Below the pieces are notes generated by a model that worked only from the letters and a program-made list of their open reading frames with translations, was not told where the DNA came from and did not search any database. A stretch of 64,000 nt of DNA, from positions 13,589-77,588 of the forward strand of contig PFGC01000037.1 in the NCBI GenBank assembly GCA_002781785.1, read 5' to 3'. Origin of the DNA: Candidatus Kerfeldbacteria bacterium CG15_BIG_FIL_POST_REV_8_21_14_020_45_12. GTDB lineage: Bacteria > Patescibacteriota > Patescibacteriia > UBA9570 > XYC2-FULL-38-9. Positions 1 through 64,000 of the stretch are shown piece by piece (positions within the stretch are counted from its first letter, which is position 1; each line of letters begins with the position of its first letter). Made by a program: the position numbers and the translations under genes.

Positions 1-348
1 TTGAACGGAGCAGAAATTGCCAGAACCGAAAAAGTTTCTCAGGGGCGTTTGCCATTGCATACCTTGAGAGCAAACATCGACTACAGTCGAGGTATTGCAA
101 AAACTATTTATGGTGTGATCGGAATTAAGGTTTGGGTATATTCTGGAGAAAGTTTTGGAAATGAAGAGGAAGAGGAAGTAAAACCCAAGAAGAGTCGACG
201 GCCACAGCAGAGAAAGCGTAAGAAAAGTGCCTATAAGCCAGATGCAGGGGATAAGACGGCAACAATTTTACGTAAGAAAGTTGATGTAGAGAAAGAGAAG
301 GCTGAGAAGATAGTGCCAGTTGTTCCGAGTGAAGAAACAAATTCCTGA
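1..348 (+). CDS. rpsC: 30S ribosomal protein S3, C-terminal fragment (5' end lies upstream of the window)
   Basis: Translation [10 protein letters not shown]... followed by a K/E-rich tail, as at the S3 C-terminus. It sits immediately upstream of rplP, in the conserved order. Confidence 0.8.
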
Positions 349-364
349 TAGTCACTTTTGACCT

Positions 365-784
365 ATGATGATCCCAAGAAAAGTTAAACATAGAAAGTGG
401 CATAATAAGCCGCTGACAGGAAGTCAGGTTGCTGGACGCAAGACGACCATTGCTTTTTGTGAGTACGCGCTTAAGAGTCTTGAGGCTTCTCGGATCACTG
501 CTCGTCAGTTAGAGGCTGCTCGTAGAGCCATGACTAGGTTTGTTCAGCGTGGTGGTAAGATCTGGATCCGTATTTTTCCGCAGCGTCCAGTTACTCTCAA
601 GGGTGGTGAAATTCGCATGGGTGGAGGTAAGGGTGCTGTAGATCATTATGTGGCTCACATCAAGCCAGGAACAATATTGTTTGAGATTGATGGTGTAACA
701 GAGGAGCAGGCGCGTGAAGCCATGCGTTTGGCAGCACATAAGTTACCAGTGAAGACTAAGTTTTTGAGCAAGCATACATCTTAA
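365..784 (+). CDS. rplP: 50S ribosomal protein L16
   Basis: 139 aa; [11 protein letters not shown]...[10 protein letters not shown]...RMGGGKG matches the L16 signature. Confidence 0.95.
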
Positions 785-788
785 GCAT

Positions 789-983
789 ATGGAAACTCAC
801 GAGTTGATGAAAAAAACACCAGCAGACCTTGCCAAGATGATTGGAAGCGGTCGCGAAGAGTTGCGCCAGTTGCGATTTGAGGTGGCTAACTTGTCTCAAA
901 AAGATGTCAGACGTGTACGAAAGCTGCGCAAAGACATCGCGAGAATGCAAACTGTGCTAACTGTCTTAACCACTACTGCCTAA
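789..983 (+). CDS. rpmC: 50S ribosomal protein L29
   Basis: 64 aa helical K/R-rich protein in the L16-L29-S17 order. Confidence 0.9.
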   Translation: METHELMKKTPADLAKMIGSGREELRQLRFEVANLSQKDVRRVRKLRKDIARMQTVLTVLTTTA

Positions 984-984
984 A

Positions 985-1278
985 TTGACGATTATGACTG
1001 ATGATAAGAAAACAACTGAGGCACGACCAAAGCTGATTCGCCGCTTTAAGGGAGTTGTGGTTTCTGACGTAAATGACCAAACTATTGTTGTGAAGGTTGA
1101 ACGTCGGTTGCGTCACAAGTTGTATGGTAAGCTGTACAGCCGATCACGGAAGTTTCATGTTCATGATCCAAAGAACCAATATGTAATAGGGGATAAGGTG
1201 GAATTCATGGCTTGCAGACCAATGAGCAAGTTAAAGCGATGGCGCGTTATTTATACAGGTGAGAAGGTAGGAGAATAA
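985..1278 (+). CDS. rpsQ: 30S ribosomal protein S17
   Basis: 97 aa; GVVVSDVNDQTIVVKVERR...HDPKN...GDKV OB-fold signature. Confidence 0.9.
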   Translation: MTIMTDDKKTTEARPKLIRRFKGVVVSDVNDQTIVVKVERRLRHKLYGKLYSRSRKFHVHDPKNQYVIGDKVEFMACRPMSKLKRWRVIYTGEKVGE

Positions 1279-1293
1279 ACTCGATATAGAACT

Positions 1294-1662
1294 ATGATCC
1301 AAGTAGAGTCAAAACTGAAAGTAGCAGACAACAGCGGCGCCCGTATGGTGAAGTGTATTAAGGTACTTAAAGGCTACAAGCGCCGGTATGCTCGTATTGG
1401 AGATGTTATAGTTGTTACTGTAAAGCTGGCTCAGCCACACGCCACTGTGAAGAAGAGTGAGGTGAAAAGAGCGGTCATTGTTCGCCAGAGAAAAGAAATG
1501 AGACGCAAGGACGGTACTTACATCAGATTTGGGGAAAATGCGTGTGTGATCATTGAGGCAAATGGTGAACCGGTAGGAACGCGTATTTTTGGACCAATCG
1601 GACGTGAGGTCAAGAATGCTGGTTATAATAAGATTGCATCATTAGCACCAGAAGTACTCTAA
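1294..1662 (+). CDS. rplN: 50S ribosomal protein L14
   Basis: 122 aa; [16 protein letters not shown]. Confidence 0.95.
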
Positions 1663-1666
1663 GCGT

Positions 1667-2008
1667 ATGAAAGGAATAAAGAACACATTTAGAATAAAGG
1701 TTGGTGACAAGGTGCAAGTCATCGCTGGAGATGATAAGGGAAAAGTTGGAAAAGTCACTCAGGTCTTAGCCCAGGATGCTCTAGTAGTTGTGGAAGGGGT
1801 AAACCAGCGAGTGAAGCACTTGAAGTCTAGCCGGAAAGATGAAAAAGGACAGCGCATTGAGTTTTTTGGACCAATTCACATATCTAATGTCATGTTGGTT
1901 GATCCGGAAACTCAGAAGCCAACCCGAGTTGGAGCTGAAATTGTGAAAGGTGAAGATGGGAAAACCCGCAAGTTCCGTAAGAGTAAGAAATCTAAAGCCA
2001 CATTCTAG
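1667..2008 (+). CDS. rplX: 50S ribosomal protein L24
   Basis: 113 aa; KVGDKVQVIAGDDKGKVGKV KOW motif. Confidence 0.9.
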   Translation: MKGIKNTFRIKVGDKVQVIAGDDKGKVGKVTQVLAQDALVVVEGVNQRVKHLKSSRKDEKGQRIEFFGPIHISNVMLVDPETQKPTRVGAEIVKGEDGKTRKFRKSKKSKATF

Positions 2009-2010
2009 GT

Positions 2011-2568
2011 ATGAATCGATTGGCAGAAAAATACAAGAAGGAGGCGGTCCCAAAGCTGATTGAGCAGTTCTCAATTGGTAATGCCATTGCTGTACCTAAG
2101 ATTACTAAAATCGTGATCAACGCCGGTTTGAGTAAATCTATTCAAGATAGTGCGTATACTGACGCTGCGGTTGATGTGTTAACTCGAATTACCGGTCAAG
2201 CGCCGATCAAGACGCTGGCCCGTAAGTCGATTAGTAACTTTAAGATCAGGCAGGGTATGGTAGTTGGAGCTAAGGTAACTTTACGTGGAGAGCGAATGTG
2301 GGCATTCCTTGATAAGATGATCAATGTTACGCTCCCTCGAGTTAGAGATTTCCGTGGTCTTTCTCAAAAGGCCTTTGATGGACAGGGGAATTACTCAATC
2401 GGATTTAGAGAGCACAATGTGTTCCCTGAGATATCGACGGATGATGTTGAAAAGATTGTTGGTTTGGAAGCGAATATTGTTACAACGGCTGAAACAGATG
2501 AGCAAGCTAAGGCACTGTTGACGGCGTTGGGGTTCCCATTTGAAAAGATTGAAGACAAGAAGAAGTAG
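2011..2568 (+). CDS. rplE: 50S ribosomal protein L5
   Basis: 185 aa; in the conserved L24-L5-S14 order. Confidence 0.95.
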   Translation: MNRLAEKYKKEAVPKLIEQFSIGNAIAVPKITKIVINAGLSKSIQDSAYTDAAVDVLTRITGQAPIKTLARKSISNFKIRQGMVVGAKVTLRGERMWAFLDKMINVTLPRVRDFRGLSQKAFDGQGNYSIGFREHNVFPEISTDDVEKIVGLEANIVTTAETDEQAKALLTALGFPFEKIEDKKK

Positions 2569-2574
2569 ATATAT

Positions 2575-2769
2575 ATGGCAAAGAAATCACAGATAATCAA
2601 ATCACAACGATCACGTCGGAACGCCAAGTTCTCGACACGTATTGTTCGTCGTTGCTGGAAGTGCGGTCGAGATAAGGGATACATGAGAGATTTCGACCTC
2701 TGCCGTATCTGCTTCCGCGAGCTCGCGGCTAAGGGAGCGATTCCGGGAATAAAGAAATCAAGTTGGTAA
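2575..2769 (+). CDS. rpsZ: 30S ribosomal protein S14 type Z (zinc-binding)
   Basis: 64 aa; CWKCGR...CRICFRE is the CxxC...CxxC zinc ribbon. Confidence 0.9.
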
Positions 2770-2778
2770 CCCCAGGCT

Positions 2779-3174
2779 ATGACAGATCCAATTGCAGACA
2801 TGTTAACACGCATCAGAAACGCCCAGGCCGCGAAGAAGCCTGAGGTATTGATGCCTTACTCAAAACTAAAGCACACGTTGGCTGATATTTTAGCAACCGA
2901 AGGTTTTATTTCCTCGGTATCAGTGGACGACGGTGAAGGTAGTGTAAAGAAAATGCTTACACTAGGCCTAAAATATAGTGGAGGAAAGCCAGTTATTCGT
3001 CGAATCGATAGAATTTCGACTCCTGGACGTCGAGTTTATGTAGGCGTGAAGAAGCTGCCGTATGTTTTCGATAACTTGGGCATTGCTATCATTTCTACCT
3101 CAAAAGGTTTAATGAGCAATAAGCAAGCACGTAAAGAGCGCATGGGCGGTGAAGTAATTTGTGAAGTGTTCTAA
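2779..3174 (+). CDS. rpsH: 30S ribosomal protein S8
   Basis: 131 aa; MTDPIADMLTRIRNA. Confidence 0.95.
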   Translation: MTDPIADMLTRIRNAQAAKKPEVLMPYSKLKHTLADILATEGFISSVSVDDGEGSVKKMLTLGLKYSGGKPVIRRIDRISTPGRRVYVGVKKLPYVFDNLGIAIISTSKGLMSNKQARKERMGGEVICEVF

Positions 3175-3179
3175 TCTCT

Positions 3180-3725
3180 ATGTCACGTATTGGAAAACAA
3201 CCTATTGCTATCCCAGATAAAGTTACCGTTGAGGTAAAAGGTGGATTGATTGTAGTTAAAGGACCGAAGGGCGAACTATCTGAGTCGGTTCATTCATGCA
3301 CAACCGTAACGATTACTGAGGCTGGAGTTGAGGTCGCCATTGCTGATCTAAGCGAAAAGTCACAACGATCGATGTGGGGAACTATGGCTGCCTTAATTAG
3401 AAATATGATTATTGGTGTCACAGATGGTTTTACCCGTAAACTAGAGATTAATGGAGTTGGATATGGTTGGCAGGTATCAGGAAAGAAGCTGACGGTAAAG
3501 GCCGGCTATTCACACCCAATTGATGTTACATTGCCAGAGGGAATTGATGCTTCTGCAGAAGGAAACGTACTGACAATTTCTGGAATCAACAAGCAGTTAG
3601 TTGGTGAGGTAGCGGCAAATATTAGAAAAATTCGCACCCCAGAACCATATAAGGGTTCTGGAATTAAGTATGATGATGAACAGATCCGTCGCAAGGCTGG
3701 CAAGCAGGCTGGCGGTGACGCATAA
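3180..3725 (+). CDS. rplF: 50S ribosomal protein L6
   Basis: 181 aa; [14 protein letters not shown]. Confidence 0.95.
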
Positions 3726-3733
3726 GGAAGACT

Positions 3734-4081
3734 ATGAGTATTGCACAAAAAAAACGAATGTCTCGAGGTCGACGCGCTCATCGAACGCGATCGCGATTCC
3801 ATGGTACAGCAGAGCGACCTCGCCTGTCTGTATTCCGATCTAACTTGCATATTTCTGCACAAGTTATTGATGATGTGTCCGGTGTAACCGTGGCGCAAGC
3901 TGATGACCGTGATTTAACTGGAACCAAGCGAGAAATTGCTCTAGCTGTTGGAAAGAGAATAGCTGAGGTGGCTAAAGCCAAGGGGATTGAAAGCATCGTC
4001 TTTGATCGCGGTGGTTATTTATATCATGGACGAGTCAAGGCATTAGCCGATGGAGCTCGTGAAGGCGGTTTGAAATTTTAA
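3734..4081 (+). CDS. rplR: 50S ribosomal protein L18
   Basis: 115 aa; [16 protein letters not shown]...FDRGGY.YHGRV. Confidence 0.9.
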
Positions 4082-4089
4082 GCACGATT

Positions 4090-4755
4090 ATGGCAGATAA
4101 CACGGAAGAAAAAAAAGTGACAACACCAGCGGAGAGCAAGAAGACTGTTGCCGCACCAGCAGCCAAGGCTGTTCAGGCTACCCCACGAAGTGGTGGAGGT
4201 AATAATAGAGGTGGTGGTCGCAATAATAGCAGCAACGATGGTGGAGATCGCGGAAATCGCAAACGCGGTGGACGCCGTAGACGAACTGATAAGCCGCAGG
4301 AGGAATTCGAATCCAAGATAGTTGATTTGGCTCGTGTTACTCGTGTGATGGCTGGAGGTAAACGAATGAGCTTTAGGGCTTGCGTCATCATCGGAGACAA
4401 AAAAGGACGTGTAGCCATGGGCGTAAAAAAAGGAGCTGATGTTCAATTAGCAGTTCAGAAGGCAACTGATTATGCAAAGAAGCACTTGATTCATGTTCCG
4501 ATTGTTGCTGGCACTATCCCCCATACTATCGAAAGTAAATTTAAGGGAGCTAAGGTACTAATCAAACCAGCCAAGGCTGGTACTGGAATTATTGCCGGTG
4601 GTCCAATGCGTGTAGCTCTTGAAATGGCTGGAGTGCATAATGCAGTTGCTAAAATGAAGGGTTCAAATAATAAGATCAACAATCTCACCGCAGTATTGAA
4701 TGCCCTTGATGAATTGCGAACCGCAGAAGAGATTTCCAAGTTAACAAAGAACTAG
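4090..4755 (+). CDS. rpsE: 30S ribosomal protein S5, with a G/R-rich N-terminal extension
   Basis: 221 aa; the S5 core (VTRVMAGGKRMSFRA...GTGIIAGG) follows an N-terminal low-complexity GGRNN/RRR tail. Confidence 0.9.
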   Translation: MADNTEEKKVTTPAESKKTVAAPAAKAVQATPRSGGGNNRGGGRNNSSNDGGDRGNRKRGGRRRRTDKPQEEFESKIVDLARVTRVMAGGKRMSFRACVIIGDKKGRVAMGVKKGADVQLAVQKATDYAKKHLIHVPIVAGTIPHTIESKFKGAKVLIKPAKAGTGIIAGGPMRVALEMAGVHNAVAKMKGSNNKINNLTAVLNALDELRTAEEISKLTKN

Positions 4756-4756
4756 T

Positions 4757-5266
4757 ATGTTGTCCGCATCACAACTTCCAAAAACACCAGGGCGAAAGAA
4801 AAAACGTGTTGGTCGTGGAGATTCAAGTAGTGGAAACTACTCTGGTCGCGGTATGAAGGGGCAGAGATCCCGTTCTGGCGGTAAGGGTGGTTTGAAATTG
4901 CGTGGTTTGAAGCAAAGCATGATGGCGGCTCCAAAGAAAAAAGGTTTTAGCCCTCGTTATCCCGCTTCTCAAATTGTTAATCTTACAGAGCTCGATAAGC
5001 ACTTTACAGCTGGCGCTGAAGTAAACGCTGCTGTATTGTATGAGAAGGATTTGGTTGTTAGTCCGTTTAAGGCGATCAAAATTCTTGGTGATGGAAAGTT
5101 GACAAAGAAGCTGTCAATTAAAGTACAAGCAGCATCTAAGAGTGCTCAAGAGGCTATTACTGCTGCTGGAGGAGAGTTCGAGGCTATTCCACTGCCTGGA
5201 CGACAAAAGAAAACACTGTCAGATAAAGCCAAGGTAAAAGCCAAAGCGAAGCCATCGGCTTCATAG
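4757..5266 (+). CDS. rplO: 50S ribosomal protein L15
   Basis: 169 aa; glycine-rich N-terminus (GRGxxSGxGK). It directly follows S5, with no L30 gene between them. Confidence 0.9.
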   Translation: MLSASQLPKTPGRKKKRVGRGDSSSGNYSGRGMKGQRSRSGGKGGLKLRGLKQSMMAAPKKKGFSPRYPASQIVNLTELDKHFTAGAEVNAAVLYEKDLVVSPFKAIKILGDGKLTKKLSIKVQAASKSAQEAITAAGGEFEAIPLPGRQKKTLSDKAKVKAKAKPSAS

Positions 5267-5296
5267 AGTTACGTTCATCAATTAGGGGGGAGCTCC

Positions 5297-6571
5297 ATGC
5301 TTGATAAACTCAAACAAATTTGGAAGTCTAAGGATCTGCGCTCAAAGATGCTGTTCGTTGGTTTTATGATGGTTATTTTCCGAGTAGCGGCACACATTCC
5401 GATTCCGGGAGTAAACGCAGGTGCTCTCCAGACTCTATTTGCTCAAAATCAAGTATTAGGACTCTTCAATGTATTTTCTGGTGGTGCTCTGGAGAATTTT
5501 TCAATTGTCATGCTTGGCGTTGGGCCGTATATTACAGCTTCGATTATCTTTCAGTTGCTTCAGCTAGTCGTTCCGAAAATTGAAGATCTAGCGAAGGAAG
5601 GTGGATCGGGACAAAATAAAATCAATACCTATACACGTTATCTAACAGTGCCCCTGGCAGTTCTACAGGGCTACGGAACTATAACCTTGTTACAAAGCGC
5701 TTCTGGAGCTTCAATTCTTGATTCAAATTTTACGATATTAAACTGGATTGTGGCTTTGACAGTAGTGACTGCTGGTTCGATATTTTTAATGTGGATTGGT
5801 GAGTTGATTACCGAAAAAAATATAGGAAACGGTGTTTCGCTACTAATCTTTGCTGGTATAATCGCGGGAATGCCATCTAGTTTGCAAAACGTTTTTGTAA
5901 ATTTTGATGCCTCTCAACTGCCTCAATTACTTGGATTTGCCGTTATTGCACTACTGACAATCATTGGTGTTGTATTTATTACTGAAGGACAACGTAATAT
6001 TCCCATCTCTCACGCGCGCCACCATTCTGCTGAGGGTCAGAAGAGTTATCTGCCGATTCGCGTAAATCAAGCTGGTGTTATTCCTATTATCTTTGCGGTT
6101 TCTTTAGTCCTGGCTCCAGGCTTTATAGGTCAATTTGCTATTCAGAGTGGCGTGGTCTGGTTGGTAGGTCCTGGTCAGTGGTTAGTTGATACTTTTAATA
6201 ATCAAATTGTTTACGGTGCCGCTTACTTCTTACTAGTCTTCATTTTTACATATTTCTACACGGCGGTTATCTTTCATCCTGATCGAATTGCCGAGAATCT
6301 TCAGCGTGGAGGTAGTTTTGTTCCAGGAGTTCGTCCAGGCACGGATACACAGATGTATTTAAAGCAGGTATCAAATAGAATTTTGTTGGCCGGCGCGCTG
6401 TTTTTGGGAGCAATTGCAGTCTTGCCTTTAGTCTTGCAAGCGGCTGTATCAGGTTCATTGCAAAACCTAGCAATTGGAGGCACTAGTTTGTTGATTATTG
6501 TATCTGTAGCCATTGAAACGGTAAAACAAGTTGAAGCTCAACTCTTGTTACGTGATTACGACAAGTTTTGA
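5297..6571 (+). CDS. secY: Preprotein translocase subunit SecY
   Basis: 424 aa polytopic membrane protein after rplO; GVNAG...NVFSGGALE is conserved SecY. Confidence 0.95.
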   Translation: MLDKLKQIWKSKDLRSKMLFVGFMMVIFRVAAHIPIPGVNAGALQTLFAQNQVLGLFNVFSGGALENFSIVMLGVGPYITASIIFQLLQLVVPKIEDLAKEGGSGQNKINTYTRYLTVPLAVLQGYGTITLLQSASGASILDSNFTILNWIVALTVVTAGSIFLMWIGELITEKNIGNGVSLLIFAGIIAGMPSSLQNVFVNFDASQLPQLLGFAVIALLTIIGVVFITEGQRNIPISHARHHSAEGQKSYLPIRVNQAGVIPIIFAVSLVLAPGFIGQFAIQSGVVWLVGPGQWLVDTFNNQIVYGAAYFLLVFIFTYFYTAVIFHPDRIAENLQRGGSFVPGVRPGTDTQMYLKQVSNRILLAGALFLGAIAVLPLVLQAAVSGSLQNLAIGGTSLLIIVSVAIETVKQVEAQLLLRDYDKF

Positions 6572-7236
6572 TAACATCTTCAGCCATGGTTGACGAAACA
6601 ACACCGAAAAAAATTTGTTTGTTTGGCCCTCAGGGTTCTGGAAAAGGAACACAGGCTGAGCGATTGGTAGGTCTATTTGGTGTTCCGCATGTATCACCTG
6701 GTAATATTTTTAGACAGGCAGTTGCCGAGGGCTCTGAACTGGGTTTGAAAGTAGAGAGTATAATTAATTCGGGTTCATTAGTGCCTGACGAAGTTACCAA
6801 TCAGTTGGTCAAGGAGAGGCTTGAACTGGAAGACTGTTTGGATGGTTTTGTACTAGACGGGTATCCTCGAAACGAAGTTCAGGCAGTTGCTTTAGATGAG
6901 GTGTCTACATTGACTCATGTAATTGTTATAGAAATTCCTGATGAGGAGTCTATTTCTAGGATTTCTATGCGTCGAACTTGCAGTAATTGTGGCATGACAT
7001 ATCACTTGCAATCAAAGCCTTCTAAGGTAGAGGGTGTTTGTGATAGTTGTGGATCCGAATTGGTTCAGCGCGATGATGATAAGCCGGAGGCTATCAGGCA
7101 TAGACTTAATATCTATCACCAGGAAACTGAGCCGTTGATCAAAAGATACGAAGATCGTGGAGTGCTTCATAGAATTGATGGGCGCGGCTCAATTGATGCT
7201 GTTTGGGAAAGAGTGCAAAGCTGCTTTTTTTCATAA
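6568..7236 (+). CDS. adk: Adenylate kinase (Zn-lid type)
   Basis: P-loop GPQGSGKGTQA and lid cysteines CSNCG...CDSCG. Confidence 0.9.
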   Translation: MITSSAMVDETTPKKICLFGPQGSGKGTQAERLVGLFGVPHVSPGNIFRQAVAEGSELGLKVESIINSGSLVPDEVTNQLVKERLELEDCLDGFVLDGYPRNEVQAVALDEVSTLTHVIVIEIPDEESISRISMRRTCSNCGMTYHLQSKPSKVEGVCDSCGSELVQRDDDKPEAIRHRLNIYHQETEPLIKRYEDRGVLHRIDGRGSIDAVWERVQSCFFS

Positions 7237-7238
7237 AC

Positions 7239-7988
7239 ATGAGCTTAATTAAGACACCTGATGAGATTTTGATCCTGGTTGAGAGTGGGCGAATTTTGGC
7301 TGAGTCGGTGACTAAGGTGTTAAGTGTAGTAGAGTCAGGAGTAACTACTTCTGATCTTGATGATTTTTTTGTAGAGACAATTAGAAAGCTTGGTGCAAAG
7401 CCAGCATTTCTAGGATATAAGGGATACACCAAAACAATTTGCACATCGGTTAATGACCAAGTTGTTCACGCTATTCCTGGTAAAGTTACTTTGGCAGATG
7501 GTGATATTATTGGTGTAGATTGCGGAGTTGTTTTCGAGGGCATGTACACTGACATGGCCCGCACGGTGGCGGTTGGTAGCATCACTGACGAAGCACGTCG
7601 TTTGATTGAGGTTACTAAAGAGGCTCTGCAAGCAGGTATTCAGCAAATGATTGTTGGCAACACCGTGGGAGATATTAGCGCTGCTGTTCAGGCGGTAGGG
7701 GATCGTGAGAAACTTGGAATTGTACGCGATCTTGTAGGACATGGTGTGGGTCACGCCGTGCATGAGGAGCCAGCGGTCCCAAACTATGGAAGAGCTGGAA
7801 CTGGCCTACGTTTAGAGGTTGGAATGGTTTTAGCAGTTGAGCCAATGTTTACATTAGGCGGTGACGATGTCATCTTTGAAAAAGACGGATGGACTGTGAC
7901 AACAGCCGATGGTACACTGTCCGCACATTTCGAGGACACCATAGTCGTAACTGAAGCAGGTCCTCACATTGTAACCAAAACAGCATAA
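7239..7988 (+). CDS. map: Methionine aminopeptidase type I
   Basis: Metal ligands in DIIGVDCG, HGVGH and EPM context. The start is taken at the internal ATG (MSLIKTP) to avoid a 34-nt overlap with adk. Confidence 0.9.
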   Translation: MSLIKTPDEILILVESGRILAESVTKVLSVVESGVTTSDLDDFFVETIRKLGAKPAFLGYKGYTKTICTSVNDQVVHAIPGKVTLADGDIIGVDCGVVFEGMYTDMARTVAVGSITDEARRLIEVTKEALQAGIQQMIVGNTVGDISAAVQAVGDREKLGIVRDLVGHGVGHAVHEEPAVPNYGRAGTGLRLEVGMVLAVEPMFTLGGDDVIFEKDGWTVTTADGTLSAHFEDTIVVTEAGPHIVTKTA

Positions 7989-8392
7989 TGAAATACCTAG
8001 GAATGGATTATGGAACTAAGCGCACTGGCCTGTCTATTTCAGACGTGTCTGGGCGCGTTGCTGTTCTCAAGGAAACTATCGAGGAAGATAGTCAGGACAA
8101 GGTGATTGAAAGAATAAAAGAGATAGTAATTGATGATGATGTTGAGGCCGTAGTCATAGGATTGCCGGTGAACATGAATGGAGAGTCAACTGCGATGACG
8201 GAACAAGTTGAGCGATTTATTGAAAAATTGCGAAATCATTTGACGGTTCCTGTGCAAACAGCTGATGAGAGATTGACGACAGAGATGGCAAAAAAATTAC
8301 TTAGAGGGGTTAAAAAAGAAGAAAGAGATCAGGTGGCAGCGCAAATTCTTTTGCAGAATTTTCTTGACGAACAGAACGCATTAACAGAGTAG
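7988..8392 (+). CDS. ruvX: Holliday-junction resolvase-like pre-16S rRNA nuclease YqgF/RuvX
   Basis: 134 aa; LGMDYGTKRTGLSISD is the RNase H-like YqgF motif. Confidence 0.85.
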   Translation: MKYLGMDYGTKRTGLSISDVSGRVAVLKETIEEDSQDKVIERIKEIVIDDDVEAVVIGLPVNMNGESTAMTEQVERFIEKLRNHLTVPVQTADERLTTEMAKKLLRGVKKEERDQVAAQILLQNFLDEQNALTE

Positions 8393-8395
8393 ACC

Positions 8396-9478
8396 ATGCA
8401 GCAATTGCCGACCATGTTGGTGGTGAGTGGGTTGACGCTGCTGACGTCAATTGTCGCGACAATATTTGTTAGAGCAATGGCGAAGCGTTTTGATATTTTG
8501 GATAAGCCAGAGGAGGATCGAAAAAAACACCAATATCCAACGCCGCTATTAGGTGGTGTCGCGGTTATTTTTGCAGTAGCAGTAGGTCTAGTTTTCGCCT
8601 GGAGTTCTTTGATTGGAGGTTATCTATTGCCAAAGCATCTGGTAGGGTTTTTGGCGGCGGCTATGGTTTTGCTGGTTGGAGGCGTGCTAGATGATAGGTT
8701 AAATTTATCGCCGAAGAGACAAATTATTTTTCCAGTTTGTGCAGCGCTGATTGTTATGGCGTCAGGAATTGGCATCGATTACATATCAAATCCACTGGGT
8801 GGAGTATTTCGTTTTGATAGTTGGCAGCTGGAGATATTCCGATTTAATGGATTGCCTTATTTCATTACTGTTTGGGCAGATTTATTCACCTTTTTTTGGT
8901 TGTTAGGGATGATCTATACAACTAAGTTTTTGGATGGTTTGGATGGACTGACTTCCGGAGTTACTGTAATTGGCTCGCTTATTATAGCGGCCTTGTCTTT
9001 AACTGCGACGGTTTTTCAACCAGAAACCGCACTTTTGTCTTTAATTGTGGCAGCAGCGTTTTTAGGATTTTTAATATTTAATTGGAATCCTGCGTCAATT
9101 TTTTTGGGAGAGTCTGGTTCACTCTTTGCGGGCTTTTCGCTTGGCGTATTGGCAATTATTTCTGGAGGAAAAATTGCGACAGCATTACTGATTTTAGGAA
9201 TTCCAATTTTGGATGTAGCTTGGGTTATATTGCGTCGGTTGTTTTATCGTCGGTCACCGTTTTCTGCTGATCGAGGACACTTGCATTTGCGTTTGGTAGA
9301 CAGCGGCCTGTCAGTCAGGGTTGTGGTGATAGTACTATACGTTTTAACAATACTATTTGGCCTTAGTTCATTATTTTTGCAGTCACGGGCAAAAGTGTTA
9401 GCTTTGGTATTTTTGGGAGTTACGGTATTTTTTGTGGGCGGTGTCTTAATTCATTTTATAAGGAAGCGCGTTTCATGA
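8396..9478 (+). CDS. Glycosyltransferase family 4 polyprenyl-phosphate sugar-1-phosphate transferase (MraY/WecA family)
   Basis: 360 aa with 10+ TM segments; DDRLNLSP and NWNPASIFLGESGSLFAGF motifs. Confidence 0.75.
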   Translation: MQQLPTMLVVSGLTLLTSIVATIFVRAMAKRFDILDKPEEDRKKHQYPTPLLGGVAVIFAVAVGLVFAWSSLIGGYLLPKHLVGFLAAAMVLLVGGVLDDRLNLSPKRQIIFPVCAALIVMASGIGIDYISNPLGGVFRFDSWQLEIFRFNGLPYFITVWADLFTFFWLLGMIYTTKFLDGLDGLTSGVTVIGSLIIAALSLTATVFQPETALLSLIVAAAFLGFLIFNWNPASIFLGESGSLFAGFSLGVLAIISGGKIATALLILGIPILDVAWVILRRLFYRRSPFSADRGHLHLRLVDSGLSVRVVVIVLYVLTILFGLSSLFLQSRAKVLALVFLGVTVFFVGGVLIHFIRKRVS

Positions 9479-9936
9479 AACGTTTTTTGGTAATTGGAGT
9501 TATATTGTTAGTTCTAGGCATCGCGCTGCTTGTTTTTTTACAACAGTTTTATGTGGGTAAAAAAATGGCTAATGTGACTATTGGTGGTAGGTCATTTAGC
9601 CTTGAGGTAGCAGATACAGCTATAGAGCGATCAAGAGGATTACAGGGTAGAGCAGAGTTGGCCGATGGGAATGGAATGTTGTTTATTTTTAGTGAACCAG
9701 TGTCAGCTGATTTTTGGATGAAAGATACATTAATTCCACTTGATCTTATTTGGATTGCAGACGGCAAGGTTGCTGGAATTACTCCAGACGTGCAGCCGCA
9801 GCCGGGAGTGGGTGATGCTGAGCTTGAATTGTATAAGTCACCTGGGTTAGTGACGCAAGTGATTGAACTTAGTGCCGGGTCAGTAATGGACTTGGGGATA
9901 AAGGTAGGAGACCAGGTTTTGGTTGAGCTTCAATAA
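9475..9936 (+). CDS. DUF192-family secreted/membrane-anchored protein
   Basis: N-terminal TM, then a LFIFSEP...DFWMKDTLIPLDLIW core typical of DUF192. Confidence 0.55.
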   Translation: MKRFLVIGVILLVLGIALLVFLQQFYVGKKMANVTIGGRSFSLEVADTAIERSRGLQGRAELADGNGMLFIFSEPVSADFWMKDTLIPLDLIWIADGKVAGITPDVQPQPGVGDAELELYKSPGLVTQVIELSAGSVMDLGIKVGDQVLVELQ

Positions 9937-10019
9937 TATAGCTAATATTCGCGCATTCTTGACACTAATCGACGGTGCAGCTATACTGTGGTTCGCGTCT
10001 ATTATTGAATGTGACATAC

Positions 10020-10337
10020 ATGATCGCTGTTATTTCAACCGGTGGAAAGCAATACAAAGTTTCTGAGGGAGGCACCCTGAAAATCGAAAAACTTGAGGTA
10101 GAAGAAGGAAAGAATATTTCTTTTGATGAAGTTTTGTTGGTTTCAAAACCTGACGGTTCTGATGTAAAGCTTGGCACGCCAACGCTTGAGGGAGCCAAGG
10201 TCACGGCTAAAGTTTTGAAACAAGCCCGCGCCAAAAAAATCGAGGTTAGTAAGTTCAAGGCCAAGAGTCGTTACTCAAAAACTTACGGACACAGACAGCC
10301 ATATACTGAGGTAGAGATTACCAAAATTGCTGTTTAG
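10020..10337 (+). CDS. rplU: 50S ribosomal protein L21
   Basis: MIAVISTGGKQYKVSEG...; the start is taken at the internal ATG. No rpmA (L27) follows. Confidence 0.9.
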   Translation: MIAVISTGGKQYKVSEGGTLKIEKLEVEEGKNISFDEVLLVSKPDGSDVKLGTPTLEGAKVTAKVLKQARAKKIEVSKFKAKSRYSKTYGHRQPYTEVEITKIAV

Positions 10338-10349
10338 AAATCAGGATAC

Positions 10350-10380
10350 AAAAAAACTCCCGCTTAGACGGGAGTTTTTG
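10350..10380. terminator. Bidirectional rho-independent terminator
   Basis: AAAAAACTCCCG-cttaga-CGGGAGTTTTT between the convergent rplU and recR. Confidence 0.8.
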
Positions 10381-10453
10381 TTTACAAATTATTTTTTTGA
10401 TATATAGCGTTGTGGCTAATATCCATAACTTATAATGAATTCCAATATATTTG

Positions 10454-11056
10454 TTAGATATTTTGGCGACCAGACATGGCATTTCCCAGTGTGATCTCAT
10501 CGGCAAACTCAATGTTTCCACCCATTGGGAGTCCACGAGCAATTTTAGTAATCTGAATTGAAGATTGATCCTTCAGTTGTTTCGCGATAAAAGCCGCAGT
10601 TGTTTCACCTTCCATGTCAGGATTTGTTGCCAGAATAATTTCAGTAACTCCGCCGCTAGCTACACGTGTTAGTAGTTCTTTAATGCGGAGTTGATCTGGC
10701 CCAGTGCCGTGTGCGTGATCTATAACACCGCCGAGTACGTGATAGACACCAGAGTAGGTGCCGGTTTTTTCGAACGCCATGACATCTTTGGGCTCGGCTA
10801 CAACGCAGATTATTTGTTTACTCCTTTCTGGATTTTCGCAGATTCCACAAAAATCATTTTCAGACACAGTGAAGCAGTCGGAACATAGTCTGATGGTATC
10901 CTTCAGTTCGTGAAGGCTACGAGCTAAGGCTTCGATTTCTGCAGTGGGTTGACGAAGCAAGTGAAAAACAAAACGTTCACTGGTTTTACTGCCAATGCCA
11001 GGTAGTTTATTAAACTCCCTAATTAAGCGTTGAATTGGTAGAGGTATTGAACGCAT
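10454..11056 (-). CDS. recR: Recombination protein RecR
   Basis: LPGIGSKTSERF helix-hairpin-helix, a CxxC..CxxC zinc finger and a Toprim domain. The start is taken at the ATG 6 nt inside the ORF. Confidence 0.9.
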   Translation of the reverse strand: MRSIPLPIQRLIREFNKLPGIGSKTSERFVFHLLRQPTAEIEALARSLHELKDTIRLCSDCFTVSENDFCGICENPERSKQIICVVAEPKDVMAFEKTGTYSGVYHVLGGVIDHAHGTGPDQLRIKELLTRVASGGVTEIILATNPDMEGETTAAFIAKQLKDQSSIQITKIARGLPMGGNIEFADEITLGNAMSGRQNI

Positions 11057-11065
11057 AGGCAAAAA

Positions 11066-11094
11066 AACCGGGGTGAAGCCGGTTTCTGTTTTAG
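11066..11094 (-). terminator. Terminator-like hairpin between ybaB and recR, possibly an attenuator
   Basis: Minus strand: AACCGG-cttcacc-CCGGTT followed by TTTTTTT, ending 4 nt before the recR ATG. Confidence 0.5.
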
Positions 11095-11396
11095 CCGAGA
11101 CTACTCATGTCTGGCATTTGGAGTTCTCCAGACTTGATCTTTTGTAACATGACGCGCTGAAGTTTTTTCATGGCGTTTTCAATGGCTTCTTTAACGCCAG
11201 CCTCTACTTTTGTTTTATTTTCAGGTGAGAAAAGTGAGGCATCGATGTCGATCGAAAGGATCTTTTGATTGCCATCCATAACTACACCGATAAGGCCGCC
11301 TACGGCATCGGCGTGTACTGTCTCCTTTTCTAGAACACCCTGGGCTGTCTTAGCGGTATCGCGTAAATCTTTGTACTGTTTGAGTTTTTGAAACAT
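11091..11396 (-). CDS. ybaB: Nucleoid-associated protein YbaB/EbfC
   Basis: 101 aa from the internal ATG (MFQKLKQ...); sits upstream of recR as in many bacteria. Confidence 0.85.
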   Translation of the reverse strand: MFQKLKQYKDLRDTAKTAQGVLEKETVHADAVGGLIGVVMDGNQKILSIDIDASLFSPENKTKVEAGVKEAIENAMKKLQRVMLQKIKSGELQMPDMSSLG

Positions 11397-11459
11397 ATCA
11401 GCTGTTATCGAATAATTGATGCTTATTGTATCGGTTTTAACCAATTTTGCAAGTCAGGG

Positions 11460-12866
11460 CTAGAAGGCCTCTGGTGGTGGGGGAGGAGGAGTACTGCCTG
11501 GGCCAAAGCGTCGTTCTAGGTTTTTGAAGGATGCTTTTTCACCATCGAAGAATAATTCTACCTGGCCAGTTGGACCATTTCGATGCTTGGCAATGAGAAT
11601 GTCAGCAATATTCTTTCGTTCGCTATCTCGTTTGTAATATTCTTCACGATAAATAAACATGACTACATCGGCGTCCTGCTCAATGGCTCCTGATTCACGC
11701 AAATGAGACAGTTTTGGGATTGGAGGGGACAGCTGTTCAACGGCACGAGACAACTGAGACAGAGCCAGGATTGGAATGTTCAATTCACGAGCGATAGATT
11801 TAAGACCACGTGAAATTTCTGCAATTTGTTGAACACGATTATCTGCGCTAGCACCACCAGCGTGACCTTCCATTAATTGTAGGTAATCGACAATCAAGAA
11901 GCCGATACCGTGTTCCATTTGAAGGCGACGCGCCTTTGTCCTAATTTCCATGATGTTCATATTGGCTGAATCATCAATAAACAAAGGAGCTTCCGCTAAC
12001 GCACCCATTGCCCGACCGATGCTGGAAAAATCCTCGTCGTTTTGTAACTTGCCAGTGCGCATTTTCCAAAGATCAACACCAGCCTCAGCGCAAAGCATAC
12101 GATCTCCCAGTTGATCTTTGCTCATTTCCAAAGATACAATTGCGGTTGGAACCTTTTCATTCACGGCGACGTGGCGGGCTAAGTCTAAGGCTAAACCAGT
12201 CTTACCCATAGAAGGTCTGGCCGCCAAGACAATCAGGTCTGACTTCTGGAAGCCTCCTAGCATATCGTCTAGGGCTGCGAAGCCAGTCGGGACGCCGCGT
12301 AGTTTTCCCTCATTACGGTGAATTTCATCTAGCCTATCAAAGGCGTCAGTCAGGACTGAGTGCAGGGGTACAAAATTTTGGCGCATGAATTTTTGAGAAA
12401 CCCCAAAGAGTGACTGCTCAGATTTGTCTAGCAGGTTCTCCACTGAATCATTTTCTTCTTGTCCAAAATTAACGATGTTGTGGCCGGCTTTAATTAAGCG
12501 CCTTAGTGTGGCCTTTTGCTGAACAATGCGGGCGTAATGAAGAATATTACTGGCGGTTGGGACTGAATTTGCTAGCGATGCCAAAAAAGCGCGTCCACCA
12601 ATATCTTCAAGTAGATTACGATCACTCAGCTTGCCGGCCAGTGATAAGGCGTCGACTGGCTCACGTTTGCTGTATAGTTCACTGATCGAATCAAAGATAA
12701 GGCGGTGTTTTTCAGCGTAAAAATCGTCGGCTGTGATTAAGTCGGCGATCTTAATCATGGCGTCTTGATCAATCAAAATAGAGCCCAATACAGCTTCTTC
12801 TGCTTCTCGGTTGTGTGGCGGTACATTCTTGAGTTCTTCCGCAGACGGTTGGTTTGTGGTGTCCAT
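11460..12866 (-). CDS. dnaB: Replicative DNA helicase DnaB
   Basis: Walker A PSMGKTGLALD, Walker B LIVDYLQLM, and a DnaB N-terminal domain. An ATG with an AAGGA ribosome-binding site at 12866 is preferred over the GTG at 12926. Confidence 0.9.
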   Translation of the reverse strand: MDTTNQPSAEELKNVPPHNREAEEAVLGSILIDQDAMIKIADLITADDFYAEKHRLIFDSISELYSKREPVDALSLAGKLSDRNLLEDIGGRAFLASLANSVPTASNILHYARIVQQKATLRRLIKAGHNIVNFGQEENDSVENLLDKSEQSLFGVSQKFMRQNFVPLHSVLTDAFDRLDEIHRNEGKLRGVPTGFAALDDMLGGFQKSDLIVLAARPSMGKTGLALDLARHVAVNEKVPTAIVSLEMSKDQLGDRMLCAEAGVDLWKMRTGKLQNDEDFSSIGRAMGALAEAPLFIDDSANMNIMEIRTKARRLQMEHGIGFLIVDYLQLMEGHAGGASADNRVQQIAEISRGLKSIARELNIPILALSQLSRAVEQLSPPIPKLSHLRESGAIEQDADVVMFIYREEYYKRDSERKNIADILIAKHRNGPTGQVELFFDGEKASFKNLERRFGPGSTPPPPPPEAF

Positions 12867-13036
12867 TTTTCCTTTGGTAATAGGAGATTTATTGTACAGA
12901 AAAAGCTGGTTTGAAGCGAGGGTCACAAGTCACAAGATGTCCCTTTGTTATCCACGTTATTATCCCCTTAAATCAGCGGGTGCATTCCGTTGACATAGAG
13001 TTTATCGGGTGATATGTTAAGAGCCGGTTTTTATAT

Positions 13037-13109
13037 GGGACGTTAGCTCAGTTGGTAGAGCAGCAGCCTTTTAAGCTGATGGTCGCAGGTTCAATCCCTG
13101 CACGTCCCA
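13037..13109 (+). tRNA. tRNA-Lys (anticodon TTT)
   Basis: Cloverleaf GGGACGT/ACGTCCC acceptor, anticodon loop CTTTTAA, T-loop TTCAATC. CCA is not encoded. A hairpin terminator follows at 13112-13132. Confidence 0.9.
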
Positions 13110-13135
13110 CAATAGCGCCTTCGGGCGCTTTTATG

Positions 13136-13164
13136 TTGAATTTATAGATAGATATTGTTATACT
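13136..13164 (+). promoter_or_regulatory. Sigma70-like promoter (TTGAAT-17-TATACT) for the small ORF
   Basis: -35/-10 hexamers with 17-nt spacing, 13 nt upstream of the ORF. Confidence 0.5.
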
Positions 13165-13176
13165 CTTCAGCAGATT

Positions 13177-13365
13177 ATGTCTAAAACCAAAGATTTAATG
13201 GATGAGGTTGACGATCTAGGCCAAGATCTCACCAAGGGAGCTATGCTTAGCCGAGCACTGGGGGTTGCCTTTGCAGTTTTCTTTTTCGCAGTTTTTTTAT
13301 TTATTGGAGTGGTTGTGTTATTTGCTAAGTTAGCAACTAAAATTGGTCCTGGCGGAGCTCAGTAG
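13177..13365 (+). CDS. Small single-pass membrane protein (62 aa), own promoter and terminator, immediately upstream of the P-type ATPase
   Basis: Acidic N-terminus, then a 25-residue hydrophobic helix (AFAVFFFAVFLFIGVVVLFA). A terminator follows (AGCGCtgcgGCGCT then T-run). Confidence 0.4.
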   Translation: MSKTKDLMDEVDDLGQDLTKGAMLSRALGVAFAVFFFAVFLFIGVVVLFAKLATKIGPGGAQ

Positions 13366-13437
13366 GTTTGGTTGGATTTGTATTGTGAGCGCTGCGGCGC
13401 TTGATTTTTTTGGCTAGAAATGGTATGATGATCGATA

Positions 13438-16134
13438 ATGAGTGATTCAATGAAAACTTTTTACGACTTATCAGCTGAAGAGGCCTTGAAGCTTTTTAAT
13501 TGCACTGAAGTTGGGCTAGATGAGGAGGTTATTGAGCAGCGTCTGATTAAGTACGGACGAAACGTGCTTCCAGAGCCAGCTAGCACTCCTTGGTTTGTGC
13601 TGCTCTTTAATCAAGTTAAGAGCTTTTTGATAATTTTATTAATTGTTGCGGCTATTGTCAGTTATATACTTGGAGACACAGCTGATGCCATGATTATTAT
13701 TGTCGCTGTAGTAATAAACATGGTGGTTGGTTTTATTCAGGAGTGGAAAGCTGAAAAGTCAGTGGAGGCTTTACGTCGAGTGATTGCTCAGCAAGCTAAG
13801 GTTAGGCGGGGAGGAAAAGAGGCTTTAATTCCAGTCGAGCAGTTGGTACCGGGAGATATATTATTGCTTGATGCTGGAGACAAGGTTCCGGCGGACGCTA
13901 GATTATTGAAGTTAAATGATTTCACGACGAATGAGGCTCCCTTAACTGGAGAATCTAATGAGGTAGTAAAGTCACTTGAAAAAATTGATGCTAGCGCGGT
14001 AATAGGGGATCGAGTGAATATGGTCTTTTTGGGGACGACTGTTTTACAAGGGTCCGCTGAAGCGGTGGTGACACACACAGGCGTCAATACTGAAATTGGT
14101 AAAATTGCTGCCTTGCTCGATAAAGCTGATTCAGGAGAAACTCCACTGCAAAAAAAATTAGATAGATTTGCTCGTGGAGTTGGTATCGCAGTTATTTTGA
14201 TTTGTGTTGCTCTGTTTATTGTAGGTGTGCTAGTTGGGATGGACCCCTTAGAAATATTTACTATATCAGTAGCGGTAGCTGTTTCAGCCATACCTGAAGG
14301 CTTGGTAGTGGCGGTTACGGTAATTTTGGCTCTTGGCATGCAGCGAATATTAAAGCGCAACGCCTTGGTTAGAAATTTACAAGCTGCTGAGACTTTGGGA
14401 TCAACGAGTGTTATTTGTACAGATAAGACCGGCACAATTACAGAAGGGAAGATGGAAGTTGTGTCAGTGGTTACGGCCAAGCAAGAATTTCAGGATCTTC
14501 ATCATGTGAGAAGAAATGATCCAACGGAGCTTAGTGAACTTATTTTTGCAGTGCAACTTGGCATGCTCTGTAATGATGCTCATGTTACTGAAAATGATTC
14601 TGGCTTGAAAGATTCAATTATAGTTGGAAATCTTACTGAGCAGGCTCTGCTTAGGGCCGGCATGGCCGTAGGCATTGATCATGTGATATTAAAAAGTGAG
14701 GAGCCTCGCATATCTACAATACCGTTCAATTCGAAAAATAAGTTTATGGCGACCCTCCATAAACACCCAGAGCTTGGAAAACGTATTTACATGAAGGGTG
14801 CGCCAGAAAAAATTGTGGCTATGTCAACGCAGGTCAGGTCCGGAGAGCAGGCGATTGCTTTTGATGACGAGATGAAGAGTAAATTTGAAAATGAGTTTGA
14901 GAAATGTTCTCGCAAGGGTTTAAGAATTTTGGGGTTAGCATATAAAAATGTTTTAGAATCAACTGAGGAGATAGCTGAGCAAGATTGCACTGATATGATT
15001 TTTGCTGGTTTTGTGGGGATTAAAGATCCACTTCGTCCTAATATAGCTGAAACTTTTGCTAAAACTAAAGCTGCTGGTATTCGTACAGTGATGATCACCG
15101 GTGATCACAAATTAACGGCTCAGGCTATCGCTGCTGAAGTAGGTTTATTGGTTGAGGATAAAAATATCCTAACGGGTGATGAGTTGCATGCCATGACACA
15201 GGAAGAGTTAAATAGTCGAGTAGAAGATATTACGGTTTATGCGCGTGTGTCTCCAGAAGACAAACTTAATATTATCAATGCTTGGAAATCACGCGGTAAA
15301 GTGGTAGCTATGACAGGTGATGGTGTGAATGATTCGCCGGCTCTCAAAACTGCCTCGATTGGAGTGGCGCTGGGGTCTGGTACTGACGTGGCTAAAGAGG
15401 CGGCTGACATTGTTTTATTGGATGATAGATTTGAAACCATTGTAGCGGCAGTAGAGGAGGGTAGGGGTATTTTTGATAATATCCGCAAAGTAGTTTTATT
15501 TTTGATGTCGGATTCCTTTTCTGAGGTTGTGGTTATTTCTTTTGCGATAATGTTGGGACTTCCAGTGCCGTTGACGGCTGCTCAAATTCTTTGGATAAAT
15601 TTAGTGAGTGATGGTTTTCCGAGTGTTGCATTAACAGTTGATCCCAAAGACGAGGGTATCATGGATGAGCCGCCGAGATCGTTGCGTGAGTCAGTTTTAA
15701 ATAATGAGATGAAGATATTGATTTTTATAATTAGTGTAGTGACAGGAATTTTAAACATATTGGTTTTTTGGTATTACTTGAAGACGACCAATAATCTTGA
15801 GTTATCTCGCTCTGTAGTATTTCTGAGCTTGTCTATAGACTCTTTGATTTATGTATTTTCGATTCGACAGTTACGCCGACCTTTGTTTAGCCGAGGCATT
15901 TTTAAAAACCGTTGGTTATTATTGGGCGTCGCAGCATCATTTTTTATTCAGTTATCAGCCTTCTATGTACCGCCGTTATCTCGATTGATGAAAACAGTAC
16001 CATTAGGTTTGCGTGACTGGGGTGTAGCTATAACTATAGCCACACTTGTAATTATGGTAACTGAGATAATAAAGTATATTTTCAATAGAAGACATCGTCG
16101 AACTAATTATAAAAATAGATCAGCACTGGCATGA
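13438..16134 (+). CDS. P-type cation-transporting ATPase (P2-type Ca2+/Mg2+-like)
   Basis: 898 aa; DKTGTIT phosphorylation site, TGDHKLTA, GDGVNDSPALK, and 10 TM segments. It has its own TTGATT-17-TATGAT promoter. Confidence 0.9.
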   Translation: MSDSMKTFYDLSAEEALKLFNCTEVGLDEEVIEQRLIKYGRNVLPEPASTPWFVLLFNQVKSFLIILLIVAAIVSYILGDTADAMIIIVAVVINMVVGFIQEWKAEKSVEALRRVIAQQAKVRRGGKEALIPVEQLVPGDILLLDAGDKVPADARLLKLNDFTTNEAPLTGESNEVVKSLEKIDASAVIGDRVNMVFLGTTVLQGSAEAVVTHTGVNTEIGKIAALLDKADSGETPLQKKLDRFARGVGIAVILICVALFIVGVLVGMDPLEIFTISVAVAVSAIPEGLVVAVTVILALGMQRILKRNALVRNLQAAETLGSTSVICTDKTGTITEGKMEVVSVVTAKQEFQDLHHVRRNDPTELSELIFAVQLGMLCNDAHVTENDSGLKDSIIVGNLTEQALLRAGMAVGIDHVILKSEEPRISTIPFNSKNKFMATLHKHPELGKRIYMKGAPEKIVAMSTQVRSGEQAIAFDDEMKSKFENEFEKCSRKGLRILGLAYKNVLESTEEIAEQDCTDMIFAGFVGIKDPLRPNIAETFAKTKAAGIRTVMITGDHKLTAQAIAAEVGLLVEDKNILTGDELHAMTQEELNSRVEDITVYARVSPEDKLNIINAWKSRGKVVAMTGDGVNDSPALKTASIGVALGSGTDVAKEAADIVLLDDRFETIVAAVEEGRGIFDNIRKVVLFLMSDSFSEVVVISFAIMLGLPVPLTAAQILWINLVSDGFPSVALTVDPKDEGIMDEPPRSLRESVLNNEMKILIFIISVVTGILNILVFWYYLKTTNNLELSRSVVFLSLSIDSLIYVFSIRQLRRPLFSRGIFKNRWLLLGVAASFFIQLSAFYVPPLSRLMKTVPLGLRDWGVAITIATLVIMVTEIIKYIFNRRHRRTNYKNRSALA

Positions 16135-16904
16135 GAGTTACTAAACAGGATATTTTCAACGTTAAAACTCAGTTGCAGCAGGAGATTCAGCAATATGAAA
16201 AGCAGTTGCAAGAGTTAATTGTTAAGCAGGGCATGATTACCAAGGTGGCTGAGTTAGCTCAATCAATTTTGGAATACAATGAACTAGAGCGAAATATTGG
16301 TGATCGAACCTATATTTTTGCATTACTGTCTTCCCCTCCAGAGTCGCTGAGGAACCCTTTGGTGAAGTCTAATTTATTTTCCTATATTGAGGCCGCTGAA
16401 ACGGTCAGTGTTGAGTTGGTTGATTTTTTGTTAAATGATTTTATTCAGCAGATCAAATTTGATATTCAAAATGGTGAAGATGATGACCCTGGCTTGGTTC
16501 AAGCTGAGTATAAAGAGTACATTATTCCAGGTAAAATAATCGCCGAGAGATTTGATGAAATCGAACCCTTACTCGAAGAGATGAACCGTTTCTGTAAAGT
16601 GCTTCAGCCTAACTATGATGCCAATGAGGCTCAAACGGTTTTAGAGTATGGAATTCGTAAGTCAATATCGGCAGACACTAGAATGGATCCAACACTTCAT
16701 TTATTAAAGGAGGTTAAGTTACAATATTTAACACCAGAAGCACGGGCAAGATTAGTGGATGAGGTTGAGGAGCATTTGGCCATAATTAGATTTGAGGTGG
16801 CGAAGGATCAGAATATTGCTATGGATAAGGCCATCACAATGCTGGAGGCAAGAGAGATGAATCATGGAATTCCTGATTCTGCACCAACTCCGCCGCAAAG
16901 TTAA
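16131..16904 (+). CDS. Hypothetical protein (helical, acidic)
   Basis: 257-aa intact ORF with native-like composition; no family recognised. Confidence 0.4.
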   Translation: MRVTKQDIFNVKTQLQQEIQQYEKQLQELIVKQGMITKVAELAQSILEYNELERNIGDRTYIFALLSSPPESLRNPLVKSNLFSYIEAAETVSVELVDFLLNDFIQQIKFDIQNGEDDDPGLVQAEYKEYIIPGKIIAERFDEIEPLLEEMNRFCKVLQPNYDANEAQTVLEYGIRKSISADTRMDPTLHLLKEVKLQYLTPEARARLVDEVEEHLAIIRFEVAKDQNIAMDKAITMLEAREMNHGIPDSAPTPPQS

Positions 16905-16914
16905 CAAAATATAT

Positions 16915-17340
16915 ATGGGCGATAAAGTTGTTCGATTCGACTTTGTGAAAAAACGTCGCTTAGAGCCAGGTGAGCCTGATGTTGAAGAATTTGCTAAACC
17001 GGAGCCAGTGTTGGATACGGAGCCACACCCTCAATCGAGTCCTGATGCCAGCATTAAAAGAGAGCGCTCAGGGGTGGTGCCGCCTGAAGATAGATTTGAT
17101 TTTGAAAGGCTGATTGCTACCTTAAACGGTTTAGCGGCTTTGCGTGAGGCCAGTGGCATTGCTCGTCGGCCAGACAGAGTGATGACCAGGCACGCTGCCG
17201 CTCAAATGGATGGATGGACAGTAGGGGAATTATGGCGTGCCATCAATCAGGGAAATGAACGAGATTGGGCTAAGCAGCCATCATATTACGATGCTGTGAT
17301 TGAAGAGCTGACACGACGAGGTTTATTGCCTACGCGTTAG
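16915..17340 (+). CDS. Hypothetical protein
   Basis: 141 aa from the internal ATG; no family recognised. Confidence 0.35.
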   Translation: MGDKVVRFDFVKKRRLEPGEPDVEEFAKPEPVLDTEPHPQSSPDASIKRERSGVVPPEDRFDFERLIATLNGLAALREASGIARRPDRVMTRHAAAQMDGWTVGELWRAINQGNERDWAKQPSYYDAVIEELTRRGLLPTR

Positions 17341-17402
17341 AGCGTTGTCAAATTGAAAAACTGGTGATACTCTTGGGTCTCATTCATTGAGTTATTTGTT
17401 TT

Positions 17403-18746
17403 ATGCATGTATTTATTAAAGATTTTGGTGCGCACGTCGACGAAGAGGTAGTAGTACGAGGGTGGGTTTATAATATGCGCTCTTCCGGAAAGATCGCCTT
17501 TTTGCAGCTGAGAGATGGTTCTGGCTTTACCCAAGCCATTGTTTCTCAACATGACGCACCTGAGCCAGTTTGGGAGGCGGTCGGCACGCTGACTATTGAG
17601 ACATCTGTCGAAATTTCTGGGGTGGTCTCAAAGCACCCAAAAAAGGAAGAGTATGAATTGCAGGTTCGTGACGTGAAGGTTTTGCATTTAGCAGAAGAGT
17701 ATCCCATTGGAAAAAAAGAGCACGGTCCGGATTTCTTGTTGAATAATCGACATCTCTGGTTACGTGCCCCAAGGCAGTGGGCAATTCAACGGATTCGTCA
17801 CACGATTTTTTACGCGATTCATGAGCATCTGGCTAGCGAAGGGTTTACGCGATTTGATACTCCTATTCTAACACCGACTTCGTGTGAGGATACCACGGAG
17901 TTGTTTGAAATGGATTATTTCCCAAAGGAAAATAGTGGTACCTCAGAGCTATCTGAAGATGGCACAGAGATGAGCGTGCACGATAAGGCGTATCTTACCC
18001 AAAGTGGCCAGTTGTATTCTGAGGCAGCTATTTTCTCTCTTGGTCGGGTCTTTGATTTTGGGCCGGTCTTTCGAGCAGAGAAATCAAAAACTCGGCGTCA
18101 TCTGACGGAATTTTGGATGATGGATGCCGAGATTGCTTTTGCTGATTGGAAAGAAAACATGGATGTTCAAGAGAGAATGGTGCAAGCTATTATTAAGACC
18201 GTGCTCGAGCGCAATCAACAGGAATTACAGATTTTAGAGAGAGACACTAGCAAACTTGAGGCCTGCCTAGTACCATTTGCACGCATGACCCATGCAGAGG
18301 CAGTAGCAAAGTTACAGAGCATGGGTTCTGATATCCAACCAGATCAGGATATGGGTGCCGATGATGAAACTATGCTAATGCAAGAGTTCACTACGCCACT
18401 CTTTATTGAAAAGTACCCAGCCAAGGTGAAGGCTTTTTATATGAAGCCTGACCCAGAAGATTCCTCGCGCGTCTTATGTTCTGACCTACTTGCTCCAGAA
18501 GGATATGGAGAGGTAATTGGTGGTTCTGAGCGTATTGCTGATTATGATTTGTTGGTAGCTAAAATGGCTGAGTTCAATTTAGATCGCAAACCATTTGAGT
18601 GGTATTTGGATCTTCGCCGCTATGGTTCTGTGCCACACGCTGGTTTTGGAATTGGACTGGAACGTACGGTAGCTTGGATTTGTGGGTTAAAACATGTCCG
18701 TGAAACCATTCCTTTTCCACGAATGATTAATCGGTTGACTCCGTAG
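17403..18746 (+). CDS. asnS: Asparaginyl-tRNA synthetase
   Basis: Class IIb synthetase: N-terminal OB fold, motif 2 FRAEKSKTRRHLTEFWMMDAE, and C-terminal GFGIGLERTVAW. Confidence 0.85.
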   Translation: MHVFIKDFGAHVDEEVVVRGWVYNMRSSGKIAFLQLRDGSGFTQAIVSQHDAPEPVWEAVGTLTIETSVEISGVVSKHPKKEEYELQVRDVKVLHLAEEYPIGKKEHGPDFLLNNRHLWLRAPRQWAIQRIRHTIFYAIHEHLASEGFTRFDTPILTPTSCEDTTELFEMDYFPKENSGTSELSEDGTEMSVHDKAYLTQSGQLYSEAAIFSLGRVFDFGPVFRAEKSKTRRHLTEFWMMDAEIAFADWKENMDVQERMVQAIIKTVLERNQQELQILERDTSKLEACLVPFARMTHAEAVAKLQSMGSDIQPDQDMGADDETMLMQEFTTPLFIEKYPAKVKAFYMKPDPEDSSRVLCSDLLAPEGYGEVIGGSERIADYDLLVAKMAEFNLDRKPFEWYLDLRRYGSVPHAGFGIGLERTVAWICGLKHVRETIPFPRMINRLTP

Positions 18747-18949
18747 CTTAGATAGGTTAGAGTCGCTTTATGAAATTTTGCGTGAACAATAATGACAACA
18801 ACGATACCCAGCTCCAGCTGGTTCCGTTGTCGTAGTGACTCACGACAGATAGTAGACGGACCGGCCTAAGGAGCCGGTCGTTTTCTTTCTAGGAGCAGAC
18901 GTCAGACCAAAAAATATGCTATTCTACTAACAAGAATTCAACACTATTT

Positions 18950-20341
18950 ATGAAAAGAACTTGGATAATCGAAACAACAGAGCAGGTCGGCGAGGAGGTA
19001 AAAGTCAGTGGCTGGGTGCATGTACGCCGAGATATGGGAAAGCTGATTTTCATTGAACTTCGTGATAAAACCGGCCTAATTCAGGTAGTATTTTTGCCGA
19101 ATTATGCTGAGTTATTGGCGCAGGCTAGTTCGTTACGATCTGAATTTGTTGTCTCAATTACTGGACGAGTGAACGCTCGCCCAGAAAAACAGGTGAAAGA
19201 TGATCACCCCACTGGCACAGTTGAGTTGGAGGCACTCTCAATGGAAATTCTAAGTGAGGCTGCCACCCCTCCATTTGAACTGACTGAAGATACCAGTAAG
19301 ATTGATGAGAATATTCGCTTGAAATATAGATATCTAGATATTCGAACACAGCGTCTTCAAAATAATTTAGAGATGCGCAGTAAGTTTGTGCAGAGTGCTC
19401 GAGAGTACCTGTTTGAAAATAGATTTACTGAGGTTGAAACACCGTTACTGACCAAATCAACACCAGAAGGTTCGCGAGATTTTCTAGTCCCGTCACGTCA
19501 TGCTAGAGGTTCGTTCTATGCACTGCCTCAATCTCCGCAGCAGTATAAACAGTTGCTAGTTGGTGGGGGAGTCGAGCGGTACTTTCAAATTGCCCGAGCT
19601 ATTCGTGATGAGGATCTAAGAGCTGACCGAGGTTATGAGCATAGTCAAATCGATATTGAGATGGCCTTTGTCGAACAGGAAGATATCCTGAGCACGGTTG
19701 AAGCCATGATGATTCAAACGGTTGAGGCGATGGGATTTACGATTAAGGAAAAACCATTTCCTCGTATTACCTATGCGGAGTCGATGGAGAAGTATGGAGC
19801 TGATAAGTTTGACTTACGTACGGAAGAAGATAAAGCTGCGGGTGTTCTCGCCTACGCTTGGGTGGTTGATTTTCCATTTTTTGAAAAGACGGAAAATGGT
19901 GGATGGACCTTTAGTCACAACCCATTCTCCATGCCTAAGCCTGAACATGTTGAGTGGTTGATGGAAGGAAAAAATATTGACCAGATTATTACTCAGCAGT
20001 ATGACTTGGTTTGCAATGGGTACGAGGCAGGAGGTGGTAGTATTCGAGCGCATAAGGCAGAGATCCTGAGAGCCACTTATAAAATTATGGGTTACTCAGA
20101 AGCAGAGACTGAGGAGAGCGTTGGTCACATGCTTGAAGCCTTCTCATATGGTTTTCCGCCCCATGGTGGCATCGCGCTTGGTATTGAACGCAACCTTATG
20201 AATCTGACGGGTGAAACCTTTCTTCGTGAAGTACAGGCTTTCCCAATGTCATCACAAGGTCGCACTGCGGTAATGGATGCTCCAGGGCAAGTGAGCCAAC
20301 AGCAGCTAGATGAACTTGGTTTGATCATTCAGAAAGACTAG
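18950..20341 (+). CDS. aspS: Aspartyl-tRNA synthetase, short archaeal/eukaryote-type (no GAD insertion domain)
   Basis: 463 aa; FQIARAIRDEDLRADR and GGGSIR class II motifs. Its length rules out the ~590-aa bacterial type. Confidence 0.85.
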   Translation: MKRTWIIETTEQVGEEVKVSGWVHVRRDMGKLIFIELRDKTGLIQVVFLPNYAELLAQASSLRSEFVVSITGRVNARPEKQVKDDHPTGTVELEALSMEILSEAATPPFELTEDTSKIDENIRLKYRYLDIRTQRLQNNLEMRSKFVQSAREYLFENRFTEVETPLLTKSTPEGSRDFLVPSRHARGSFYALPQSPQQYKQLLVGGGVERYFQIARAIRDEDLRADRGYEHSQIDIEMAFVEQEDILSTVEAMMIQTVEAMGFTIKEKPFPRITYAESMEKYGADKFDLRTEEDKAAGVLAYAWVVDFPFFEKTENGGWTFSHNPFSMPKPEHVEWLMEGKNIDQIITQQYDLVCNGYEAGGGSIRAHKAEILRATYKIMGYSEAETEESVGHMLEAFSYGFPPHGGIALGIERNLMNLTGETFLREVQAFPMSSQGRTAVMDAPGQVSQQQLDELGLIIQKD

Positions 20342-20667
20342 TGCGTCTATCCGCGCTTCAACAATATATTTTAAGTCAAACACTTGAAGAGGGTGGGCGT
20401 GTTGGACGCACCCTCTTTTTGGTTTTTTATGAAGGTGAGGAGAGAGACACAAAAGAGCAACTACGCGGAAAAATTATCACTCATAGCATAGAACGATTAA
20501 TCGACCGTGGTTATTTAATTGGACATGGTCACCGTACTCAGGAGAAGTGGTTTATTGATAAGGTTTCATTAACACCAGCAGGTACGAAAGAGGCGAGGCT
20601 CTTGATTGCTCAGCAGCAGACACTGCCTCTAAAGAAGCGATCGGCTAGAAAAAATGGTAATCAATAG
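20341..20667 (+). CDS. Hypothetical small basic protein (possible winged helix)
   Basis: 108 aa with a GTG start overlapping the aspS stop. Confidence 0.3.
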   Translation: MRLSALQQYILSQTLEEGGRVGRTLFLVFYEGEERDTKEQLRGKIITHSIERLIDRGYLIGHGHRTQEKWFIDKVSLTPAGTKEARLLIAQQQTLPLKKRSARKNGNQ

Positions 20668-20706
20668 ACGGCAGATGAAATATTCGGTATTCTTTCTCAC
20701 AGCTAT

Positions 20707-21405
20707 ATGAATAAAGAGTTTCAGTTAGAAAAATTCTCCGGACCCCTTGATTTGTTATTGCAACTGATTGAGCAAAAAGAACTGCAAATTACAGACATTG
20801 CCTTGGCTGATGTCACCGAGCAGTTTATTCAATATCTGGAAGAGGTCGAGGAGCGCTATCCGCATGAGTTGGCAGATTTTTTAACTATAGCCACGCGATT
20901 GTTGTTGTTAAAATCTCAGGCCCTCATGCCTTATCTTCAGGTTGATGAAGAGGAAGACTTGGGAGACTTAGAGGTTCAACTGAAGATGTACCGAAAGTAC
21001 GTGGATGCCATGAGGGGGATCGAGGACTTATTGGCTGCTGGTAAAGTACTTCATCCGCGCAAGGCTTTTAAGAGTCAGGAGGTTGTGTTTAGACCACCAG
21101 AGGGCGTTGGGCCAGATCAATTGAGAGAATACTTTGTTGATGTGCTGCAAAGTCTGGAGCCAATTGTTCGGATACCAAGATCCGCGGTAGAAAAGGTTGT
21201 TAGCTTGCGAGAGAAATTTACCCAAATTCATGATCTTTTGAAAAATAATGCTACCTTAGTTTTTGCCGAGCTGATGTCTGAAAATGCGGATCGGGCCGAA
21301 GTAGTTGTAACATTCTTGGCCCTGCTTGAATTGGTAAAACAGCAATCTATTTACGTTAGACAAGAAACGCCCTTGGCAGAAATTGTCATAGAGCGAGTTT
21401 CGTAA
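20707..21405 (+). CDS. scpA: Segregation and condensation protein A
   Basis: FSGPLDLLLQLIEQKELQITDIALADVTEQF is the ScpA N-terminus. Confidence 0.85.
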   Translation: MNKEFQLEKFSGPLDLLLQLIEQKELQITDIALADVTEQFIQYLEEVEERYPHELADFLTIATRLLLLKSQALMPYLQVDEEEDLGDLEVQLKMYRKYVDAMRGIEDLLAAGKVLHPRKAFKSQEVVFRPPEGVGPDQLREYFVDVLQSLEPIVRIPRSAVEKVVSLREKFTQIHDLLKNNATLVFAELMSENADRAEVVVTFLALLELVKQQSIYVRQETPLAEIVIERVS

Positions 21406-21487
21406 TTAATACAATTATAAATAGCTAAAGTTCGTATTTTTCATGAATGTTGATATACTTGATATTGTTAATTAGTTACTAAAGTAT

Positions 21488-22405
21488 ATGCCTACACAAA
21501 ATTTAGTGACCCGTTCAACGGTAGTTGGAGTAGTTAGTCTCTTAGGGGTTTTAGGATTTTTTTCTGTGGCTCAGGCTGAACCGGGAATTGATTCAAATCC
21601 AATCAGTTCATTAGTTGTTGAGCAGTCATCTGTAGTCACTACTGAGTCAGCAGATTATGACATTACAATAACCATTGATGAACCGATTGTCCCAGCTGAT
21701 TTTGAGGGGAATGAGGCAACTTCGACACCAGAATTAGTTTTTTTTGACGGGCTAGATGGTAGTGATGAGGCAAGGGGTAATTTGGATTTTTCAAATGCCA
21801 CCATTACTTTTGATGAGGATCATGGTGATTTGGTTTACGATACCAACATGGGAGTCGATGGCTTCACGGTGATATACAATACAGACACAACGTTGCCTGC
21901 TGCCGACTATTCTTTCCATCTTAGCGGTGTGACTAGTAGGTCAATTAATGCGGGCTTTGCTGGTCACTTTATCGGGGTGGCTATCTACGGTTTCTCAACG
22001 GCTACTGACTATTGCGGTGGACAGTATGATAGAGCTGATGGTGAATTCATGTGCACATTATCGGACGCGTTCGTGTTGCACAATGAAGATTGGGCACAGG
22101 ATTTTGGAACCTTATCAGTGGTTAAGGTAAAAAAGAGAAGCGCTACCGTTAAGTGGGAAGATGCTAATTATTGGTTGGGGGCAGATTCAATTAAAATTCA
22201 ATTAAAAACCAAGAAAGGTAAGAGGTTAAAAACCTACACTATTCCTCGATCTGATCTGTATGAAGGTGTTTCAACAAAGATTATTTCCAAGAAATTCTTG
22301 AGAAAAGGACGTCGATATAAGGTTAGGGCGCGAACTTTTTACGATACCGGTGATATGGGAGATTGGAGTGCGTATCGGTCATTTAAAACTAAAGGAAAGA
22401 AGTAA
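21488..22405 (+). CDS. Secreted protein with a C-terminal fibronectin-III-like domain
   Basis: Signal/TM peptide, acidic D/E-rich middle, and a C-terminal ~90-aa beta module (VKVKKRSATVKWED...YKVRARTFYDTGDMGDWS). It is inserted between scpA and scpB. Confidence 0.5.
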   Translation: MPTQNLVTRSTVVGVVSLLGVLGFFSVAQAEPGIDSNPISSLVVEQSSVVTTESADYDITITIDEPIVPADFEGNEATSTPELVFFDGLDGSDEARGNLDFSNATITFDEDHGDLVYDTNMGVDGFTVIYNTDTTLPAADYSFHLSGVTSRSINAGFAGHFIGVAIYGFSTATDYCGGQYDRADGEFMCTLSDAFVLHNEDWAQDFGTLSVVKVKKRSATVKWEDANYWLGADSIKIQLKTKKGKRLKTYTIPRSDLYEGVSTKIISKKFLRKGRRYKVRARTFYDTGDMGDWSAYRSFKTKGKK

Positions 22406-22475
22406 TGTTATAAATCAGCCCCTGAGGGGTCTGATTTTTTATTCTCTGACATATGACGCCTTATTGAGCTAGCCT

Positions 22476-22504
22476 TTGACCGGCTGAGTTTTGCACGGTA
22501 CAAT
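22476..22504 (+). promoter_or_regulatory. Sigma70-like promoter TTGACC-17-TACAAT upstream of scpB
   Basis: Near-consensus hexamers with a 17-nt spacer. Confidence 0.5.
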
Positions 22505-22512
22505 GTTCCCGT

Positions 22513-23112
22513 ATGAATGAATTACAAGGAAAAATTGATTCGATTCTATTCTTGGAATCTCGCCCATTTACGTTGAAGAAATTGGCTTCAGTTACCGGGT
22601 CCACCGTAGCTGAGGTTGAGGAGGCGGTTCAGGCTTTGCAGACAGAGTATGAACAGCGCAGTGGGGGAGTGACGGTTGTGCGAGAGGGCAATGATGTGCA
22701 ATTGATGACAGCGGCTACTCATGCTGATTTTGTGGCAGAATATCTAGCGGAACAGGAGGCAGCTGAACTGACTAGACCATCTTTAGAGACACTCACCATC
22801 GTGGCTTATAGAGGCCCAGTCGCTAAGTCTGAAATCGAGTTGATACGTGGTGTAAATTGCAGCTTGATTTTACGTAATTTAATGATCAGAGGACTCGTTG
22901 AAGAGCTTGGCGAGACCGAGGCTGGATCGCCGATTTATCGGGTAACAGTGGATTTTTTAGCCTTGCTTGGTGTAAATAAAACAGCAGATTTACCCGATTA
23001 CACAGAGCTTAATACCAACGTTCACTTAGAGGAAATGTTAGCTGCGTCACCTGATAAAGATGATTTTTTCGCGGCTCGTGAGATTCCTGCAGCTCAGCAA
23101 CCTGACGCCTAA
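22513..23112 (+). CDS. scpB: Segregation and condensation protein B
   Basis: Tandem winged-helix ScpB pattern (IDSILFLESRPFTLKKLA...). Confidence 0.85.
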   Translation: MNELQGKIDSILFLESRPFTLKKLASVTGSTVAEVEEAVQALQTEYEQRSGGVTVVREGNDVQLMTAATHADFVAEYLAEQEAAELTRPSLETLTIVAYRGPVAKSEIELIRGVNCSLILRNLMIRGLVEELGETEAGSPIYRVTVDFLALLGVNKTADLPDYTELNTNVHLEEMLAASPDKDDFFAAREIPAAQQPDA

Positions 23113-23115
23113 GCC

Positions 23116-23793
23116 ATGCGTGTAAATAGATGGCTGGCTCGAGCAGGGGTGACGTCACGTCGTGGAGCAGATGCGATGGTTACAGCTAAGCGAGTGACGG
23201 TCAACGGTCAAACGATCTCTGATTTTTCATTTCAGGTCTTGGATGGTGACGTGGTGACTCTGGATGGTGTTCCAGTTGAAGCCATCTCTGATACTGTGAT
23301 TATTGCATTGAATAAGCCAAGAGGTGTGACCACAACCTTATCTGATCCTTTTGCTAAACGGACGATAACGCAATATATACCAGCAGGGGCCAAGGGCTTG
23401 GTGCCAGTCGGTCGGCTCGACAAGGATTCAGAAGGCCTGCTGCTTATGACTAACGATGGCGAGTTGGTAAATAAACTGACTCATCCATCTTTTGAGCACG
23501 AAAAGGAATATATTGTTACTACTAATCGTAGTTTGTCTAATACAGAGCTTGAGAAATTAGCCAAAGGTGTGCGTCTGGCGGAAGGATTTACAGGTGGATC
23601 AGACGTGACTAGATTGTCGCGTAATTCTTTTTCTATCATTCTGACTCAAGGATGGAAGCGACAAATCCGTCGCATGGTAGAAACCGTTGGCGCTGAGGTT
23701 ACTAAACTGCAGAGGGTCCGAATAGGGAAGTTGTCGATTGATAATCTTGCGCCTGGGCGGACCAAGGTTGTTCAGGAGAATGATATTATATAG
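23116..23793 (+). CDS. rluB: rRNA pseudouridine synthase (RsuA/RluB family)
   Basis: S4 domain (RVNRWLARAGVTSRR) plus catalytic GRLDKDSEGLLL. Confidence 0.85.
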   Translation: MRVNRWLARAGVTSRRGADAMVTAKRVTVNGQTISDFSFQVLDGDVVTLDGVPVEAISDTVIIALNKPRGVTTTLSDPFAKRTITQYIPAGAKGLVPVGRLDKDSEGLLLMTNDGELVNKLTHPSFEHEKEYIVTTNRSLSNTELEKLAKGVRLAEGFTGGSDVTRLSRNSFSIILTQGWKRQIRRMVETVGAEVTKLQRVRIGKLSIDNLAPGRTKVVQENDII

Positions 23794-23795
23794 AT

Positions 23796-24782
23796 ATGTT
23801 GAAGTATTTTTTTACAACTGTATTCGTAATTTCTCAGCTGATGGGATTATCCATCCCTGAAGCTTTGCAAGAGACTGACTACGTTTATATTGTACCAACT
23901 GTTGCTAGTGGAATCGTTGAGCATGAGGGAGGGGACTTGCCAATTGATCGATTTCAGTGGCAGTTAGATGATAAAAAAGAAACTGAGGTTGCACCACCTG
24001 TTCCAAGAGGTGACCTGTATGGGCCGCCATTGGAGGTTACTACCGCCATAGTGGTTGATGTTGAAACTGGACAGGTGCTGTGGCAGAAAAATCCAGATAG
24101 AGTAGTACCTATTGCATCTATTACTAAGCTGATGACGGCGTTAGTCTGGTTTGATTATCAGCCGGCTGATGGCTTTAACCATGTGCATACCTTTGCTCCA
24201 GAAGAAGACACTCCGGCGGGTAAGGAATTAAATCTGCCTCACGGAGCTCAGCTAACAGCCTTTGATTTATTGCGCAGTAGTTTAATAGGATCAGATAATG
24301 ATACTGCTCTGGCTTTAGCGCACACTACTGAGATGAGCGACGATGATTTTATCTTGGCCATGAATCGCAAGGCATCCGCACTATCAATGGATCAGTCTAC
24401 TTTTGCGGATCAAACTGGCTTGAGTGATAAGAACACAGCCTCTGCTCACGACGTGGCCAGGCTGGCTATTGCAGCCTTTAATAATCCTGAAATTGAAGAA
24501 CCAGCAGGAATGACTGAACATCTACAAGAGACTGCAGATGAGGGTGTTTTTTCTAGAGTCCTCACGACAGATGAATTATTATATGATTCTGAGTTTAATG
24601 TGGTCGCTGGAAAAACAGGTTACACCGATGAGGCTGGTTACTGCTTGGTGGTAAAGGTAAAAGTTCCAAACAGTGAACGAGAAGTAGTGAGTGTCGTACT
24701 GGGAACACCTTCAAATGATGGTCGCTTTAATTCAACAAAAACTTTAATAGATTGGACCTTTACTCATTATGACTGGAATTAA
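23796..24782 (+). CDS. D-alanyl-D-alanine carboxypeptidase (PBP5/6-like serine peptidase S11)
   Basis: SITK (SxxK), SDN and KTG motifs plus an N-terminal signal. Confidence 0.8.
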   Translation: MLKYFFTTVFVISQLMGLSIPEALQETDYVYIVPTVASGIVEHEGGDLPIDRFQWQLDDKKETEVAPPVPRGDLYGPPLEVTTAIVVDVETGQVLWQKNPDRVVPIASITKLMTALVWFDYQPADGFNHVHTFAPEEDTPAGKELNLPHGAQLTAFDLLRSSLIGSDNDTALALAHTTEMSDDDFILAMNRKASALSMDQSTFADQTGLSDKNTASAHDVARLAIAAFNNPEIEEPAGMTEHLQETADEGVFSRVLTTDELLYDSEFNVVAGKTGYTDEAGYCLVVKVKVPNSEREVVSVVLGTPSNDGRFNSTKTLIDWTFTHYDWN

Positions 24783-25260
24783 TTTTGTACAGTGGTTTGT
24801 TAATTTTCCACCAGAGCTAGCTACTGGGATTATTGCTATGCTGCCAATTGCAGAGTTGCGTGGTGCTATACCGGCTGGCTTGGTGATGGGTCTGAGTTGG
24901 CAACAAGCAGCCTTTTACGCTGTAATCGGAAATCTAATTCCAGTGGTAATTATTGTATATGTGATTGAACCGGTGTCTAATTTTTTACGCCAACGGGTAC
25001 CAATTTTTGATCGTTTTTTCACCTGGTTATTTGCGCGTACGCGCGAGAAATTTTATGAAAAGCACGCCAAGTGGGGTGACTTTGCGTTAGTAGTTTTTGT
25101 AGCTATTCCGTTGCCGGTAACAGGGGCTTGGACAGGAGCCTTGGCCTCTTGGCTCTTCGGAATTGCCCCAAAACGGGCTTTGCCGCTCATTTCAATCGGT
25201 GTTATACTAGCGGCCATAATCGTGACTGCACTGTCAGTTGGTGTGGTCTCACTGTTTTAA
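24769..25260 (+). CDS. Putative small multidrug export protein family (PF06695-like) membrane protein
   Basis: LPIAELRGAIP and IPLPVTGAWTGALASW motifs; 4 TM segments. Confidence 0.7.
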   Translation: MTGINFVQWFVNFPPELATGIIAMLPIAELRGAIPAGLVMGLSWQQAAFYAVIGNLIPVVIIVYVIEPVSNFLRQRVPIFDRFFTWLFARTREKFYEKHAKWGDFALVVFVAIPLPVTGAWTGALASWLFGIAPKRALPLISIGVILAAIIVTALSVGVVSLF

Positions 25261-25277
25261 ACCTAACTCTCAATTCC

Positions 25278-26300
25278 ATGGCAAAAACACGCATTGCAAT
25301 CAACGGATTCGGTCGAATTGGAAAAATGGCTTTCAAAATAGCGCTTGAAGAGCATGGAGATAATGTCGAGATTGTTGGAATTAATGACCTTGGTCCGGCT
25401 GAGCAGGCCGTCCAAGGCTTGAAGTACGATTCGGTTTACCCTTCATTTGATCATGATATTGACTTTGGAGATGACTTTATCAGTGTGGATGGAGTTAAGG
25501 TGCCAAAGTATGCTGAAATGGAGCCAGAGAAGTTACCTTGGAAGGATTTAAAGGTTGATGTTGTCCTTGAGTGCACTGGTGTCTTTACAAGTAAAGAAGG
25601 AGCTAGCAAGCATCTGACTGCTGGAGCTAAGACAGTAATTATTTCTGCTCCTGCTAAGGGTGATGATCCCGTGGGAACTTTTGTGATGGGTGTTAATCAT
25701 GATGAGCATGACGCCGCTAAGGATCCGGTATTGTCTAATGCTTCTTGCACTACAAATTGTATTGCGCCTGTGATGCAGGTATTGCACGATGAGTTTGGTG
25801 TTGAGAAGGCGATGATGTCAACCATTCATGGTTATACGGCTGATCAGCGATTAGTGGATGGTGTTCATAAAGATCCTCGTAGAGCTCGGGCCGCTGCGAT
25901 AAATACAATTCCTACTTCAACTGGTGCGGCTGTGGCTACTGCAGAAACCATTCCAGAACTAGTTGGTATTTTTGATGGCATGGCCTTTCGTGTGCCGGTG
26001 CCAGTTGGTTCGGTTAGCGATATTACTGCAGTTTTAAAAAAGGATGTGACGGTGGAGGAGGTTAACGCTGCTTTATCTAAGGCGGCAGATTCTGAGAGAT
26101 ACGCTGGAGTGCTTGGGGTAACGACTGATCCAATTGTATCTTCTGACATTATTGGAAATAAATTATCTTCCTTGGTTGATTTGCCACTGACGATGGTAGT
26201 GGGCGGCAATATGGTAAAAGTAGTGGCTTGGTATGACAATGAATATGGATATTCAAATAGACTTGTTGAACAAGCCGTTGAGGTTGGTAAAGATCTTTAA
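25278..26300 (+). CDS. gap: Glyceraldehyde-3-phosphate dehydrogenase
   Basis: NGFGRIGK Rossmann fold, catalytic SNASCTTNC. The start is taken at the internal ATG (MAKTRIA). A terminator follows at 26319-26347. Confidence 0.95.
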   Translation: MAKTRIAINGFGRIGKMAFKIALEEHGDNVEIVGINDLGPAEQAVQGLKYDSVYPSFDHDIDFGDDFISVDGVKVPKYAEMEPEKLPWKDLKVDVVLECTGVFTSKEGASKHLTAGAKTVIISAPAKGDDPVGTFVMGVNHDEHDAAKDPVLSNASCTTNCIAPVMQVLHDEFGVEKAMMSTIHGYTADQRLVDGVHKDPRRARAAAINTIPTSTGAAVATAETIPELVGIFDGMAFRVPVPVGSVSDITAVLKKDVTVEEVNAALSKAADSERYAGVLGVTTDPIVSSDIIGNKLSSLVDLPLTMVVGGNMVKVVAWYDNEYGYSNRLVEQAVEVGKDL

Positions 26301-26562
26301 GATAGTTTGTTGATTTTTAAAAAGGTCCCCGGCGAGGGGCCTTTTTGGTAAAAAATTGGAGCCGGTTGAGAAGCTCCTGTGCTAGTAGACGAACACACCG
26401 GTAAAGGTGAGCTGGCCTCCCATGCTGGCGCTGAGGCCCCATCAGGACAAGTCGCTTTGGGAAGTCTTATATCGTGCAAGTGCCCCCTTAAAGGCTGGGC
26501 CAGTGAATCTGTTTTGATTATCAATGCCAAGATTAAAATTGATATAGAAATACCATATTCTT

Positions 26563-26591
26563 GACATATTACACTGTCAGGCTAGAATAGA
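26563..26591 (+). promoter_or_regulatory. Sigma70-like promoter TTGACA-16-TAGAAT for tRNA-Glu
   Basis: Consensus -35 box ~40 nt upstream of the tRNA 5' end. Confidence 0.55.
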
Positions 26592-26605
26592 TTGCACGAA
26601 AATTT

Positions 26606-26680
26606 GCCCGCATCGTCTAACGGCTAGGACGCCAGGTTCTCATCCTGGTAATCGGAGTTCGATTCTCCGTGCGGGTACCA
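26606..26680 (+). tRNA. tRNA-Glu (anticodon CTC), CCA encoded
   Basis: GCCCGCA acceptor, ATCGTCTAACGGCTAGGAC D-arm typical of tRNA-Glu, anticodon loop TTCTCAT, T-loop TTCGATT, then ACCA. Confidence 0.9.
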
Positions 26681-26685
26681 GAGCA

Positions 26686-26717
26686 GCATCACACTAGGTA
26701 AGTGTGATGTTTTTGTT
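26686..26717 (+). terminator. Rho-independent terminator after tRNA-Glu
   Basis: CATCACACT-aggtaa-GTGTGATG then TTTTTGTTT. Confidence 0.8.
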
Positions 26718-26800
26718 TAAAGATTGCTGTTTTTGTGGATTATTTGATCTTTTTTTTAGGTTTATTTATACTTCGGCCACCTCACTCTGTTTGTGGGGTA

Positions 26801-27490
26801 ATGCCGTTGAGGTGTTGTGTGACCTTACTTGATCTTATTCAAAAGTCGTACCCTGGCCTCTCGTTCGAAGATGCTCAGCTTCTGACGATCAGTGATCGAT
26901 GTGAAGCGGTGGCGAGGGGGCGCCGTGTTCCGGTGGTGGCCGATCACCTGGCCTACGTTCGCTCTGGCTTCGTCATGGAGTGCTACGGCGAACCCTGCGG
27001 ATCTGGTCAGTGGTCTCTCTTCCTGGGCACTCAGCTGTTCATGAATCCTGGGGCCTACTTCGGAACGTCTGATCCTGACATCGAGGCGTTGACCAGGACC
27101 AGGGTGCAGTACATCCCGCTCGAGGCGGTGAGGGCTGTGTGTCGACGGTCATCGTACCTGACCACGGTTTTGCAGGGCGGGATCATCGCTCAACGAGACC
27201 GTTTGGCCAGCTCGCTGGCCATGACCGGTCAGTCTGTGGAGGCACGCTTCACTCAGGTTCTGGCTGAAATGGTGATGACGATTGGACTGAGAGATGAGGA
27301 TGGAGTCTTCGTTCCCATCAAGATCAATCGGACTCAGCTGGCTCAGATGGTGGGCTGTAGAACAGAGACGGCCATCAGGGCTTGGAGGAGCTGCGCTGAT
27401 GGTGGTCAAATCATCGAGCGTCTGGAGGGATTCGTGATTCCTCATGACTCTTGCTTCATGGACCTGCTTGAGAAGAGAAGCGTCGCATAG
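26801..27490 (+). CDS. Crp/Fnr-family transcriptional regulator, encoded in a GC-rich island
   Basis: 229 aa; C-terminal helix-turn-helix INRTQLAQMVGCRTETAIRAWRSCADGGQI matches the HTH_Crp pattern, preceded by a cNMP-like beta-roll region. Codon usage is GC3-rich, unlike its neighbours. Confidence 0.65.
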   Translation: MPLRCCVTLLDLIQKSYPGLSFEDAQLLTISDRCEAVARGRRVPVVADHLAYVRSGFVMECYGEPCGSGQWSLFLGTQLFMNPGAYFGTSDPDIEALTRTRVQYIPLEAVRAVCRRSSYLTTVLQGGIIAQRDRLASSLAMTGQSVEARFTQVLAEMVMTIGLRDEDGVFVPIKINRTQLAQMVGCRTETAIRAWRSCADGGQIIERLEGFVIPHDSCFMDLLEKRSVA

Positions 27491-27636
27491 CTCACAGAAC
27501 CCATTCTCTGAAGACACGGTCTCGTGTTGTGTTTTCAGAAAATTGATTCGGTGGGAAATACGTTGCCGTGCTCTGTAAGAGGGGTGCGGCTCTTTTTTTA
27601 GGTACGTACTGAGCTCTTCTGCTATAATGATATTCT

Positions 27637-29139
27637 ATGGTCAGTAAAAGAGCTCACACAAATTATCTACCAACCGTTTTTACTATATTTGGTATTACTG
27701 GTGACCTAGCTAAACGTAAGCTGATTCCAGCTATTTATCACTTGTATTGTCATGGCTTGTTGCCAGAGGAAATTCATTTTGTAGGAGTAGGGCGACGGGA
27801 TTTATCGCTAGGTGATTACGGAGAAATGATTAAGCAAAGCGTAACTTATGCTGAAGGCAAGGTAGACGCAGACAAGCTGGCAAGTTTTGCGGCTCTATTT
27901 TCATATGTTGAAGGTGATATTAAGAGCCCAAAGGCATACGCTGATATTGGACAGGAGATTGCCAAGAGAGATAAAGATTGTGGCCATGGCCATCAGACGG
28001 TATTTTATTTGGCAGTGGCTCCGCAGATGTTTATCAGGATTATTGAGCACTTGAAGGAAGCTAGCTTAACGGGACCTTGTTATGAGCTAGGCATTAAGGG
28101 AAAGATAGTAATTGAAAAACCGTTTGGTCACAGTGTTGAGTCGGCCCGTCAGTTAAGTGAAGCTGTCATGACTTATGCTGACGAAGAGCAGATTTATCGA
28201 ATGGATCATTACCTAGGCAAGGAGACAGTTCAAAATATATTATTGTTTCGATTTACCAATCCAGTTATTAATGATTCTTGGAATCCTGAGGCGATAGATC
28301 ATATTCAAATCACCGCCTCTGAGGATATAGGAGTAGAGGATCGAGCTGGTTATTATGATAGCTCTGGAGCGCTTCGTGACATGATTCAGAGTCATTGTTT
28401 AGCGCTAGCCACTTTAGTGATGATGGATGAGCCAATGAGTTTGAATTCGGCTGATATCCATCGGCGTAAGGTTGAAATGTTGCAAACTTTTTCATTAGAT
28501 TCTAATCCAGCTGAGTCAGCGGTGCGAGCTCAGTACGATGGTTATAGAGCTATAGAAACTGTGGCTGAGCATTCTGTAACGGAAACTTTTGCCGCCATGC
28601 AATTAAAATCTTCTCATCCACGGTGGAAGGATGTACCTATTTTTATTAGGACTGGTAAGCGGATGGCTCAAAAGGAAACCAATATTGCTATTCATTTTGC
28701 ACCATGTAAATCTGATATCTGTAAGGCTGTCGGCATTAGAACAGAACCAAATGTCTTAAATATTCGAGTACAGCCTATGGAAGGAATAGGTTTATTATTG
28801 TATGCTAAGAAACCAGGTTTTTCTATTGAGACTGAGCAGGTCTATATGAATTTTACCTATCAGACTGAATTTACTGATGAACAGCCCTCGCCGTATGAGC
28901 GCTTGATCCATGATGTAATTATTGGTGACCAGTCACTCTTTCCAACCACTGAGGAAGTCATGGAACAATGGCGGATTGTTCAGCCAGTGCTTGACGCATG
29001 GAGTGATCAAGCTTTACCGATGCATAGTTACGCTCCGGGTGAGGATGGTCCGCAAGCAGCTCATGATTTGATAGGTCAGTGGCACGATTCAACTTGGACA
29101 GCAGGTGTGGGAAAACAAATGAATAGTGATGCTCAATGA
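27637..29139 (+). CDS. zwf: Glucose-6-phosphate 1-dehydrogenase
   Basis: GITGDLAKRK NADP site and the MDHYLGKE signature. Confidence 0.9.
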   Translation: MVSKRAHTNYLPTVFTIFGITGDLAKRKLIPAIYHLYCHGLLPEEIHFVGVGRRDLSLGDYGEMIKQSVTYAEGKVDADKLASFAALFSYVEGDIKSPKAYADIGQEIAKRDKDCGHGHQTVFYLAVAPQMFIRIIEHLKEASLTGPCYELGIKGKIVIEKPFGHSVESARQLSEAVMTYADEEQIYRMDHYLGKETVQNILLFRFTNPVINDSWNPEAIDHIQITASEDIGVEDRAGYYDSSGALRDMIQSHCLALATLVMMDEPMSLNSADIHRRKVEMLQTFSLDSNPAESAVRAQYDGYRAIETVAEHSVTETFAAMQLKSSHPRWKDVPIFIRTGKRMAQKETNIAIHFAPCKSDICKAVGIRTEPNVLNIRVQPMEGIGLLLYAKKPGFSIETEQVYMNFTYQTEFTDEQPSPYERLIHDVIIGDQSLFPTTEEVMEQWRIVQPVLDAWSDQALPMHSYAPGEDGPQAAHDLIGQWHDSTWTAGVGKQMNSDAQ

Positions 29140-29205
29140 GACTTGCTTGACAAAGTAAATATTTCAAGTAGTCTCAGTAATATCTAATTCATCCCTCGAC
29201 TGCAT

Positions 29206-29379
29206 ATGGCAGATTATCAGTACAACCGAGAGACGCTCCTGGTTCGCATGAACGCAGGAATCAGTCAGGCTGTTTTTGCTATGGTCCGCTTCATGGTAGG
29301 TGGCCAGAGCGCAGGCGTTCCCGCTGCTGTTATGGCAGAAGATGCGCGTCGGAGTAGGGTGAATCACGTTCAATCGTAG
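29206..29379 (+). CDS. Small GC-rich ORF (57 aa), hypothetical
   Basis: ATG-initiated ORF MADYQYNRETLLVRMNAGISQ... inside a ~240-bp GC-rich patch. A perfect 9-bp inverted repeat and a strong terminator follow. It may instead be a non-coding RNA. Confidence 0.25.
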   Translation: MADYQYNRETLLVRMNAGISQAVFAMVRFMVGGQSAGVPAAVMAEDARRSRVNHVQS

Positions 29380-29390
29380 ATAACGATTGA
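29366..29390. promoter_or_regulatory. Perfect inverted repeat GTTCAATCG-N7-CGATTGAAC (operator-like)
   Basis: 9-bp arms with a 7-bp spacer, overlapping the stop codon of the small ORF. Confidence 0.35.
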
Positions 29391-29405
29391 ACAGAAGTCA
29401 TTAAA

Positions 29406-29433
29406 CCCTCTCCGGCCCCGGTGAGGGTTTTTT
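29406..29433 (+). terminator. Rho-independent terminator
   Basis: CCCTCTCCGG-cc-CCGGTGAGGG then TTTTTT. Confidence 0.8.
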
Positions 29434-29445
29434 AAAATCACAACT

Positions 29446-31221
29446 ATGAAATCATTCAATTCAATACAAACTAATTTACGCTATATTTGGCCATATATTT
29501 GGCGATATCGAAAGTGGTCAGCTCTGGTTATTCTCTTTGTCTTGCTGAAAGAGTTATCGGTACTGGGAGAGCCGTTAATTTATCGTCAGGTCATCCTGGT
29601 CTTTGAATCGTTATTTGCCCTTGAAATTACCCATGACTTAGCTATCCAAAAAACCATCTTCTTAATCATTGGCTTTGTTTGCCTGCAGGGGTTGGTCATT
29701 GTCTCTAACGGTTTGATGTTACATTTTACCAATCGCTTGGATGCTTCAGCTATGCGAGATGGTGCAAACGACTTTGTTGGTAAGGTGCTTAACTTATCAT
29801 TTAGGTTTCACTCCGAACGTAAAACTGGAAAACTAGCCAAGGAATTTGCTCGGGGTGTTAATGGTATTGAGGCATTTCTGGATGCCTTTGTCTTCAACCT
29901 AATACCGTTGTTAATTCGTTTGACTGTAATATTCATTGTCTACGTTGTTATTGAGTGGCGCATTGCTCTGGTTCTGTTGGTTCAAGCTATTGTATTTTGT
30001 GTCTTCACGATTATCGCCTCTATCAAAATGCAGCATCGGCGTGATACCGCTAATTCGTTCGACGATGAAGGTTCAAGAAAGGCGATGGATGCTCTAATGA
30101 ATGCGGAGGTAGTTAAGTACTTTCATCAAGAACAAGAAGAGATAAAGTCATTCAAAAAGACTAGGCAGGTTTGGAAAGACAACAAGCAGTATGAGTGGGA
30201 CGGTTGGAAATGGGTTAGTAGCGGCCAGATTCTGATTAACGTCTCTTCGGTCGTAATACTATTGATGATAGCTATCCCATTACTTATATCTGGAGATATG
30301 GGCCTAGCTAACTTCGTCTTGGTGATCAGTTACCTTGGTTACCTTGTTGGTATCTTGTGGGACTTTCAGCATCACGTTCGTCGTTTGCAAGAAGCTCTAA
30401 CCGATTTAACCGCCTTCTTCAGCTACTTTGGAAAGGAGAATGAAATCTCCGATGCAGCTTCAGCTAAAACATTAGAAGTTAAGCAGGGCTTAATCCGTTT
30501 TGAACAGGTGCAGTTTGCCTACCAGGGAAGTAGTGGAGTGTTTGAGGATCTATCTTTCACAGTGCCGGCTGGAAAGAGTGTTGCGCTGGTTGGTCCATCG
30601 GGAGTTGGTAAGTCAACTATCATAAAAATGTTATATAGGTTTTATGAACCAACTGGCGGGTATATCACGATTGATGGTCAAAACATTAACGAGGTAACCC
30701 AGCAATCATTGAGGCAGCAGTTGTCCATTGTGCCGCAAGAAACAGCGCTGTTTAATGAAACGGTTGCTTACAACATTGCTTACGGTACTAAGGCTGTTAC
30801 CCGAGAACAGATTGAAACAGCGGCTCGCGAGGCCCACGCCGACGAACTGATTGCCAACTTACCACAAGGTTATGATACCTTGGTTGGTGAAAGAGGTGTG
30901 AAGTTGTCAGGTGGGGAGAAGCAGCGTATTGCCATAGCTCGAGCCTTCCTGCGCGACGCGCCAATCCTAGTATTAGACGAAGCTACCTCAAGTTTGGATT
31001 CAGCCTCAGAGGCAGAAATTCAACTGGCGCTTAAAGGCTTAATGAATGGTAGAACCACTCTAATTATTGCTCATCGATTATCGACAATAATGTCGGCCGA
31101 TCTGATAATTGTGCTCAGCGACGGTGGTATTGTTCAACAAGGGACACATGAGGAATTGCTAGAACATGGTGGATTATACCAAAAGCTTTGGGAACTCCAG
31201 GCTGGCGGTTATATCGAATAG
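29446..31221 (+). CDS. ABC transporter permease/ATPase fusion (MsbA-like exporter)
   Basis: 591 aa; 6 TM segments, Walker A GPSGVGKST, signature LSGGEKQR, Walker B ILVLDEATS. Confidence 0.85.
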   Translation: MKSFNSIQTNLRYIWPYIWRYRKWSALVILFVLLKELSVLGEPLIYRQVILVFESLFALEITHDLAIQKTIFLIIGFVCLQGLVIVSNGLMLHFTNRLDASAMRDGANDFVGKVLNLSFRFHSERKTGKLAKEFARGVNGIEAFLDAFVFNLIPLLIRLTVIFIVYVVIEWRIALVLLVQAIVFCVFTIIASIKMQHRRDTANSFDDEGSRKAMDALMNAEVVKYFHQEQEEIKSFKKTRQVWKDNKQYEWDGWKWVSSGQILINVSSVVILLMIAIPLLISGDMGLANFVLVISYLGYLVGILWDFQHHVRRLQEALTDLTAFFSYFGKENEISDAASAKTLEVKQGLIRFEQVQFAYQGSSGVFEDLSFTVPAGKSVALVGPSGVGKSTIIKMLYRFYEPTGGYITIDGQNINEVTQQSLRQQLSIVPQETALFNETVAYNIAYGTKAVTREQIETAAREAHADELIANLPQGYDTLVGERGVKLSGGEKQRIAIARAFLRDAPILVLDEATSSLDSASEAEIQLALKGLMNGRTTLIIAHRLSTIMSADLIIVLSDGGIVQQGTHEELLEHGGLYQKLWELQAGGYIE

Positions 31222-31292
31222 AATTGAGGCGCTCTATTGGTGGGGCGCTTCTTTTCTTTGCCAAAAATGCCTAGTATGGTATGTAGTGTTAT

Positions 31293-32447
31293 ATGAATAC
31301 TGTTAGCAAAGAAATAATTTATCTGGATCATGCTGCTACAACCCCAGTTCGGGAAGAAGTTGCGGCAGCGATGTTGTCCTGGCAGGCAGTAGAATTTGGA
31401 AACCCCTCAAGTCAGTATAGTTTGGGTTATTCAGCGCGGCAGGCGCTTGATGACGCTAGGGCTCAGGTAGCCGCAGCTTTAGGTTGCTCACCGCAAGAGG
31501 TTGTTTTTACCGGCGGTGGAACTGAGAGTGCCAATTTGGCAGTTTTGGGTTCAGCTAGATTTATTGGGCAGGGGAGTGTAGTGACCACTGCTATTGAGCA
31601 TGCTGCCGTTTTGGATAGCTGTCAGCAACTTGAGCGGGAAGGATTTACTCGCAAAATAGTTAAGGTGCCAAAAAACGGAATTGTTGATGCTCACTCAGTC
31701 GCAGCTATGGTGGATGAATCAACGGTGTTGGTGAGTGTGATGTTGGCTAATAATGAAATCGGAACCATTCAACCAGTTTCTAAAATTGTTCAGGCGGTTA
31801 AAGCTAAAAATCCAAAAACGTTAGTTCATACCGATGCTTGCCAGGCTACGGGATCCTTGAGTATTAATGTTGATGAGCTGGGAGTTGATTTGTTAACCTT
31901 AAATTCTAGTAAGATTTATGGTCCAAAGGGAGTTGGCGCTTTGTATGTGAAACGTGGTGTTAAGCTGCAGCCGCTAATGTTTGGTGGCGACCAAGAGCAG
32001 TCCCTGCGGCCAGGTACAGAAAATGTTTCTGGTATTGTCGGATTTGGTTTAGCGGTAGAGCTAGCTGTTGCAGAACGTGAGACTGAGAGTGAACGCCTGA
32101 GCAAATTGCGAGATGAGTTAATTGATGAGCTTATTCAGAAAATTCCAGGAGCAGAGCTAAATGGTGCCCGTGAACCGCGACTGCCCAATAATATTAATAT
32201 ATTTTTTCCAAATATTGATGGTGAAGCGTTGCTGGTGTATCTTAATCAGGCGGGGGTAGCCGCTTCATTAGGGTCGGCTTGTGCCGCCGGATCGCTTGAT
32301 CCGTCACACGTACTGTTGGCACTGGGCTATTCCAAAGCAGATGCTCGTCGTAGTCTACGGCTAACCCTTGGTCGGGCGACTACTAGTCAACAGATTGATA
32401 GAGTAATTAAAATCGTTGTTGATATTATTAACAAAGTGACTCAATAA
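31293..32447 (+). CDS. Cysteine desulfurase (NifS/IscS class I)
   Basis: LDHAATTP N-terminus, pyridoxal-phosphate lysine context SSKIYGPKG, active-site GSACAAGS. Confidence 0.85.
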   Translation: MNTVSKEIIYLDHAATTPVREEVAAAMLSWQAVEFGNPSSQYSLGYSARQALDDARAQVAAALGCSPQEVVFTGGGTESANLAVLGSARFIGQGSVVTTAIEHAAVLDSCQQLEREGFTRKIVKVPKNGIVDAHSVAAMVDESTVLVSVMLANNEIGTIQPVSKIVQAVKAKNPKTLVHTDACQATGSLSINVDELGVDLLTLNSSKIYGPKGVGALYVKRGVKLQPLMFGGDQEQSLRPGTENVSGIVGFGLAVELAVAERETESERLSKLRDELIDELIQKIPGAELNGAREPRLPNNINIFFPNIDGEALLVYLNQAGVAASLGSACAAGSLDPSHVLLALGYSKADARRSLRLTLGRATTSQQIDRVIKIVVDIINKVTQ

Positions 32448-32452
32448 ATATT

Positions 32453-32674
32453 ATGGCTTATTCCGTAGAGGTTATTCGTGAGGCTTGTATCGGCGCTGGT
32501 AGTTGCGCTGTGTTGGCGGCTGGAACCATCGAGATGGACGATGAGAACATTGCTGTTGTCGTTAAACAGAATGGAGATTCTGACGAGGATATTTTGGCGG
32601 CCGCTCAGTCCTGCCCGGTGGACGCGATTATAGTGCGTGACGAGACTGGAAATCAAATTTGGCCAGAGGCTTAG
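32453..32674 (+). CDS. Small single-cluster ferredoxin
   Basis: 73 aa with C..GAGSC....C..CP spacing; sits 6 nt downstream of nifS. Confidence 0.7.
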   Translation: MAYSVEVIREACIGAGSCAVLAAGTIEMDDENIAVVVKQNGDSDEDILAAAQSCPVDAIIVRDETGNQIWPEA

Positions 32675-32698
32675 TTAGTTTTTTTGCACGTACAGACA

Positions 32699-32727
32699 TT
32701 GACGAAATTGTCTTTTTTTGCTACAAT
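32699..32727 (+). promoter_or_regulatory. Strong sigma70-like promoter TTGACG-17-TACAAT
   Basis: Near-consensus hexamers with an exact 17-nt spacer in the AT-rich intergenic DNA after the ferredoxin gene. Confidence 0.55.
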
Positions 32728-32769
32728 AGATACAGAACGTAAATAAAAAGAAAAACAAACAAAAAAGGT

Positions 32770-32880
32770 ATGCAGATCGATCATAGGACCGAGCGCTTGA
32801 TGTTTCGCATCTCTGTGCTCTTTGTCGGGGTGTCTAGCTTGCTAACACTGGCTATGATATCGCCGATGGTAATAGGGTAA
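32770..32880 (+). CDS. Orphan small hydrophobic peptide (36 aa; internal ATG gives 26 aa), possibly a type I toxin-like peptide or sRNA
   Basis: MQIDHRTERLMFRISVLFVGVSSLLTLAMISPMVIG lies between a consensus promoter and a terminator. It was not in the supplied ORF track because it is under 60 aa. Confidence 0.25.
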   Translation: MQIDHRTERLMFRISVLFVGVSSLLTLAMISPMVIG

Positions 32881-32902
32881 GTTATATAAAATAGTCTTAC
32901 CA

Positions 32903-32925
32903 CCCCGCAGTTTTGCGGGGTTTTT
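32903..32925 (+). terminator. Rho-independent terminator
   Basis: CCCCGC-agtttt-GCGGGG then TTTTT. Confidence 0.75.
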
Positions 32926-32968
32926 AGTAAAAAAAAGAAGCCCGGTCGATCGCAGGTGATCGAACGGA

Positions 32969-33499
32969 CTAGTGGCTCGCGAAGCTCAGGCTGGGGCGAG
33001 TAGCGCCGCCAAAGTGCTCGGCGAGCCACGAGCGCATCTTGTCGGTCGGGAAGGGGGCGATGTTGCCAGTTCCCGGATCGCGGACGAGCTGCAGCCAGCC
33101 TTCGGTGTAGGCCCAGTCCCCGGGGAGGACGGGGAAGCTGGCGCGGAAGCGGTGTCCGACAGGGTCGGGAAGCCCGAAGCGAGCGTCTCCGAGGTCGTTC
33201 TGGATGACGGCCATTGCGGAGGTGTTGTCGCCGTACTGGCGCAGGACGGCCACGCAGAGCAGGCAGTCCCAGCAGCGGCCGGGGCCAAGCAGGTCGGGCA
33301 GTCGCCGCCATTCCAGCCGATCGGTGCTCAGGGGTACCGCTGTGTTGGGATGCTCCCATCGGACGATGCCCTGGTGGATGGCGACTGTAATCGGCCACAG
33401 GGTGCCGATGATCGAGTGCGCCCTGAGATCGCGGAGGGCATGGGGTGAGGAGGGGGGCCCTTCGGCGGTGGGCACCCAGGTTGCAGGACGATGCTTCAT
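32969..33499 (-). CDS. Hypothetical protein (177 aa) in a GC-rich island, with a CxxCxxC motif
   Basis: ATG at 33499 with a GGAG ribosome-binding site. The amino-acid composition is balanced (MKHRPATWVP...GRCWDCLLC...WLAEHFGG), whereas overlapping frames are Arg/Pro/Ala low-complexity. GC3-rich codons. Confidence 0.45.
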   Translation of the reverse strand: MKHRPATWVPTAEGPPSSPHALRDLRAHSIIGTLWPITVAIHQGIVRWEHPNTAVPLSTDRLEWRRLPDLLGPGRCWDCLLCVAVLRQYGDNTSAMAVIQNDLGDARFGLPDPVGHRFRASFPVLPGDWAYTEGWLQLVRDPGTGNIAPFPTDKMRSWLAEHFGGATRPSLSFASH

Positions 33500-33614
33500 C
33501 GAGACTCCACGGGTTTGTCGGCTTACTGTCTGCCGAGCTGAGGAAACGAACACCTCAATGGGTGTTGCCTGTATGTATCAAGAATACCCTGGCTCGTCAA
33601 TGATTCGGCCCCTC

Positions 33615-33642
33615 TTGACACTGCAAAATAGGTGAGTATACT
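33615..33642 (+). promoter_or_regulatory. hrcA promoter TTGACA-16-TATACT
   Basis: Consensus -35 box immediately upstream of the CIRCE element. Confidence 0.6.
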
Positions 33643-33646
33643 GCTA

Positions 33647-33673
33647 TTAGCACTCAGCCAATGAGAGTGCTAA
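33647..33673 (+). promoter_or_regulatory. CIRCE operator (HrcA binding site) TTAGCACTC-N9-GAGTGCTAA
   Basis: Perfect match to the canonical CIRCE inverted repeat, 25 nt upstream of hrcA. Confidence 0.9.
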
Positions 33674-33697
33674 ATCAGGCACTAAATCCCTGGAAAT

Positions 33698-34423
33698 ATG
33701 GGAAAAAAAGAACGACAAGAGAACTTACTCCGGGTCATTGTGCAGGAGTATATTGCCACCGCAAAGCCAGTTAGCTCCAAGCAGCTGGTGGAGAGTGGTG
33801 AGTTTGATTGTTCCCCAGCTACTTTGAGGAATGACATGGCTGAGTTAGAGGGCGAGGGCTTTATCGCTCAACCGCATACTTCGGCCGGACGCGTTCCAAC
33901 TGAAAAGGGCTATCAGTACTATATTAAGCACTTTATCGTGCCACAGCAATTAAAGGGTGCGCGAAAAGAGGCGATTGATCAGGCCGTGCAACGTCAGCCG
34001 GATGAGCGACAACTGCTCAAGGTGTTGGCCAAAACGCTAGCTGATCTGACCGACGAGACGGTCGTAATATCAATGTCCGGGCAAAACTATTACTACACTG
34101 GCATTGCGCATATGTTCCGAAAGCCGGAATTTGCTGCCCAAGCCGATTTGCTACAGGAGATTGGTGAAATGTTCGACCAAATCGACGAGGTTATGAAACA
34201 AGTTAACCATTCGGTTAGCCGCACCATGCAGGTCTTGGTTGGTCGGGAAAATCCTTTTTCGCACAACTGTTCAATGATTGTCTCCGAGCATCGCTTGGCA
34301 GACGAACAGGCAGGGGTGTTAGGGATTGTTGGACCGATGCGCATGGACTATGACGCCAACATTGCAATGTTGTCTTATGTCGAATCATTAATGGATGACT
34401 TATACGATGAGTACCGACGATAA
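33698..34423 (+). CDS. hrcA: Heat-inducible transcription repressor HrcA
   Basis: N-terminal winged helix (RVIVQEYIATAKPVSSKQL); CIRCE upstream; grpE-dnaK-dnaJ downstream. Confidence 0.9.
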   Translation: MGKKERQENLLRVIVQEYIATAKPVSSKQLVESGEFDCSPATLRNDMAELEGEGFIAQPHTSAGRVPTEKGYQYYIKHFIVPQQLKGARKEAIDQAVQRQPDERQLLKVLAKTLADLTDETVVISMSGQNYYYTGIAHMFRKPEFAAQADLLQEIGEMFDQIDEVMKQVNHSVSRTMQVLVGRENPFSHNCSMIVSEHRLADEQAGVLGIVGPMRMDYDANIAMLSYVESLMDDLYDEYRR

Positions 34424-34952
34424 TAAAACTTCGCAGGATCCGTTTGATCCAATCGCTGATCAGCCCAACGATGAGGCTGACACACGTAAAACAGCGAAGG
34501 CCAAGAAGAAAGATGAGCTGGTAACTTTAAAGGAGCAGTGCGCCGAGTATCTTGGGGGCTGGCAGCGAGCCAGGGCTGACTACGACAATTTACAGAGAGA
34601 AACCACCCGACGAATCGGCGAAACCATTAGACACGCTAATGAAGAGTTCATTCTTGAGCTACTGCCGATGGCTGATTACTTCTCTTATGCTTTCAAAGGT
34701 GTGCCAGAGGAAGATAGGGGATCAGACTGGCTGACCGGTATTGAGCACATTCAAACTAACTTCATGCGCATTATGGAAAGCCATGGTGTGACACCAATCG
34801 AAACAGTTGGACAGCCCTTTGATCCACATGTGCACGAAGCGCTCGAAGAGGTAGCTGGAGGCGAGAGTGGAATCATTGCCGAGGAAGTAGCTGCGGGGTT
34901 CAAGTTAAACGACAAGGTGATTCGTATCGCCAAAGTCAAAATCTATAAATAA
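34395..34952 (+). CDS. grpE: Nucleotide exchange factor GrpE
   Basis: Long coiled-coil, then C-terminal beta domain (GQPFDPHVHEA...). Overlaps the hrcA 3' end. Confidence 0.9.
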   Translation: MTYTMSTDDNKTSQDPFDPIADQPNDEADTRKTAKAKKKDELVTLKEQCAEYLGGWQRARADYDNLQRETTRRIGETIRHANEEFILELLPMADYFSYAFKGVPEEDRGSDWLTGIEHIQTNFMRIMESHGVTPIETVGQPFDPHVHEALEEVAGGESGIIAEEVAAGFKLNDKVIRIAKVKIYK

Positions 34953-34979
34953 TTACTGAAAATATCTAATACAACCACT

Positions 34980-36944
34980 ATGGGAAAAATTCTAGGAATC
35001 GATCTTGGAACCACGAACTCCTGTGTCGCGATTTTGGAGGGTGGTCAACCAAAGGTCATTGAAAACAAAGAAGGTAACCGTACTACACCTTCTATTGTAG
35101 CAGAGAGTAAAACTGGCGAACTGATCGTTGGACTGGCTGCTAAACGACAAGCGGTAACTAATCCAGAAAATACAGTCTTTTCAGTTAAGCGACTAATTGG
35201 TCGCCGTTGGGAAGACGAAGAAGTTCAAAAAGATGTAAAGCTGATGCCGTATGAGATCAAGCACGAGGGTGATCGCGTGACGGTAAAGATGGGGGAGAAG
35301 GAATATACTCCACAGGAAATCTCTGCAAAGATTTTACAGAAGCTAAAGACAGACGCTGAAGAAAAACTTGGTGAAAAAATTACCGAGGCGGTTATTACTG
35401 TGCCGGCTTATTTTGACGATTCACAGCGTCAGGCCACTAAGGATGCTGGAAAGATCGCTGGTCTGGATGTTAAGCGTATCATCAATGAACCGACAGCGGC
35501 GGCGTTGGCTTACGGATTTGATAAAAAGAAAGACGAAAAAATTATTGTATATGATTTGGGTGGCGGCACCTTTGATGTTTCTGTTCTAGAAGTTGGCTCT
35601 GACACCGTAGAGGTTCGGGCTACTCATGGCGACACTCATTTGGGTGGAGATGACTTCGACCAGATCTTGATTCACTGGATTTTAGAAGAGTACAAGAAGC
35701 AAGAAGGTGTTGATCTAGCCCAGGACAACCTGGCTTTACAGCGTTTAAAATCGGCTGCAGAAAAGGCGAAGATTGAACTGTCTAGTGCTATGGAGACAGA
35801 GATCAACGAGCCATTTATCGCTAACGATCCTTCCAGCGGACCAAAGCATTTGGTCATGAAGATTTCTCGAGCTAAGTTGGAGGAGCTGTGTGCTGATTTG
35901 GTAAAACGAACCTTTGGTCCAGTGGAAGAAGCTTTGAAAGACGCTGGAATGAGCAAGGGAGATATAAACGAAATCGTGCTGGTCGGTGGTCAGACTCGCA
36001 TGCCAATGATTCAACAGCAGGTAGAGGAGTACTTTGGCAAAAAGCCAAACTCCACTGTTAATCCTGACGAAGTTGTGGCCATGGGCGCAGCTGTTCAAGC
36101 TGGAGTACTGCAAGGAGATGTTAAAGATGTCTTACTGCTTGATGTTATTCCATTGTCACTTGGTATTGAAACCTTGGGTGGTGTAGCTACTAAGCTCATC
36201 GAACGTAATACTACTATCCCAACACAGAAACAGCAGATTTTTTCGACTGCCGCTGATAACCAAACTTCAGTTGAAGTACACGTTGTGCAGGGTGAGCGTG
36301 AGTTAGCTAACGATAACAAGTCTCTTGGAAGATTTATTCTCTCTGGCATTCCACCGTCTCCGCGTGGCGTTCCTCAAGTGGAAGTTGCCTTTGATGTGGA
36401 TGCTAACGGTATCTTGAATGTTACCGCTAAGGATAAAGCTACCAACAAAGAACAATCTATTCGGATTGAGGCTTCTAGTGGTTTGAGCGATGACGAGATT
36501 CAAAAAATGACCAAGGATGCTGAAGAGCACGCCGATGAAGATAGAAAGAAGAAGGAGTTAATCGAGTCAAAGAATATCGGTGAGACGATGATCTACACTA
36601 CTGAGAAGGCTTTGAAAGATGCGGAAGAGCACGTGAAGTCAGGTGAGATCAGTCAAGATGATGTAAAAAATATTCAAGACAAGATTGAGGACCTGAAAAA
36701 GAAGTTGGAAGGTGAAGACCTTGAGGCAATTAAAAAAGCTGGTGACGATTTATCAACGGCCGCTCAAAAAATTGGTGAGATTCTCTACGCTAAAGAACAG
36801 GAGAAATCTGGCGCGGAGGCAGGCGAAGGTGCTACTCCAGGCGAAGAAAAAACTGACGACGTGGTTGATGCTGACTTCGAAGAAAAAACAGACAACGAGT
36901 CAGAAGAAAAGTCAGACGATGCGGCGAAGGGTGAAGATAAATAG
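34980..36944 (+). CDS. dnaK: Chaperone DnaK (Hsp70)
   Basis: [22 protein letters not shown] and the full Hsp70 architecture. Confidence 0.97.
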
Positions 36945-36973
36945 TTTACTCTAGGTAAATAAAAACAAACCTT

Positions 36974-37630
36974 ATGAAGAAAGCTCATCTGCTCACCATT
37001 TCACTAATCACAGCTACTGCTTTAATGTATGCAGTTGGAACACAGGCAGTTAGTGATTCGCCAGCTGGATTTGTTGATACGCCACTTGATACCAAGCCAG
37101 TTAAGGCAATTGATAAGGATTCAGGAAAGGGTGTTGTCGTTCTAAAAAATAAACTGACCGGCAAAGAGCTGGAACGATTTACAGCTTTTAGTGGCGGCGG
37201 TGTTGATGCGCGCTTGGCTAACGTTGGTACGAGTGGTGAGCAGAAGGGTGTTTTGGCCATGCAAGAGCAAAAAGGCAAGTTTATGAAGTTGTACACGCGT
37301 GATGGAGAGTTATTAGCCACCCGCAAGGTGTCCAATAAAAAAGTGCATCATGAATACACCGCCGGTAAGTTAGTGGCAGACGATGATGAAAATTACATCG
37401 TAGCCGCGCGCAAAACTGGAAGTGATGATCAGGTTCTGTTGCTAGTTTATAGCTATAATGAAGACAACCGGACACTTGATCGAGTAACTTCCAAAACTGT
37501 AACTGGACTTGATAGCACAGTGATTGATGACGGCTTCGGTCTGATTATTGGTAAAAGGAAGTTGAAGTTAAATGATGAAAAGGGTAATAATCTAGCGACT
37601 CTGGAACTTGATGGTAGGACGTTACAATAA
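36974..37630 (+). CDS. Secreted hypothetical protein inserted between dnaK and dnaJ
   Basis: 218 aa with an N-terminal signal peptide (MKKAHLLTISLITATALMYAVGTQA); no family recognised. Confidence 0.45.
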   Translation: MKKAHLLTISLITATALMYAVGTQAVSDSPAGFVDTPLDTKPVKAIDKDSGKGVVVLKNKLTGKELERFTAFSGGGVDARLANVGTSGEQKGVLAMQEQKGKFMKLYTRDGELLATRKVSNKKVHHEYTAGKLVADDDENYIVAARKTGSDDQVLLLVYSYNEDNRTLDRVTSKTVTGLDSTVIDDGFGLIIGKRKLKLNDEKGNNLATLELDGRTLQ

Positions 37631-37723
37631 TAAGTTAATTAGGCTCGCTGCTTAACGGCGCCACCCCGTCAGTCCAGTTGGGCTGACGGGGTCCCCGTCG
37701 CCTCGCGCGCTCGCAGTAAATTC

Positions 37724-38815
37724 ATGTCTAAAGACTATTACAACATACTCGGGGTGGAGAAGGGCGTTAGTGAAGATGAGCTAAAGAAGGCCTATCGGAA
37801 ACTAGCGCATAAGTATCACCCAGATAAAGAAGGTGGCGACGAAGCCAAATTTAAGGAGGTTAACGAGGCCTATCAGGTTTTGAGTAGCCCAGACAAGCGC
37901 AAAATGTACGACCAGTACGGCGAGGCCGGCGTCAACGGTGCCGCTGGTGGCGGACCAGGCGGAATGAATTGGGAAGACATCATGCGTCAAGGTGGTTTTG
38001 CCGGAGGTGGTCAGGGTGTTGAATTTGACCTAGGAGATATTTTTTCAGAGTTTTTTGGCGGCGGTGGACGCCGAGGTCAAAAACAGCAACAGCGCGGTAG
38101 TGATATTCAGATGGACTTGACCATGACCTTTAAAGAGGCTGCCTTTGGTCTTAAAAAAACCCTTAACGTGTTAAAGGGGTCTACTTGCAGTACTTGTTCT
38201 GGCAATGGTGCCAAGCCTGGTACTCCTATTAAAGAATGTACTACTTGCAAAGGGGCTGGTGTGGTTGAACAATTACAGCGCAGCGTGTTTGGAGCGGTTA
38301 GGTCGCACGTGGCCTGTGAGGCTTGTAAAGGTCGCGGTAAAACTGTCGAGACAGCTTGTGAGACCTGTCATGGAAAGGGCGTTGAACGCAAAGACACTGC
38401 CTTGGAAGTAGACATTCCAGCTGGCATTGATGATGGTCAAACAATTCGTATTACTGGCCAAGGAGAGGCCGGAGAATTTGGCGCACAGTCTGGTGATTTA
38501 TTTGTAACGGTTCATGTTAAATCCCACGATGGCTGGGAGCGCGATGGCGATAATATTTATTCAGAAACAGAAATTCCGTTTGCTACTTTAGTAATGGGTG
38601 GGACTATTATAGTGGATACCCTGGACGGTAAGATGGAAGTAAAAGTACCTAGTGGTACCGGCAGTGGTAAGCAGCTTAGGTTACGCGGAACCGGGGTAAC
38701 CCGTTTGCATGGTGGAGGCCGAGGCGATCACATTATTACCGTTCAAGTTGAGGTGCCTAAAAAAGTTTCGAGTAAGTATAAAAAGATTCTCAAGCAACTG
38801 TCTGAACTAGACTAA
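37724..38815 (+). CDS. dnaJ: Chaperone DnaJ
   Basis: J-domain HPD (KYHPDKE), G/F-rich region, and four CxxCxGxG zinc-finger repeats. Confidence 0.95.
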   Translation: MSKDYYNILGVEKGVSEDELKKAYRKLAHKYHPDKEGGDEAKFKEVNEAYQVLSSPDKRKMYDQYGEAGVNGAAGGGPGGMNWEDIMRQGGFAGGGQGVEFDLGDIFSEFFGGGGRRGQKQQQRGSDIQMDLTMTFKEAAFGLKKTLNVLKGSTCSTCSGNGAKPGTPIKECTTCKGAGVVEQLQRSVFGAVRSHVACEACKGRGKTVETACETCHGKGVERKDTALEVDIPAGIDDGQTIRITGQGEAGEFGAQSGDLFVTVHVKSHDGWERDGDNIYSETEIPFATLVMGGTIIVDTLDGKMEVKVPSGTGSGKQLRLRGTGVTRLHGGGRGDHIITVQVEVPKKVSSKYKKILKQLSELD

Positions 38816-38819
38816 GTAA

Positions 38820-38842
38820 CACCGCCAATCGGCGGTGTTTTT
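38820..38842 (+). terminator. Rho-independent terminator after dnaJ
   Basis: CACCGCC-aatc-GGCGGTG then TTTTT. A second bidirectional hairpin (ATCCC-ctcat-GGGAT flanked by A/T runs) lies at 38849-38878. Confidence 0.8.
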
Positions 38843-38889
38843 ACAAACAAAAAATCCCCTCATGGGATCAATTTTTTTATAGAAAAGAG

Positions 38890-39172
38890 AGGTGGAGCTG
38901 GGTGGGAGGTCGGCCGAAGCTTACCCCCACCCAGCTAGCACTGTTGGTATGATCACTGTGGACTCCCCAGTCCAACGCAGGGCTTCCGAGGCCCTACTCG
39001 CCGGTCCCGCAGGCGTTATCGTTCCTTGCGTGGGGTCTCCAGTCCCACCGATAAAGCCAAGCCAGCTCAGTAATCACGGCTCTGGCCGATGCCCATGCGG
39101 CTCATCGACCAAAGGTCCCTCGTCAACGAGTGACAGCCCTCCAGCTGGTTCGTTAACGTCACCTCTAGCGCC
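38890..39172 (-). ncRNA. Candidate novel structured RNA (~280 nt, GC-rich) with its own promoter; family unassigned
   Basis: On the minus strand, a TTGACT-17-TAGAGT promoter sits at 39179-39207 on plus-strand coordinates. Downstream is a GC-rich region packed with hairpins, ending in a perfect 11-bp stem (AGCTGGGTGGG...CCCACCCAGCT) followed by CAGCTCCACC and a U-rich tract. Every frame gives low-complexity Pro/Ser/Gly or Arg translation. Confidence 0.3.
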
Positions 39173-39213
39173 GTCGGCACTCTATCTGAAGGGCCTTATT
39201 TAGTCAAATATAA

Positions 39214-39270
39214 AAAAAGAGGCGGGTCGATCAGCAGCTCTCCGAAATATTCCAGAGACCGATCGATCCG
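39214..39270 (-). terminator. Terminator hairpin for paralog A (minus strand)
   Basis: Long imperfect hairpin CGGATCGATC...GATCGACCCG followed on the minus strand by CCTCTTTTTTT; it overlaps the stop codon. Confidence 0.5.
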
Positions 39271-40068
39271 CTATTTGTTGCCAGGCGCGGCTGGGCTAGT
39301 GACCAGCACCAGTAGGCCATCACGGTTGGCGCGACAGCCGCCACTGGCCATTGCCTCCCTGACGATGGCTTCCAGCTGATCCGCCACTTGAGGTGATGGA
39401 TCCTCATCCTCATCGTTGATGAAGTAGATTCCACAGATGTAGCTCTCCTGGTCGCCATCATCGACCCCGAGCATGACCCGAGTGCCGATGGGCAGATCCT
39501 CGATGCTGCTCAGACGATCCTGGATGGTTTCGAGCAGTTCAGCCACGGCAATGCCTAGCTCGGCGGTTTCGAGCAGGGGCATGTCCACCTTGCTGTCACC
39601 GGAGAGTTGGATCTTCATGCGGGAGCGTTCAGACCAGTCCTTGATCTGGGCATCGCAGACGATGGTTGCTGCGATCAGGTCGCTCAGGCTTGCGTTGCCG
39701 ATCGGTACAGTCCTAGCGAACGGAAGATCGAGGTACACGTGGAAGCTGTGCTGTCGCCGGTGCTTGAGCCCCAGGGCCTCTACCATCTCGGCGAGATTGA
39801 AGAGCATTTCGACGGCTCGGGGCAGGCAGGCAGGTCCCAGTTCGCCGACCGGCAGCAGGATCAGCATGGTGTCTTCACCATCGAGCGCCACCGGGTTGTT
39901 CGAGTCCATCAGGTCGATGCCTTCCTCGATGAGATCGGCACAGACCTCTTCCAGGGTGTTGGGGAAGGGTTGACCCAGAAGTGAGGTCAGGTGACCTGCC
40001 GAGTCAGTAGCTGTGAACAGGATCGTCACCGATCCGCTTGCTCCAGTGAAGATGTCAGTCGGTGTCAT
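39271..40068 (-). CDS. Unknown-function protein, paralog A of a tandem triad (GC-rich island)
   Basis: 265 aa from the ATG at 40068, which has a ctGGAGGacagATG ribosome-binding site. It shares blocks with B and C (VTILFTATDS.. / ..MLILLPVGELGPA). GC3-rich codons; promoter TTGACT-17-TAAGGT at 40105-40133 on the minus strand. Confidence 0.5.
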   Translation of the reverse strand: MTPTDIFTGASGSVTILFTATDSAGHLTSLLGQPFPNTLEEVCADLIEEGIDLMDSNNPVALDGEDTMLILLPVGELGPACLPRAVEMLFNLAEMVEALGLKHRRQHSFHVYLDLPFARTVPIGNASLSDLIAATIVCDAQIKDWSERSRMKIQLSGDSKVDMPLLETAELGIAVAELLETIQDRLSSIEDLPIGTRVMLGVDDGDQESYICGIYFINDEDEDPSPQVADQLEAIVREAMASGGCRANRDGLLVLVTSPAAPGNK

Positions 40069-40201
40069 CTGTCCTCCAGTAGCACTCACCTTGAGCGCGA
40101 TCTTACCTTAATAGCAAGGGTCGATCTAGTCAATAAAAAAAGAGACCCTACACGCACCTGGAGAGGTGGGTAGGGGTGAGAGAGACTTGCTGCGCCTCTG
40201 C

Positions 40202-40918
40202 TCAGGAGCTGGGGTTGTCCGTGCGGCGCCGGGAACCTCCCGCGCCGAAGCGGCGGAGGAGCTCCAGCAGCGACTCGCTGCCGTCGGTCTGGTCGCGGAA
40301 GATGTCTTCGACGTCGAAGCCGGGGCTGAAGCCGACGAACCGCACTCGGACCAGCGTCGGACCACGCGAGGTGGGATGGCCGCTGTTGAAGACGCCGTCG
40401 ATGGCATCTTTGGCTGCGGCGAGCTCCTTGAGCTCACGGCAGACCCAGGTGGGGTCCGTGAACACCCCGACGCTCGAGGAGACGCGACCGGTGGTGAGCA
40501 GATTGGTGATCCGTCCGAAGCTCAGCCCTCCGAGCAGGGCGAGGGCCCAGCTGACCTCGTCGTTGGAGACCTGCCAGAGATCGGACGGATCGATGGCGAT
40601 GGCCACGTCGGCGAGGTTCTGGTTGGTGACGTTGGCGACGATCTGTCGTCCCGCCATCGTCAGGCGGTTTGCCAGGCCTTCGTCGATCGCCCCCACCGGT
40701 ACGAACATGACCTTGCGGCCAGTCTGGGTGGTGTAGATCGTCGAGGCGGCCAGAGCATCACCGCGGATGCGGCGATGATCGGCGTTGAAGATGGCTTCAG
40801 CCTCGACGTCCTGGTGGAAGCCGAAGAGGGGGACGCGACCGAGGCCGCAGTAGCAGGTGCTGACCAGGATGACGGTCACGGCGGGGAGCTTTCCAGAGAA
40901 CAGGGGACGGGGCTGCAT
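40202..40918 (-). CDS. Unknown-function protein, paralog B of the tandem triad
   Basis: 238 aa; ATG with a GGAGG ribosome-binding site. Blocks AVTVILVSTCY and KVMFVPVGAIDEGLA align with A. Own promoter TTGACA-18-TATTGT (40999-41028, minus strand) and a downstream hairpin plus T-run. Confidence 0.5.
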   Translation of the reverse strand: MQPRPLFSGKLPAVTVILVSTCYCGLGRVPLFGFHQDVEAEAIFNADHRRIRGDALAASTIYTTQTGRKVMFVPVGAIDEGLANRLTMAGRQIVANVTNQNLADVAIAIDPSDLWQVSNDEVSWALALLGGLSFGRITNLLTTGRVSSSVGVFTDPTWVCRELKELAAAKDAIDGVFNSGHPTSRGPTLVRVRFVGFSPGFDVEDIFRDQTDGSESLLELLRRFGAGGSRRRTDNPSS

Positions 40919-41105
40919 GTTGCCTCCAGGCTACAGCTGTGATGTTTGCTCGAAACCGAAACTTTTGAATTTGGGGATTTTACCCCTCGAGCCGCCTGAC
41001 AATACCGGATTAATTTGGTCTTTGTCAAGGGTTTTTAAAAAAAGATCGCGCGGCAGACTCGGAGTCTAGCGCACGCGAAGGTGGCGGGTGTGACCTGATC
41101 CTTCT

Positions 41106-41789
41106 CTAATCGCGGTAGAAGGGGGCCACGTCGATGGCCCAGCCACTGTTCCGCTCGATGGCGGCAAGCAGACGGTCGCCGAGGCGGCCGGCAGCCTTGC
41201 GTGGGTGTCGGATCGTCTGGCTGGTCTTGCGCCAGGTCTCCGCCAGTCGCTCTGACCGCTGCGCCCATGTCAGCCAGCTGCTGTGGATCCAGGCCATATC
41301 CCTGGCCGTCTGGTCGTCCACGACCTCCGGGCAGGTCACGAGCACCTGCGGGGCGAAGGGGGTGTTGCGCCAGCGAGCCATGGTAGCGACGGTCTCCATG
41401 CAGCCCATGATCAGCTGCATCAGGCAGGTGCCTCGCAGCTGGCCGGGGTCGAGTACCAGGCAGGTATGCGTGACCGAGAGGTGCTTCTGAATCAGCAGAG
41501 CTCCCAGGTACTGGCCGATGTGGCGGTAGTACAGGCTGCTCAGGTCACGCCAGTCCTGTCCGAGCCCGACCATGATCAGGGTGGCCGTACCCGAGACGGT
41601 GATCAGGGACATCACGTTGAGCTGGCCGGTGATGTCTGGGAAGCGGACGGCCGCGTCCATGATCGAGTTGAAGTAGCCTTCCGGCAGCTTGTCCGGGCTC
41701 GAGATGAGCACGGGCTGGTTGTTGTCATCGCGGCCCGTGAAGACGACGACGAAGCGGGTTGGTGCCAGGGTGAAAGGAACGGGGAGCAT
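41106..41789 (-). CDS. Unknown-function protein, paralog C of the tandem triad
   Basis: 228 aa from the ATG at 41789 (GGAGGcagtacATG). Blocks TRFVVVFTGRDD and VMSLITVSGTA resemble A and B. Own promoter TTGACC-17-TACACT (41843-41871, minus strand), divergent from the 41939 gene. Confidence 0.5.
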   Translation of the reverse strand: MLPVPFTLAPTRFVVVFTGRDDNNQPVLISSPDKLPEGYFNSIMDAAVRFPDITGQLNVMSLITVSGTATLIMVGLGQDWRDLSSLYYRHIGQYLGALLIQKHLSVTHTCLVLDPGQLRGTCLMQLIMGCMETVATMARWRNTPFAPQVLVTCPEVVDDQTARDMAWIHSSWLTWAQRSERLAETWRKTSQTIRHPRKAAGRLGDRLLAAIERNSGWAIDVAPFYRD

Positions 41790-41887
41790 GTACTGCCTCC
41801 AGTACGTCAGGGTGGTGCCGGCAGAAACTACCAAGCCGCCGCAGTGTATCCAAATATTTATTATAGGTCAACGCTTATTGTTAAATA

Positions 41888-41916
41888 TCTAACTTTGTGG
41901 TATAATTATTTTAGAA
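41888..41916 (+). promoter_or_regulatory. Promoter TTGTTA-17-TATAAT for the membrane protein, divergent from the paralog C promoter
   Basis: Consensus -10 box and 17-nt spacer. Confidence 0.5.
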
Positions 41917-41938
41917 AAAAAATCATTCGCAACTAGCG

Positions 41939-42628
41939 ATGAATGTAGAGGAACAGCCGATTTCAATGCGGTTGGCACAAGCCACCACTGAACAGGCGTC
42001 AAAGAAAAAAAAGAAAACTACAGACAAACAGGCAGATCAACAGGTTGAATCAGTTGAGGAGGTCGTCGAGTCAGGTAATACGACGGAAGCTACCACAACT
42101 CAGCCACCGGTTGCTGACCAGCTTGCTGAGATGTTTAATTTGGCTAACCCCACTTGGGATCTTTTTATTATAGTATTTTTTGCTGTATCGGCTTTGTTGT
42201 ATGGAATGTCCCTAGGACGTGATCGAATTATAGTAATTCTTGTATCAATCTATATGTCCTTGGCGGTAGTACAGGCTGTGCCAGACTTTGTGCTTAACAT
42301 CACGGTTAATCAAAGCTTTGCCTTTCAGTTTACAACCTTTATATCGTTGTTTGTTGTCTTCTTTTTTATGATCTCGCGATCGGCCTTGCTGCGAACGATT
42401 GGTTCAGGTGGGCAGCGCGGTGGATTTATAGCCACAATTATCTTTTCAATTTTGCACGTTGGTTTGTTGTTGTCGATTGCCATGTCATTCATGCCGCCAG
42501 AATTTTTACAACGCTTTGCGCCACTAACTCAAACTGTTTTTACAAACGAGTGGGCGGTGTTTGGTTGGATTTTGGCACCGATTGCCGCCATGATTGTATT
42601 TGGTCGGAGAGAGATTGAGGAAAAATAA
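41939..42628 (+). CDS. Hypothetical integral membrane protein (4 TM; CvpA-like topology)
   Basis: Acidic, T-rich N-terminus followed by four hydrophobic helices. Confidence 0.4.
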   Translation: MNVEEQPISMRLAQATTEQASKKKKKTTDKQADQQVESVEEVVESGNTTEATTTQPPVADQLAEMFNLANPTWDLFIIVFFAVSALLYGMSLGRDRIIVILVSIYMSLAVVQAVPDFVLNITVNQSFAFQFTTFISLFVVFFFMISRSALLRTIGSGGQRGGFIATIIFSILHVGLLLSIAMSFMPPEFLQRFAPLTQTVFTNEWAVFGWILAPIAAMIVFGRREIEEK

Positions 42629-42670
42629 AAGAACCAAACAGTAGACTACTGTTCGCTTAAATTTTTTTAT

Positions 42671-43642
42671 TTAAAGTTCAGCAGGAGCTTCGCGGCGGAT
42701 GTCTTGTACTATAGCTTCAACGTCTTCAATTGAGTCAACCTGAACGAGACGTTTTCTGTAAGAAGAAGCATGAGGAATGTCGCGCACGTACCATCCCATT
42801 ATTTTCCTGACTTCTACAAAAGGTCGGTCAGAATTAAGTTGACTGGCCAGGCGAGCATGTTCGACCATGGCATCAAGAATTTCGTTTGTAGTTAGTTCGT
42901 GATATGTGCCGGTTTCAAGATAGTCTTTGATTTGTTTACCTATCCAAGGTTTTCCAAAGGAACCACGAGCCAAAGCAACCCCAGCGCAGCCAGTATAATC
43001 TAGTGTGTGTTTAGCGGCTTCGGGAGTATGAGCATTGCCAGAGGCGATAACTGGGAACGGCACTATGTTCATAACTTCTTTTATGCAATCAAGATCTGCT
43101 GCTCCAACGTAGGGTTTTTCAAAACTACGTCCATGTACACACAGAGCCGCAATGGGTAAGTCTGAAATCAAACTAGCAAACTCACGGACGTGAGTATTTT
43201 TATAGCTCACTCTAGTTTTTACTGACACAGGAACTCGGCCGGCCACTCCGTCTAGAGTTGCTTCAATCACGGCTTTGGATAATCCAAGATCACCAAGTAG
43301 GGCACACCCGCCGCCGTTTTTAGCAACTTTTGGTGCCGGGCATCCAAAATTTATATCCACACCATCAAAGCCTAGGTCAACAATTTTTTTAGCAGCCTCG
43401 TAAAAATAATCTGGTTCAGAGCCAAATACTTGGGCTACTATAGGCCTTTCCAGATCGTCAAACTCCAGCATCTTCAAAGTTTTCTCTGAATTATGGTGCA
43501 GAGCATAAATTGAAATAAACTCGGGAAACAAAATATCTGAGTGGTACTTCTTGACCATCTGTCGATAGGCCTTATTGGTAATCCCGCTCATTGGAGCCAG
43601 ATAAATTAACGGTTTTGGTAGGTTTTCCCAAAAATTATTCAT
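42671..43642 (-). CDS. dus: tRNA-dihydrouridine synthase
   Basis: LAPMSGITN...VDINFGCP..K FMN-binding TIM-barrel motifs. Confidence 0.85.
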   Translation of the reverse strand: MNNFWENLPKPLIYLAPMSGITNKAYRQMVKKYHSDILFPEFISIYALHHNSEKTLKMLEFDDLERPIVAQVFGSEPDYFYEAAKKIVDLGFDGVDINFGCPAPKVAKNGGGCALLGDLGLSKAVIEATLDGVAGRVPVSVKTRVSYKNTHVREFASLISDLPIAALCVHGRSFEKPYVGAADLDCIKEVMNIVPFPVIASGNAHTPEAAKHTLDYTGCAGVALARGSFGKPWIGKQIKDYLETGTYHELTTNEILDAMVEHARLASQLNSDRPFVEVRKIMGWYVRDIPHASSYRKRLVQVDSIEDVEAIVQDIRREAPAEL

Positions 43643-43706
43643 AATCGGCTGGGGCGTGCTGATTTAGGCAAGCTATCAATGCATTTAAAATATTGTGCGT
43701 AGCCTA

Positions 43707-45110
43707 CTAGAGTCCAAGTTGATCGTCAATTGGTTTTAGCACCGGACCGTCTTCGGTGTCGTCTACGGCAAAACCAAGTTTGGCAATTTTGTCTCGTAGC
43801 TCATCAGCGGTGGTATAGTCTTTGGCGGTGCGCGCCTCTTCTCGTTTTCCTATAAGCTTATCCATTTTTTTGCCGGCCTTCTGTAAACGCTCACGAAGTG
43901 AGTTGCTTTGCCGCATTAGATCTAGACCGAGTATTTTATCCATCTCAAATATGGTTATAGCTTTTACGGCCGATGTATCATTTGACTTTACCACTTCCCA
44001 CAATGCAGCCATGGCCTCTGGTAGATTTAAATCATCGTTGATGGCTGAGTGAAATTTTTCTAAAGAATCCGCGTTGCCGGTGGAGGCCGGTTCATCCCAA
44101 GTTGATAATAGATAGACAAGTTTATTGTACGCGTGTTGTGATTTGTCTAGAGTTTCCCAGCTAAAATTTAACTTTGAGCGATAGTGCGCGGTTAATGCAA
44201 AGTAACGGTAGGCTAGGGGATTAAAGCCTTTGTCGATGAGGTTGGATAAGGTAATAAAATTACCCACTGATTTCCCCATACGACCGTCATTGATTAGGAG
44301 AAACTCTCCATGCATCCACCAGCGGGCAAAAGGCTGATCGGTGACAGCCTCTGATTGAGCAATTTCGTTGGTGTGATGAACTGGCATATGATCGACTCCG
44401 CCGGTATGGATATCAAGAGTTTTTCCGAGATATTTCATGGCCATGGCAGAGCATTCTAAATGCCAACCTGGAAAGCCAGTGCCCCAAGGTGATTCCCATT
44501 CCATAGCTCGTTTTGAGTCTGTTGGGGAAAGTTTCCACAGCGCAAAATCTGTCGGGTGATGCTTTTCAATACTTTTTTCTACTCGAGCCCCTTCTTGTAG
44601 TCCGGAAATGTCTAGTCGAGCCATTTTTCCGTAATCTGGAAACTTAGATGTATCAAAATAAATTCCATCAGAGGTTGCATAGGTGTAGCCTTTGGCTTCG
44701 AGTTGCTTAACAAGCTCTATTTGCTCAGGAATATGTTCTGTGGCTCGAGGGCGTTGGCTAGCCGGTAAGATGTTGAGACGCTTAATATCGTTATGAAAGG
44801 CCTCTTCATAAAACTGAGCAACTTGCCAAACAGTCTTGCCCTCGCGGGCGGCTCCTTTTTCCATTTTATCATCGCCGGCATCAGCGTCGTCAGTTAGGTG
44901 ACCAACGTCAGTGATGTTCATCACGTGATTTACATCGTACCCGTTAACTTGCAGGGCACGGCGCAGGATGTCGTAAAACAAAAAAGTGCGCAGGTTGCCA
45001 ATATGCGCGTAATCATAAACAGTCGGACCACAGGTGTAGAGAGTGACGTAGTCGGGCTTAGCTGGAGTGAACTCCTCCTTCGATCGAGTCAGCGAGTTAT
45101 ACAGTTTCAT
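43707..45110 (-). CDS. cysS: Cysteinyl-tRNA synthetase
   Basis: HIGN (HIGH) motif, KMGKS motif, and zinc-binding cysteines. Confidence 0.9.
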   Translation of the reverse strand: MKLYNSLTRSKEEFTPAKPDYVTLYTCGPTVYDYAHIGNLRTFLFYDILRRALQVNGYDVNHVMNITDVGHLTDDADAGDDKMEKGAAREGKTVWQVAQFYEEAFHNDIKRLNILPASQRPRATEHIPEQIELVKQLEAKGYTYATSDGIYFDTSKFPDYGKMARLDISGLQEGARVEKSIEKHHPTDFALWKLSPTDSKRAMEWESPWGTGFPGWHLECSAMAMKYLGKTLDIHTGGVDHMPVHHTNEIAQSEAVTDQPFARWWMHGEFLLINDGRMGKSVGNFITLSNLIDKGFNPLAYRYFALTAHYRSKLNFSWETLDKSQHAYNKLVYLLSTWDEPASTGNADSLEKFHSAINDDLNLPEAMAALWEVVKSNDTSAVKAITIFEMDKILGLDLMRQSNSLRERLQKAGKKMDKLIGKREEARTAKDYTTADELRDKIAKLGFAVDDTEDGPVLKPIDDQLGL

Positions 45111-46049
45111 TTATTTGAGCCAGTGCTTTTTTGCGAAATACACGAATAGAATTGAAGTAGCGCAAATCATCACGATTATTATTTTCCAAAAATCATAAGG
45201 ATGACCATTAAATGGGCCAAATTTGGTATTCATTCCAAAAATTCCGGCCAGCACAGCACTTGGTAGTAGTAGAGTTGAAATGCCTGTGAGAGTTTTAAAA
45301 ATTTCGTTGAGGTTATGTCCGATTAAGCCGTCATTGGCCTCTTGCAGTGCCTCAACTTCTTCTTTGTTGGAATCAAGGGCTTCCCAGATATCAGCAGCGT
45401 CATTTACCAGTCCTTCGAGAAGTTTATTGTCTGAAAAAATTATCAACCCGCCTTTTTGTAGTGCGGTATCATTAAAATGCTGAAAGACGCCACTGTAACC
45501 TCGAACCGCTTTACGCATGTCAGTAATATTTTGTCGCATTCTGAGAATTTCCTTAACCAAACTTCGTCTGTCTTCAGTTTCATCGTAGATAGCATTTTTT
45601 ATTTTCTCTAACTCTTGATCAATGTGATCGATCATAGGATAGGTGCGATCAATTACCTCGTGCAGCATTTTGGCGATGAACTTGGAGCAATTATCGTTCA
45701 GTAATTCGTTCAACTTTTTTTTATCGGTTTTTAATTCCTCCCACAGTTCTTTTAAGGAAGGAATTTTCCCATCGTGAATAGTTACGATCCAATCCTTGCC
45801 GATAAAGGTATCAACTTCATCAATTTGGATGGTCCGAGATACTGGATCGAAAATTGGAACAACCAAGATCATGTAGGTGTAATTCTCGCGAATAACGATT
45901 TGTGAACGAAAAGTGCTGCGGAAAGCGTCCTTAAAATCAGCATCGTGAAAAGAAAAAGTTGATTTTAGTTCAGACTTATCTTTAGCGCTTGGCCTGATGA
46001 TGTTTGTCCAACGAAGGCCTTGTTGGCTTTTAATCTCTTGGGTGCTCAT
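45111..46049 (-). CDS. corA: Magnesium/cobalt transporter CorA
   Basis: C-terminal 2 TM segments with the GMN motif (IFGMNTKF). Confidence 0.85.
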   Translation of the reverse strand: MSTQEIKSQQGLRWTNIIRPSAKDKSELKSTFSFHDADFKDAFRSTFRSQIVIRENYTYMILVVPIFDPVSRTIQIDEVDTFIGKDWIVTIHDGKIPSLKELWEELKTDKKKLNELLNDNCSKFIAKMLHEVIDRTYPMIDHIDQELEKIKNAIYDETEDRRSLVKEILRMRQNITDMRKAVRGYSGVFQHFNDTALQKGGLIIFSDNKLLEGLVNDAADIWEALDSNKEEVEALQEANDGLIGHNLNEIFKTLTGISTLLLPSAVLAGIFGMNTKFGPFNGHPYDFWKIIIVMICATSILFVYFAKKHWLK

Positions 46050-46154
46050 ATGCTCTATTGTATCAGACTGACGGATTTGGTGGAAGCTGCCTATTGAATT
46101 TGTGTCCTATTTATGCTATATTGAAACTCATAAATGAAATGATCTACTAGTGGT

Positions 46155-46766
46155 ATGGTTGCCTTATTCGGAAAAAAAGAAAAGGAATTATCTATGGACC
46201 CTGCGGAACATGCGATAGGACGGGTAGCTACTCCTCATGATGTAGGGGGAGAACCTGGTTTTACTCGGGAGGGGACTCCAGTTGTAACTGAGAAACCACA
46301 AATTCCCGATCAGGCACTGCCTCAAGAAACTGTAGTTGAGGTCGCTCCGTCAATCGATCAGAATGTCGAGAATAACGAGCCTTTACCGGCGCCAACCGGG
46401 CAGTCGGTGATAGCTAGTGATGATCAGCCGGTTTCTATGGCTACGGCGGCTATAAAATCAGCAGCTCGCAAGCAGGTGGAAGAAATTTTATCGGAAGGAC
46501 TTACCCAGGTGTATCAAGGCATGACTCCGCAGGAGCAGCTAGAGTTTAGGAAAAAAGGTGAGGAGGCAGCCACTAAAATTGAAGCTTTAATGACCGGATT
46601 TAAGGCATCCGCCAAAAAAATTGTGGATATTATTCGTACTTGGTTGGCTACAATTCCTCGGGTGAACAGATATTTTTTGGAGCAGGAATCAAAACTGAAG
46701 ACAGATGATATTATTAAGTTGCAACGGAAGTTAAAAAAGAGTCGTCGGTCACGCATCGACGTATAA
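46155..46766 (+). CDS. Hypothetical protein
   Basis: 203 aa; Pro/Glu-rich N-terminus and helical C-terminus; no family recognised. Confidence 0.35.
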   Translation: MVALFGKKEKELSMDPAEHAIGRVATPHDVGGEPGFTREGTPVVTEKPQIPDQALPQETVVEVAPSIDQNVENNEPLPAPTGQSVIASDDQPVSMATAAIKSAARKQVEEILSEGLTQVYQGMTPQEQLEFRKKGEEAATKIEALMTGFKASAKKIVDIIRTWLATIPRVNRYFLEQESKLKTDDIIKLQRKLKKSRRSRIDV

Positions 46767-46777
46767 CGGCTAGTTTC

Positions 46778-49318
46778 ATGGAGGCATTTTTAGCTGGAAT
46801 AGACACATCAATGCTGATAGCGATATACGTTATAGGATCTTTGGCATTTTTGTTTTTTGTTGTTATGACGGTACGTTGGTTTGTTAGGCGTAGTTTGGAG
46901 AAGCCAAACGCCTTTCAAATGTCAGTGATGATGATTACCGTCCCGAAAGAAGGTCAAGCGGAAGATCAGCAAATGGGATTGTCATCTGATCAGGCTAAAG
47001 AGCGTATTTCAGTGGCTGAGGTTTTCTTTTCAACTTTAGGTGGAGTTAAAGCACAGCGCGGGTTAGCAGCTTGGTGGTACGGACGCAACGATCATTTTGC
47101 TTTGGAGATTGTAGCTGATCGTGAAGGTTTAGTGACTTTTTACGCAGCTGTACCAAGGTATATGCAACAGTACTTTGAGCAACAAATTCACGCGCAGTGG
47201 GAAGATGCCAAGATAGATGAAGTGGAAGATTATAATATTTTTGAACCACAAGGCGTAGTCGTTGGCTCAACCTTAAAGCTCACTAGGAGCCAGATTTTTC
47301 CGATTACGACTTACGATAAAATGGAGTCAGATCCACTTAATTCTCTGACCAACATTTTATCTCGATTTGAAAAGGAAGAGGGAGCGGCTGTGCAGATTGT
47401 TATTCGATCAGCTCGACCTGAGTGGCATAGGTTGCCCACCCAAGTCGCTAGAACCATGCAGCAAGGTAAAAGTGTGGACAGGGCTTACAGTGAAGTAACG
47501 GCAAATCTTTTTTCTAAGGTTTGGCGAGAGTTTGCCAGAGTGATCTCGCAAAAGCAAAATAAAACAGAAGCTGGAATTGATCCCCGGACAGACCGAGAGT
47601 ACCGAATCTCTCCAATGGAAGAGGAGGTAGTTAAGGCCCTAGAGGAAAAAACCAGCAAGGCCGGATTTGATGTAAATATTAGAGTGGTGGTGTCGGCGGC
47701 TAGGCAAGACGTGGCTACCTATAAACTGAATAATGTATTAAACGCTTTTACTCAGTATGCCGGCTATCAGTATGGAAATAAGTTTGTAGCTAGTAAACCG
47801 AGCACTAGTCCTGATTTGGTGAAAGATTTTATTTATCGTAATTTTGATGATAGGAAAAGTTACGTTTTGAATACAAAAGAAATGGCCTCGCTATGGCACT
47901 TGCCGTTACAGAACACCGAGACCCCTAATATTCGTTGGTTGATGTCCAAAAAATCACCACCTCCTTCAAACCTTCCAAAAGAGGGCGTTATTATTGGCGT
48001 GGTTGAATATCGCGGCAAGGAGCAGATGGTTAGAATCCAGCGAGCAGATAGAACCAGGCACATGTATATTATTGGTAAGTCTGGTTCTGGTAAGTCTGTT
48101 TTACTTACTTCAATGGTTATCCAGGATATCCAAAATGGTGAAGGCGTTGGCGTTATCGATCCGCACGGAGAATTGATTGAAGACATTTTGCCGCACATTC
48201 CAAAAGATCGCGCCGATGATGTGATTATTTTTGACCCGTCATATACTGATTATCCGATGGGTTTGAATATGCTCGAATATGAAAATGATGACCAGCGTGA
48301 TTTTGCAGTTCAAGAGATGGTCGCTATTTTCTATAAATTATTTGGAGAAGAGATGATTGGTCCGATGTTTGAGCATTACATGCGTAATGCGATGTTGGCG
48401 TTAATGGAAGATAAAGAGGCTGGCGCGACCTTGATTGAAGTCCCGCGCATGTTTACGGATGACAAGTTCCGCAAGGATAAAGTTAGCAAGGTAAAGAATT
48501 TAATCGTGAAGAATTTCTGGGAACAGGAATACGAACAGTCACAACAAGGTCAACAGGCAGCAGACATGTTGTCGTATGTTATCTCCAAGATTGGTAGGTT
48601 TTTGACTAATGACACGATGCGAAACATTATTGGTCAAAAAAAATCGGCCTTTAATTTTAAGGAGGTCATGGACAAGCAGAGTATTTTGTTAGTTAACCTG
48701 TCTAAGGGAAAAATTGGAGAAGTTAACTCATCATTGCTCGGATTAATTTGTGTCACAAAGCTGCAAATGGCAGCTATGGCCAGAGCTAGTCAGGCCAAGG
48801 CTGACCGCAAAGATTTTTATCTATACATGGATGAGTTTCAAAATTTTACTACAGATTCGATTGCAACTATTTTGTCTGAGGCACGTAAATATCGTTTGAA
48901 CTTAATCATGGCCCATCAGTATATTGGACAGCTGTCTGAAAATAACGACACTTCAATTCGAGATGCTGTTTTTGGTAATGCGGGCACGATGTTGTCTTTT
49001 AGAGTTGGTGCAGAAGATGCTGATTTCTTGGTAAAAGAGTACGCTCCAGTTTTTGATGAAAATGACATTATTAATGTTGATCAGTACACAGCTAATACGA
49101 AGCTATTGATAGATAATACAGCTTCTCGTCCATTTAATATGAAAACCATCATGCCGCCGGAGGGGGATCCTCATATGAGTGATGTGCTCAAAGAGATGGC
49201 TAAGTTAAAATATGGCAGTCCGCGGCAGGCCGTTGAAGACGATATTCGAGAGCGAGGAGCCTTAGATCGCCTTGGAAAACAAGGCCCATCGCCACTTGGG
49301 CCAGATTCGTTTATCTAG
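46778..49318 (+). CDS. Membrane-anchored FtsK/HerA-superfamily ATPase (VirB4/TraC-like, AAA_10/DUF87)
   Basis: 846 aa; N-terminal TM; Walker A YIIGKSGSGKS followed by GVIDPHGEL (HerA/VirB4 hallmark); Walker B LYMDEFQNF; HQYIGQL. Confidence 0.65.
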   Translation: MEAFLAGIDTSMLIAIYVIGSLAFLFFVVMTVRWFVRRSLEKPNAFQMSVMMITVPKEGQAEDQQMGLSSDQAKERISVAEVFFSTLGGVKAQRGLAAWWYGRNDHFALEIVADREGLVTFYAAVPRYMQQYFEQQIHAQWEDAKIDEVEDYNIFEPQGVVVGSTLKLTRSQIFPITTYDKMESDPLNSLTNILSRFEKEEGAAVQIVIRSARPEWHRLPTQVARTMQQGKSVDRAYSEVTANLFSKVWREFARVISQKQNKTEAGIDPRTDREYRISPMEEEVVKALEEKTSKAGFDVNIRVVVSAARQDVATYKLNNVLNAFTQYAGYQYGNKFVASKPSTSPDLVKDFIYRNFDDRKSYVLNTKEMASLWHLPLQNTETPNIRWLMSKKSPPPSNLPKEGVIIGVVEYRGKEQMVRIQRADRTRHMYIIGKSGSGKSVLLTSMVIQDIQNGEGVGVIDPHGELIEDILPHIPKDRADDVIIFDPSYTDYPMGLNMLEYENDDQRDFAVQEMVAIFYKLFGEEMIGPMFEHYMRNAMLALMEDKEAGATLIEVPRMFTDDKFRKDKVSKVKNLIVKNFWEQEYEQSQQGQQAADMLSYVISKIGRFLTNDTMRNIIGQKKSAFNFKEVMDKQSILLVNLSKGKIGEVNSSLLGLICVTKLQMAAMARASQAKADRKDFYLYMDEFQNFTTDSIATILSEARKYRLNLIMAHQYIGQLSENNDTSIRDAVFGNAGTMLSFRVGAEDADFLVKEYAPVFDENDIINVDQYTANTKLLIDNTASRPFNMKTIMPPEGDPHMSDVLKEMAKLKYGSPRQAVEDDIRERGALDRLGKQGPSPLGPDSFI

Positions 49319-49421
49319 GGGTTTTAAGCCTTAGTCTTGACAAATTCGGAAATCTGTGTTAATAAGAGAGGGCTTTAAGATCAATTTCGTATTTATATAC
49401 AATATATATAAAGAATTCGTT

Positions 49422-49580
49422 ATGAATCCAGAACGAGGCATTAAACCAGTTGAGCGGACCGAGCTTTCCCCCGAGGTAGAGGCTCTGCGTTTGGCTATGG
49501 TCGAGGCTACACTTGAGGCGGCGGCTGGACGTGGAAACGCCGAGGCCGGTGAGGCAGCTTGGAAAGCTGTGGCTCAATAG
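49422..49580 (+). CDS. Small hypothetical protein (52 aa)
   Basis: Internal ATG of the listed ORF; Ala/Glu-rich helical peptide. Confidence 0.25.
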   Translation: MNPERGIKPVERTELSPEVEALRLAMVEATLEAAAGRGNAEAGEAAWKAVAQ

Positions 49581-49619
49581 TTTTGATTGTGGTATAAGAA
49601 GGAGAGCAGAACAGCTACC

Positions 49620-49943
49620 ATGACAATGGACGACTTTTTTACAGACGAGCAGTGGTCGGAAGATTGGGACGAAGGTGAGGACATGATTCCCACTGACCCG
49701 CTCGAACAACTGAATAAACGGGAGCAAGATTTGTTTTTCCGAATGGTTGATTTAGTTCCAGATAACCAACGCGAAAAAGCAATTATTTATTTCATGGATC
49801 ATCCCGCAAAGATTCGCGCAGTTGTCGACAATATAAAACAGAAGCGAGAGCTCATTACCAATGGCGATAAAGAAGGACTGGCAGATCTACTGAAGAGTGA
49901 AGGGGTGGATTTTTCCAAGGTAGAGGAGCTTGAGTTGTTCTAA
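49620..49943 (+). CDS. Hypothetical acidic protein
   Basis: 107 aa; followed by the terminator GGCCC-gttct-GGGCC then TTTTT at 49961-49984. Confidence 0.3.
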   Translation: MTMDDFFTDEQWSEDWDEGEDMIPTDPLEQLNKREQDLFFRMVDLVPDNQREKAIIYFMDHPAKIRAVVDNIKQKRELITNGDKEGLADLLKSEGVDFSKVEELELF

Positions 49944-50049
49944 AGAAACTTTTTTGTATAAAAGGCCCGTTCTGGGCCTTTTTCTTTACATTTTTTCTTG
50001 GACATTGTAATATTATCCAGCTGTAATAAGAAAAGAAACAGAAAACAAA

Positions 50050-50739
50050 ATGGAAAATGATAGTCTGAGGGCTTTGGAGGATATCCATCGCCTCATTGAA
50101 GATATTGAGGGTCAATTAGCGCACCTTAAGCAACGGGTATCAGAGCTTGGGCCGGTTGATCATAATCGTTATGCAAAGGAAAAAGCGCAGGATTTTGGAA
50201 GCAGTGATGGTAATGTCACAGAGGGTGTTTTTGATGGACAAAATATGGTTGGTCCTGACGGAAAGATTTATACTATTCCAGCTAACTATGCTAGTAAGTC
50301 CAAGTTGGTTGAGGGCGATATTATGAAACTAACTATCAAGGATGATGGTACGTTTATCTATAAGCAAATTGGTCCTGTCGAGCGAAAGCGAATGACGGCG
50401 ACTTTGGTTAGAACGGATAGTGGAGGCTATAAAGCCGTGGCTAAGTCTGGCCATAGCTACAAGTTATTAACCGCTAGCGTTACCTATTATAGAGGAGAGG
50501 TCGGCAACACAGCTATTATATTGGTGCCACCAGATGGGATGTCTAACTGGGCAGCGGTTGAAAACATTGTTTCGGAAATAGAAGACGCTGATTTGTTGCT
50601 TGAACAAGGCGATAATTTGTTGGCGGACGGGCAAGAAATGCTGCTGGAGGATGGAGATGAAGAGTTATTACCACCGCCCCACGGCGAACTTTCATTCAGT
50701 GAAGAGATAGTAACTGGAGATGATGATGAAGAGGAATAA
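50050..50739 (+). CDS. Hypothetical protein with an acidic C-terminal tail
   Basis: 229 aa; followed by the hairpin CCCCCGGGATCACGGGGG then TTTTG. Confidence 0.35.
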   Translation: MENDSLRALEDIHRLIEDIEGQLAHLKQRVSELGPVDHNRYAKEKAQDFGSSDGNVTEGVFDGQNMVGPDGKIYTIPANYASKSKLVEGDIMKLTIKDDGTFIYKQIGPVERKRMTATLVRTDSGGYKAVAKSGHSYKLLTASVTYYRGEVGNTAIILVPPDGMSNWAAVENIVSEIEDADLLLEQGDNLLADGQEMLLEDGDEELLPPPHGELSFSEEIVTGDDDEEE

Positions 50740-50827
50740 GGATTAGTTTTCCCTATTTGCGTTGCTCGGGGAAAGGCGGTACACTGAAGAAAATAAATGA
50801 CAATTCACCCCCGGGATCACGGGGGTT

Positions 50828-52492
50828 TTGTATCGCATGTCTACCTCACTCTACCAAAAATATCGACCCCAGCGCTTTGCCGAATTGGTTAATCAAGCGC
50901 ATGTTAGAACAACTTTGTTAAATGAGTTAAAGCAAGGATCAACCTCTCATGCCTATCTCTTTTCTGGACCGCGCGGAGTTGGGAAAACCACTACTGCTAG
51001 ATTATTAGCGAGGGCAGTTAATTGTCAGAACCCAACGGAGGGCGAGCCCTGTAATGAATGTGATAATTGTAAGTTGATAACTTCTGGCCGGGCCTTGGAT
51101 GTTGTTGAAATAGACGCCGCTTCGCATACGGGAGTAGATAATGTCCGCGAAAATATTATTGAGAATGCACGGGTAGCGCCCTCTCAATTAGCCATGAAGG
51201 TATTTATTATTGATGAGGTGCACATGCTTTCCACCTCAGCCTTTAATGCTTTATTGAAGACCTTAGAAGAACCGCCTAAGCAGGTGATTTTTATATTGGC
51301 GACAACCGAAATCCATAAGTTGCCAGCAACGATTATTTCTCGATGTGAGCGGTTTCAGTTTCGAAAAATTGGTTACAGTGAAATGGAAGATAGATTGCGT
51401 GATCTAGCACGGAGAGAAGGCATCATGGTTGCTGATGAGGTTATCTCGGCCATTGCCAAGCAGTCAGAAGGAGCTTTGCGTGATGGTGAGAGTTTACTTG
51501 GTCAAATACTGTCTTTGGATGACAAAGAAATTTCAATGGAGTTGGCGTCCATAGTGATGCCACACACTGATCTGCGTGAGGTGCTAGGACTCTGGACTGA
51601 GCTTTTACGCGGACAACTTAGCTTGGCTATTCAACGGATAAATCGCTTGCGTGATGAGGGAGTACTTCTGACCGAGTTTACCAAGGAGTTAATAGATTTT
51701 TTGCGCAAGGTTCTATTATATAGAGTGCAGGATTCATTGTCGCCATTGGAGTATCTAGACCTTTCGAATGAAGAAGTTGCGCAGGTTGGTCAGTTAGCAG
51801 CCAAGCTGTCGCCAAAAGATATTTCGGAAATGATTGAGGTTTTCATGGCAGCACAGGAGCAGCTAAAGGATGCGAGGATTATTCAGTTACCTCTGGAGCT
51901 GGCTGCGGTAAAGTTAACAGGTGACGCCACGGATAAACCGATACCGAGCGTGGTCGTTCCAAGCCAGCCAACTAGTCCTACGGTAAAATCAGAACCGGTT
52001 AAGCATAGCGATACACCAGTAGCACCCGTTGATGTTCCAGTCGAATCTGTTAAAGAAGTTCCAGTCACTGCAGCAGATCCGATGGTTGATCAGGATTCTA
52101 AACCGTTTTCTTTGGAACAGGTATATGAAAAATGGAATGATCTACTTGAAGAGATGAAGCGATTAAACCACGCTTTACACTTGACCATGAAGGTTGGCAA
52201 GGTGGTGTCGGTTGAAGATAACCGTTTGATTATAGGTTTTGAATACCAGTTTTATCAGGACCGTCTTAATGACGCGCATAACCGACCGGTCTTAGATAAG
52301 GCTTTTGCAAATGTTTTTGGTATTCCAGTGATAGTGGAAACTGTTATTGGGTCAGAGTATGCTTTGTCATCATCTACCAATTCCTCAAATATTGCTCAAC
52401 CGAGCCCAGACGAGGTAGCTAACGTATGGGAGCTGGCTAGTAGCACTTTCGGAAATCAATTCACTCCCCAGGGCGAGGGCGATCCTCAGTAA
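50828..52492 (+). CDS. dnaX: DNA polymerase III subunit gamma/tau
   Basis: YRPQRF, GPRGVGKTT, a zinc module CxxCxxC, and SRC. Confidence 0.9.
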   Translation: MYRMSTSLYQKYRPQRFAELVNQAHVRTTLLNELKQGSTSHAYLFSGPRGVGKTTTARLLARAVNCQNPTEGEPCNECDNCKLITSGRALDVVEIDAASHTGVDNVRENIIENARVAPSQLAMKVFIIDEVHMLSTSAFNALLKTLEEPPKQVIFILATTEIHKLPATIISRCERFQFRKIGYSEMEDRLRDLARREGIMVADEVISAIAKQSEGALRDGESLLGQILSLDDKEISMELASIVMPHTDLREVLGLWTELLRGQLSLAIQRINRLRDEGVLLTEFTKELIDFLRKVLLYRVQDSLSPLEYLDLSNEEVAQVGQLAAKLSPKDISEMIEVFMAAQEQLKDARIIQLPLELAAVKLTGDATDKPIPSVVVPSQPTSPTVKSEPVKHSDTPVAPVDVPVESVKEVPVTAADPMVDQDSKPFSLEQVYEKWNDLLEEMKRLNHALHLTMKVGKVVSVEDNRLIIGFEYQFYQDRLNDAHNRPVLDKAFANVFGIPVIVETVIGSEYALSSSTNSSNIAQPSPDEVANVWELASSTFGNQFTPQGEGDPQ

Positions 52493-52617
52493 TTAAATAG
52501 CCCTATAGTAATTCGGGCAAGGTAGCCTGCTCTTGATCTTTTTCTCTAGTTTTAGTAGATTACGTGAGCAAAACATAACTTGAATAATCTGTGTTTTGTG
52601 AAAAGGTACTGATATAT

Positions 52618-52688
52618 TGGGGAGTCGCCAAGTGGTAAGGCACACGGTTCTGGTCCGTGTATCCGGGGTTCGAATCCCTGCTCCCCAG
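52618..52688 (+). tRNA. tRNA-Gln (anticodon CTG)
   Basis: U1-A72 acceptor TGGGGAG/CTCCCCA typical of tRNA-Gln, D-arm GCCAAGTGGTAAGGC, anticodon loop TTCTGGT, T-loop TTCGAAT. Confidence 0.85.
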
Positions 52689-52756
52689 CACTCATTTTCA
52701 GCGAAAAGATTGTAGTCGAAATTAAGACGCAAAATTGTAGATACCCGAATTAGTTT

Positions 52757-53836
52757 ATGATAATTTTATACATACTATTACTACTCGTTAGTTTTTATAT
52801 TCTAGCGATTGTTTGTGAAAGATATTTTGTTCAAAGTCTTCAGATAATAGGTAATAAACTACGCTTATCGGATGATGTTGTGGGAGCAACTTTAATGGCG
52901 GCTGGTAGTAGTGCGCCGGAACTTTTTACTTCGCTGATTGCCACCTTTACAATTGGAGCAGAAGATATAGGAGCAGGCACAATCGTTGGTTCGGCTATTT
53001 TTAACATTTTGATTATTATTGGCGCTTCAGCTTATGTGGCTACGGCTAAATTAAAATGGCAGCCAGTAATTAGAGATTTATTGGTTTACATTCTTGCAAT
53101 CGGGCTACTATTTTTTACATTTCGTGATGGACGTGTGACGCTCACGGAAGTTTCATTATACTTAGGGTTGTACGCTGCTTATATTATTTTACTGAGTCAG
53201 TGGAAGAGAATTACCGGTTCAGACAAAGCTTCCAATTCTCTTACGGATATTAGTGATCAAGTTGAAAATATTGAACATGACCTAGAAAAAAATAAAGTTG
53301 GGTGGAGATTTACTCTGTATGTTATTGATAATATTGTAGACAAGTTTTTTCCTGATCTAAACAAAAGGCCGCAGTTGTACGGTATTACCTTTGCAATCTC
53401 AATTGTCATAATTATTGCTCTAAGTTGGATTTTGGTGGAATCAGCCGTGGGGGTTGCTCATATACTTTCTATCCCACAAGCGATCATAGCCCTAACTATT
53501 TTGGCTGCAGGAACCTCTATTCCGGATCTTATTTCGTCTATAGTTGTGGCTAGGCAGGGTAAAAGTGATATGGCGATAAGCAATGCGACTGGTAGTAATA
53601 TTTTTGATATCTTATTTGGTTTAGGCTTGCCGTGGGCAATCTTCACATTAGTTCATGGAGAGAGTTTGGTTGTGGCAACTGAAAATATAAATTCTTCAGT
53701 AATTCTATTATTAGCCTCGGCTATAGCGATAATTGCAATTCTAATTATTGCAAGATTTAAAATTGGAAAAAAGATTGGCGTTTCCCTGATGGCTGTGTAT
53801 TTGGGTTACGTTTTGTACACAATCTATTTAATTTAA
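52757..53836 (+). CDS. Ca2+:cation antiporter (CaCA/YrbG family)
   Basis: Two alpha-repeats (GATLMAAGSSAPELF and AAGTSIPDLISS) separated by a cytoplasmic loop. Confidence 0.8.
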   Translation: MIILYILLLLVSFYILAIVCERYFVQSLQIIGNKLRLSDDVVGATLMAAGSSAPELFTSLIATFTIGAEDIGAGTIVGSAIFNILIIIGASAYVATAKLKWQPVIRDLLVYILAIGLLFFTFRDGRVTLTEVSLYLGLYAAYIILLSQWKRITGSDKASNSLTDISDQVENIEHDLEKNKVGWRFTLYVIDNIVDKFFPDLNKRPQLYGITFAISIVIIIALSWILVESAVGVAHILSIPQAIIALTILAAGTSIPDLISSIVVARQGKSDMAISNATGSNIFDILFGLGLPWAIFTLVHGESLVVATENINSSVILLLASAIAIIAILIIARFKIGKKIGVSLMAVYLGYVLYTIYLI

Positions 53837-53929
53837 TATCGTAGTTTAGTTAGTATTGCTCTGGTTTTTTATGAGCAACAGTAAAGCCTTGGTTTGGTAT
53901 TATTGCTACTTCAGTTTATACTGCCTGCT

Positions 53930-55246
53930 ATGAAAACATCATCTTACTCGCCACGCACATATGTGGCAGATATCATTATTTGGTCTTTAGCTGGAGTGGC
54001 AGTTGTGCTGTGGGCCTTGGCTCCTAGGCTCGAACCGGCCTTTAGTAGTTTTGGAAGTTCGGCCACAGCGATTGGTCAGATTTTAGGGCTGGTTGGAGTG
54101 TCTTTGTTTGCGGTTAACTTGATACTTAGTGCCCGTCTTAAATGGATTGAGTATATTTTTCAGGGGCTGAATAGAATGTATGTGCAGCACAGTCGTTACG
54201 GGCAAATTGCTTTCATGGCACTGTTGTTTCACCCTCTGCTTTTATCAATTCAATATAGCGCTGGATCATTTCTAGGAGCCGCTAAGTTTATTTTTCCAAG
54301 CAGTAATGTGGCGATGGATCTAGGAATTTTTGGTCTCGGGTCAATGATACTTTTGATTGTACTGACACTTTATCTGAGGCCGAAGTATAATTTATGGAAA
54401 TGGACCCATAAATTTTTTGGATTCTCTTTCTTCCTTGGATATTTACACGTCTTATTGATTCCAAGCACAGTTTCATCTTATCAGCCTTTACGAATCTACG
54501 TGTTGGCTCTGGCTGCCCTGGGGCTTATGGCATTTTTCTACCGTACAGTATTGGGTCGCTTTTTAGTTAGGCGCTTTCATTATTCGGTTGTGGCTGTTCA
54601 GCAACTCAATGATACTATTACGCAGGTTGTGATGAGGCCAAAAGGGCAGCGGTTGAGCTATGTGCCAGGTCAATTTTTGTTTGTTGGTTTTGAAGATCCC
54701 GCAGTTGGCTCTGAGTCCCATCCGTTTAGTATCGTGTCGTCTCCAACCGATGAAAATTTAGAGATTGCGGTAAAGAATCTCGGCGACTATACGGCTCGCT
54801 TGCCACAGTTGTCGAGTGGTTCATCGGTATATTTAGAGGGTCCGTACGGTACTTTCTTTTCATCCCTTAGAGTTTCTAATCAGCATATTTGGGTAGCCGG
54901 CGGAATTGGCATTACTCCGTTTATTAGTAAAGCCAGATCATTAGTGGGGGATAGTAGCCAAAAAGTAGATCTGTATTATTGTGTAAAAAATATTGGAGAG
55001 GCAGCCTATGTGGATGAGTTGCGACAACTAGAACAGTCTTTACAGGGACGGTTTCGTTTGTTCATATTTTGTTCAGATGTGGATGGACGAATTACTGCTG
55101 ATTACATTTCGACGACATCTGGCGGCCTGAGCGATAAAGATATTTATTTATGCGCGCCTCCGGTTATGATTCAAGCGATGAAGGGCCAATTCGTAAAGCA
55201 GGGTATTAATCCACGTAGACTTCATTCTGAAGAATTTAATTTCTGA
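53930..55246 (+). CDS. NOX/ferric-reductase-domain flavocytochrome (6 TM bis-heme + FAD + NAD(P)H)
   Basis: Two His pairs spaced 13-14 residues in TM helices (HSRYGQIAFMALLFH; HKFFGFSFFLGYLH), FAD motif HPFSI, and NAD motif GGIGITPF. Confidence 0.75.
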   Translation: MKTSSYSPRTYVADIIIWSLAGVAVVLWALAPRLEPAFSSFGSSATAIGQILGLVGVSLFAVNLILSARLKWIEYIFQGLNRMYVQHSRYGQIAFMALLFHPLLLSIQYSAGSFLGAAKFIFPSSNVAMDLGIFGLGSMILLIVLTLYLRPKYNLWKWTHKFFGFSFFLGYLHVLLIPSTVSSYQPLRIYVLALAALGLMAFFYRTVLGRFLVRRFHYSVVAVQQLNDTITQVVMRPKGQRLSYVPGQFLFVGFEDPAVGSESHPFSIVSSPTDENLEIAVKNLGDYTARLPQLSSGSSVYLEGPYGTFFSSLRVSNQHIWVAGGIGITPFISKARSLVGDSSQKVDLYYCVKNIGEAAYVDELRQLEQSLQGRFRLFIFCSDVDGRITADYISTTSGGLSDKDIYLCAPPVMIQAMKGQFVKQGINPRRLHSEEFNF

Positions 55247-55248
55247 TT

Positions 55249-55905
55249 ATGAAAAAAATTACTTTAGTTGCACTAGTAATTTTTACCATTATCGTTGTCG
55301 GTGTGGGTATTTTGGGGGTTTTGTTTCCTCCAGTTAAATCAAATACCGTGCCTAGTAAGTCTGCCAATGTAAATGGGGTCAATCAGGGTGCGACGACTCA
55401 GTCCGAAACGGCTGGTATTTCTAAAACAGAAATTTCCAAGCACTCAACCGCTAGTGATTGTTATTTGTTGATTAATGGTAATGTGTATGACGTTTCTGCT
55501 TACATCGGAGTTCATCCAGGTGGTAGCAGTAGTATTACCTCACGTTGCGGAGGTGAGGTGACTAGCATTTTTACAGCGATACATTCTAATTTCGCGTGGA
55601 ACCTGTTGGGCAAGTATTATATTGGACCTCTTGAGACAACAGTAGCTACTGGATCGACTGCAGACACAGGCACTTCTGCACAAGATGTTTTTACAGTAAT
55701 TCAGACAGCGTTGTTGGATAAATATCCAAACGCGGAAATAATCGCGACCAAGCCCTCTAAGAGTTATTATGTATCAAAGTTAATTTATCAGGGGACTTTG
55801 TATGAGGTGCACACAGATGCATTGGGCACTGTCTTGGGTGAGGAGGTGCAAGACGACGAGAACGACTGGACCATTTGGGATACTGACGCTGACGATCTGG
55901 AATAG
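55249..55905 (+). CDS. Membrane-anchored cytochrome b5-like heme-binding domain protein
   Basis: N-terminal TM, then YDVSAYIGVHPGG (cytochrome b5 HPGG motif), then a C-terminal domain. Confidence 0.6.
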   Translation: MKKITLVALVIFTIIVVGVGILGVLFPPVKSNTVPSKSANVNGVNQGATTQSETAGISKTEISKHSTASDCYLLINGNVYDVSAYIGVHPGGSSSITSRCGGEVTSIFTAIHSNFAWNLLGKYYIGPLETTVATGSTADTGTSAQDVFTVIQTALLDKYPNAEIIATKPSKSYYVSKLIYQGTLYEVHTDALGTVLGEEVQDDENDWTIWDTDADDLE

Positions 55906-55918
55906 GCCGCTCTGAGTC

Positions 55919-56428
55919 TTGCAAAATTATTTTTTCCAGAAAATGGATATCATAAAATATATTATCGGATACGTTTTCATCACCGCCTTGATTGTTGGAT
56001 TGATAGCTGTATTTTTTATGGCTATCGCTGCAGCATTTTATGGTTTCTTTGCGATAATTTGGGGATCGGTGTCAGGTTTGCTTTGGATGTTCCGTAAACC
56101 AAAAAAGCCAACCCATGTTTGCCAAATGTGTTGGTCGGTTGAGTCTTTTGATGATCCTACTAGTGCGACTTACGGATGTGGTTTTTGCAACTCTGAACTA
56201 GCTGCGCAATCTTTCTATATACCGGCTGATGTGTTTTTTCAAAATAATTCTGAGTCTGATTTGGAAGAAAAAATTGTCGAACAGATAGTCAAAATCAAGG
56301 ATGTCTCTAAGGAAACTTATCCGAATCATAGAGCTGCTACCCATGCCAAGTTTCATCGAAAGAACGGACTGAAAAGATTGAATAATTTACTGAAAATTAG
56401 CCGGAGATATTATCCGGGCAAGCCTTAG
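55919..56428 (+). CDS. Hypothetical membrane protein with a zinc ribbon (CxxC...CxxC)
   Basis: 2 TM N-terminus, then CQMCW...CGFC. Confidence 0.35.
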   Translation: MQNYFFQKMDIIKYIIGYVFITALIVGLIAVFFMAIAAAFYGFFAIIWGSVSGLLWMFRKPKKPTHVCQMCWSVESFDDPTSATYGCGFCNSELAAQSFYIPADVFFQNNSESDLEEKIVEQIVKIKDVSKETYPNHRAATHAKFHRKNGLKRLNNLLKISRRYYPGKP

Positions 56429-56512
56429 ATGTGAAAACTTGACTTAGTTGCTTATAAAAGTAATAGTAGTAGGTAATTGGTCCCGTAAATACATCAAAAT
56501 TAAGATAAAAAA

Positions 56513-57877
56513 ATGAGACGTAAAACACAAGGAATATTGGTCACAGCAGTTGGAATTGGTTGTCTATGGGCATCGGCTGCTCTAGCGCTGAACTGGCCAG
56601 CCACAAGTGCTACTTTAGTTGGAAGTGCTAATTCACTTGGTGCTGGATATGAACCTAGTGGTATTGTCGCTTTAGCAGATGGACGAGTGGCTATGGTTGG
56701 AGATGATGGTGATGTAACTTTGATGTCTCAAGAAGGGCAGATTATAGGCAATTGGTCGCCAGGTGGAGATTTGGAAGGCATCACTGAAATTGGCGATGGT
56801 TACGTTTATGTAGCGGTTGAGCACCCAGATACCATTAAACAATTTAATTTATCAACTGGTCAGTTTACAGGTAAGTCTTGGGATTTAACTGGCTGGTTGA
56901 AGGGTAGTGACAATCTCGGCATGGAGGCACTGACCTTTGTGCCAAATGGTCATCATCCTTATGTCTCAGGTTTGGCAGGAGGATTGTTTTACGCTGGCCT
57001 GCAAGCAGACGGAAAGATTTATGTTATTAATGTTGATCTAACGACAACCAACGCGGCTGAATTAGTTGATGTGATAGATTTGGGTAAAACTTCTGATATC
57101 TCCGGACTTGATTTTGATGTTGACACTGGCTTGATGTATGCCTTGTATGATGGGTACAACGAGTTGTTAGAGGCGACTCCAGCTGGTGAGATTTTAAAAA
57201 CCTATTCTGTAGTTGGTAATGATCAAGAGGGTATTGCTTTGGTGCCAAATTGTGAAACGGGGACAGCTTCGGTATTTATCGCTGAGGATGTGGGTCCAGA
57301 AGTATGGAGATATAGCCCATATCCAATCACTTGCCAAGTGGAAGTCCCTCCGGTAGTTGAGGAGCCTCCAATTGAAGAGGTTCCACCAGTTGTGGAGACG
57401 CCTCCAGTAGTTGAGGATCCAGCTCCAGTTGAACCACCAGTTGCTGATCCGGTGCCCAGCGAAACTCCTCCCGCTGATGAAGTTCCGCCAACTACTGAGG
57501 TTCCTGACGAGCCGGTGCCAACCGAAGAGCCTGCACCTACTGCGCCAGTAGAGGATGGTAGTGGTGACGGTGTATCTGAAACAGAGACACCTGTGGTAGA
57601 TCCGCCAGTTGTACCGGAAGATTTTCGTAAACATCACATTAAGCCGCGTAAAGTTAAGGTGCGCTGGAGTGATGTAGCTGATCGATACGAATTGGACTTG
57701 TATACCAAAGGTCGTGGCAAATTGGTCACAAGGTTCACTGGTCTAAATGAAGCAAAAAAAGTCATTGGTAAAAAATATTTGAAGTCGGATAGAAAATACT
57801 GGATCAGAGCCAGGGCTTGCAATGAGGCTGGCTGTTCAGAATATACTCCATATATTAAAATCAAGAATGGTAAATAA
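56513..57877 (+). CDS. Secreted beta-propeller-like protein with a Pro-rich linker and C-terminal FN3-like domain
   Basis: Signal peptide; Gly/Asp-rich repeat domain; ~90-aa PPVVE/PAPVE linker; C-terminal module (KVKVRWSDVADRYELDLYTKG...YWIRARACNEAGCSEYTP) resembling the C-terminus of the 21488 protein. Confidence 0.5.
   Translation: MRRKTQGILVTAVGIGCLWASAALALNWPATSATLVGSANSLGAGYEPSGIVALADGRVAMVGDDGDVTLMSQEGQIIGNWSPGGDLEGITEIGDGYVYVAVEHPDTIKQFNLSTGQFTGKSWDLTGWLKGSDNLGMEALTFVPNGHHPYVSGLAGGLFYAGLQADGKIYVINVDLTTTNAAELVDVIDLGKTSDISGLDFDVDTGLMYALYDGYNELLEATPAGEILKTYSVVGNDQEGIALVPNCETGTASVFIAEDVGPEVWRYSPYPITCQVEVPPVVEEPPIEEVPPVVETPPVVEDPAPVEPPVADPVPSETPPADEVPPTTEVPDEPVPTEEPAPTAPVEDGSGDGVSETETPVVDPPVVPEDFRKHHIKPRKVKVRWSDVADRYELDLYTKGRGKLVTRFTGLNEAKKVIGKKYLKSDRKYWIRARACNEAGCSEYTPYIKIKNGK
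57350..57620 (+). repeat. Degenerate tandem Pro-rich repeats (PPVVE/EVPP-type) encoding a linker
   Basis: Reiterated ccaccagttgt/ggagcctcc units within the 56513 CDS. Confidence 0.5.
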
Positions 57878-57904
57878 GTGTTTATTTCTTGATCTATAAA
57901 TCAT

Positions 57905-58492
57905 ATGAGAAAAAATCTACTTTGGTCGGTTCCAATTATTGCGCTGGTACTGCTAGGAGCTGGTTGCGGTGAAAGTTTAGGTAAGAAGGTAGACGATCAG
58001 GTTGATTCAGCTCAAGCAACTGCTTCCGACAAGATTGCCCAGGAAGCGGCTGAGAGAGCCATGGAAAAAGAGCTTGAGAAAAATGGTCAAGATGGCAACG
58101 TGGACGTCGATGATAAATCAATCAGTATAACTACGGGTGAGGGAGAGTTTGCTATCGGTGAGAACGTGGCATTGCCGTCAGGTTTCCCAAGTGAAATTCC
58201 AATCTATAATGGTAGTAAGATTTCGACTGCCTCAGCTAGCTCAGAAACCAAAGAGTACTCTGCCTCATTAAATACGGAAGATACTTATGAAGATGTAGTA
58301 TCATTTTACAAAGATGCTTTGAATAGTAACGGCTGGACTCTAGGAGACACTAATACAGCTGATTTGAATGGTAGTGGTTTTACACACCTGGAAGCGACCG
58401 GCCATGATCTGTCGCTTAATGTTACAGTCACAAGTGGAGTCAGCTTTGGTGATGGTAAGATTCAGATTTTGCTTGCCACTGAAGCGAAGTAA
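57905..58492 (+). CDS. Lipoprotein, hypothetical
   Basis: Lipobox LLGAGC after the signal peptide; Ser/Thr/Asp-rich. Confidence 0.5.
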   Translation: MRKNLLWSVPIIALVLLGAGCGESLGKKVDDQVDSAQATASDKIAQEAAERAMEKELEKNGQDGNVDVDDKSISITTGEGEFAIGENVALPSGFPSEIPIYNGSKISTASASSETKEYSASLNTEDTYEDVVSFYKDALNSNGWTLGDTNTADLNGSGFTHLEATGHDLSLNVTVTSGVSFGDGKIQILLATEAK

Positions 58493-58503
58493 GATTATTT
58501 TAT

Positions 58504-58535
58504 AAAAACGCCCGCGAGCTGCGGGTGTTTTTATT
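58504..58535. terminator. Bidirectional rho-independent terminator
   Basis: AAAAACGCCCGC-gagct-GCGGGTGTTTTT between convergent genes. Confidence 0.8.
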
Positions 58536-59661
58536 TGCGTTCCAGTTTAGTGACAAGCTCGACGTGGGGTGTATGAGGAAACATATCGACCGCTCGCATA
58601 GCTGATACTTTATAATAATCCTGCAACTGCACCATTTCGCGAGCGAAGTTTTTATAGTTACATGATACATAGACAATGGTAGCCGGTGCTGCCGAAATAA
58701 CATCAGCTAGAGCTTTATCGTGCATGCCGCTGCGTGGAGGATCAAGAATAACCGTATCGGCACCCAGGTCCTTCCAATTAAAACTTTCAGTTTTGGCATC
58801 GTGCCACTCGGCGGTGACGCCATTTAAGGTGGCGTTAATTTTGGCGTCGGCGATGGCTTCTGGTACTAACTCTACTCCAATGGTTCGGTTGGTTTTAGCG
58901 GCCAAAGAAACGCCAAAAAAACCACTGCCACAGTATAGATCAAGCAGAGTTTGATTAGTTAGGTCACCTGCAAATTCAGTGACGGTAGATTGTAATAAAG
59001 CAGCAGCGTGGGGGTTGGTTTGAAAAAAAGCGTTTGGGGTAATACGAAAGGTAAATCCACCAATGCTTTCTTCAATGAATCCAGGACCAGACATGGTTTC
59101 CATTTTATCGCCAAAGGAGACATCAGTGATGGTTGAGTTAACTGACCAAATGATGGTAGTAGCATTACAATTATTAGATAGGGCTACTAAGGCTGCTCGC
59201 GTGGCCTGTTCTTCTATCTCGTCTGTGGGGGCGCTGGTCACAATATTTATCATGGTTTGTCCTAAGGTGCTCGAGCGGACAACCGCGTAACGTAAGAGTC
59301 CTTGATGGGCTTTGCGGTCAAAGAAAGTTAGACCACTGTCTGCCGTCCAGGCTTTGATTGCCACAAACAAATTTTCTATTTGGGTGTCGGCTAGAAAACA
59401 GTGATGACCATCTATTACCTTCCACCACTTTCCTTTTTGACGCATGCCGACGCGACCTTCGAAATCGATAACAAAGTCCATGCGATTACGGTAGTGCTCA
59501 GTCTTGGGAGAGGGGAGTATCTCTGTGCAGGTAAAATCTAATGCCTTCAACCGAAAAGATCCGTTAATGTCGGAGATCTTTTGTTGCAATTGTTTGTCAT
59601 AAGGTATGTGTGACCAGCCACAAGAGCCGCAGACATCTGGATTGGGACATAATGTAGACAT
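58531..59661 (-). CDS. rlmD: 23S rRNA (uracil-5)-methyltransferase RlmD/RumA family
   Basis: N-terminal 4-Cys cluster (CPNPDVCGSCGW), TRAM domain, SAM fold (LDLYCGSGFFG), C-terminal VDMFPHTPHVE. ATG at 59661. Confidence 0.8.
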   Translation of the reverse strand: MSTLCPNPDVCGSCGWSHIPYDKQLQQKISDINGSFRLKALDFTCTEILPSPKTEHYRNRMDFVIDFEGRVGMRQKGKWWKVIDGHHCFLADTQIENLFVAIKAWTADSGLTFFDRKAHQGLLRYAVVRSSTLGQTMINIVTSAPTDEIEEQATRAALVALSNNCNATTIIWSVNSTITDVSFGDKMETMSGPGFIEESIGGFTFRITPNAFFQTNPHAAALLQSTVTEFAGDLTNQTLLDLYCGSGFFGVSLAAKTNRTIGVELVPEAIADAKINATLNGVTAEWHDAKTESFNWKDLGADTVILDPPRSGMHDKALADVISAAPATIVYVSCNYKNFAREMVQLQDYYKVSAMRAVDMFPHTPHVELVTKLERK

Positions 59662-59760
59662 GACGTTCAGTGTACGGCAATTCTTTGGTTCAAACAATAG
59701 CCTTGCTGAAAAGTACTTTTTGTGGTACAATATTATAAATTAGTTCTTCTGATTCAAAGA

Positions 59761-61782
59761 ATGGAGTCTCGAACAAAAAAAACAATTGGATTAGTATCGC
59801 TATTAGTTTTGCTCATTGGAGCTACAGCCGTAGTCTGGTATTTAATATTATGGCCAAGGTATTTTGCGCCGGTTACTCAAGTTTCAGTTCAGCCTCAAGG
59901 TCAGCAGCAACAGCCGAGTAAAATAAAACCGGACTCAGCGGTAGTAGAAACAACTTCGAATGGTTTGATCAGCGTTGTTTCGGCAGAGGATTTAGCTGAT
60001 TATTTTGCTAGTAGTAACCTCAGCTATGGAGTTGGCGTGCTCCGGAGTGCTTCGGGAGTTGCCGAGACTGATGCTGCCTCAACTGAAACAATTGGTTTCG
60101 GTAGCTCTGATCAGACTGAGCGTTATTCAGAGACCAACGTGCAGGTTTCTGGAATAGACGAGCCTGACATTGTTAAAACAGATGGGGAACAATTATATAT
60201 CGCTCCAGATATTTTATACAGATATGCTTTTTCAAGTGATGTGTCGGAAAACCCCAAGGGAGGGGACGGACAGCAGTTGTCAAAAACAACTATCGTAGAT
60301 GCCTTGCCGGTAGAAGATATCTCTGTACTAGGAAATATAGATGAAGCAGCAACTGATTTATTGTTACACGATGATACCCTAATAGTTTTTTCAGATAGTG
60401 CTGTTACCGGATATGATGTTAAAACTTCAAGTGCGCCCAAGGACTTATGGTCATTGGCTCTAAATCAGGATCAATACTCTAGTGTGGTGATGGCGCGACT
60501 ATATAACGATAATTTGTATTTGGTGACAGTTACTTATCCAGATTCCGCGTTGCCTTGTCCATACGCGCCGTTGAGCACTGCAGCTTTTGATATTGAAATT
60601 TCATGTAGTGACATTTTACGTCCTCAGGCGACAACGGATAGTCGGGGTATTTATACAGTTTTAGTTATTAATCCAGGTACGGGAGAGGTTCAAGCTCAAG
60701 CCGCTTTGGCTGTCGAGAGCTATCAATCCGTCATGACAATGTTTGATGGAGGAATCTACCTGACTTACGTAGAACAGCCTGACCAGTTCTTGGTGTATAG
60801 AGATTTTTTTGCCAACGAAGGAGCGACCTTGATTGATGATGGTTTTACTGCACGTCTGGAAGAAATTGATAGCTACGATATTCATTCGGATAGTAAATTG
60901 ACGGAGTTGTACTATGAAATTCAAAAGCTTGATAGCTCTGCTGATATTGATCAGAATACTGGATTATCAGCCTTTGATTTAGCCTGGACTAAATATCAAG
61001 AAAGCCATGCCCGCGATTTAGAAAAAACTACAATCGTTAGAATGGCTTTGGATGATTTATCGATTGAAGCCACCGGCCAAGTGCCAGGGGATTTGTTAAA
61101 TCAATTTTCAATTGATGAGAGTGACGGATTTCTGAGGTTAGCAACTACTATCCATGGACCAAGCAATGACACTTCGGTGAATGATTTGTATGTGTTAGAT
61201 GAAAATCTTGCAATTGTTGGATCGGTGGCAGACCTAGGAGCGGGAGAGCGAATATATTCAGCTCGTTTCGTTGGAGCTGCTGGTTATATAGTAACTTATC
61301 GAGAGACTGATCCGTTCTTTGTATTTGATCTTTCAAATCCAGAGTTACCTAAGGTGGTGGGAGAGCTTAAGATTCCTGGTTATTCATCTTATCTACACCC
61401 GGTCGATGACGTGTCGGTTTTGGGAGTTGGTAAGAACGAGAAAGGAAAAATAAAATTATCTTGGTTTGACGTGACAGATCCAACAACGCCGGTTGAATCT
61501 AGTAAAGCAGTTATTGAGGAAGATTGGTCAGGCGTTCTTTCAACGCATCATGCTTTCTTACTTGATTCGGTACACTCTGTATTCTTTATACCAGCGGGAG
61601 ATAATGGATATGTTTATAGCTATGCAGGAGGCCTTCTTAAGCAAGTGCAAGAAGTGATTGACATCAAGGCCCGCCGTGCTGTTTATATTAATGATTATTT
61701 ATATATCATCGGAAGCAACTCAGTTGTAGTGCTGGATGAAAGCACTTGGAAAATAGTTGCTACCCTTAATTTAACGAAGTAA
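59761..61782 (+). CDS. Secreted beta-propeller-domain protein (COG4880-like)
   Basis: N-terminal TM anchor, ~650-aa extracytoplasmic domain. Extended -10 promoter TGGTACAAT at 59723-59731. Confidence 0.45.
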   Translation: MESRTKKTIGLVSLLVLLIGATAVVWYLILWPRYFAPVTQVSVQPQGQQQQPSKIKPDSAVVETTSNGLISVVSAEDLADYFASSNLSYGVGVLRSASGVAETDAASTETIGFGSSDQTERYSETNVQVSGIDEPDIVKTDGEQLYIAPDILYRYAFSSDVSENPKGGDGQQLSKTTIVDALPVEDISVLGNIDEAATDLLLHDDTLIVFSDSAVTGYDVKTSSAPKDLWSLALNQDQYSSVVMARLYNDNLYLVTVTYPDSALPCPYAPLSTAAFDIEISCSDILRPQATTDSRGIYTVLVINPGTGEVQAQAALAVESYQSVMTMFDGGIYLTYVEQPDQFLVYRDFFANEGATLIDDGFTARLEEIDSYDIHSDSKLTELYYEIQKLDSSADIDQNTGLSAFDLAWTKYQESHARDLEKTTIVRMALDDLSIEATGQVPGDLLNQFSIDESDGFLRLATTIHGPSNDTSVNDLYVLDENLAIVGSVADLGAGERIYSARFVGAAGYIVTYRETDPFFVFDLSNPELPKVVGELKIPGYSSYLHPVDDVSVLGVGKNEKGKIKLSWFDVTDPTTPVESSKAVIEEDWSGVLSTHHAFLLDSVHSVFFIPAGDNGYVYSYAGGLLKQVQEVIDIKARRAVYINDYLYIIGSNSVVVLDESTWKIVATLNLTK

Positions 61783-61792
61783 TAAATTCACT

Positions 61793-62968
61793 ATGGCATT
61801 TAGAGTAAGAAAAGAAGGGGGAGTAGGATCTAGTATTGCGGGTATGTTATTTGGTATTTTAATGATTGTTTTTGGAGCCCCTATTGCAGCTTGGTATGCT
61901 GAGTCTCAACATAGTGCCGAAGATTTTACTTCAGCTACAGTAGTTGAATCTAATACAGAGGCAGAAGGATACATAGTGGTGAAAGATATAGCGGTGTCTC
62001 AGGATGACCTTCTGTGCCCGTATCTGGGATTGAACGGATATGTAGCTGACGCTTCTGATGTAGAAGAATCTGGAAGCGGAGAAAGTGACGTTGCTGTTGT
62101 TTCAGAAAATGAATCTGCTATCCCAGCTCAAGATTCAAATAAATCTTGCTTATATGTAAGCACGACACAGGAACAGTATGAGCGTTCCGAGTACGAGCAC
62201 TGTGGAAAATTATCAAACGATCAAACTGTCATTAGACAACTTGATGATGTTTGTGACTCTAACGGAACTAATTGTGAGTCATGTTATTTAGTCGAGGAGT
62301 ACGATTGGTCTGATGTCGATGAAGGTGTGAGAACTGATTTTGGAGCATTTACGCTGGGAGATTACAACATTGATCCAGAAGATACGCCACGCTTTATTGG
62401 TCTTGAGAAGCTTGTTGAATACGAATTTTTAGAATCAAAAAATGATCCTGTAGAAGGAGACTTCCGCTGGAGCTATGAATTTTTTCCAACCGACCAAGAT
62501 GTATTAGTTGCTGGTAGTTCTGAAAAGAATGAGATTCGTGGAGCCTACGATGGTAAGCCATTTGTGATTTCAAACCTGGCCTATCAAGGAACTCTTGAAG
62601 CAATGCAGCAAAAAGATAAAACTGCTAAGTGGGGATTGAGAATTCTATCCCTCGGCTTTATGGTGTTTGGTATGATCTTGGTGACTGGTCCTCTGACTAT
62701 GTTTACCAATATATTTAGAGCCATCCCAATGGTTGGTAAGTACATGGACAAGGGGCTAGATGCCGTAGTTGGTTTTATAGCTGCCATCATGGGCTTCTTC
62801 TTCTGGGTGATACTTTACGGTATTGTCTTGGTATTAAAAAATATTGTCGCAATTATTATAGTTTTGGCACTGATTGGTGTGGCGATATTTTTCCTTGCAA
62901 AGCGAGGTAAAAAAGAAGATGGGGGAATCCCGCCAGCTTCGCCACCGCAAACACCAGTTTCTTCATAA
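61793..62968 (+). CDS. Hypothetical membrane protein (N-terminal TM + C-terminal 3 TM)
   Basis: Acidic extracytoplasmic middle domain containing cysteines; terminator AGGCGC-aattaaa-GCGCCT at 62995-63028. Confidence 0.4.
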   Translation: MAFRVRKEGGVGSSIAGMLFGILMIVFGAPIAAWYAESQHSAEDFTSATVVESNTEAEGYIVVKDIAVSQDDLLCPYLGLNGYVADASDVEESGSGESDVAVVSENESAIPAQDSNKSCLYVSTTQEQYERSEYEHCGKLSNDQTVIRQLDDVCDSNGTNCESCYLVEEYDWSDVDEGVRTDFGAFTLGDYNIDPEDTPRFIGLEKLVEYEFLESKNDPVEGDFRWSYEFFPTDQDVLVAGSSEKNEIRGAYDGKPFVISNLAYQGTLEAMQQKDKTAKWGLRILSLGFMVFGMILVTGPLTMFTNIFRAIPMVGKYMDKGLDAVVGFIAAIMGFFFWVILYGIVLVLKNIVAIIIVLALIGVAIFFLAKRGKKEDGGIPPASPPQTPVSS

Positions 62969-63022
62969 AGCCACGAGTAACAAAAAAGTGAAAATAAAAT
63001 AGGCGCAATTAAAGCGCCTATT

Positions 63023-63385
63023 TTATTTGTCTGCAAGAGCTTTGGTAATTGCTTGTACCGGAAGCAGGGCGCACTTTAGGCGAGTGGGTCCAAGTTCAAT
63101 GCCTAATAGATCAATAACGTCGTCAGGAGTAAGCTGTTTAGCTTTGGTAATTGCTTGTCCGGTAATATCTTCTGTGAGCATTGATGCAGCGGCTTGGCTG
63201 ATGGCGCATCCTTCACCAGTAAACATCACTTCTGCCACTTTTCCGTCGGCCAGTTTGAAAGAAAAAATTAGCTCGTCACCACAGGAACTATTTCGTTCCG
63301 TCTGGATGATGTCAGGATTCTCAACGCTACCGCTGTTTCTAGGGTGGCGATAGTGGTCTAAAATTTCTTCTTGGTAGATATCCAT
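63023..63385 (-). CDS. sufU: Fe-S cluster assembly scaffold SufU (NifU N-terminal family)
   Basis: 120 aa; NSSCGDEL, GEGCAIS and LKCALLP cysteine motifs. Confidence 0.85.
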   Translation of the reverse strand: MDIYQEEILDHYRHPRNSGSVENPDIIQTERNSSCGDELIFSFKLADGKVAEVMFTGEGCAISQAAASMLTEDITGQAITKAKQLTPDDVIDLLGIELGPTRLKCALLPVQAITKALADK

Positions 63386-63386
63386 T

Positions 63387-64000
63387 TTATGTCAGTAACT
63401 GTTGGGCTTTTTTGATACCATTGAGTAGAGCAGTAATATCTTCGCTGGTATTGTAAAAATATAAACTAGCACGAGTGGTAGAGGGGACTCCCCATTTCTG
63501 AAGCAGAGGCTGCGCACAGTGGTGACCAGCTCTGACGGCTACCTGACTTTCATCCAAAATAGATGCTACGTCATGGGCATGTACTCCGGCTACTGTAAAA
63601 GATACGATGCTAGTGCGGGCGGCTCGGTCTTTAGGTCCAAAGCTTGTAACTCCTTCAGCAGATTGAATGCCTTGCCAGAGCTCATTATAAAGTTCATCAA
63701 CTCGAGCATGAATAGCATCAAGGCCAATGTTTTGAAGGTATTTAATAGCGGTCCCTAATCCAATAACACCAGCAATATTGGGTGTGCCTGGCTCGTGCTT
63801 GGCAGGCAGAGCGGCCCAGGTTGATCGCTCTAAGGTAACTTTATCAATCATGCTCCCACCGCCGTAGACAGGTTCCAGCCGGTTTAGTAAATCGCGCTGG
63901 CCATATAATACGCCCACGCCAGTTGGTCCACATAATTTGTGTCCCGAGAAAGCTAGCATATCAGCTCCGAGGTCCTGAACATTGATGGGTTGGTGTGGAG
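63387..64000 (-). CDS. sufS: Cysteine desulfurase SufS, C-terminal part (gene continues past the window end)
   Basis: HKLCGPTGVGVLYG and RAGHHCAQP motifs. The ORF is open to the window edge. Confidence 0.85.
   Translation of the reverse strand, partial: PHQPINVQDLGADMLAFSGHKLCGPTGVGVLYGQRDLLNRLEPVYGGGSMIDKVTLERSTWAALPAKHEPGTPNIAGVIGLGTAIKYLQNIGLDAIHARVDELYNELWQGIQSAEGVTSFGPKDRAARTSIVSFTVAGVHAHDVASILDESQVAVRAGHHCAQPLLQKWGVPSTTRASLYFYNTSEDITALLNGIKKAQQLLT

Follow-up and report, generated by a model that had tools for sequence, protein, structure and literature searches.

A GC-rich islet of ~3.0 kb in Candidatus Kerfeldbacteria is best explained, with a probability of roughly 0.7, as a lineage-specific and probably recent acquisition of moron-like units from a high-GC donor that uses Shine-Dalgarno (SD) sequences. 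It was found in a 64,000-nucleotide stretch of DNA (the window) from an uncultivated bacterium of groundwater, in the spacer between dnaJ and a membrane-protein gene. It contains three orphan protein genes, A, B and C, and one candidate structured RNA, each unit having its own putative signals. The islet is not a recognisable "system". Our best guess, of low confidence, is that its products are accessory, conditionally useful cargo of the sort found in morons and in small islets for defence or immunity, not one cooperative system.

Boundaries and authenticity of the islet

The islet extends from about 38887, past the dnaJ terminators, to about 41903, 35 nt short of the membrane-protein gene. 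Its GC content is 0.61 vs 0.45 for the window, and the GC profile climbs from flank values of 0.42-0.48 to 0.55-0.68 over about 38850-41850, in agreement with the GC-rich island of a preliminary description. The left edge is the GC jump past a bidirectional terminator at 38853-38869. The right edge was defined from three contigs, one of which (L088) diverges at 41904 while the other two (L087 and L089) begin at 41905 and 41901. The flanking genes, dnaK/dnaJ, Dus and CysS, have housekeeping functions, and the islet units are convergent with dnaJ, the bidirectional terminator lying in between. The islet has no integrase or transposase gene. No tRNA lies beside it and no convincing target duplication was found at its edges; the sole repeat, an imperfect A/T-rich word of 13 nt, is present at both borders and has four copies in 3.6 kb.

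The identical islet occupies the same place in at least 10 independent public assemblies, and an identical 3,123 bp including the junctions was recovered from ENA (MEGAHIT k141 contigs), JGI (several samples), NCBI (the MAG) and Logan (contigs from three SRA runs). These environmental assemblies dispose of the suggestion that the islet is an engineered or chimeric insertion. Fragmentary contigs tend to end at unit boundaries, and contig L088 carries a differing 44-nt sequence upstream of 41904.

Genes A, B and C

Genes A (39271-40068), B (40202-40918) and C (41106-41789) lie on the minus strand, where the preliminary description had placed them, and code for orphan proteins of 265, 238 and 227 amino acids, the first of which is acidic (pI 4.2). 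GC at the first, second and third codon positions is.65/.41/.71 in A,.65/.49/.85 in B and.61/.47/.87 in C, and native-gene GC3 is 0.39 ± 0.05; the GC3 of 0.71-0.87 marks the coding frames. The long opposite-strand ORFs are mirror-image shadows of A, B and C, yet they are the ones picked by several public gene callers. Most public records annotate B and C wrongly.

As had been stated before, the products match no known family, and this extends to both protein and RNA families. A, B, C and a fourth GC-rich ORF in the window (unit D, described below) gave zero matches in Pfam, NCBIfam, PADLOC and PHROGs, and the PADLOC-DB v2 defence models gave none at E <= 1. No relatives of the islet products were found among about 15 billion proteins. 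With C as the query, a word-indexed search of 5.8 billion clusters came back empty; with A or B it returned only the query itself. An exhaustive phmmer search of 1.84 billion representatives with B returned only B itself and P0003, a 51-residue tandem-repeat protein that was rejected as a homologue because one weak motif match had been counted seven times. By eye, the P0003 repeats look BNR/Asp-box-like. Nor did relatives emerge from blastn/tblastn against phages and plasmids, a search of PDB sequences or scans of IMG/VR. AF2 models built from the single sequences of A and C have a pLDDT of 40-42, which makes them unusable for fold assignment, and Foldseek against the PDB gave no match to them at E <= 0.001. 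All three proteins appear cytoplasmic and are probably of the alpha/beta class. A lipoprotein signal in B was considered and rejected; the hydrophobic peak is borderline and the "VSTC" motif presumably does not fit the canonical lipobox. Also rejected was a presumed likeness between C and the M17 aminopeptidase N-terminal domain, for which Pfam gave no support at E <= 1.

Expression signals

Judged by its sequence signals, each gene is its own transcription unit, as the preliminary description held; the signals themselves, from promoter and ribosome-binding site to terminator, are matches to consensus only. On the minus strand, the promoter-like sites are TTGACT-17-TAAGGT for A (40105-40133), TTGACA-18-TATTGT for B (40999-41028; 10 of 12 matches) and TTGACC-17-TACACT for C (41843-41871, in AT-rich DNA). 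These sites are as first described, near-consensus for sigma70, except that the -10 element of A is weak (3 of 6 consensus matches); the A site was read from the sequence and falls below the scanner threshold. The C site is back to back with a plus-strand promoter-like site of the membrane-protein gene (41878-41906). A consensus scan found 7 promoter-like sites in the region vs 1.7 ± 1.3 expected, and native promoters here likewise fit the TTGACA/TATAAT consensus.

The ribosome-binding sites of A (40073-40079), B (40923-40929) and C (41796-41802), all minus strand, share the sequence CTGGAGG, in which GGAGG is located 4, 4 and 6 nt 5' of the ATG, bearing out the earlier reading. Four of the seven minus-strand copies of CTGGAGG in the 64 kb fall inside the islet. 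The A site pairs with a generic anti-SD at -9.3 kcal/mol, the 3' end of the host 16S being outside the window. A perfect GGAGG precedes every islet gene, whereas SD sequences are missing in 15 of 16 annotated native genes. Since the native genes are almost devoid of SD sequences, the GGAGG sites appear to have arrived with the foreign DNA, and the islet signals are not "host-looking" as had been thought.

The terminators of A (39213-39271; -27.2 kcal/mol, z -5.5), B (40136-40175; z -5.1) and C (41037-41076; z -2.5), again on the minus strand, each consist of a hairpin followed by U7. Including that of the RNA unit, the islet terminators are stable hairpins with z from -2.5 to -5.8 followed by U-runs, in keeping with the hairpin and T-run terminator ascribed to each gene.

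The candidate structured RNA

The fourth unit has a minus-strand promoter-like site at 39179-39207 (TTGACT-17-TAGAGT; 9 of 12 matches) and a candidate structured RNA of ~290 nt at 38880-39172 that contains no ORF, with stop codons in all minus-strand frames, and has a CTGGAGG at 39138-39144. It ends in a terminator hairpin at 38897-38935 (-33.2 kcal/mol, z -5.8) with the tail UCCACCUCUCUUUUCU. The candidate RNA folds with an MFE of -137 kcal/mol (z -4.67), and its body minus the terminator has z of -3.4 to -3.5; 14 equally GC-rich CDS windows used as a control have a mean fold z of -1.4 and a minimum of -2.8. The promoter-like site, the ORF-less ~290 nt and the z of -4.7 are thus in line with the promoter-driven structured RNA proposed earlier.

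Rfam gave no islet match at gathering thresholds, and at E <= 10 there were only sub-threshold chance matches, none within the RNA body. Searches for relatives of the RNA with exact 17-20-mers in viral and metagenome collections found chance words only, with unalignable flanks. Two roles were tried and dropped: an antisense regulator of the neighbouring 5'-UTRs, for which duplex energies equal those of shuffles, and a CsrB-like sponge, for which GGA triplets are not enriched (~9 in 296 nt vs roughly 6 expected, by hand count).

Origin of the islet

Composition, codon usage and absence from relatives all point to foreign DNA from a high-GC donor, as first proposed. Besides the GC3 values, the ratio of Arg to Lys is 2-7 in the islet genes vs <1 in native genes, and relative synonymous codon usage (RSCU) correlates among A, B, C and D with r of 0.75-0.93 and with native genes with r of -0.34 to 0.07. 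The islet spacers have an intermediate GC of 0.46-0.53 vs 0.40 for native intergenic DNA. They are not "AT-rich like the host"; this is what any high-GC donor would show around promoters and U-runs.

In at least 9 relatives (L014, L015, L021, L029, L030, L036, L037, L042 and L054) the site is empty: the membrane-protein homologue begins 130-450 bp past dnaJ, with no GC-rich stretch between. The islet is absent from every other sampled genome, and no island-free allele was found within the same population. The nearest sampled relative has a DnaJ identity of 65%, so the timing of the gain is loosely bounded. Because no donor or relative was found for any part of the islet, both the direction and the timing of transfer are read from composition alone. 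The GC3 of B and C (0.85-0.87) shows no visible drift towards the host value of 0.39, and this, together with the absence elsewhere, argues for a recent, lineage-specific gain and against the "long-domesticated" acquisition suggested earlier. The "actinobacterial host of an epibiont" suggested as the source was not supported either; the sequence is from a MAG annotated as Candidatus Kerfeldbacteria, and no donor was found.

A similar unit, D, is present at 32920-33600 (minus strand). It has a TTGACG-17-TACATA promoter-like site, a GC-rich orphan ORF of 176 aa that runs from an ATG at 33499 to 32969 and is preceded by GGAG at 5 nt, and a hairpin with U8. D stands alone, 6 kb from the islet and separated from it by the dnaK operon, with the same build as A-C, and its codon usage resembles theirs (RSCU r 0.79-0.93). 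The matching build and codon usage suggest repeated uptake from one donor type.

From these observations the following course may be proposed. A segment of ~3.0 kb from a high-GC, SD-using donor would have entered the short dnaJ/membrane-protein spacer of a Candidatus Kerfeldbacteria (CPR/Patescibacteria) population. It would have brought four self-contained units in a string, each with a promoter, CTGGAGG leader, payload and intrinsic terminator, the payloads being the unrelated-looking orphan proteins A, B and C and the ~290-nt structured RNA. A host RNA polymerase of the sigma70 type would read each islet promoter and each terminator would insulate its unit. The convergent layout and the bidirectional terminator would leave expression of the heat-shock operon undisturbed.

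Alternative explanations

The islet could be neutral passenger DNA, a recent fragment that is unexpressed or useless, with the "RNA unit" a decayed fourth gene; we consider this unlikely. The public copies are 99.9-100% identical, and there is consequently no sign of purifying selection to weigh. The host makes no use of SD sequences, and relatives of the products were found nowhere. In its promoter-CTGGAGG-terminator build the RNA unit matches the genes, but it has no ORF, and one of its frames shows a faint GC periodicity of coding type (.61/.55/.68); however, its body folds better than all of the equally GC-rich CDS windows. In addition, three ORFs of 227-265 codons are unbroken in the frame defined by GC3, with correctly placed starts, although they may be intact only through youth. 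Every long contig (up to 746 kb; at least 10 samples) includes the islet, and the genome that carries it is small. Streamlined genomes, those of CPR bacteria among them, tend to shed useless DNA.

A second alternative, quite improbable in our view, is a cooperative system, serving perhaps defence or host interaction, in which A, B and C are extremely diverged paralogues with a common N-terminal alpha/beta domain and act jointly with the RNA. Such a system was proposed in the preliminary description, which took A, B and C for three tandem paralogues with alignable blocks. The four units are adjacent and co-oriented, have the CTGGAGG leader in common and are very alike in codon usage. Aligned locally, the first 95 residues score higher than shuffles (z 3.97 for A-B, 2.62 for A-C and 1.86 for B-C), and the A and C models have a similar order of secondary-structure elements, at nearly equal positions, over the first ~140 residues. 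However, the N-terminal region was chosen post hoc, and the two models, with a pLDDT of ~40, gave nothing significant by Foldseek. Over the full length, the comparisons are at chance level: pairwise BLASTP gave E = 0.09-4, Smith-Waterman scores against shuffles gave z = 1.75, 1.24 and -0.09 for the three pairs, and MAFFT found no common register. A profile from the three N-terminal sequences was dropped, the alignment having no consistent register. A, B and C are thus not detectably paralogous in these comparisons, and there is no demonstrable triplicated gene family; a shared N-terminal alpha/beta domain, of which there are weak hints, would speak for common ancestry rather than unrelated cargo. 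A also differs in GC3 (0.71) from B and C (0.85-0.87). The units are predicted to be transcriptionally insulated, and the similar unit D stands by itself. No PADLOC, Pfam or PHROG model matches the islet, and RNA-UTR complementarity is not above shuffles. No second instance was found anywhere, and therefore there is no co-occurrence evidence linking the RNA to the genes. The "dedicated ncRNA" of an uncharacterised system was accordingly set aside.

Still more doubtful is the idea that A, B, C, the RNA and D are mobile self-contained expression cassettes that enter CPR intergenic spacers and vary in presence or absence within the population. It may draw on the clustering of contig breaks at unit borders and the alternative junction at 41904. 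If it were true, the strong SD sites would confer a distinct translational status in an SD-less host, and A, B and C could be very diverged relatives working with the RNA. An assembly chimera, contamination or an engineered construct is next to negligible: the composition step is sharp, the layout is that of a textbook cassette, fragments break near unit boundaries and L088 has its 44-nt alternative, but both junctions are identical across assemblers and projects, in contigs as long as 746 kb.

Significance and comparison with known systems

The acquisition of moron-like units, as favoured here, makes the islet a clean, well-bounded case of ready-to-run foreign units in a streamlined CPR genome, with the empty site kept in relatives. 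SD-bearing imports in an SD-less genome are a natural test case for the translation of acquired genes, and the islet is also a test case for spotting recent imports. It is a reminder that standard gene callers choose the wrong strand in such GC-rich inserts. Since very large databases contain no relative of A-C or of the RNA, any function found for them would be new; nothing indicates a specific one.

Three kinds of known system invite comparison. First, like retrons, type III toxin-antitoxin systems and CRISPR-associated RNAs, the islet has a structured RNA candidate beside protein genes. Unlike these small-RNA-plus-protein systems, it has no reverse transcriptase, tandem RNA repeats or nuclease/Cas family; neither Rfam nor PADLOC gave a match, and the RNA shows no complementarity above chance to neighbouring transcripts. 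Second, the islet resembles classical genomic islands and islets in its atypical composition and codon usage, its absence from relatives and its accessory genes with no assigned function. It differs from islands in being only 3 kb, in having no integrase, tRNA target or convincing flanking repeats, and in that every gene is predicted to be a separate transcription unit.

Third, the islet resembles the phage moron, a concept of Hendrix and Juhala. Morons are defined as insertions between syntenic genes that have a deviant GC content and their own promoter and terminator (PMC3594210). Their payloads are mostly proteins annotated without a function, and their terminators are factor-independent (PMC3594210; Cumby, Davidson & Maxwell 2012). 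The islet is likewise extra DNA separating two genes that lie side by side in at least 9 relatives, its GC is unlike that of its neighbours (0.61 vs 0.45; GC3 0.71-0.87 vs 0.39), each unit has, at the level of sequence, its own promoter and terminator, and its payload proteins have no assigned function. Unlike a moron, it lies outside any phage or prophage, with housekeeping flanks and no PHROG, phage or IMG/VR relatives. It has four units in a row instead of one, one of the payloads is an RNA, and the recipient is a CPR bacterium with SD-less native genes.

Base composition and coding frames

The stretch between dnaJ and the gene for a 229-aa membrane protein is a GC-rich island. In 300-nt windows the flanks have a GC content of 0.42-0.48 and the segment of about 38850-41850 one of 0.55-0.68; the mean over 38851-41850 is 0.61 versus 0.447 for the whole window, confirming the sharp jump that the preliminary description had reported. 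The three minus-strand open reading frames reported there, A (39271-40068), B (40202-40918) and C (41106-41789), are also present and encode 265, 238 and 227 aa. Because public annotations carry ORFs on the opposite strand, the strand was decided by codon-position GC. GC1/2/3 in the minus-strand frames is.65/.41/.71 for A,.65/.49/.85 for B and.61/.47/.87 for C, as is typical of genes from high-GC genomes, whereas the plus-strand ORFs opposite B and C have the mirror-image pattern with a high GC1. Thus A, B and C are the true coding frames, and public records mostly place B and C on the wrong strand. Most public annotations call a 258-aa ORF at 40166-40942 (+) instead of B and a 217-aa ORF at 41283-41936 (+) instead of C, and the NCBI record of C is a 104-aa fragment only. 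Such calls are a systematic gene-caller error on GC-rich inserts within a lower-GC genome.

Assembly and insertion

The sole database match of protein A is itself, annotated as hypothetical in a Candidatus Kerfeldbacteria MAG from the "CG15_BIG_FIL" series, a name presumably derived from the Crystal Geyser aquifer study. Exact look-ups found the island with identical neighbors in ENA, JGI and NCBI MAG contigs and in Logan contigs from three SRA runs. At least five JGI samples (3300003830, 3300004208, 3300005237, 3300007987 and 3300025142) have contigs spanning or reaching it, and the longest island-carrying contig is 746 kb. Across the full 3,123 bp no copy differs from another (100% identity), and the fragments add just two single-base changes, at 40092 and 40098, both in the 5'-UTR of A. 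Since the same island and neighbors recur in separate assemblies, the chimeric or engineered origin considered earlier is excluded for practical purposes.

Comparison with 65 loci around DnaJ homologues, fetched from species-level genomes, shows that the island is an insertion. In nine loci a homologue of the membrane-protein gene lies 130-450 bp past dnaJ, and the gap between the two is low in GC. None of the 65 loci has a lookalike of A, B, C or the island's RNA unit, and in the three closest relatives (DnaJ 60-65% identity) dnaJ is followed by different genes. Exact look-ups in public assemblies found no island-free allele in the same population. The island has no integrase, and the sole repeat at its edges is an imperfect 13-nt A/T-rich word (38874-38886 and 41906-41918; repeat family D5) that is locally frequent.

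One contig, L088 (JGI 3300007985), has 44 nt of unrelated sequence (1-44) and then matches the window from 41904 onward; two others, L087 and L089, begin at the same break point, at 41905 and 41901. The L088 junction may mark a different allele or cassette at the right edge of the island, or else be a chimera at the end of the contig. Fragmentary public contigs also tend to end at unit borders (39175, 39226, 39260-39274, 40101-40133 and 40997-40999), one of these break points adjoining the two SNPs in the 5'-UTR of A. Such ends may come from low coverage at hairpins and T-runs or from heterogeneity at the level of cassettes.

Promoters, ribosome-binding sites and terminators

A consensus scan of 3.8 kb found 7 promoter-like sites versus 1.7 +/- 1.3 in shuffles. 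Among these, on the minus strand, are TTGACC-17-TACACT for C, TTGACA-18-TATTGT for B and TTGACT-17-TAGAGT for a fourth unit, a candidate structured RNA at about 38880-39172 (-). The site for A, TTGACT-17-TAAGGT (-), was read from the sequence. A GGAGG lies 4, 4 and 6 nt before the ATG of A, B and C, each time inside CTGGAGG, a motif with seven minus-strand copies in 64 kb, of which four are in the island, the fourth one within the RNA unit. Every island unit has a stable hairpin followed by a U-run at its 3' end (z = -2.5 to -5.8 versus shuffles); these predicted terminators were detected by folding and were not picked up by a simple terminator scanner. All the signals listed in the preliminary description are therefore present, A having a weak -10 element.

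The island's promoter-like sites are compatible with the host, since the native hrcA and tRNA-Glu genes have matching consensus-type promoters (TTGACA-17-TATACT and TTGACA-17-TAGAAT). Upstream of hrcA, at 33615-33675, this textbook sigma70 promoter is followed by a CIRCE-like inverted repeat, TTAGCACTC-N9-GAGTGCTAA, an arrangement that points to canonical HrcA/CIRCE control of the native heat-shock operon.

The candidate structured RNA

The 296 nt after the fourth promoter fold with an energy of -137 kcal/mol (z = -4.67). As the terminator hairpin could drive this score, the 227-nt body was re-folded without it and gave z = -3.46, and -3.39 in a separate shuffle test; 14 control windows of 227 nt from equally GC-rich coding sequences had a mean z of -1.38 and a minimum of -2.81. 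The unit has stops in all three minus-strand frames and faint codon periodicity. It matches no Rfam family at gathering thresholds or at E <= 10, and exact-word scans with its segments gave chance matches only. It is a credible structured-RNA candidate, one for which covariation cannot confirm the structure because it has no homologues. It could equally be a gene cassette minus its ORF. A dedicated RNA tied to the genes had been proposed, and this link did not hold up: the RNA pairs no better with the 5'-UTRs of A, B, C and D, a similar unit outside the island, than with shuffled ones (duplex-energy z -0.2 to +0.8), and the CTGGAGG motif is the sole feature that the RNA unit shares with the island genes.

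Unit D and other GC-rich neighbors

Unit D, at about 32920-33600 (-), encodes an orphan protein of 176 aa whose ATG, at 33499, has a GGAG 5 nt ahead of it; the promoter-like site is TTGACG-17-TACATA, and a hairpin followed by U8 closes the unit. Its codon usage matches that of A-C (r 0.79-0.93). Its neighbors are a ferredoxin gene on one side and hrcA on the other; a relative (locus L057) has these two genes 145 bp apart. At unit D the public annotation has a 158-aa ORF on the wrong strand. A tblastn search of IMG/VR viral contigs reported one stretch encoding a D relative; follow-up searches recovered no locus.

A Crp/Fnr-like regulator gene (26735-27490, +; 0.575 GC, GC3 0.66) comes right after tRNA-Glu (26606-26680), and a site directly downstream of a tRNA is a classic location for acquired DNA. 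Its Pfam matches are sub-threshold (Crp-like HTH, E 6e-5; cNMP-binding domain, E 0.078), its GC-richness is less extreme and its codon usage is unlike that of A-D (G3 > C3). A GC-rich patch (0.60-0.62 GC, at 6950-7700) is also present in the DnaJ-homologue locus L011, whose genome is among the nearest relatives sampled (DnaJ 63% identity). Within this patch is a lipoprotein-like ORF of 235 aa that stands alone, has the lipobox LCAGC, an SD-like GAGGTGAGG and a hairpin with a T-run, and shares no sequence relationship with A-D. About 5 kb from the island, at 46778-49318 (+), an 846-aa VirD4/TraG-like coupling protein (T4SS-DNA_transf, DUF8128) is encoded, which may have a bearing on how this organism takes up or transfers DNA; small unannotated ORFs come after it.

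Orphan proteins and the question of paralogy

No family match was found in Pfam, NCBIfam, PADLOC or PHROGs. Among 5.8 billion protein clusters A and B matched only themselves and C nothing, and all four proteins (A-D) are singleton clusters. Scans of phage and plasmid DNA (with tblastn), PDB sequences and IMG/VR found no relatives. When B was run through an exhaustive phmmer search of 1.84 billion representatives, the matches were B and one repeat protein, which was rejected as a relative, its score being one weak motif summed seven times.

The three proteins had been described as paralogues with alignable blocks, a claim that the alignments do not bear out. BLASTP between the pairs gave E = 0.097, 0.088 and 4.2 over 15-35 residues, and Smith-Waterman scores against 300 shuffles gave z = 1.75, 1.24 and -0.09. 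Global alignment scores fall below the shuffle mean, and in the MAFFT alignment the register of C is shifted by about 45 residues relative to A and B. Weak hints of relatedness come from a post hoc restriction of the A-B comparison to the first 95 residues (z = 3.97) and from AF2 models of two of the proteins (pLDDT 40-42), in which strands and helices lie at nearly matching positions over the first ~140 residues. Foldseek searches with both of these low-confidence models returned nothing significant.

Foreign origin

The coding DNA of A-C is foreign, as first proposed. Across 59 native ORFs GC3 averages 0.39 +/- 0.05 and never exceeds 0.54. A-C have 2-5 times more Arg than Lys, whereas native proteins have more Lys than Arg. 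In RSCU, A-D agree with one another (r = 0.75-0.93) and not with native genes (r = -0.34 to 0.07). Absence from the relatives' loci agrees with this origin.

The island's signals are foreign too, contrary to the earlier picture of foreign coding sequence under host-looking signals. Fifteen of 16 native genes (public starts) are without a Shine-Dalgarno sequence, including dnaK (start 34980), dnaJ (37724), cysS (45110, -), dus and hrcA (33698), while all the GC-rich foreign genes carry one, which argues that these sites came with the genes. The duplex energy to a generic anti-SD (the host's own 16S 3' end lies outside the window) averages -1.7 kcal/mol for native genes and is -9.3 kcal/mol for A, B and C and -5.9 for D; GGAGG precedes 1 of 59 native ORFs (crude starts). 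The island spacers, at 0.46-0.53 GC, lie between native intergenic DNA (0.40) and the island coding sequences, a level to be expected of spacers with promoters and U-runs in any high-GC donor.

A GC3 of 0.85-0.87 shows no visible amelioration. Because of this and the restricted distribution, the data point to a recent gain rather than the long domestication once suggested; the distance to the nearest sampled relative leaves the dating loose.

Comparison with phage morons

Of the initial interpretation foreign origin thus stands, and paralogy, host-like signals, a dedicated RNA system and chimerism fall away. The event, horizontal gain of orphan genes, is well documented but of an ordinary kind. 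What is mildly unusual is the fully modular cassette architecture and the presence of SD-bearing genes in an SD-less genome. A phage moron is defined as extra DNA between syntenic genes, with deviant GC and its own promoter and terminator (PMC3594210). The island resembles one in being inserted between syntenic genes, in its deviant GC and in having its own promoter-like sites and predicted terminators. It differs in lying among housekeeping genes of a bacterial chromosome and in having four units in a row. For these two reasons it is best described as a moron-like islet, gained horizontally, rather than as a member of the moron class.

Follow-up and report, generated by a model that had tools for sequence, protein, structure and literature searches.

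A candidate gene for a structured RNA at the margin of a GC-rich genomic island of Candidatus Kerfeldbacteria

On the minus strand of a 64,000-nt stretch of DNA (hereafter the window) from a groundwater population of Candidatus Kerfeldbacteria (CPR/Patescibacteria), positions 38890-39207 hold a GC-rich region that an earlier note had proposed to be a novel non-coding RNA with a promoter of its own and a tmRNA-like 3' terminus. Every sequence feature described in that note is present where it had been placed. The question raised by this locus is whether the region is a gene for an RNA, and of what kind, or whether it is better explained as the tail of a neighbouring transcript, as a protein gene or as the remains of one. 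I consider it probable, at roughly 0.6, that a real gene with a transcript of its own lies here and that its product is a structured non-coding RNA outside the families described so far, a reading that draws on sequence and predicted structure.

The region lies at the edge of an island of about 3 kb (38890-41900) with a GC content of approximately 60-70%, against approximately 44% in the host DNA, and it is the fourth and last unit of this island, the other three being open reading frames for proteins. Contigs from NCBI (GCA_002790455.1), JGI, ENA and Logan contain these 3.2 kb (38800-42000), and likewise the DnaJ protein, with 100% identity, and all 10 of the 10 public contigs, which stem from independent environmental assemblies, are 100% identical here; a chimera or a cloning scar can therefore be dismissed. 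The recognition sites for EagI, HindIII and NheI that had been noticed in the region do exist, within the hairpin called P8 below, and had been thought odd and possibly indicative of a cloning linker. However, about five palindromes of six base pairs are expected in 300 nt, so these sites are unremarkable, and the agreement of independent environmental assemblies over the region rules out a cloning artefact. The best explanation of the foreign-looking island is that it was horizontally acquired, and that the RNA gene was acquired with it. Between the units of the island the signals are AT-rich and look like those of the host, in contrast to the foreign appearance of the coding bodies, and the two together are odd for simple horizontal transfer.

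The three protein-coding units of the island are the following.

41106-41834, minus strand: 242-aa ORF (227 aa in one public gene call), GC3 0.87, with a promoter at 41871-41843 and a terminator.
40202-40918, minus strand: 238-aa ORF, GC3 0.85, with its own promoter at 41028-40999, a GGAGG-5 nt-ATG start and a terminator.
39271-40089, minus strand: 272-aa ORF, the direct neighbour of the candidate RNA; 265 aa when read from the ATG at 40068, which has a GGAGG 5 nt upstream.

The period-3 pattern of GC content identifies the frames at 41834-41106, 40918-40202 and 40089-39271 as the genuine minus-strand genes, with values of 0.66/0.42/0.70 for the three codon positions of the 272-aa ORF. In most public assemblies, plus-strand ORFs of 258 aa (40166-40942) and 217 aa (41283-41936) are called across the island instead, over two of these genes; because codon-position GC shows the minus-strand frames to be coding, I doubt these calls, and the two database proteins are probably wrong-strand calls. 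None of the three minus-strand ORFs matches a family in Pfam, NCBIfam, PADLOC or PHROG. Searches for homologues returned only the query itself for the 272-aa ORF among 5.8 billion protein clusters, the query and one spurious repeat protein for the 238-aa ORF (exhaustive HMMER over 1.84 billion representatives), and nothing in the protein homologue search for the 242-aa ORF. A single-sequence AF2 model of the 265-aa protein had a pLDDT of 40 and was unusable. The membrane protein on the right flank has its only relative in Kerfeldbacteria RIFCSPHIGHO2_12_FULL_48_17, where the upstream gene is a different one and the island is absent.

An exact direct repeat of 11 nt, AATTTTTTTAT (38870-38880 and 42660-42670), brackets the island together with the adjacent gene for a 229-aa membrane protein; it is AT-rich and probably due to chance rather than an evident target-site duplication. 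A few kb from the island, at 46778-49318, an 846-aa ORF carries the domains DUF8128 and T4SS-DNA_transf (a VirD4/TraG-like coupling protein), which could have to do with the uptake or transfer of DNA in this CPR bacterium.

The cassettes of the island share a common layout, in which the terminator of the preceding unit, a hairpin with its T-run (U7 in the RNA), is directly followed by a promoter of the form TTGAC(T/A)-17/18-TAnnnT. A consensus scan found 8 promoter-like sites in 38000-42500, compared to 1.8±1.2 in shuffled sequences. The signals that surround the candidate RNA are these.

39212-39271, minus strand: intrinsic terminator of the upstream 272-aa ORF, with a hairpin at 39271-39222 followed by CUCUUUUUUU; -27.2 kcal/mol, z -4.2.
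39179-39207, minus strand: sigma-70-like promoter, TTGACT (39207-39202), 17 nt, TAGAGT (39184-39179), preceded by a T-run.
38843-38869, minus strand: putative intrinsic terminator of the RNA unit, GAUCCC-AUGAG-GGGAUU (hairpin at 38869-38853), followed by UUUUGUUUGU.

The promoter proposed in the earlier note is among the sites listed by the scan. Transcription from it would start at about 39174-39171 (near 39172), directly after the terminator of the neighbouring ORF, and would end at the hairpin and U-run at 38869-38843, giving an RNA of approximately 290-325 nt. This last hairpin forms in either reading direction and adjoins the terminator of dnaJ on the plus strand (38821-38843). A U-rich tract had also been described behind the terminal stem of the region: the tract, CCACCUCUCUUUUCU, is there, but it is short and interrupted, and the canonical terminator with its hairpin (38869-38853) and U-run is situated 20 nt beyond it.

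Because the U-tract behind P8 is interrupted, the region could be read as an elaborate 3' end and not as a gene. It would then be a structured extension of the mRNA of the 272-aa ORF, reached by read-through of the terminator, and could serve as a stabiliser, as a processed 3'-UTR sRNA or as a compound terminator. The region indeed lies directly downstream of this ORF and in the same orientation, and P8 with CCACCUCUCUUUUCU resembles the hairpins with CUCUUUUUUU that terminate the other units. However, a strong terminator (the hairpin with U7, z -4.2) divides the ORF from the RNA unit, and the -35 box of a good -35/-10 pair, with the geometry of the other cassette promoters, follows it directly; moreover, the U-tract begins 4-8 nt away from the stem of P8, and the canonical terminator lies further downstream. 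I therefore regard such an extension as rather improbable.

The coding capacity of the region speaks in the same direction as its boundaries. On the minus strand the open reading frames measure 37, 27 and 32 aa, and the longest of them takes its GTG start from inside the -10 box. A ribosome site of the form GGAGG-5 nt-ATG was not found in the RNA unit, unlike at the starts of the 265-aa and 238-aa ORFs and of a 176-aa ORF in a second island (see below), and the only minus-strand mini-ORF with a Shine-Dalgarno-like lead encodes VIIPTVLAGWG*. The plus strand holds a 103-aa ORF (38892-39203) that spans the whole region and is annotated as a gene in one of the public contigs, which raises the alternative of a plus-strand protein gene. 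Its frame is open across the entire region, and the in-frame GTG at 38901 is preceded by a GAGGTG at a distance of 7 nt. However, its third codon position has the lowest GC content of the three (GC3 0.57, compared to 0.63 for GC2), the reverse of the real island genes, in which GC3 is 0.70-0.87; its product is rich in Pro, Ser and Gly and has no Pfam match, no PHROG match and no protein homologue; and it lies behind two plus-strand terminators, has no promoter and would have its start codon within an 11-bp GC stem. A protein gene on this strand is very improbable. Of the outcomes that the earlier note gave as refuting an RNA, neither poor folding nor a conserved ORF was observed. Judged by its sequence, then, the region has what is generally asked of an sRNA gene, namely a promoter and a terminator of its own and no coding capacity.

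The predicted fold of the minus-strand transcript can be described as follows, all features being on the minus strand.

38885-39174: body of the candidate RNA, approximately 290 nt, approximately 61% GC, a predicted five-way junction closed by P1.
39166-39160 (AGAGGUG) with 38894-38888 (CACCUCU): P1, closing helix of 7 bp, mean pair probability 0.91.
39121-39158: P2, 9 bp (39158-39150 with 39129-39121).
39147-39143 with 39138-39134: tip of P2, 5 bp, capped by a GGAG tetraloop.
39080-39114: P3, 12 bp, CUUUGGUCGAUG with CAUCGGCCAGAG, two G·U pairs, pair probability 0.94.
38949-39077: P4, 10 bp (39077-39068 with 38958-38949), enclosing the arms P5, P6 and P7.
39066-39000: P5, long irregular arm with the loop ACUGGAGAC and the internal loop GCAAGGAA.
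38997-38977: P6, loop CUCGGAA.
38974-38959: P7, loop GGGG.
38937-38948: J4/8, ACCAACAGUGCU, 12 nt, the sole long single-stranded segment.
38896-38936: P8, terminal hairpin of 11+3+2 bp with a cUUCGg tetraloop; -30.4 kcal/mol, z -5.4.

In this predicted structure P1 would join the two ends of the RNA and lead into a five-way junction of the long and nearly perfect helices P2, P3, P4 and P8, with P4 carrying three more arms and the 12-nt linker staying single-stranded. The local hairpins GGGCttccgagGCCC (38981-38995) and GTGGGgtctccagtCCCAC (39031-39049), pointed out earlier, are both present, and so is the perfect 11-bp terminal stem, AGCTGGGTGGG with CCCACCCAGCT (38896-38906 / 38926-38936), which forms the base of P8 and encloses 19 nt.

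The fold is considerably stronger than expected by chance. For the 301-nt minus strand, the minimum free energy is -143.6 kcal/mol, compared to -118.1±5.2 in 100 dinucleotide shuffles, none of which folds as well (0/100, z -4.87). In 300 shuffles the ensemble diversity was 66.9±23.8 and the number of perfect helices of at least 9 bp was 0.69±0.70, against 13.7 and 4, respectively, in the region, and neither value was reached by any of the shuffles (0/300 for both); the pair probabilities of the predicted helices are 0.90-0.99. The coding DNA of the islands, however, also has a modest folding advantage over its shuffled versions (z down to -3.3), so that the z-score alone overstates the signal, and for this reason the region was also compared with 31 windows of the same length from the GC-rich coding DNA of two islands. 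These have ensemble diversities of 29-108 and at most two long helices. In both measures the region is an outlier with respect to its own compositional background.

The structure is also specific to the minus strand. Its minimum free energy is about -139 on the minus strand compared to -120 on the plus strand, where the diversity rises to 64 and one long helix is left. The minus-strand fold is free of A·C mismatches and contains 10 G·U pairs, of which a reading of the helix sequences places seven inside helices. Such an asymmetry is not expected of a palindrome at the level of DNA. Promoter, terminator, strand-specific fold and the lack of a credible ORF or ribosome site all support the earlier proposal of a non-coding RNA on this strand.

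Alternatively, the region may be a relic without function: a fourth cassette that has decayed, or what is left of the 3' part of a foreign, GC-rich gene. The fold would then simply follow from base composition and local inverted repeats. The units next to it, built alike, are protein cassettes, and two small minus-strand ORFs retain a weak, frame-tracking GC3 (0.82 at 39180-39067, a span of 38 codons, and 0.71 at 39077-38994). The negative z-scores of the island coding DNA point the same way, and no relatives that could show conservation were found. However, the fold measures outlie both the shuffles and the island coding DNA, and the asymmetry between G·U and A·C pairs points to selection on a minus-strand RNA. 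Furthermore, a conceptual translation of the supposed remnant requires a frameshift and a stop and yields Trp-rich nonsense, and promoter and terminator are still in place. Decay of a former gene is therefore an unlikely explanation, though one of some weight, and an RNA gene is the reading that I retain.

If the region encodes an RNA, its proposed kinship with tmRNA has to be considered. The resemblance consists of a single 10-mer, CAGCUCCACC, which matches the usual 3' end of tmRNA, and of a hairpin (P8, the stem that had been likened to a T-arm) that abuts the 3' strand of the end-joining helix in the manner of a T-arm next to an acceptor stem; the window contains a single copy of the 3' motif CAGCTCCACC. 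However, ARAGORN found three tRNAs and no tmRNA in the window, and Rfam at the gathering threshold likewise returned three tRNAs only. At E<=10, scans of the sub-windows 38600-39500 and 38840-39215 produced only noise from miRNA, snoRNA and unrelated sRNA models and no tRNA or tmRNA hit, the latter comprising the tmRNA, the alpha, beta and cyano two-piece tmRNA and the mt-tmRNA models. With respect to Rfam, the statement that the RNA belongs to no known family thus holds at either threshold.

The details of the fold do not favour a tRNA-like domain either. The loop had been noted to be 19 nt and not the 7 nt of a T-loop; these 19 nt are present but fold on themselves into an extension of 3+2 bp under the cUUCGg tetraloop, and the sequence GUUCRANYC of a T-loop is missing. 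The CACC of the 10-mer is predicted to be paired in P1, all of whose pairs (AGAGGUG/CACCUCU) are Watson-Crick, leaving no G·U at position 3 (G3·U70); it is followed by UCUCUUUUCU, and the 3' end as encoded reads CCU instead of CCA. Pseudoknots were not evident on inspection of the predicted fold. The earlier observation that there is no frame for a tag peptide is correct, as none of the three minus-strand ORFs has a tag-like C-terminus and no frame has a hydrophobic, Ala-rich tail, the only mini-ORF with a ribosome-site lead being the one given above. SmpB was not found by tblastn with an E. coli query in the window and approximately 18 kb of its flanks. A divergent tmRNA, or another tRNA-like RNA with a 3' end that could be aminoacylated, is accordingly the least probable of all the explanations considered here.

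Searches for relatives of the RNA gave no result. A 'distant' blastn search of the whole island against plasmids and phages found no match. Patterns taken from the surroundings of the J4/8 linker and from the tip of P8, exact or R/Y-degenerate, were absent both from viral contigs and from metagenome contigs, the latter a collection that evidently does not contain the source sample. The 103-aa plus-strand ORF, which stood in for the RNA in protein searches, had no homologue, and scans of viral loci were also empty. Within the window and approximately 18 kb of flanking sequence, blastn and nhmmer detected no paralogue. It is plausible that the region encodes a single-copy sRNA.

As to what such an RNA might do, nearly all of its nucleotides are predicted to be in helices, and the exposed ones are those of the GGA- or GGAG-containing loops and of the 12-nt linker; for this reason, and because no antisense target stands out, I favour protein binding over base-pairing. 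The complement of J4/8 is no more frequent elsewhere in the window than expected by chance, and RNAduplex against nine 5' regions gave no z-score below -1.4, a method that is crude for long sequences. A GGA is present in four of the six hairpin loops, compared to 1.0±0.97 in shuffles (P ~0.0125, post hoc), whereas the total count of 9 equals the shuffle mean of 9.0 and shows no enrichment. The RNA could thus act in trans as a scaffold or decoy for proteins, rather than as an antisense regulator or a translation-rescue RNA, and could display GGA/GGAG in four of six hairpin loops and one internal loop in the manner of the CsrB/RsmZ decoys, or in a way that mimics a Shine-Dalgarno sequence. This specific mode of binding is a tentative suggestion of low confidence. 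The three co-inherited proteins without detectable relatives are possible partners of the RNA. That they form with it an undescribed ribonucleoprotein or host-interaction module, of which the RNA would be the nucleic-acid subunit, is more speculative still; were it so, the RNA would be the first of a new class of large structured bacterial RNAs, characterised by a five-way junction with GGAG loops.

The 3' tail of the candidate RNA, CACCUCUCUUUUCUA (38888-38895), resembles the anti-Shine-Dalgarno sequence CACCUCCUUUCUA at the 3' end of 16S rRNA. This is possibly a coincidence. The tail is predicted to pair with the Shine-Dalgarno-like AGAGGUG at the 5' end of the RNA, and GGAG motifs are found in the loops.

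GC-rich cassettes are not restricted to this island. A second island at 32940-33600, with up to 70% GC, is located just upstream of hrcA, and a third cassette (62-65% GC; L014 18290-18745) lies outside the window, approximately 9 kb past its right end.

32969-33499, minus strand: 176-aa ORF (GC3 0.82); promoter TTGACG-17-TACATA, ribosome site GGAG, terminator 32970-32932.
L014 18346-18681, minus strand: 111-aa hydrophobic ORF, probably for a membrane protein, with a TTGACA-N16/17-TAAAGT promoter, a GGAGG-5 nt-ATG start and a hairpin with a T-run as terminator.

Both of these cassettes are on the strand opposite to most host genes and have TTGAC-type promoters, GGAG(G)-type sites and terminators made of a hairpin and a T-run. 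The 176-aa ORF has no match in Pfam, NCBIfam, PADLOC or PHROG, and the third cassette has no match to a Pfam family. At 32940-33600 the public gene calls give a plus-strand ORF of 158 aa instead of the 176-aa ORF on the minus strand. The operon hrcA-grpE-dnaK-(218 aa, no Pfam match)-dnaJ has GC-rich cassettes on both flanks; behind the promoter of hrcA, TTGACA-16-TATACT, comes a CIRCE operator without mismatches, TTAGCACTC-N9-GAGTGCTAA (33647-33673; the whole site spans 33615-33673). One may well find the recurring GC-rich cassettes no less curious than the RNA.

Should the RNA prove real, the very sparse list of non-housekeeping RNAs in the Patescibacteria/CPR would gain a large and highly structured member, and one that is tied to GC-rich cassettes in which promoters, ribosome sites and terminators of the host type accompany proteins without detectable relatives. 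These cassettes may bear on how reduced symbionts acquire and domesticate foreign genes. As the candidate is known from a single sequence, its value depends on relatives or transcripts.

Among known systems, tmRNA (SsrA, RF00023 and its permuted variants) is similar in size, in its paired 5' and 3' ends, in the 10-nt CAGCUCCACC and in a GC-rich hairpin that immediately precedes the 3' half of the closing helix. The candidate RNA differs in that it has no tRNA-like domain (T-loop, G3·U70, free ACCA), no tag ORF and no pseudoknots, and it is located in a foreign island and not at a conserved ssrA locus. With CsrB, RsmY and RsmZ it shares the organisation as an independent gene, framed by a promoter of its own and a rho-independent terminator, and several hairpins with GGA in their loops. 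However, it displays only four to five GGA motifs in all, the total GGA count not being enriched, and it consists of long, perfect, GC-rich helices in a multi-way junction instead of a string of short hairpins. The Rfam models for CsrB, CsrC and RsmX/Y/Z did not match at E<=10, and tblastn found neither CsrA nor Hfq in the 64-kb window. The ωRNA or HEARO of IS200/605-TnpB/IscB elements and the bridge RNA of IS110 are also structured RNAs of approximately 300 nt at the end of a foreign segment, and the candidate RNA is, like them, co-oriented with the ORFs of its element. No match to TnpB, IscB or a DEDD recombinase was obtained for the three island ORFs in Pfam, NCBIfam, PADLOC and PHROG, and neither an Rfam HEARO match nor terminal repeats or extra copies were found for the region. 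The orphan candidates of the GC-IGR and DIMPL studies (PMC6429828, PMC8632094, PMC11109978) are, like the present region, long, GC-rich and structured intergenic stretches in a genome of lower GC content. Here, however, the neighbouring genes are GC-rich too, so that the GC content marks the island and not the RNA alone. In the GC-IGR pipeline, candidates with fewer than five unique representatives are termed 'low-ranking' or 'unnamed', of which there were 607 and 427 cases (PMC11109978), and with its single representative the candidate RNA would be 'unnamed' or 'low-ranking' under these rules. It is best filed as a generic, stand-alone candidate for a structured bacterial sRNA.

Follow-up and report, generated by a model that had tools for sequence, protein, structure and literature searches.

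What does a membrane-anchored motor ATPase do in a patescibacterial genome, standing among small proteins of no recognised family? Patescibacteria account for a sizeable part of bacterial diversity, and their life on host surfaces depends on cell-surface machines. The window analysed here, a stretch of 64,000 nucleotides of Candidatus Kerfeldbacteria DNA, holds such a gene, and a sequence-only reading had proposed for it and its neighbours either a minimal secretion, DNA-uptake or conjugation-like apparatus, or a HerA-type defence module.

A coupling-protein-like ATPase with a VirB4-like domain

The gene (46778..49318, forward strand, as are all genes and protein features below) encodes, by open reading frame and profiles, an 846-aa ATPase of the DUF8128/coupling-protein-like family, Patescibacterial paralogue 1. 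The motifs and the single N-terminal anchor first read from the sequence were confirmed. The sole strongly hydrophobic segment, residues 12-36 (46811..46885; Kyte-Doolittle 19-residue mean 2.67), is followed by RR..K and lies in a long single helix that the AF2 model extends over residues 10-46; from the positive charges after the helix, the remainder of the protein would be cytoplasmic. The soluble N-terminal domain, Pfam DUF8128 (about residues 47-400; 46916..47977), has a predicted fold resembling that of the VirB4 N-terminal domain; a full-text search found no paper on DUF8128. The P-loop motor domain, placed by its motifs at 48020..49147, contains the Walker A sequence GKSGSGKS (residues 433-440; 48074-48097), IDPHGE (460-465) and the Walker B sequence YMDEFQNF (683-690; 48824-48847), the last followed by EARKY and AHQY motifs. 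Residues G433, G436, K439, D685, E686, R703, K704, Q714 and Q718 are invariant across 36 family sequences, and the catalytic motifs, as far as sequence can tell, are all intact. A conserved C-terminal tail (..LSRLKYGR..VE.EI..R; 49175..49255, consensus of two family alignments), found also in paralogue-1 sequences of other classes, is a candidate partner-binding site, for which coupling proteins, with their own C-terminal tails, offer the analogy.

The motor had been described as carrying the FtsK/HerA hallmark. The motif is indeed present, but profiles placed the protein in neither family and matched it to type IV coupling proteins (T4CPs): Pfam T4SS-DNA_transf (PF02534) at 5.3e-12 and 45.8 bits (cut-off 20.1), TrwB_AAD_bind (PF10412) at 37.1 bits (cut-off 20.5) and TraG-D_C (PF12696) at 26.1 bits (cut-off 22). 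The best NCBIfam match, VirD4-like CD1115 (NF045973; 1.4e-14), reached 53.8 bits against an equivalog cut-off of 250, and scores lay far below every NCBIfam equivalog cut-off, those of the TraD models included. The suggested HMM comparison returned T4CP profiles for the motor, weak matches for HerA, and none above cut-off for VirB4 or AAA_10: TIGR00929 gave 14.7 bits (cut-off 643.1), and neither PF03135 (CagE_TrbE_VirB) nor PF12846 (AAA_10) matched. FtsK_SpoIIIE (PF01580) scored 17.2 bits, under its cut-off of 24, aligning residues 416-447 alone. Against the PDB, a profile of the family retrieved TrwB (5.7e-8) and DotL (1.8e-5), with HerA chains at 0.026 or weaker, and not VirB4. On these profile comparisons, the ATPase is a member of the T4CP family (VirD4/TraG/TrwB), and not a HerA.

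Homologues numbered more than 3,976 among those scored, the source names given among the 120 matches listed being all Patescibacterial, and 6,149 cluster representatives scored below 1e-30 in the family search; within Patescibacteria they form two paralogue subfamilies. Outside Patescibacteria, the DUF8128-bearing coupling-protein subfamily is represented in archaea and monoderm bacteria as well as in some Bacillus phages, whose homologues are located in early or replication-recombination regions. On an Embleya plasmid, a 28%-identical homologue lies between a Replic_Relax protein and a VirB4-type ATPase, with which our ATPase has the Walker A region alone in common, and PrgI and NlpC/P60 are encoded nearby. 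A B. subtilis plasmid carries its homologue 5' of a replication-relaxation gene and TcpD/TcpE/ATPase genes. The monoderm-plasmid relatives fill the position of a coupling protein, flanked by a VirB4-type ATPase and a relaxase-like gene. The VirB4-type proteins of phage G and of locus L089 match AAA_10 and P-loop_TraG.

Neighbouring genes and their conservation

Within 46155-50739, the ATPase is flanked by four same-strand genes, here A, C, D and E, rather than the five small or acidic uncharacterised proteins first counted; uncharacterised they are, with no match in Pfam, NCBIfam, PHROGs or PADLOC, although A, with a pI of 6.2, is not acidic. All four are considered real genes on the strength of conservation, A, D and E having clear homologues and C recurring in the two closest relatives. 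Hydropathy detected no membrane helix in any of them, and therefore none can be VirB3, VirB6 or VirB8.

Protein A (203 aa; 46155-46766), preceded by a promoter-like site that is a consensus match only (46094..46122), is rich in Pro and Gln and poorly conserved over its N-terminal half; conservation lies in a C-terminal domain of about 100 aa with the motif ..MTPxEQxxFRxKGEE..W-L..IPxVNxxFLEQExKxK... Its homologues lie immediately 5' of the ATPase gene in 34 loci, as well as in L091, L092 and L094, and in at least nine loci the A stop and the ATPase start overlap by 4 nt. A and the ATPase are both lacking from L146 and L176, in which CysS-CorA-E-DnaX stays in place. A is a dependable, tight upstream partner of the ATPase, often translationally coupled to it, and is probably an adaptor or regulator. 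In other classes, the upstream partner is a protein of 125-150 aa (KGV..AV..A....D.Y.LD.FHD), to which A is not detectably related (hhalign probability 0.1%).

Proteins C (52 aa from its ATG, pI 4.8; 49422-49580) and D (107 aa from its ATG, pI 4.2; 49620-49943) are lineage-specific additions. C-homologous open reading frames were found in L095, where the gene is uncalled, and L096, and in none of 87 other loci; D has homologues in the Kerfeldbacteria-like loci L001, L095 and L096 and in no other locus among those compared. A terminator-like hairpin follows D (49960-49982).

Protein E (229 aa, pI 4.4; 50050-50739), known from homologues and a predicted structure, was laid out in that structure as a long N-terminal helix (residues 2-33), two small beta-barrels resembling OB, S1 or cold-shock folds (50215-50412 and 50428-50571) and a disordered acidic tail (50587-50736). 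Structure prediction had been suggested as a way to find VirB3/VirB8-like folds among the flanking proteins; it revealed these OB-like barrels instead, and they rule out the AbrB/SpoVT-like fold that one JGI label and a motif had pointed to. We regard E as a predicted nucleic-acid-binding protein. Searching the PDB with profiles from the family alignments of A and of E brought up no significant relative of either, and E had no tblastn match in plasmids or phages. The conserved neighbour downstream of E is dnaX (50828..52492; Pfam DNA_pol3_delta2 3.4e-43, DNA_pol3_gamma3), encoding the clamp-loader gamma/tau subunit, which we do not claim as part of any machine with the ATPase. Of the 54 loci that could be assessed, 44 (81%) have dnaX 3' of E, and E accompanies the ATPase in 29 of 53 (55%); an 812-aa gene 5' of E in L090 is not the ATPase. 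In two loci (L053 and L068), E stands beside ATPase paralogues without dnaX. E, one of thousands of members of an uncharacterised family, goes chiefly with dnaX; it may, or may not, pass substrate on to the ATPase.

Dozens of genomes, with protein identities of 45-83%, keep the ATPase in its position between CysS/CorA and dnaX, and GC at the locus (0.42-0.44) equals that of its surroundings. Elsewhere too the contexts are housekeeping genes, dnaX among them and, for certain lineages, dnaE; when 106 upstream neighbours from distant loci were run against Pfam, aminoacyl-tRNA synthetases, DnaE, TGT and methyltransferases turned up, and no genes for a T4SS, competence or defence. The ATPase gene is chromosomal and vertically inherited. 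As originally stated, no canonical VirB/Tra partner is recognisable among those window proteins that were run against Pfam, a set that excludes the small ORFs in the first 11 kb and several more. Neither in the window nor at about 80 related loci on the chromosomes of other genomes did a T4SS or relaxase gene lie close to the ATPase. The suggested check of neighbourhood conservation upheld the A-ATPase pair and the dnaX-E link, but found C and D to be restricted to close relatives. Because A alone among the small neighbours is a dependable partner, the apparent cluster consists of separate units and is not a self-contained mini-apparatus for secretion, uptake or conjugation.

Candidate roles for the ATPase

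Orphan T4CP homologues in Patescibacteria were reported in 2025 by Quinonero-Coronel et al. (PMC12102498), who propose exaptation and count 5,713 such homologues, spread over 2,918 of the 3,035 patescibacterial genomes and only 148 of them near virB4. The paper gives VirB4, in a clade of its own, for 2,417 genomes, so that some genomes have the ATPase and lack a T4SS; it also reports that in S. epibionticum the t4cp homologue is non-essential for epibiotic growth and the T4SS genes are essential. No coupling protein is recognisable in the Saccharibacterial T4SS cluster (PMC10633639).

The explanation we favour, with a probability of roughly 40%, is that the ATPase serves as substrate receptor and motor for a patescibacterial T4SS encoded elsewhere in the genome. 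The single helix would anchor it in the membrane, with the VirB4-like domain and P-loop motor facing the cytoplasm; by analogy with TrwB, it is probably a membrane-bound, hexameric, NTP-driven motor, on which soluble A, encoded directly 5', would act, and it would supply the coupling function missing from the virB4 cluster. The T4CP profile matches, the contexts of the plasmid homologues, the VirB4-like N-terminal domain and the linkage to A support a coupling role. Against it stand the lack of T4SS and relaxase genes nearby, T4CP homologues being more widespread than VirB4, the dispensable t4cp of S. epibionticum (PMC12102498), and the distance from the equivalog cut-offs.

A serious rival, though one we consider somewhat unlikely, holds that the ATPase, with A and possibly the second paralogue, is a T4SS-independent motor moving or anchoring DNA at the membrane, either in ssDNA import behind ComEC or in replication-linked DNA handling. 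DNA binding by the ATPase or E is predicted in this proposal; E would be an ssDNA-binding accessory, and the dnaX linkage would reflect a replisome connection. The proposal draws on a family that is near-universal and commoner than VirB4 (by the counts in PMC12102498), on the housekeeping contexts, on the SSB-like layout of E and its place beside paralogues without dnaX, and on the genomic regions in which the Bacillus phage homologues lie. In addition, the com components named for Patescibacteria are ComEC, DprA and ComFC plus pili (PMC10633639), a list suggesting that ComFA is absent, and S. epibionticum can dispense with its com genes as well as with t4cp (PMC10633639, PMC12102498). However, E is tied to dnaX more than to the ATPase and persists without the latter; CysS and CorA are conserved alongside too, so the synteny may be plain inheritance; ftsK is annotated in Saccharibacteria; and the plasmid homologues are conjugation components. 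A role for the ATPase as a replacement for FtsK was set aside, since TM7x has an annotated ftsK.

More doubtful is the broader proposal that DUF8128 ATPases are a distinct lineage joining a VirB4 N-terminal domain to a VirD4 motor, which in Patescibacteria would be a near-universal, two-paralogue membrane motor without a T4SS, possibly acting in DNA uptake or handling with ComEC, A, E and the clamp loader.

That the protein is instead a true VirB4, the assembly and energising ATPase of a minimal T4SS for which the small flanking proteins would supply the remaining parts, is largely refuted and very improbable. A VirB4-fold N-terminal domain joined to a C-terminal P-loop in about 850 aa would fit, but the motor matches T4CP rather than VirB4 profiles, a separate VirB4-type ATPase adjoins its relatives in plasmids and phage G, Patescibacteria encode their own VirB4 clade elsewhere (PMC12102498), and the flanking proteins are without membrane helices.

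Membership in a HerA-type module for defence or repair, whether HerA-NurA or a HerA paired with Sir2/DUF4297-like effectors, is effectively refuted: the PADLOC matches are weak (mad8 1.6e-11; HerA models 6.6e-7 and weaker, two of three aligning residues 426-466 alone), Pfam DUF87 covers only the Walker A region (residues 426-489), the HerA chains of the PDB fare no better, no NurA, Sir2, nuclease or effector gene is a neighbour, and the gene is core, syntenic across a class and of background GC. Nor does the ATPase group with cytoplasmic HerA-NurA helicases, the outcome named beforehand as a refutation; it has a membrane anchor and T4CP profiles. Just as improbable is that the gene was left behind by an integrated conjugative element: although relatives occur on plasmids and phages, integrase, relaxase and T4SS genes are absent, and both the GC content and the conserved CysS/CorA-dnaX position speak against it.

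Nearly all patescibacterial genomes, then, keep two coupling-type ATPases apart from the T4SS. The VirB4-like DUF8128 domain, the two paralogue subfamilies, the dedicated partner A and the dnaX-tied OB-fold protein E now offer handles on them, and because Saccharibacteria have become genetically tractable, T4SS coupling and DNA uptake or handling can be tested against each other directly.

Comparison with known systems

With the type IV coupling proteins (PF02534, PF10412, PF12696), the ATPase shares an N-terminal membrane anchor and a P-loop motor of the form GxxGxGKS...DPxGE. Canonical T4CPs usually have two membrane helices, whereas the ATPase has one; it differs further in the 350-residue VirB4-like domain between anchor and motor, in having no T4SS or relaxase neighbours, and in being a chromosomal core gene. 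Among phage proteins, Bacillus phage G gp156 is 23% identical to it over 83% of the query and phrog_5156 matches it at full length (5.9e-89); gp156 adjoins the VirB4-type ATPase gp155, and, unlike the window gene, both belong to phages, have no known function and lack neighbours resembling A or E. Protein E resembles SSB and other acidic-tailed OB-fold proteins in that its OB-like barrels lead into an acidic, disordered C-terminal tail, and an E dimer would present four barrels.

The orphan T4CP homologues of PMC12102498 are very probably the same gene set, at about two per genome and almost never near virB4; in the available part of that paper we found no description of (i) the VirB4-like N-terminal domain and the two paralogue subfamilies, or (ii) partner A and the CysS/CorA-A-ATPase-E-dnaX arrangement. 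VirB4/TrwK of the R388 T4SS (PDB 7o42, 8rtd) is alike in the predicted N-terminal fold, in its two-domain layout and in its length of about 800-850 residues, but the motor of our ATPase falls outside the VirB4 profiles, its gene is not encoded with VirB3, VirB6 or VirB8, and its relatives coexist with a separate VirB4-type ATPase. This combined VirB4/VirD4 character bears on the kinship of the two T4SS ATPases.

Organization of the locus

Five co-directional genes occupy positions 46155-50739 on the + strand: A (46155-46766, 203 aa), the gene for the membrane-anchored, coupling-protein-like ATPase (46778-49318, 846 aa), C (49422-49580, 52 aa counted from ATG), D (49620-49943, 107 aa counted from ATG), and E (50050-50739, 229 aa). 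Downstream of E lies dnaX (50828-52492), while CorA, CysRS, and Dus-family genes lie upstream on the opposite strand; dnaX and CorA were assigned by Pfam in the window itself, CysRS and Dus by Pfam on their homologs in L001 and L095, two related loci. Promoter-like sites ahead of A, C, and E, and terminator-like hairpins after D (49960-49982) and after E (50807-50826), were found as consensus matches only. Acidic products (pI 4.2-4.8) are encoded by C, D, and E and a near-neutral one by A, and hydropathy analysis found no membrane helix in any of the four. The sequence-only reading had described five small or acidic neighbors; small they are, but there are four of them between 46155 and 50739, and A is not acidic. 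Its statement that no VirB/Tra partner is recognizable was confirmed, as no type IV secretion system (T4SS) component appeared among the window proteins scanned with Pfam. These proteins are the products of housekeeping genes (e.g., DnaB, DnaK, DnaJ, aminoacyl-tRNA synthetases, and G6PD), and the GC content of the locus (0.42-0.44) is the same as that of the surrounding sequence. Neighborhood assignments were made with a simple ORF finder and HMMs built for this analysis.

Several other features of the window were recorded. The stretch 38900-41900 has a GC content of 0.53-0.61, against a background of ~0.43, and carries three minus-strand ORFs (39271-40089, 272 aa; 40202-40918, 238 aa; 41106-41834, 242 aa); neither a Pfam match for these ORFs nor an Rfam match for the stretch was obtained, and it may be a foreign insertion beside dnaJ. 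The interval 53894-55905 encodes a membrane flavoprotein of the ferric-reductase/NOX-like type (Ferric_reduct, FAD_binding_8, and NAD_binding_1) and, after it, a protein with a cytochrome b5 domain, a pair that is unexpected in a lineage generally described as having no respiratory chain. A tRNA-Gln (CTG) gene lies just 3' of dnaX (52618-52689), and further tRNA genes are those for Lys (13037-13110) and Glu (26606-26680).

The ATPase and its relatives

By sequence, the motor domain of the ATPase groups with the type IV coupling proteins (T4CPs; VirD4/TraG/TrwB). The Pfam family T4SS-DNA_transf matches residues 420-752 (5.3e-12), above its gathering cut-off, as do TrwB_AAD_bind and TraG-D_C, and matches to DUF87 and FtsK_SpoIIIE are confined to the surroundings of Walker A. 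The top NCBIfam match is a VirD4-like family (1.4e-14), all NCBIfam matches being far under their equivalog cut-offs, and the VirB4 model TIGR00929 scores only 14.7 bits. When the PDB was searched with a profile of 36 family sequences, TrwB (5.7e-8) and DotL (1.8e-5) were recovered and VirB4 was not. The motifs and N-terminal membrane anchor noted from the sequence alone were borne out: GKSGSGKS lies at residues 433-440, IDPHGE at 460-465, and the single strongly hydrophobic segment at 12-36; YMDEFQNF follows at 683-690. Residues 1-415, modeled from a 49-sequence alignment (pLDDT 88.5, pTM 0.85), gave TrwK/VirB4 chains as the top 13 Foldseek matches, with probability at or near 1.0, and in homologs this N-terminal region is covered by PF26449 (DUF8128, Pfam). 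The protein thus combines (i) a membrane helix, (ii) a VirB4-like N-terminal domain, as predicted by the model, and (iii) a motor that is coupling-protein-like in sequence.

More than 3,976 homologs were found among those scored, and all source names given in the 120 listed are Patescibacterial, the closest listed being from Kerfeldbacteria (up to 83% identity); 6,149 cluster representatives scored below 1e-30. A genome scan located the family in Uhr-, Magasanik-, Komeili-, Falkow-, Buchanan-, Staskawicz-, Portnoy-, Moran-, Berkel-, Peregrini-/Peri-/Gracili-, and Saccharibacteria. It comprises two paralog subfamilies: the window ATPase belongs to paralog 1 and is 39-47% identical to paralog-1 sequences of other classes, while paralog-2 sequences, with the N-terminal motif PRNNEKTPxAAEQxF, share 49-62% identity among themselves and 34-38% with paralog 1. 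The two are in tandem in L059 (1128-6163) and L064 (4869-8250), and are separated by E and a sigma70_r4 + HARE-HTH protein in L053 (4917-12448) and L068 (4992-12331), a placement suggesting that they may work together. Many metagenome-assembled contigs titled 'uncultured Gammaproteobacteria', 'Bdellovibrionales', 'Methylomirabilota', or 'Nitrospirota' (L013, L020, L021, L026-L028, L048, L052, and others) have Patescibacterial-type gene content and synteny, and these titles are probably taxonomic mislabels.

Outside Patescibacteria, distant full-length homologs (20-31% identity) are encoded on 208 plasmids, with hosts including Bacillus, Priestia, Clostridium botulinum, Streptomyces/Embleya, haloarchaea, and Sulfolobus, as well as in Bacillus phages (phrog_5156 match, 5.9e-89). 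An Embleya plasmid encodes, in this order, PrgI, a VirB4-type ATPase (AAA_10/TraC_F_IV/P-loop_TraG), the homolog, a Replic_Relax protein (2.7e-36), and NlpC/P60. A B. subtilis plasmid carries the homolog followed by a replication-relaxation gene and genes for TcpD, TcpE, and an ATPase, and in Bacillus phage G (L006, JN638751.1 89194-93336) the VirB4-type gp155 directly precedes gp156, a DUF8128 coupling-type ATPase. The window ATPase aligned with the Embleya homolog over 752 residues (7.7e-74), whereas its alignment with the adjoining VirB4-type ATPase was restricted to the surroundings of Walker A. Together, these gene orders and alignments place the family where the coupling protein belongs in conjugation systems of monoderms, and gene context identifies the plasmid relatives as the coupling proteins of such systems. 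In smaller, 035JT001-like Bacillus phages, the DUF8128 ATPase lies in the early/recombination region, near ERF and a replisome organizer.

Neighbors of the ATPase gene

Among the first 87 loci examined, 34 carry a homolog of A immediately 5' of the ATPase gene, and these are essentially all of the loci with an ATPase identity of at least 45%; the same arrangement occurs in L091, L092, and L094. The A stop and ATPase start overlap by 4 nt, judged from coordinates, in at least nine loci, and both genes are missing from L146 and L176, which keep the order CysS-CorA-E-DnaX. The two genes therefore behave as a single unit. Other classes (non-ABY1-like genomes, L039-L078; e.g., L040:2164-2541 and L061:4371-4817) encode, directly upstream of the ATPase, a different 125-150-aa protein that has a disordered N-terminus and the conserved C-terminal motif KGV..AV..A....D.Y.LD.FHD; hhalign detected no homology between it and A, and it may be an analogous partner.

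Conservation of C and D is limited to the nearest relatives (L001, L095, and L096). Elsewhere, the slot that they occupy between ATPase and E repeatedly holds a methyltransferase-like protein of ~180 aa (L008, 6069-6818 region; L009, L010, L015, and L026), with the motif DLGCGDGR and a hydrophobic N-terminus resembling a membrane anchor; such a protein is also encoded at L093:4355-4894. The slot of L001, from a Kerfeldbacteria genome, also contains, straight after the ATPase gene, a gene for a 1,433-aa protein (8545-12846) that combines right-handed beta-helix repeats with an Ig domain of the phage tip-attachment-like kind.

The E family has more than 7,697 matches, all source names given being Patescibacterial or "hypothetical protein", and no Pfam model. 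In the model of E (pLDDT 85.8), a long helix at the N-terminus is followed by two small, OB-like beta-barrels and then by an acidic tail that is disordered. In 80 metagenomic E loci (L097-L176), dnaX lies within 1.5 kb downstream of E in 44 of 54 assessable cases (~81%), and the end of an ATPase gene is found no more than 1.5 kb upstream of E in 29 of 53. The associations are separable: L090 and L093 have the E/dnaX pair but no ATPase gene with it, E stands beside ATPase paralogs without dnaX in L053 and L068, and the ATPase gene adjoins dnaX without E in, e.g., L016, L027, and L030. E could be an unrecognized, putative replication-associated nucleic-acid-binding protein. As CysS and CorA are co-conserved with the ATPase/E/dnaX order, much of this order may reflect inheritance rather than function.

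Possible function and known systems

Our preferred reading, to which we assign a probability of roughly 40%, is that the ATPase is the coupling ATPase of a Patescibacterial T4SS encoded elsewhere in the genome: its plasmid relatives do the coupling job, and the Saccharibacterial T4SS cluster has no recognizable coupling protein or relaxase (PMC10633639). The protein belongs to the coupling-protein sequence family, has a membrane anchor and catalytic motifs that are intact, is predicted to have a VirB4-like fold in its N-terminal domain, and is tightly coupled to A genetically; it would probably face the cytoplasm, form a hexamer, and act as substrate receptor and NTP-driven motor. The minimal secretion apparatus first proposed for this locus survives in part, in the coupling-protein-like ATPase and its partner A; it does not extend to C and D, which are lineage-limited, or to E, which tracks dnaX, and no T4SS genes are nearby.

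The main rival, a serious one that we rate somewhat less likely, is DNA handling independent of a T4SS, for example in DNA uptake or in a process linked to replication. In its favor, the family is more widespread than VirB4, which was found in 2,417 genomes of a Patescibacterial survey (PMC12102498); the S. epibionticum t4cp homolog was reported to be non-essential for epibiotic growth (PMC12102498), in parallel with the com genes, which are also non-essential; and the ATPase gene is repeatedly found near those for the OB-fold protein and Pol III. The ATPase gene has a core chromosomal position, with no T4SS, relaxase, or defense-type neighbors in the window or the related loci examined. A true VirB4, a mobile element, and the HerA-type defense module suggested earlier are each contradicted by the features tested, HerA chains reaching only E 0.026 or weaker in the 36-sequence profile search and PADLOC matches being weak.

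As far as our literature searches show, there is no published account of the VirB4-like nature of DUF8128; nor did they return one of the two paralog subfamilies, or an earlier description of the dedicated partner A or of the dnaX-linked OB-fold family E. The ATPase gene itself belongs to a catalogued group, the orphan T4CP homologs of Patescibacteria, with Pfam DUF8128 as N-terminal domain. The family size and two paralogs seen here fit the published count of 5,713 VirD4-like homologs in 2,918 of 3,035 Patescibacterial genomes, only 148 of them near virB4 (PMC12102498).
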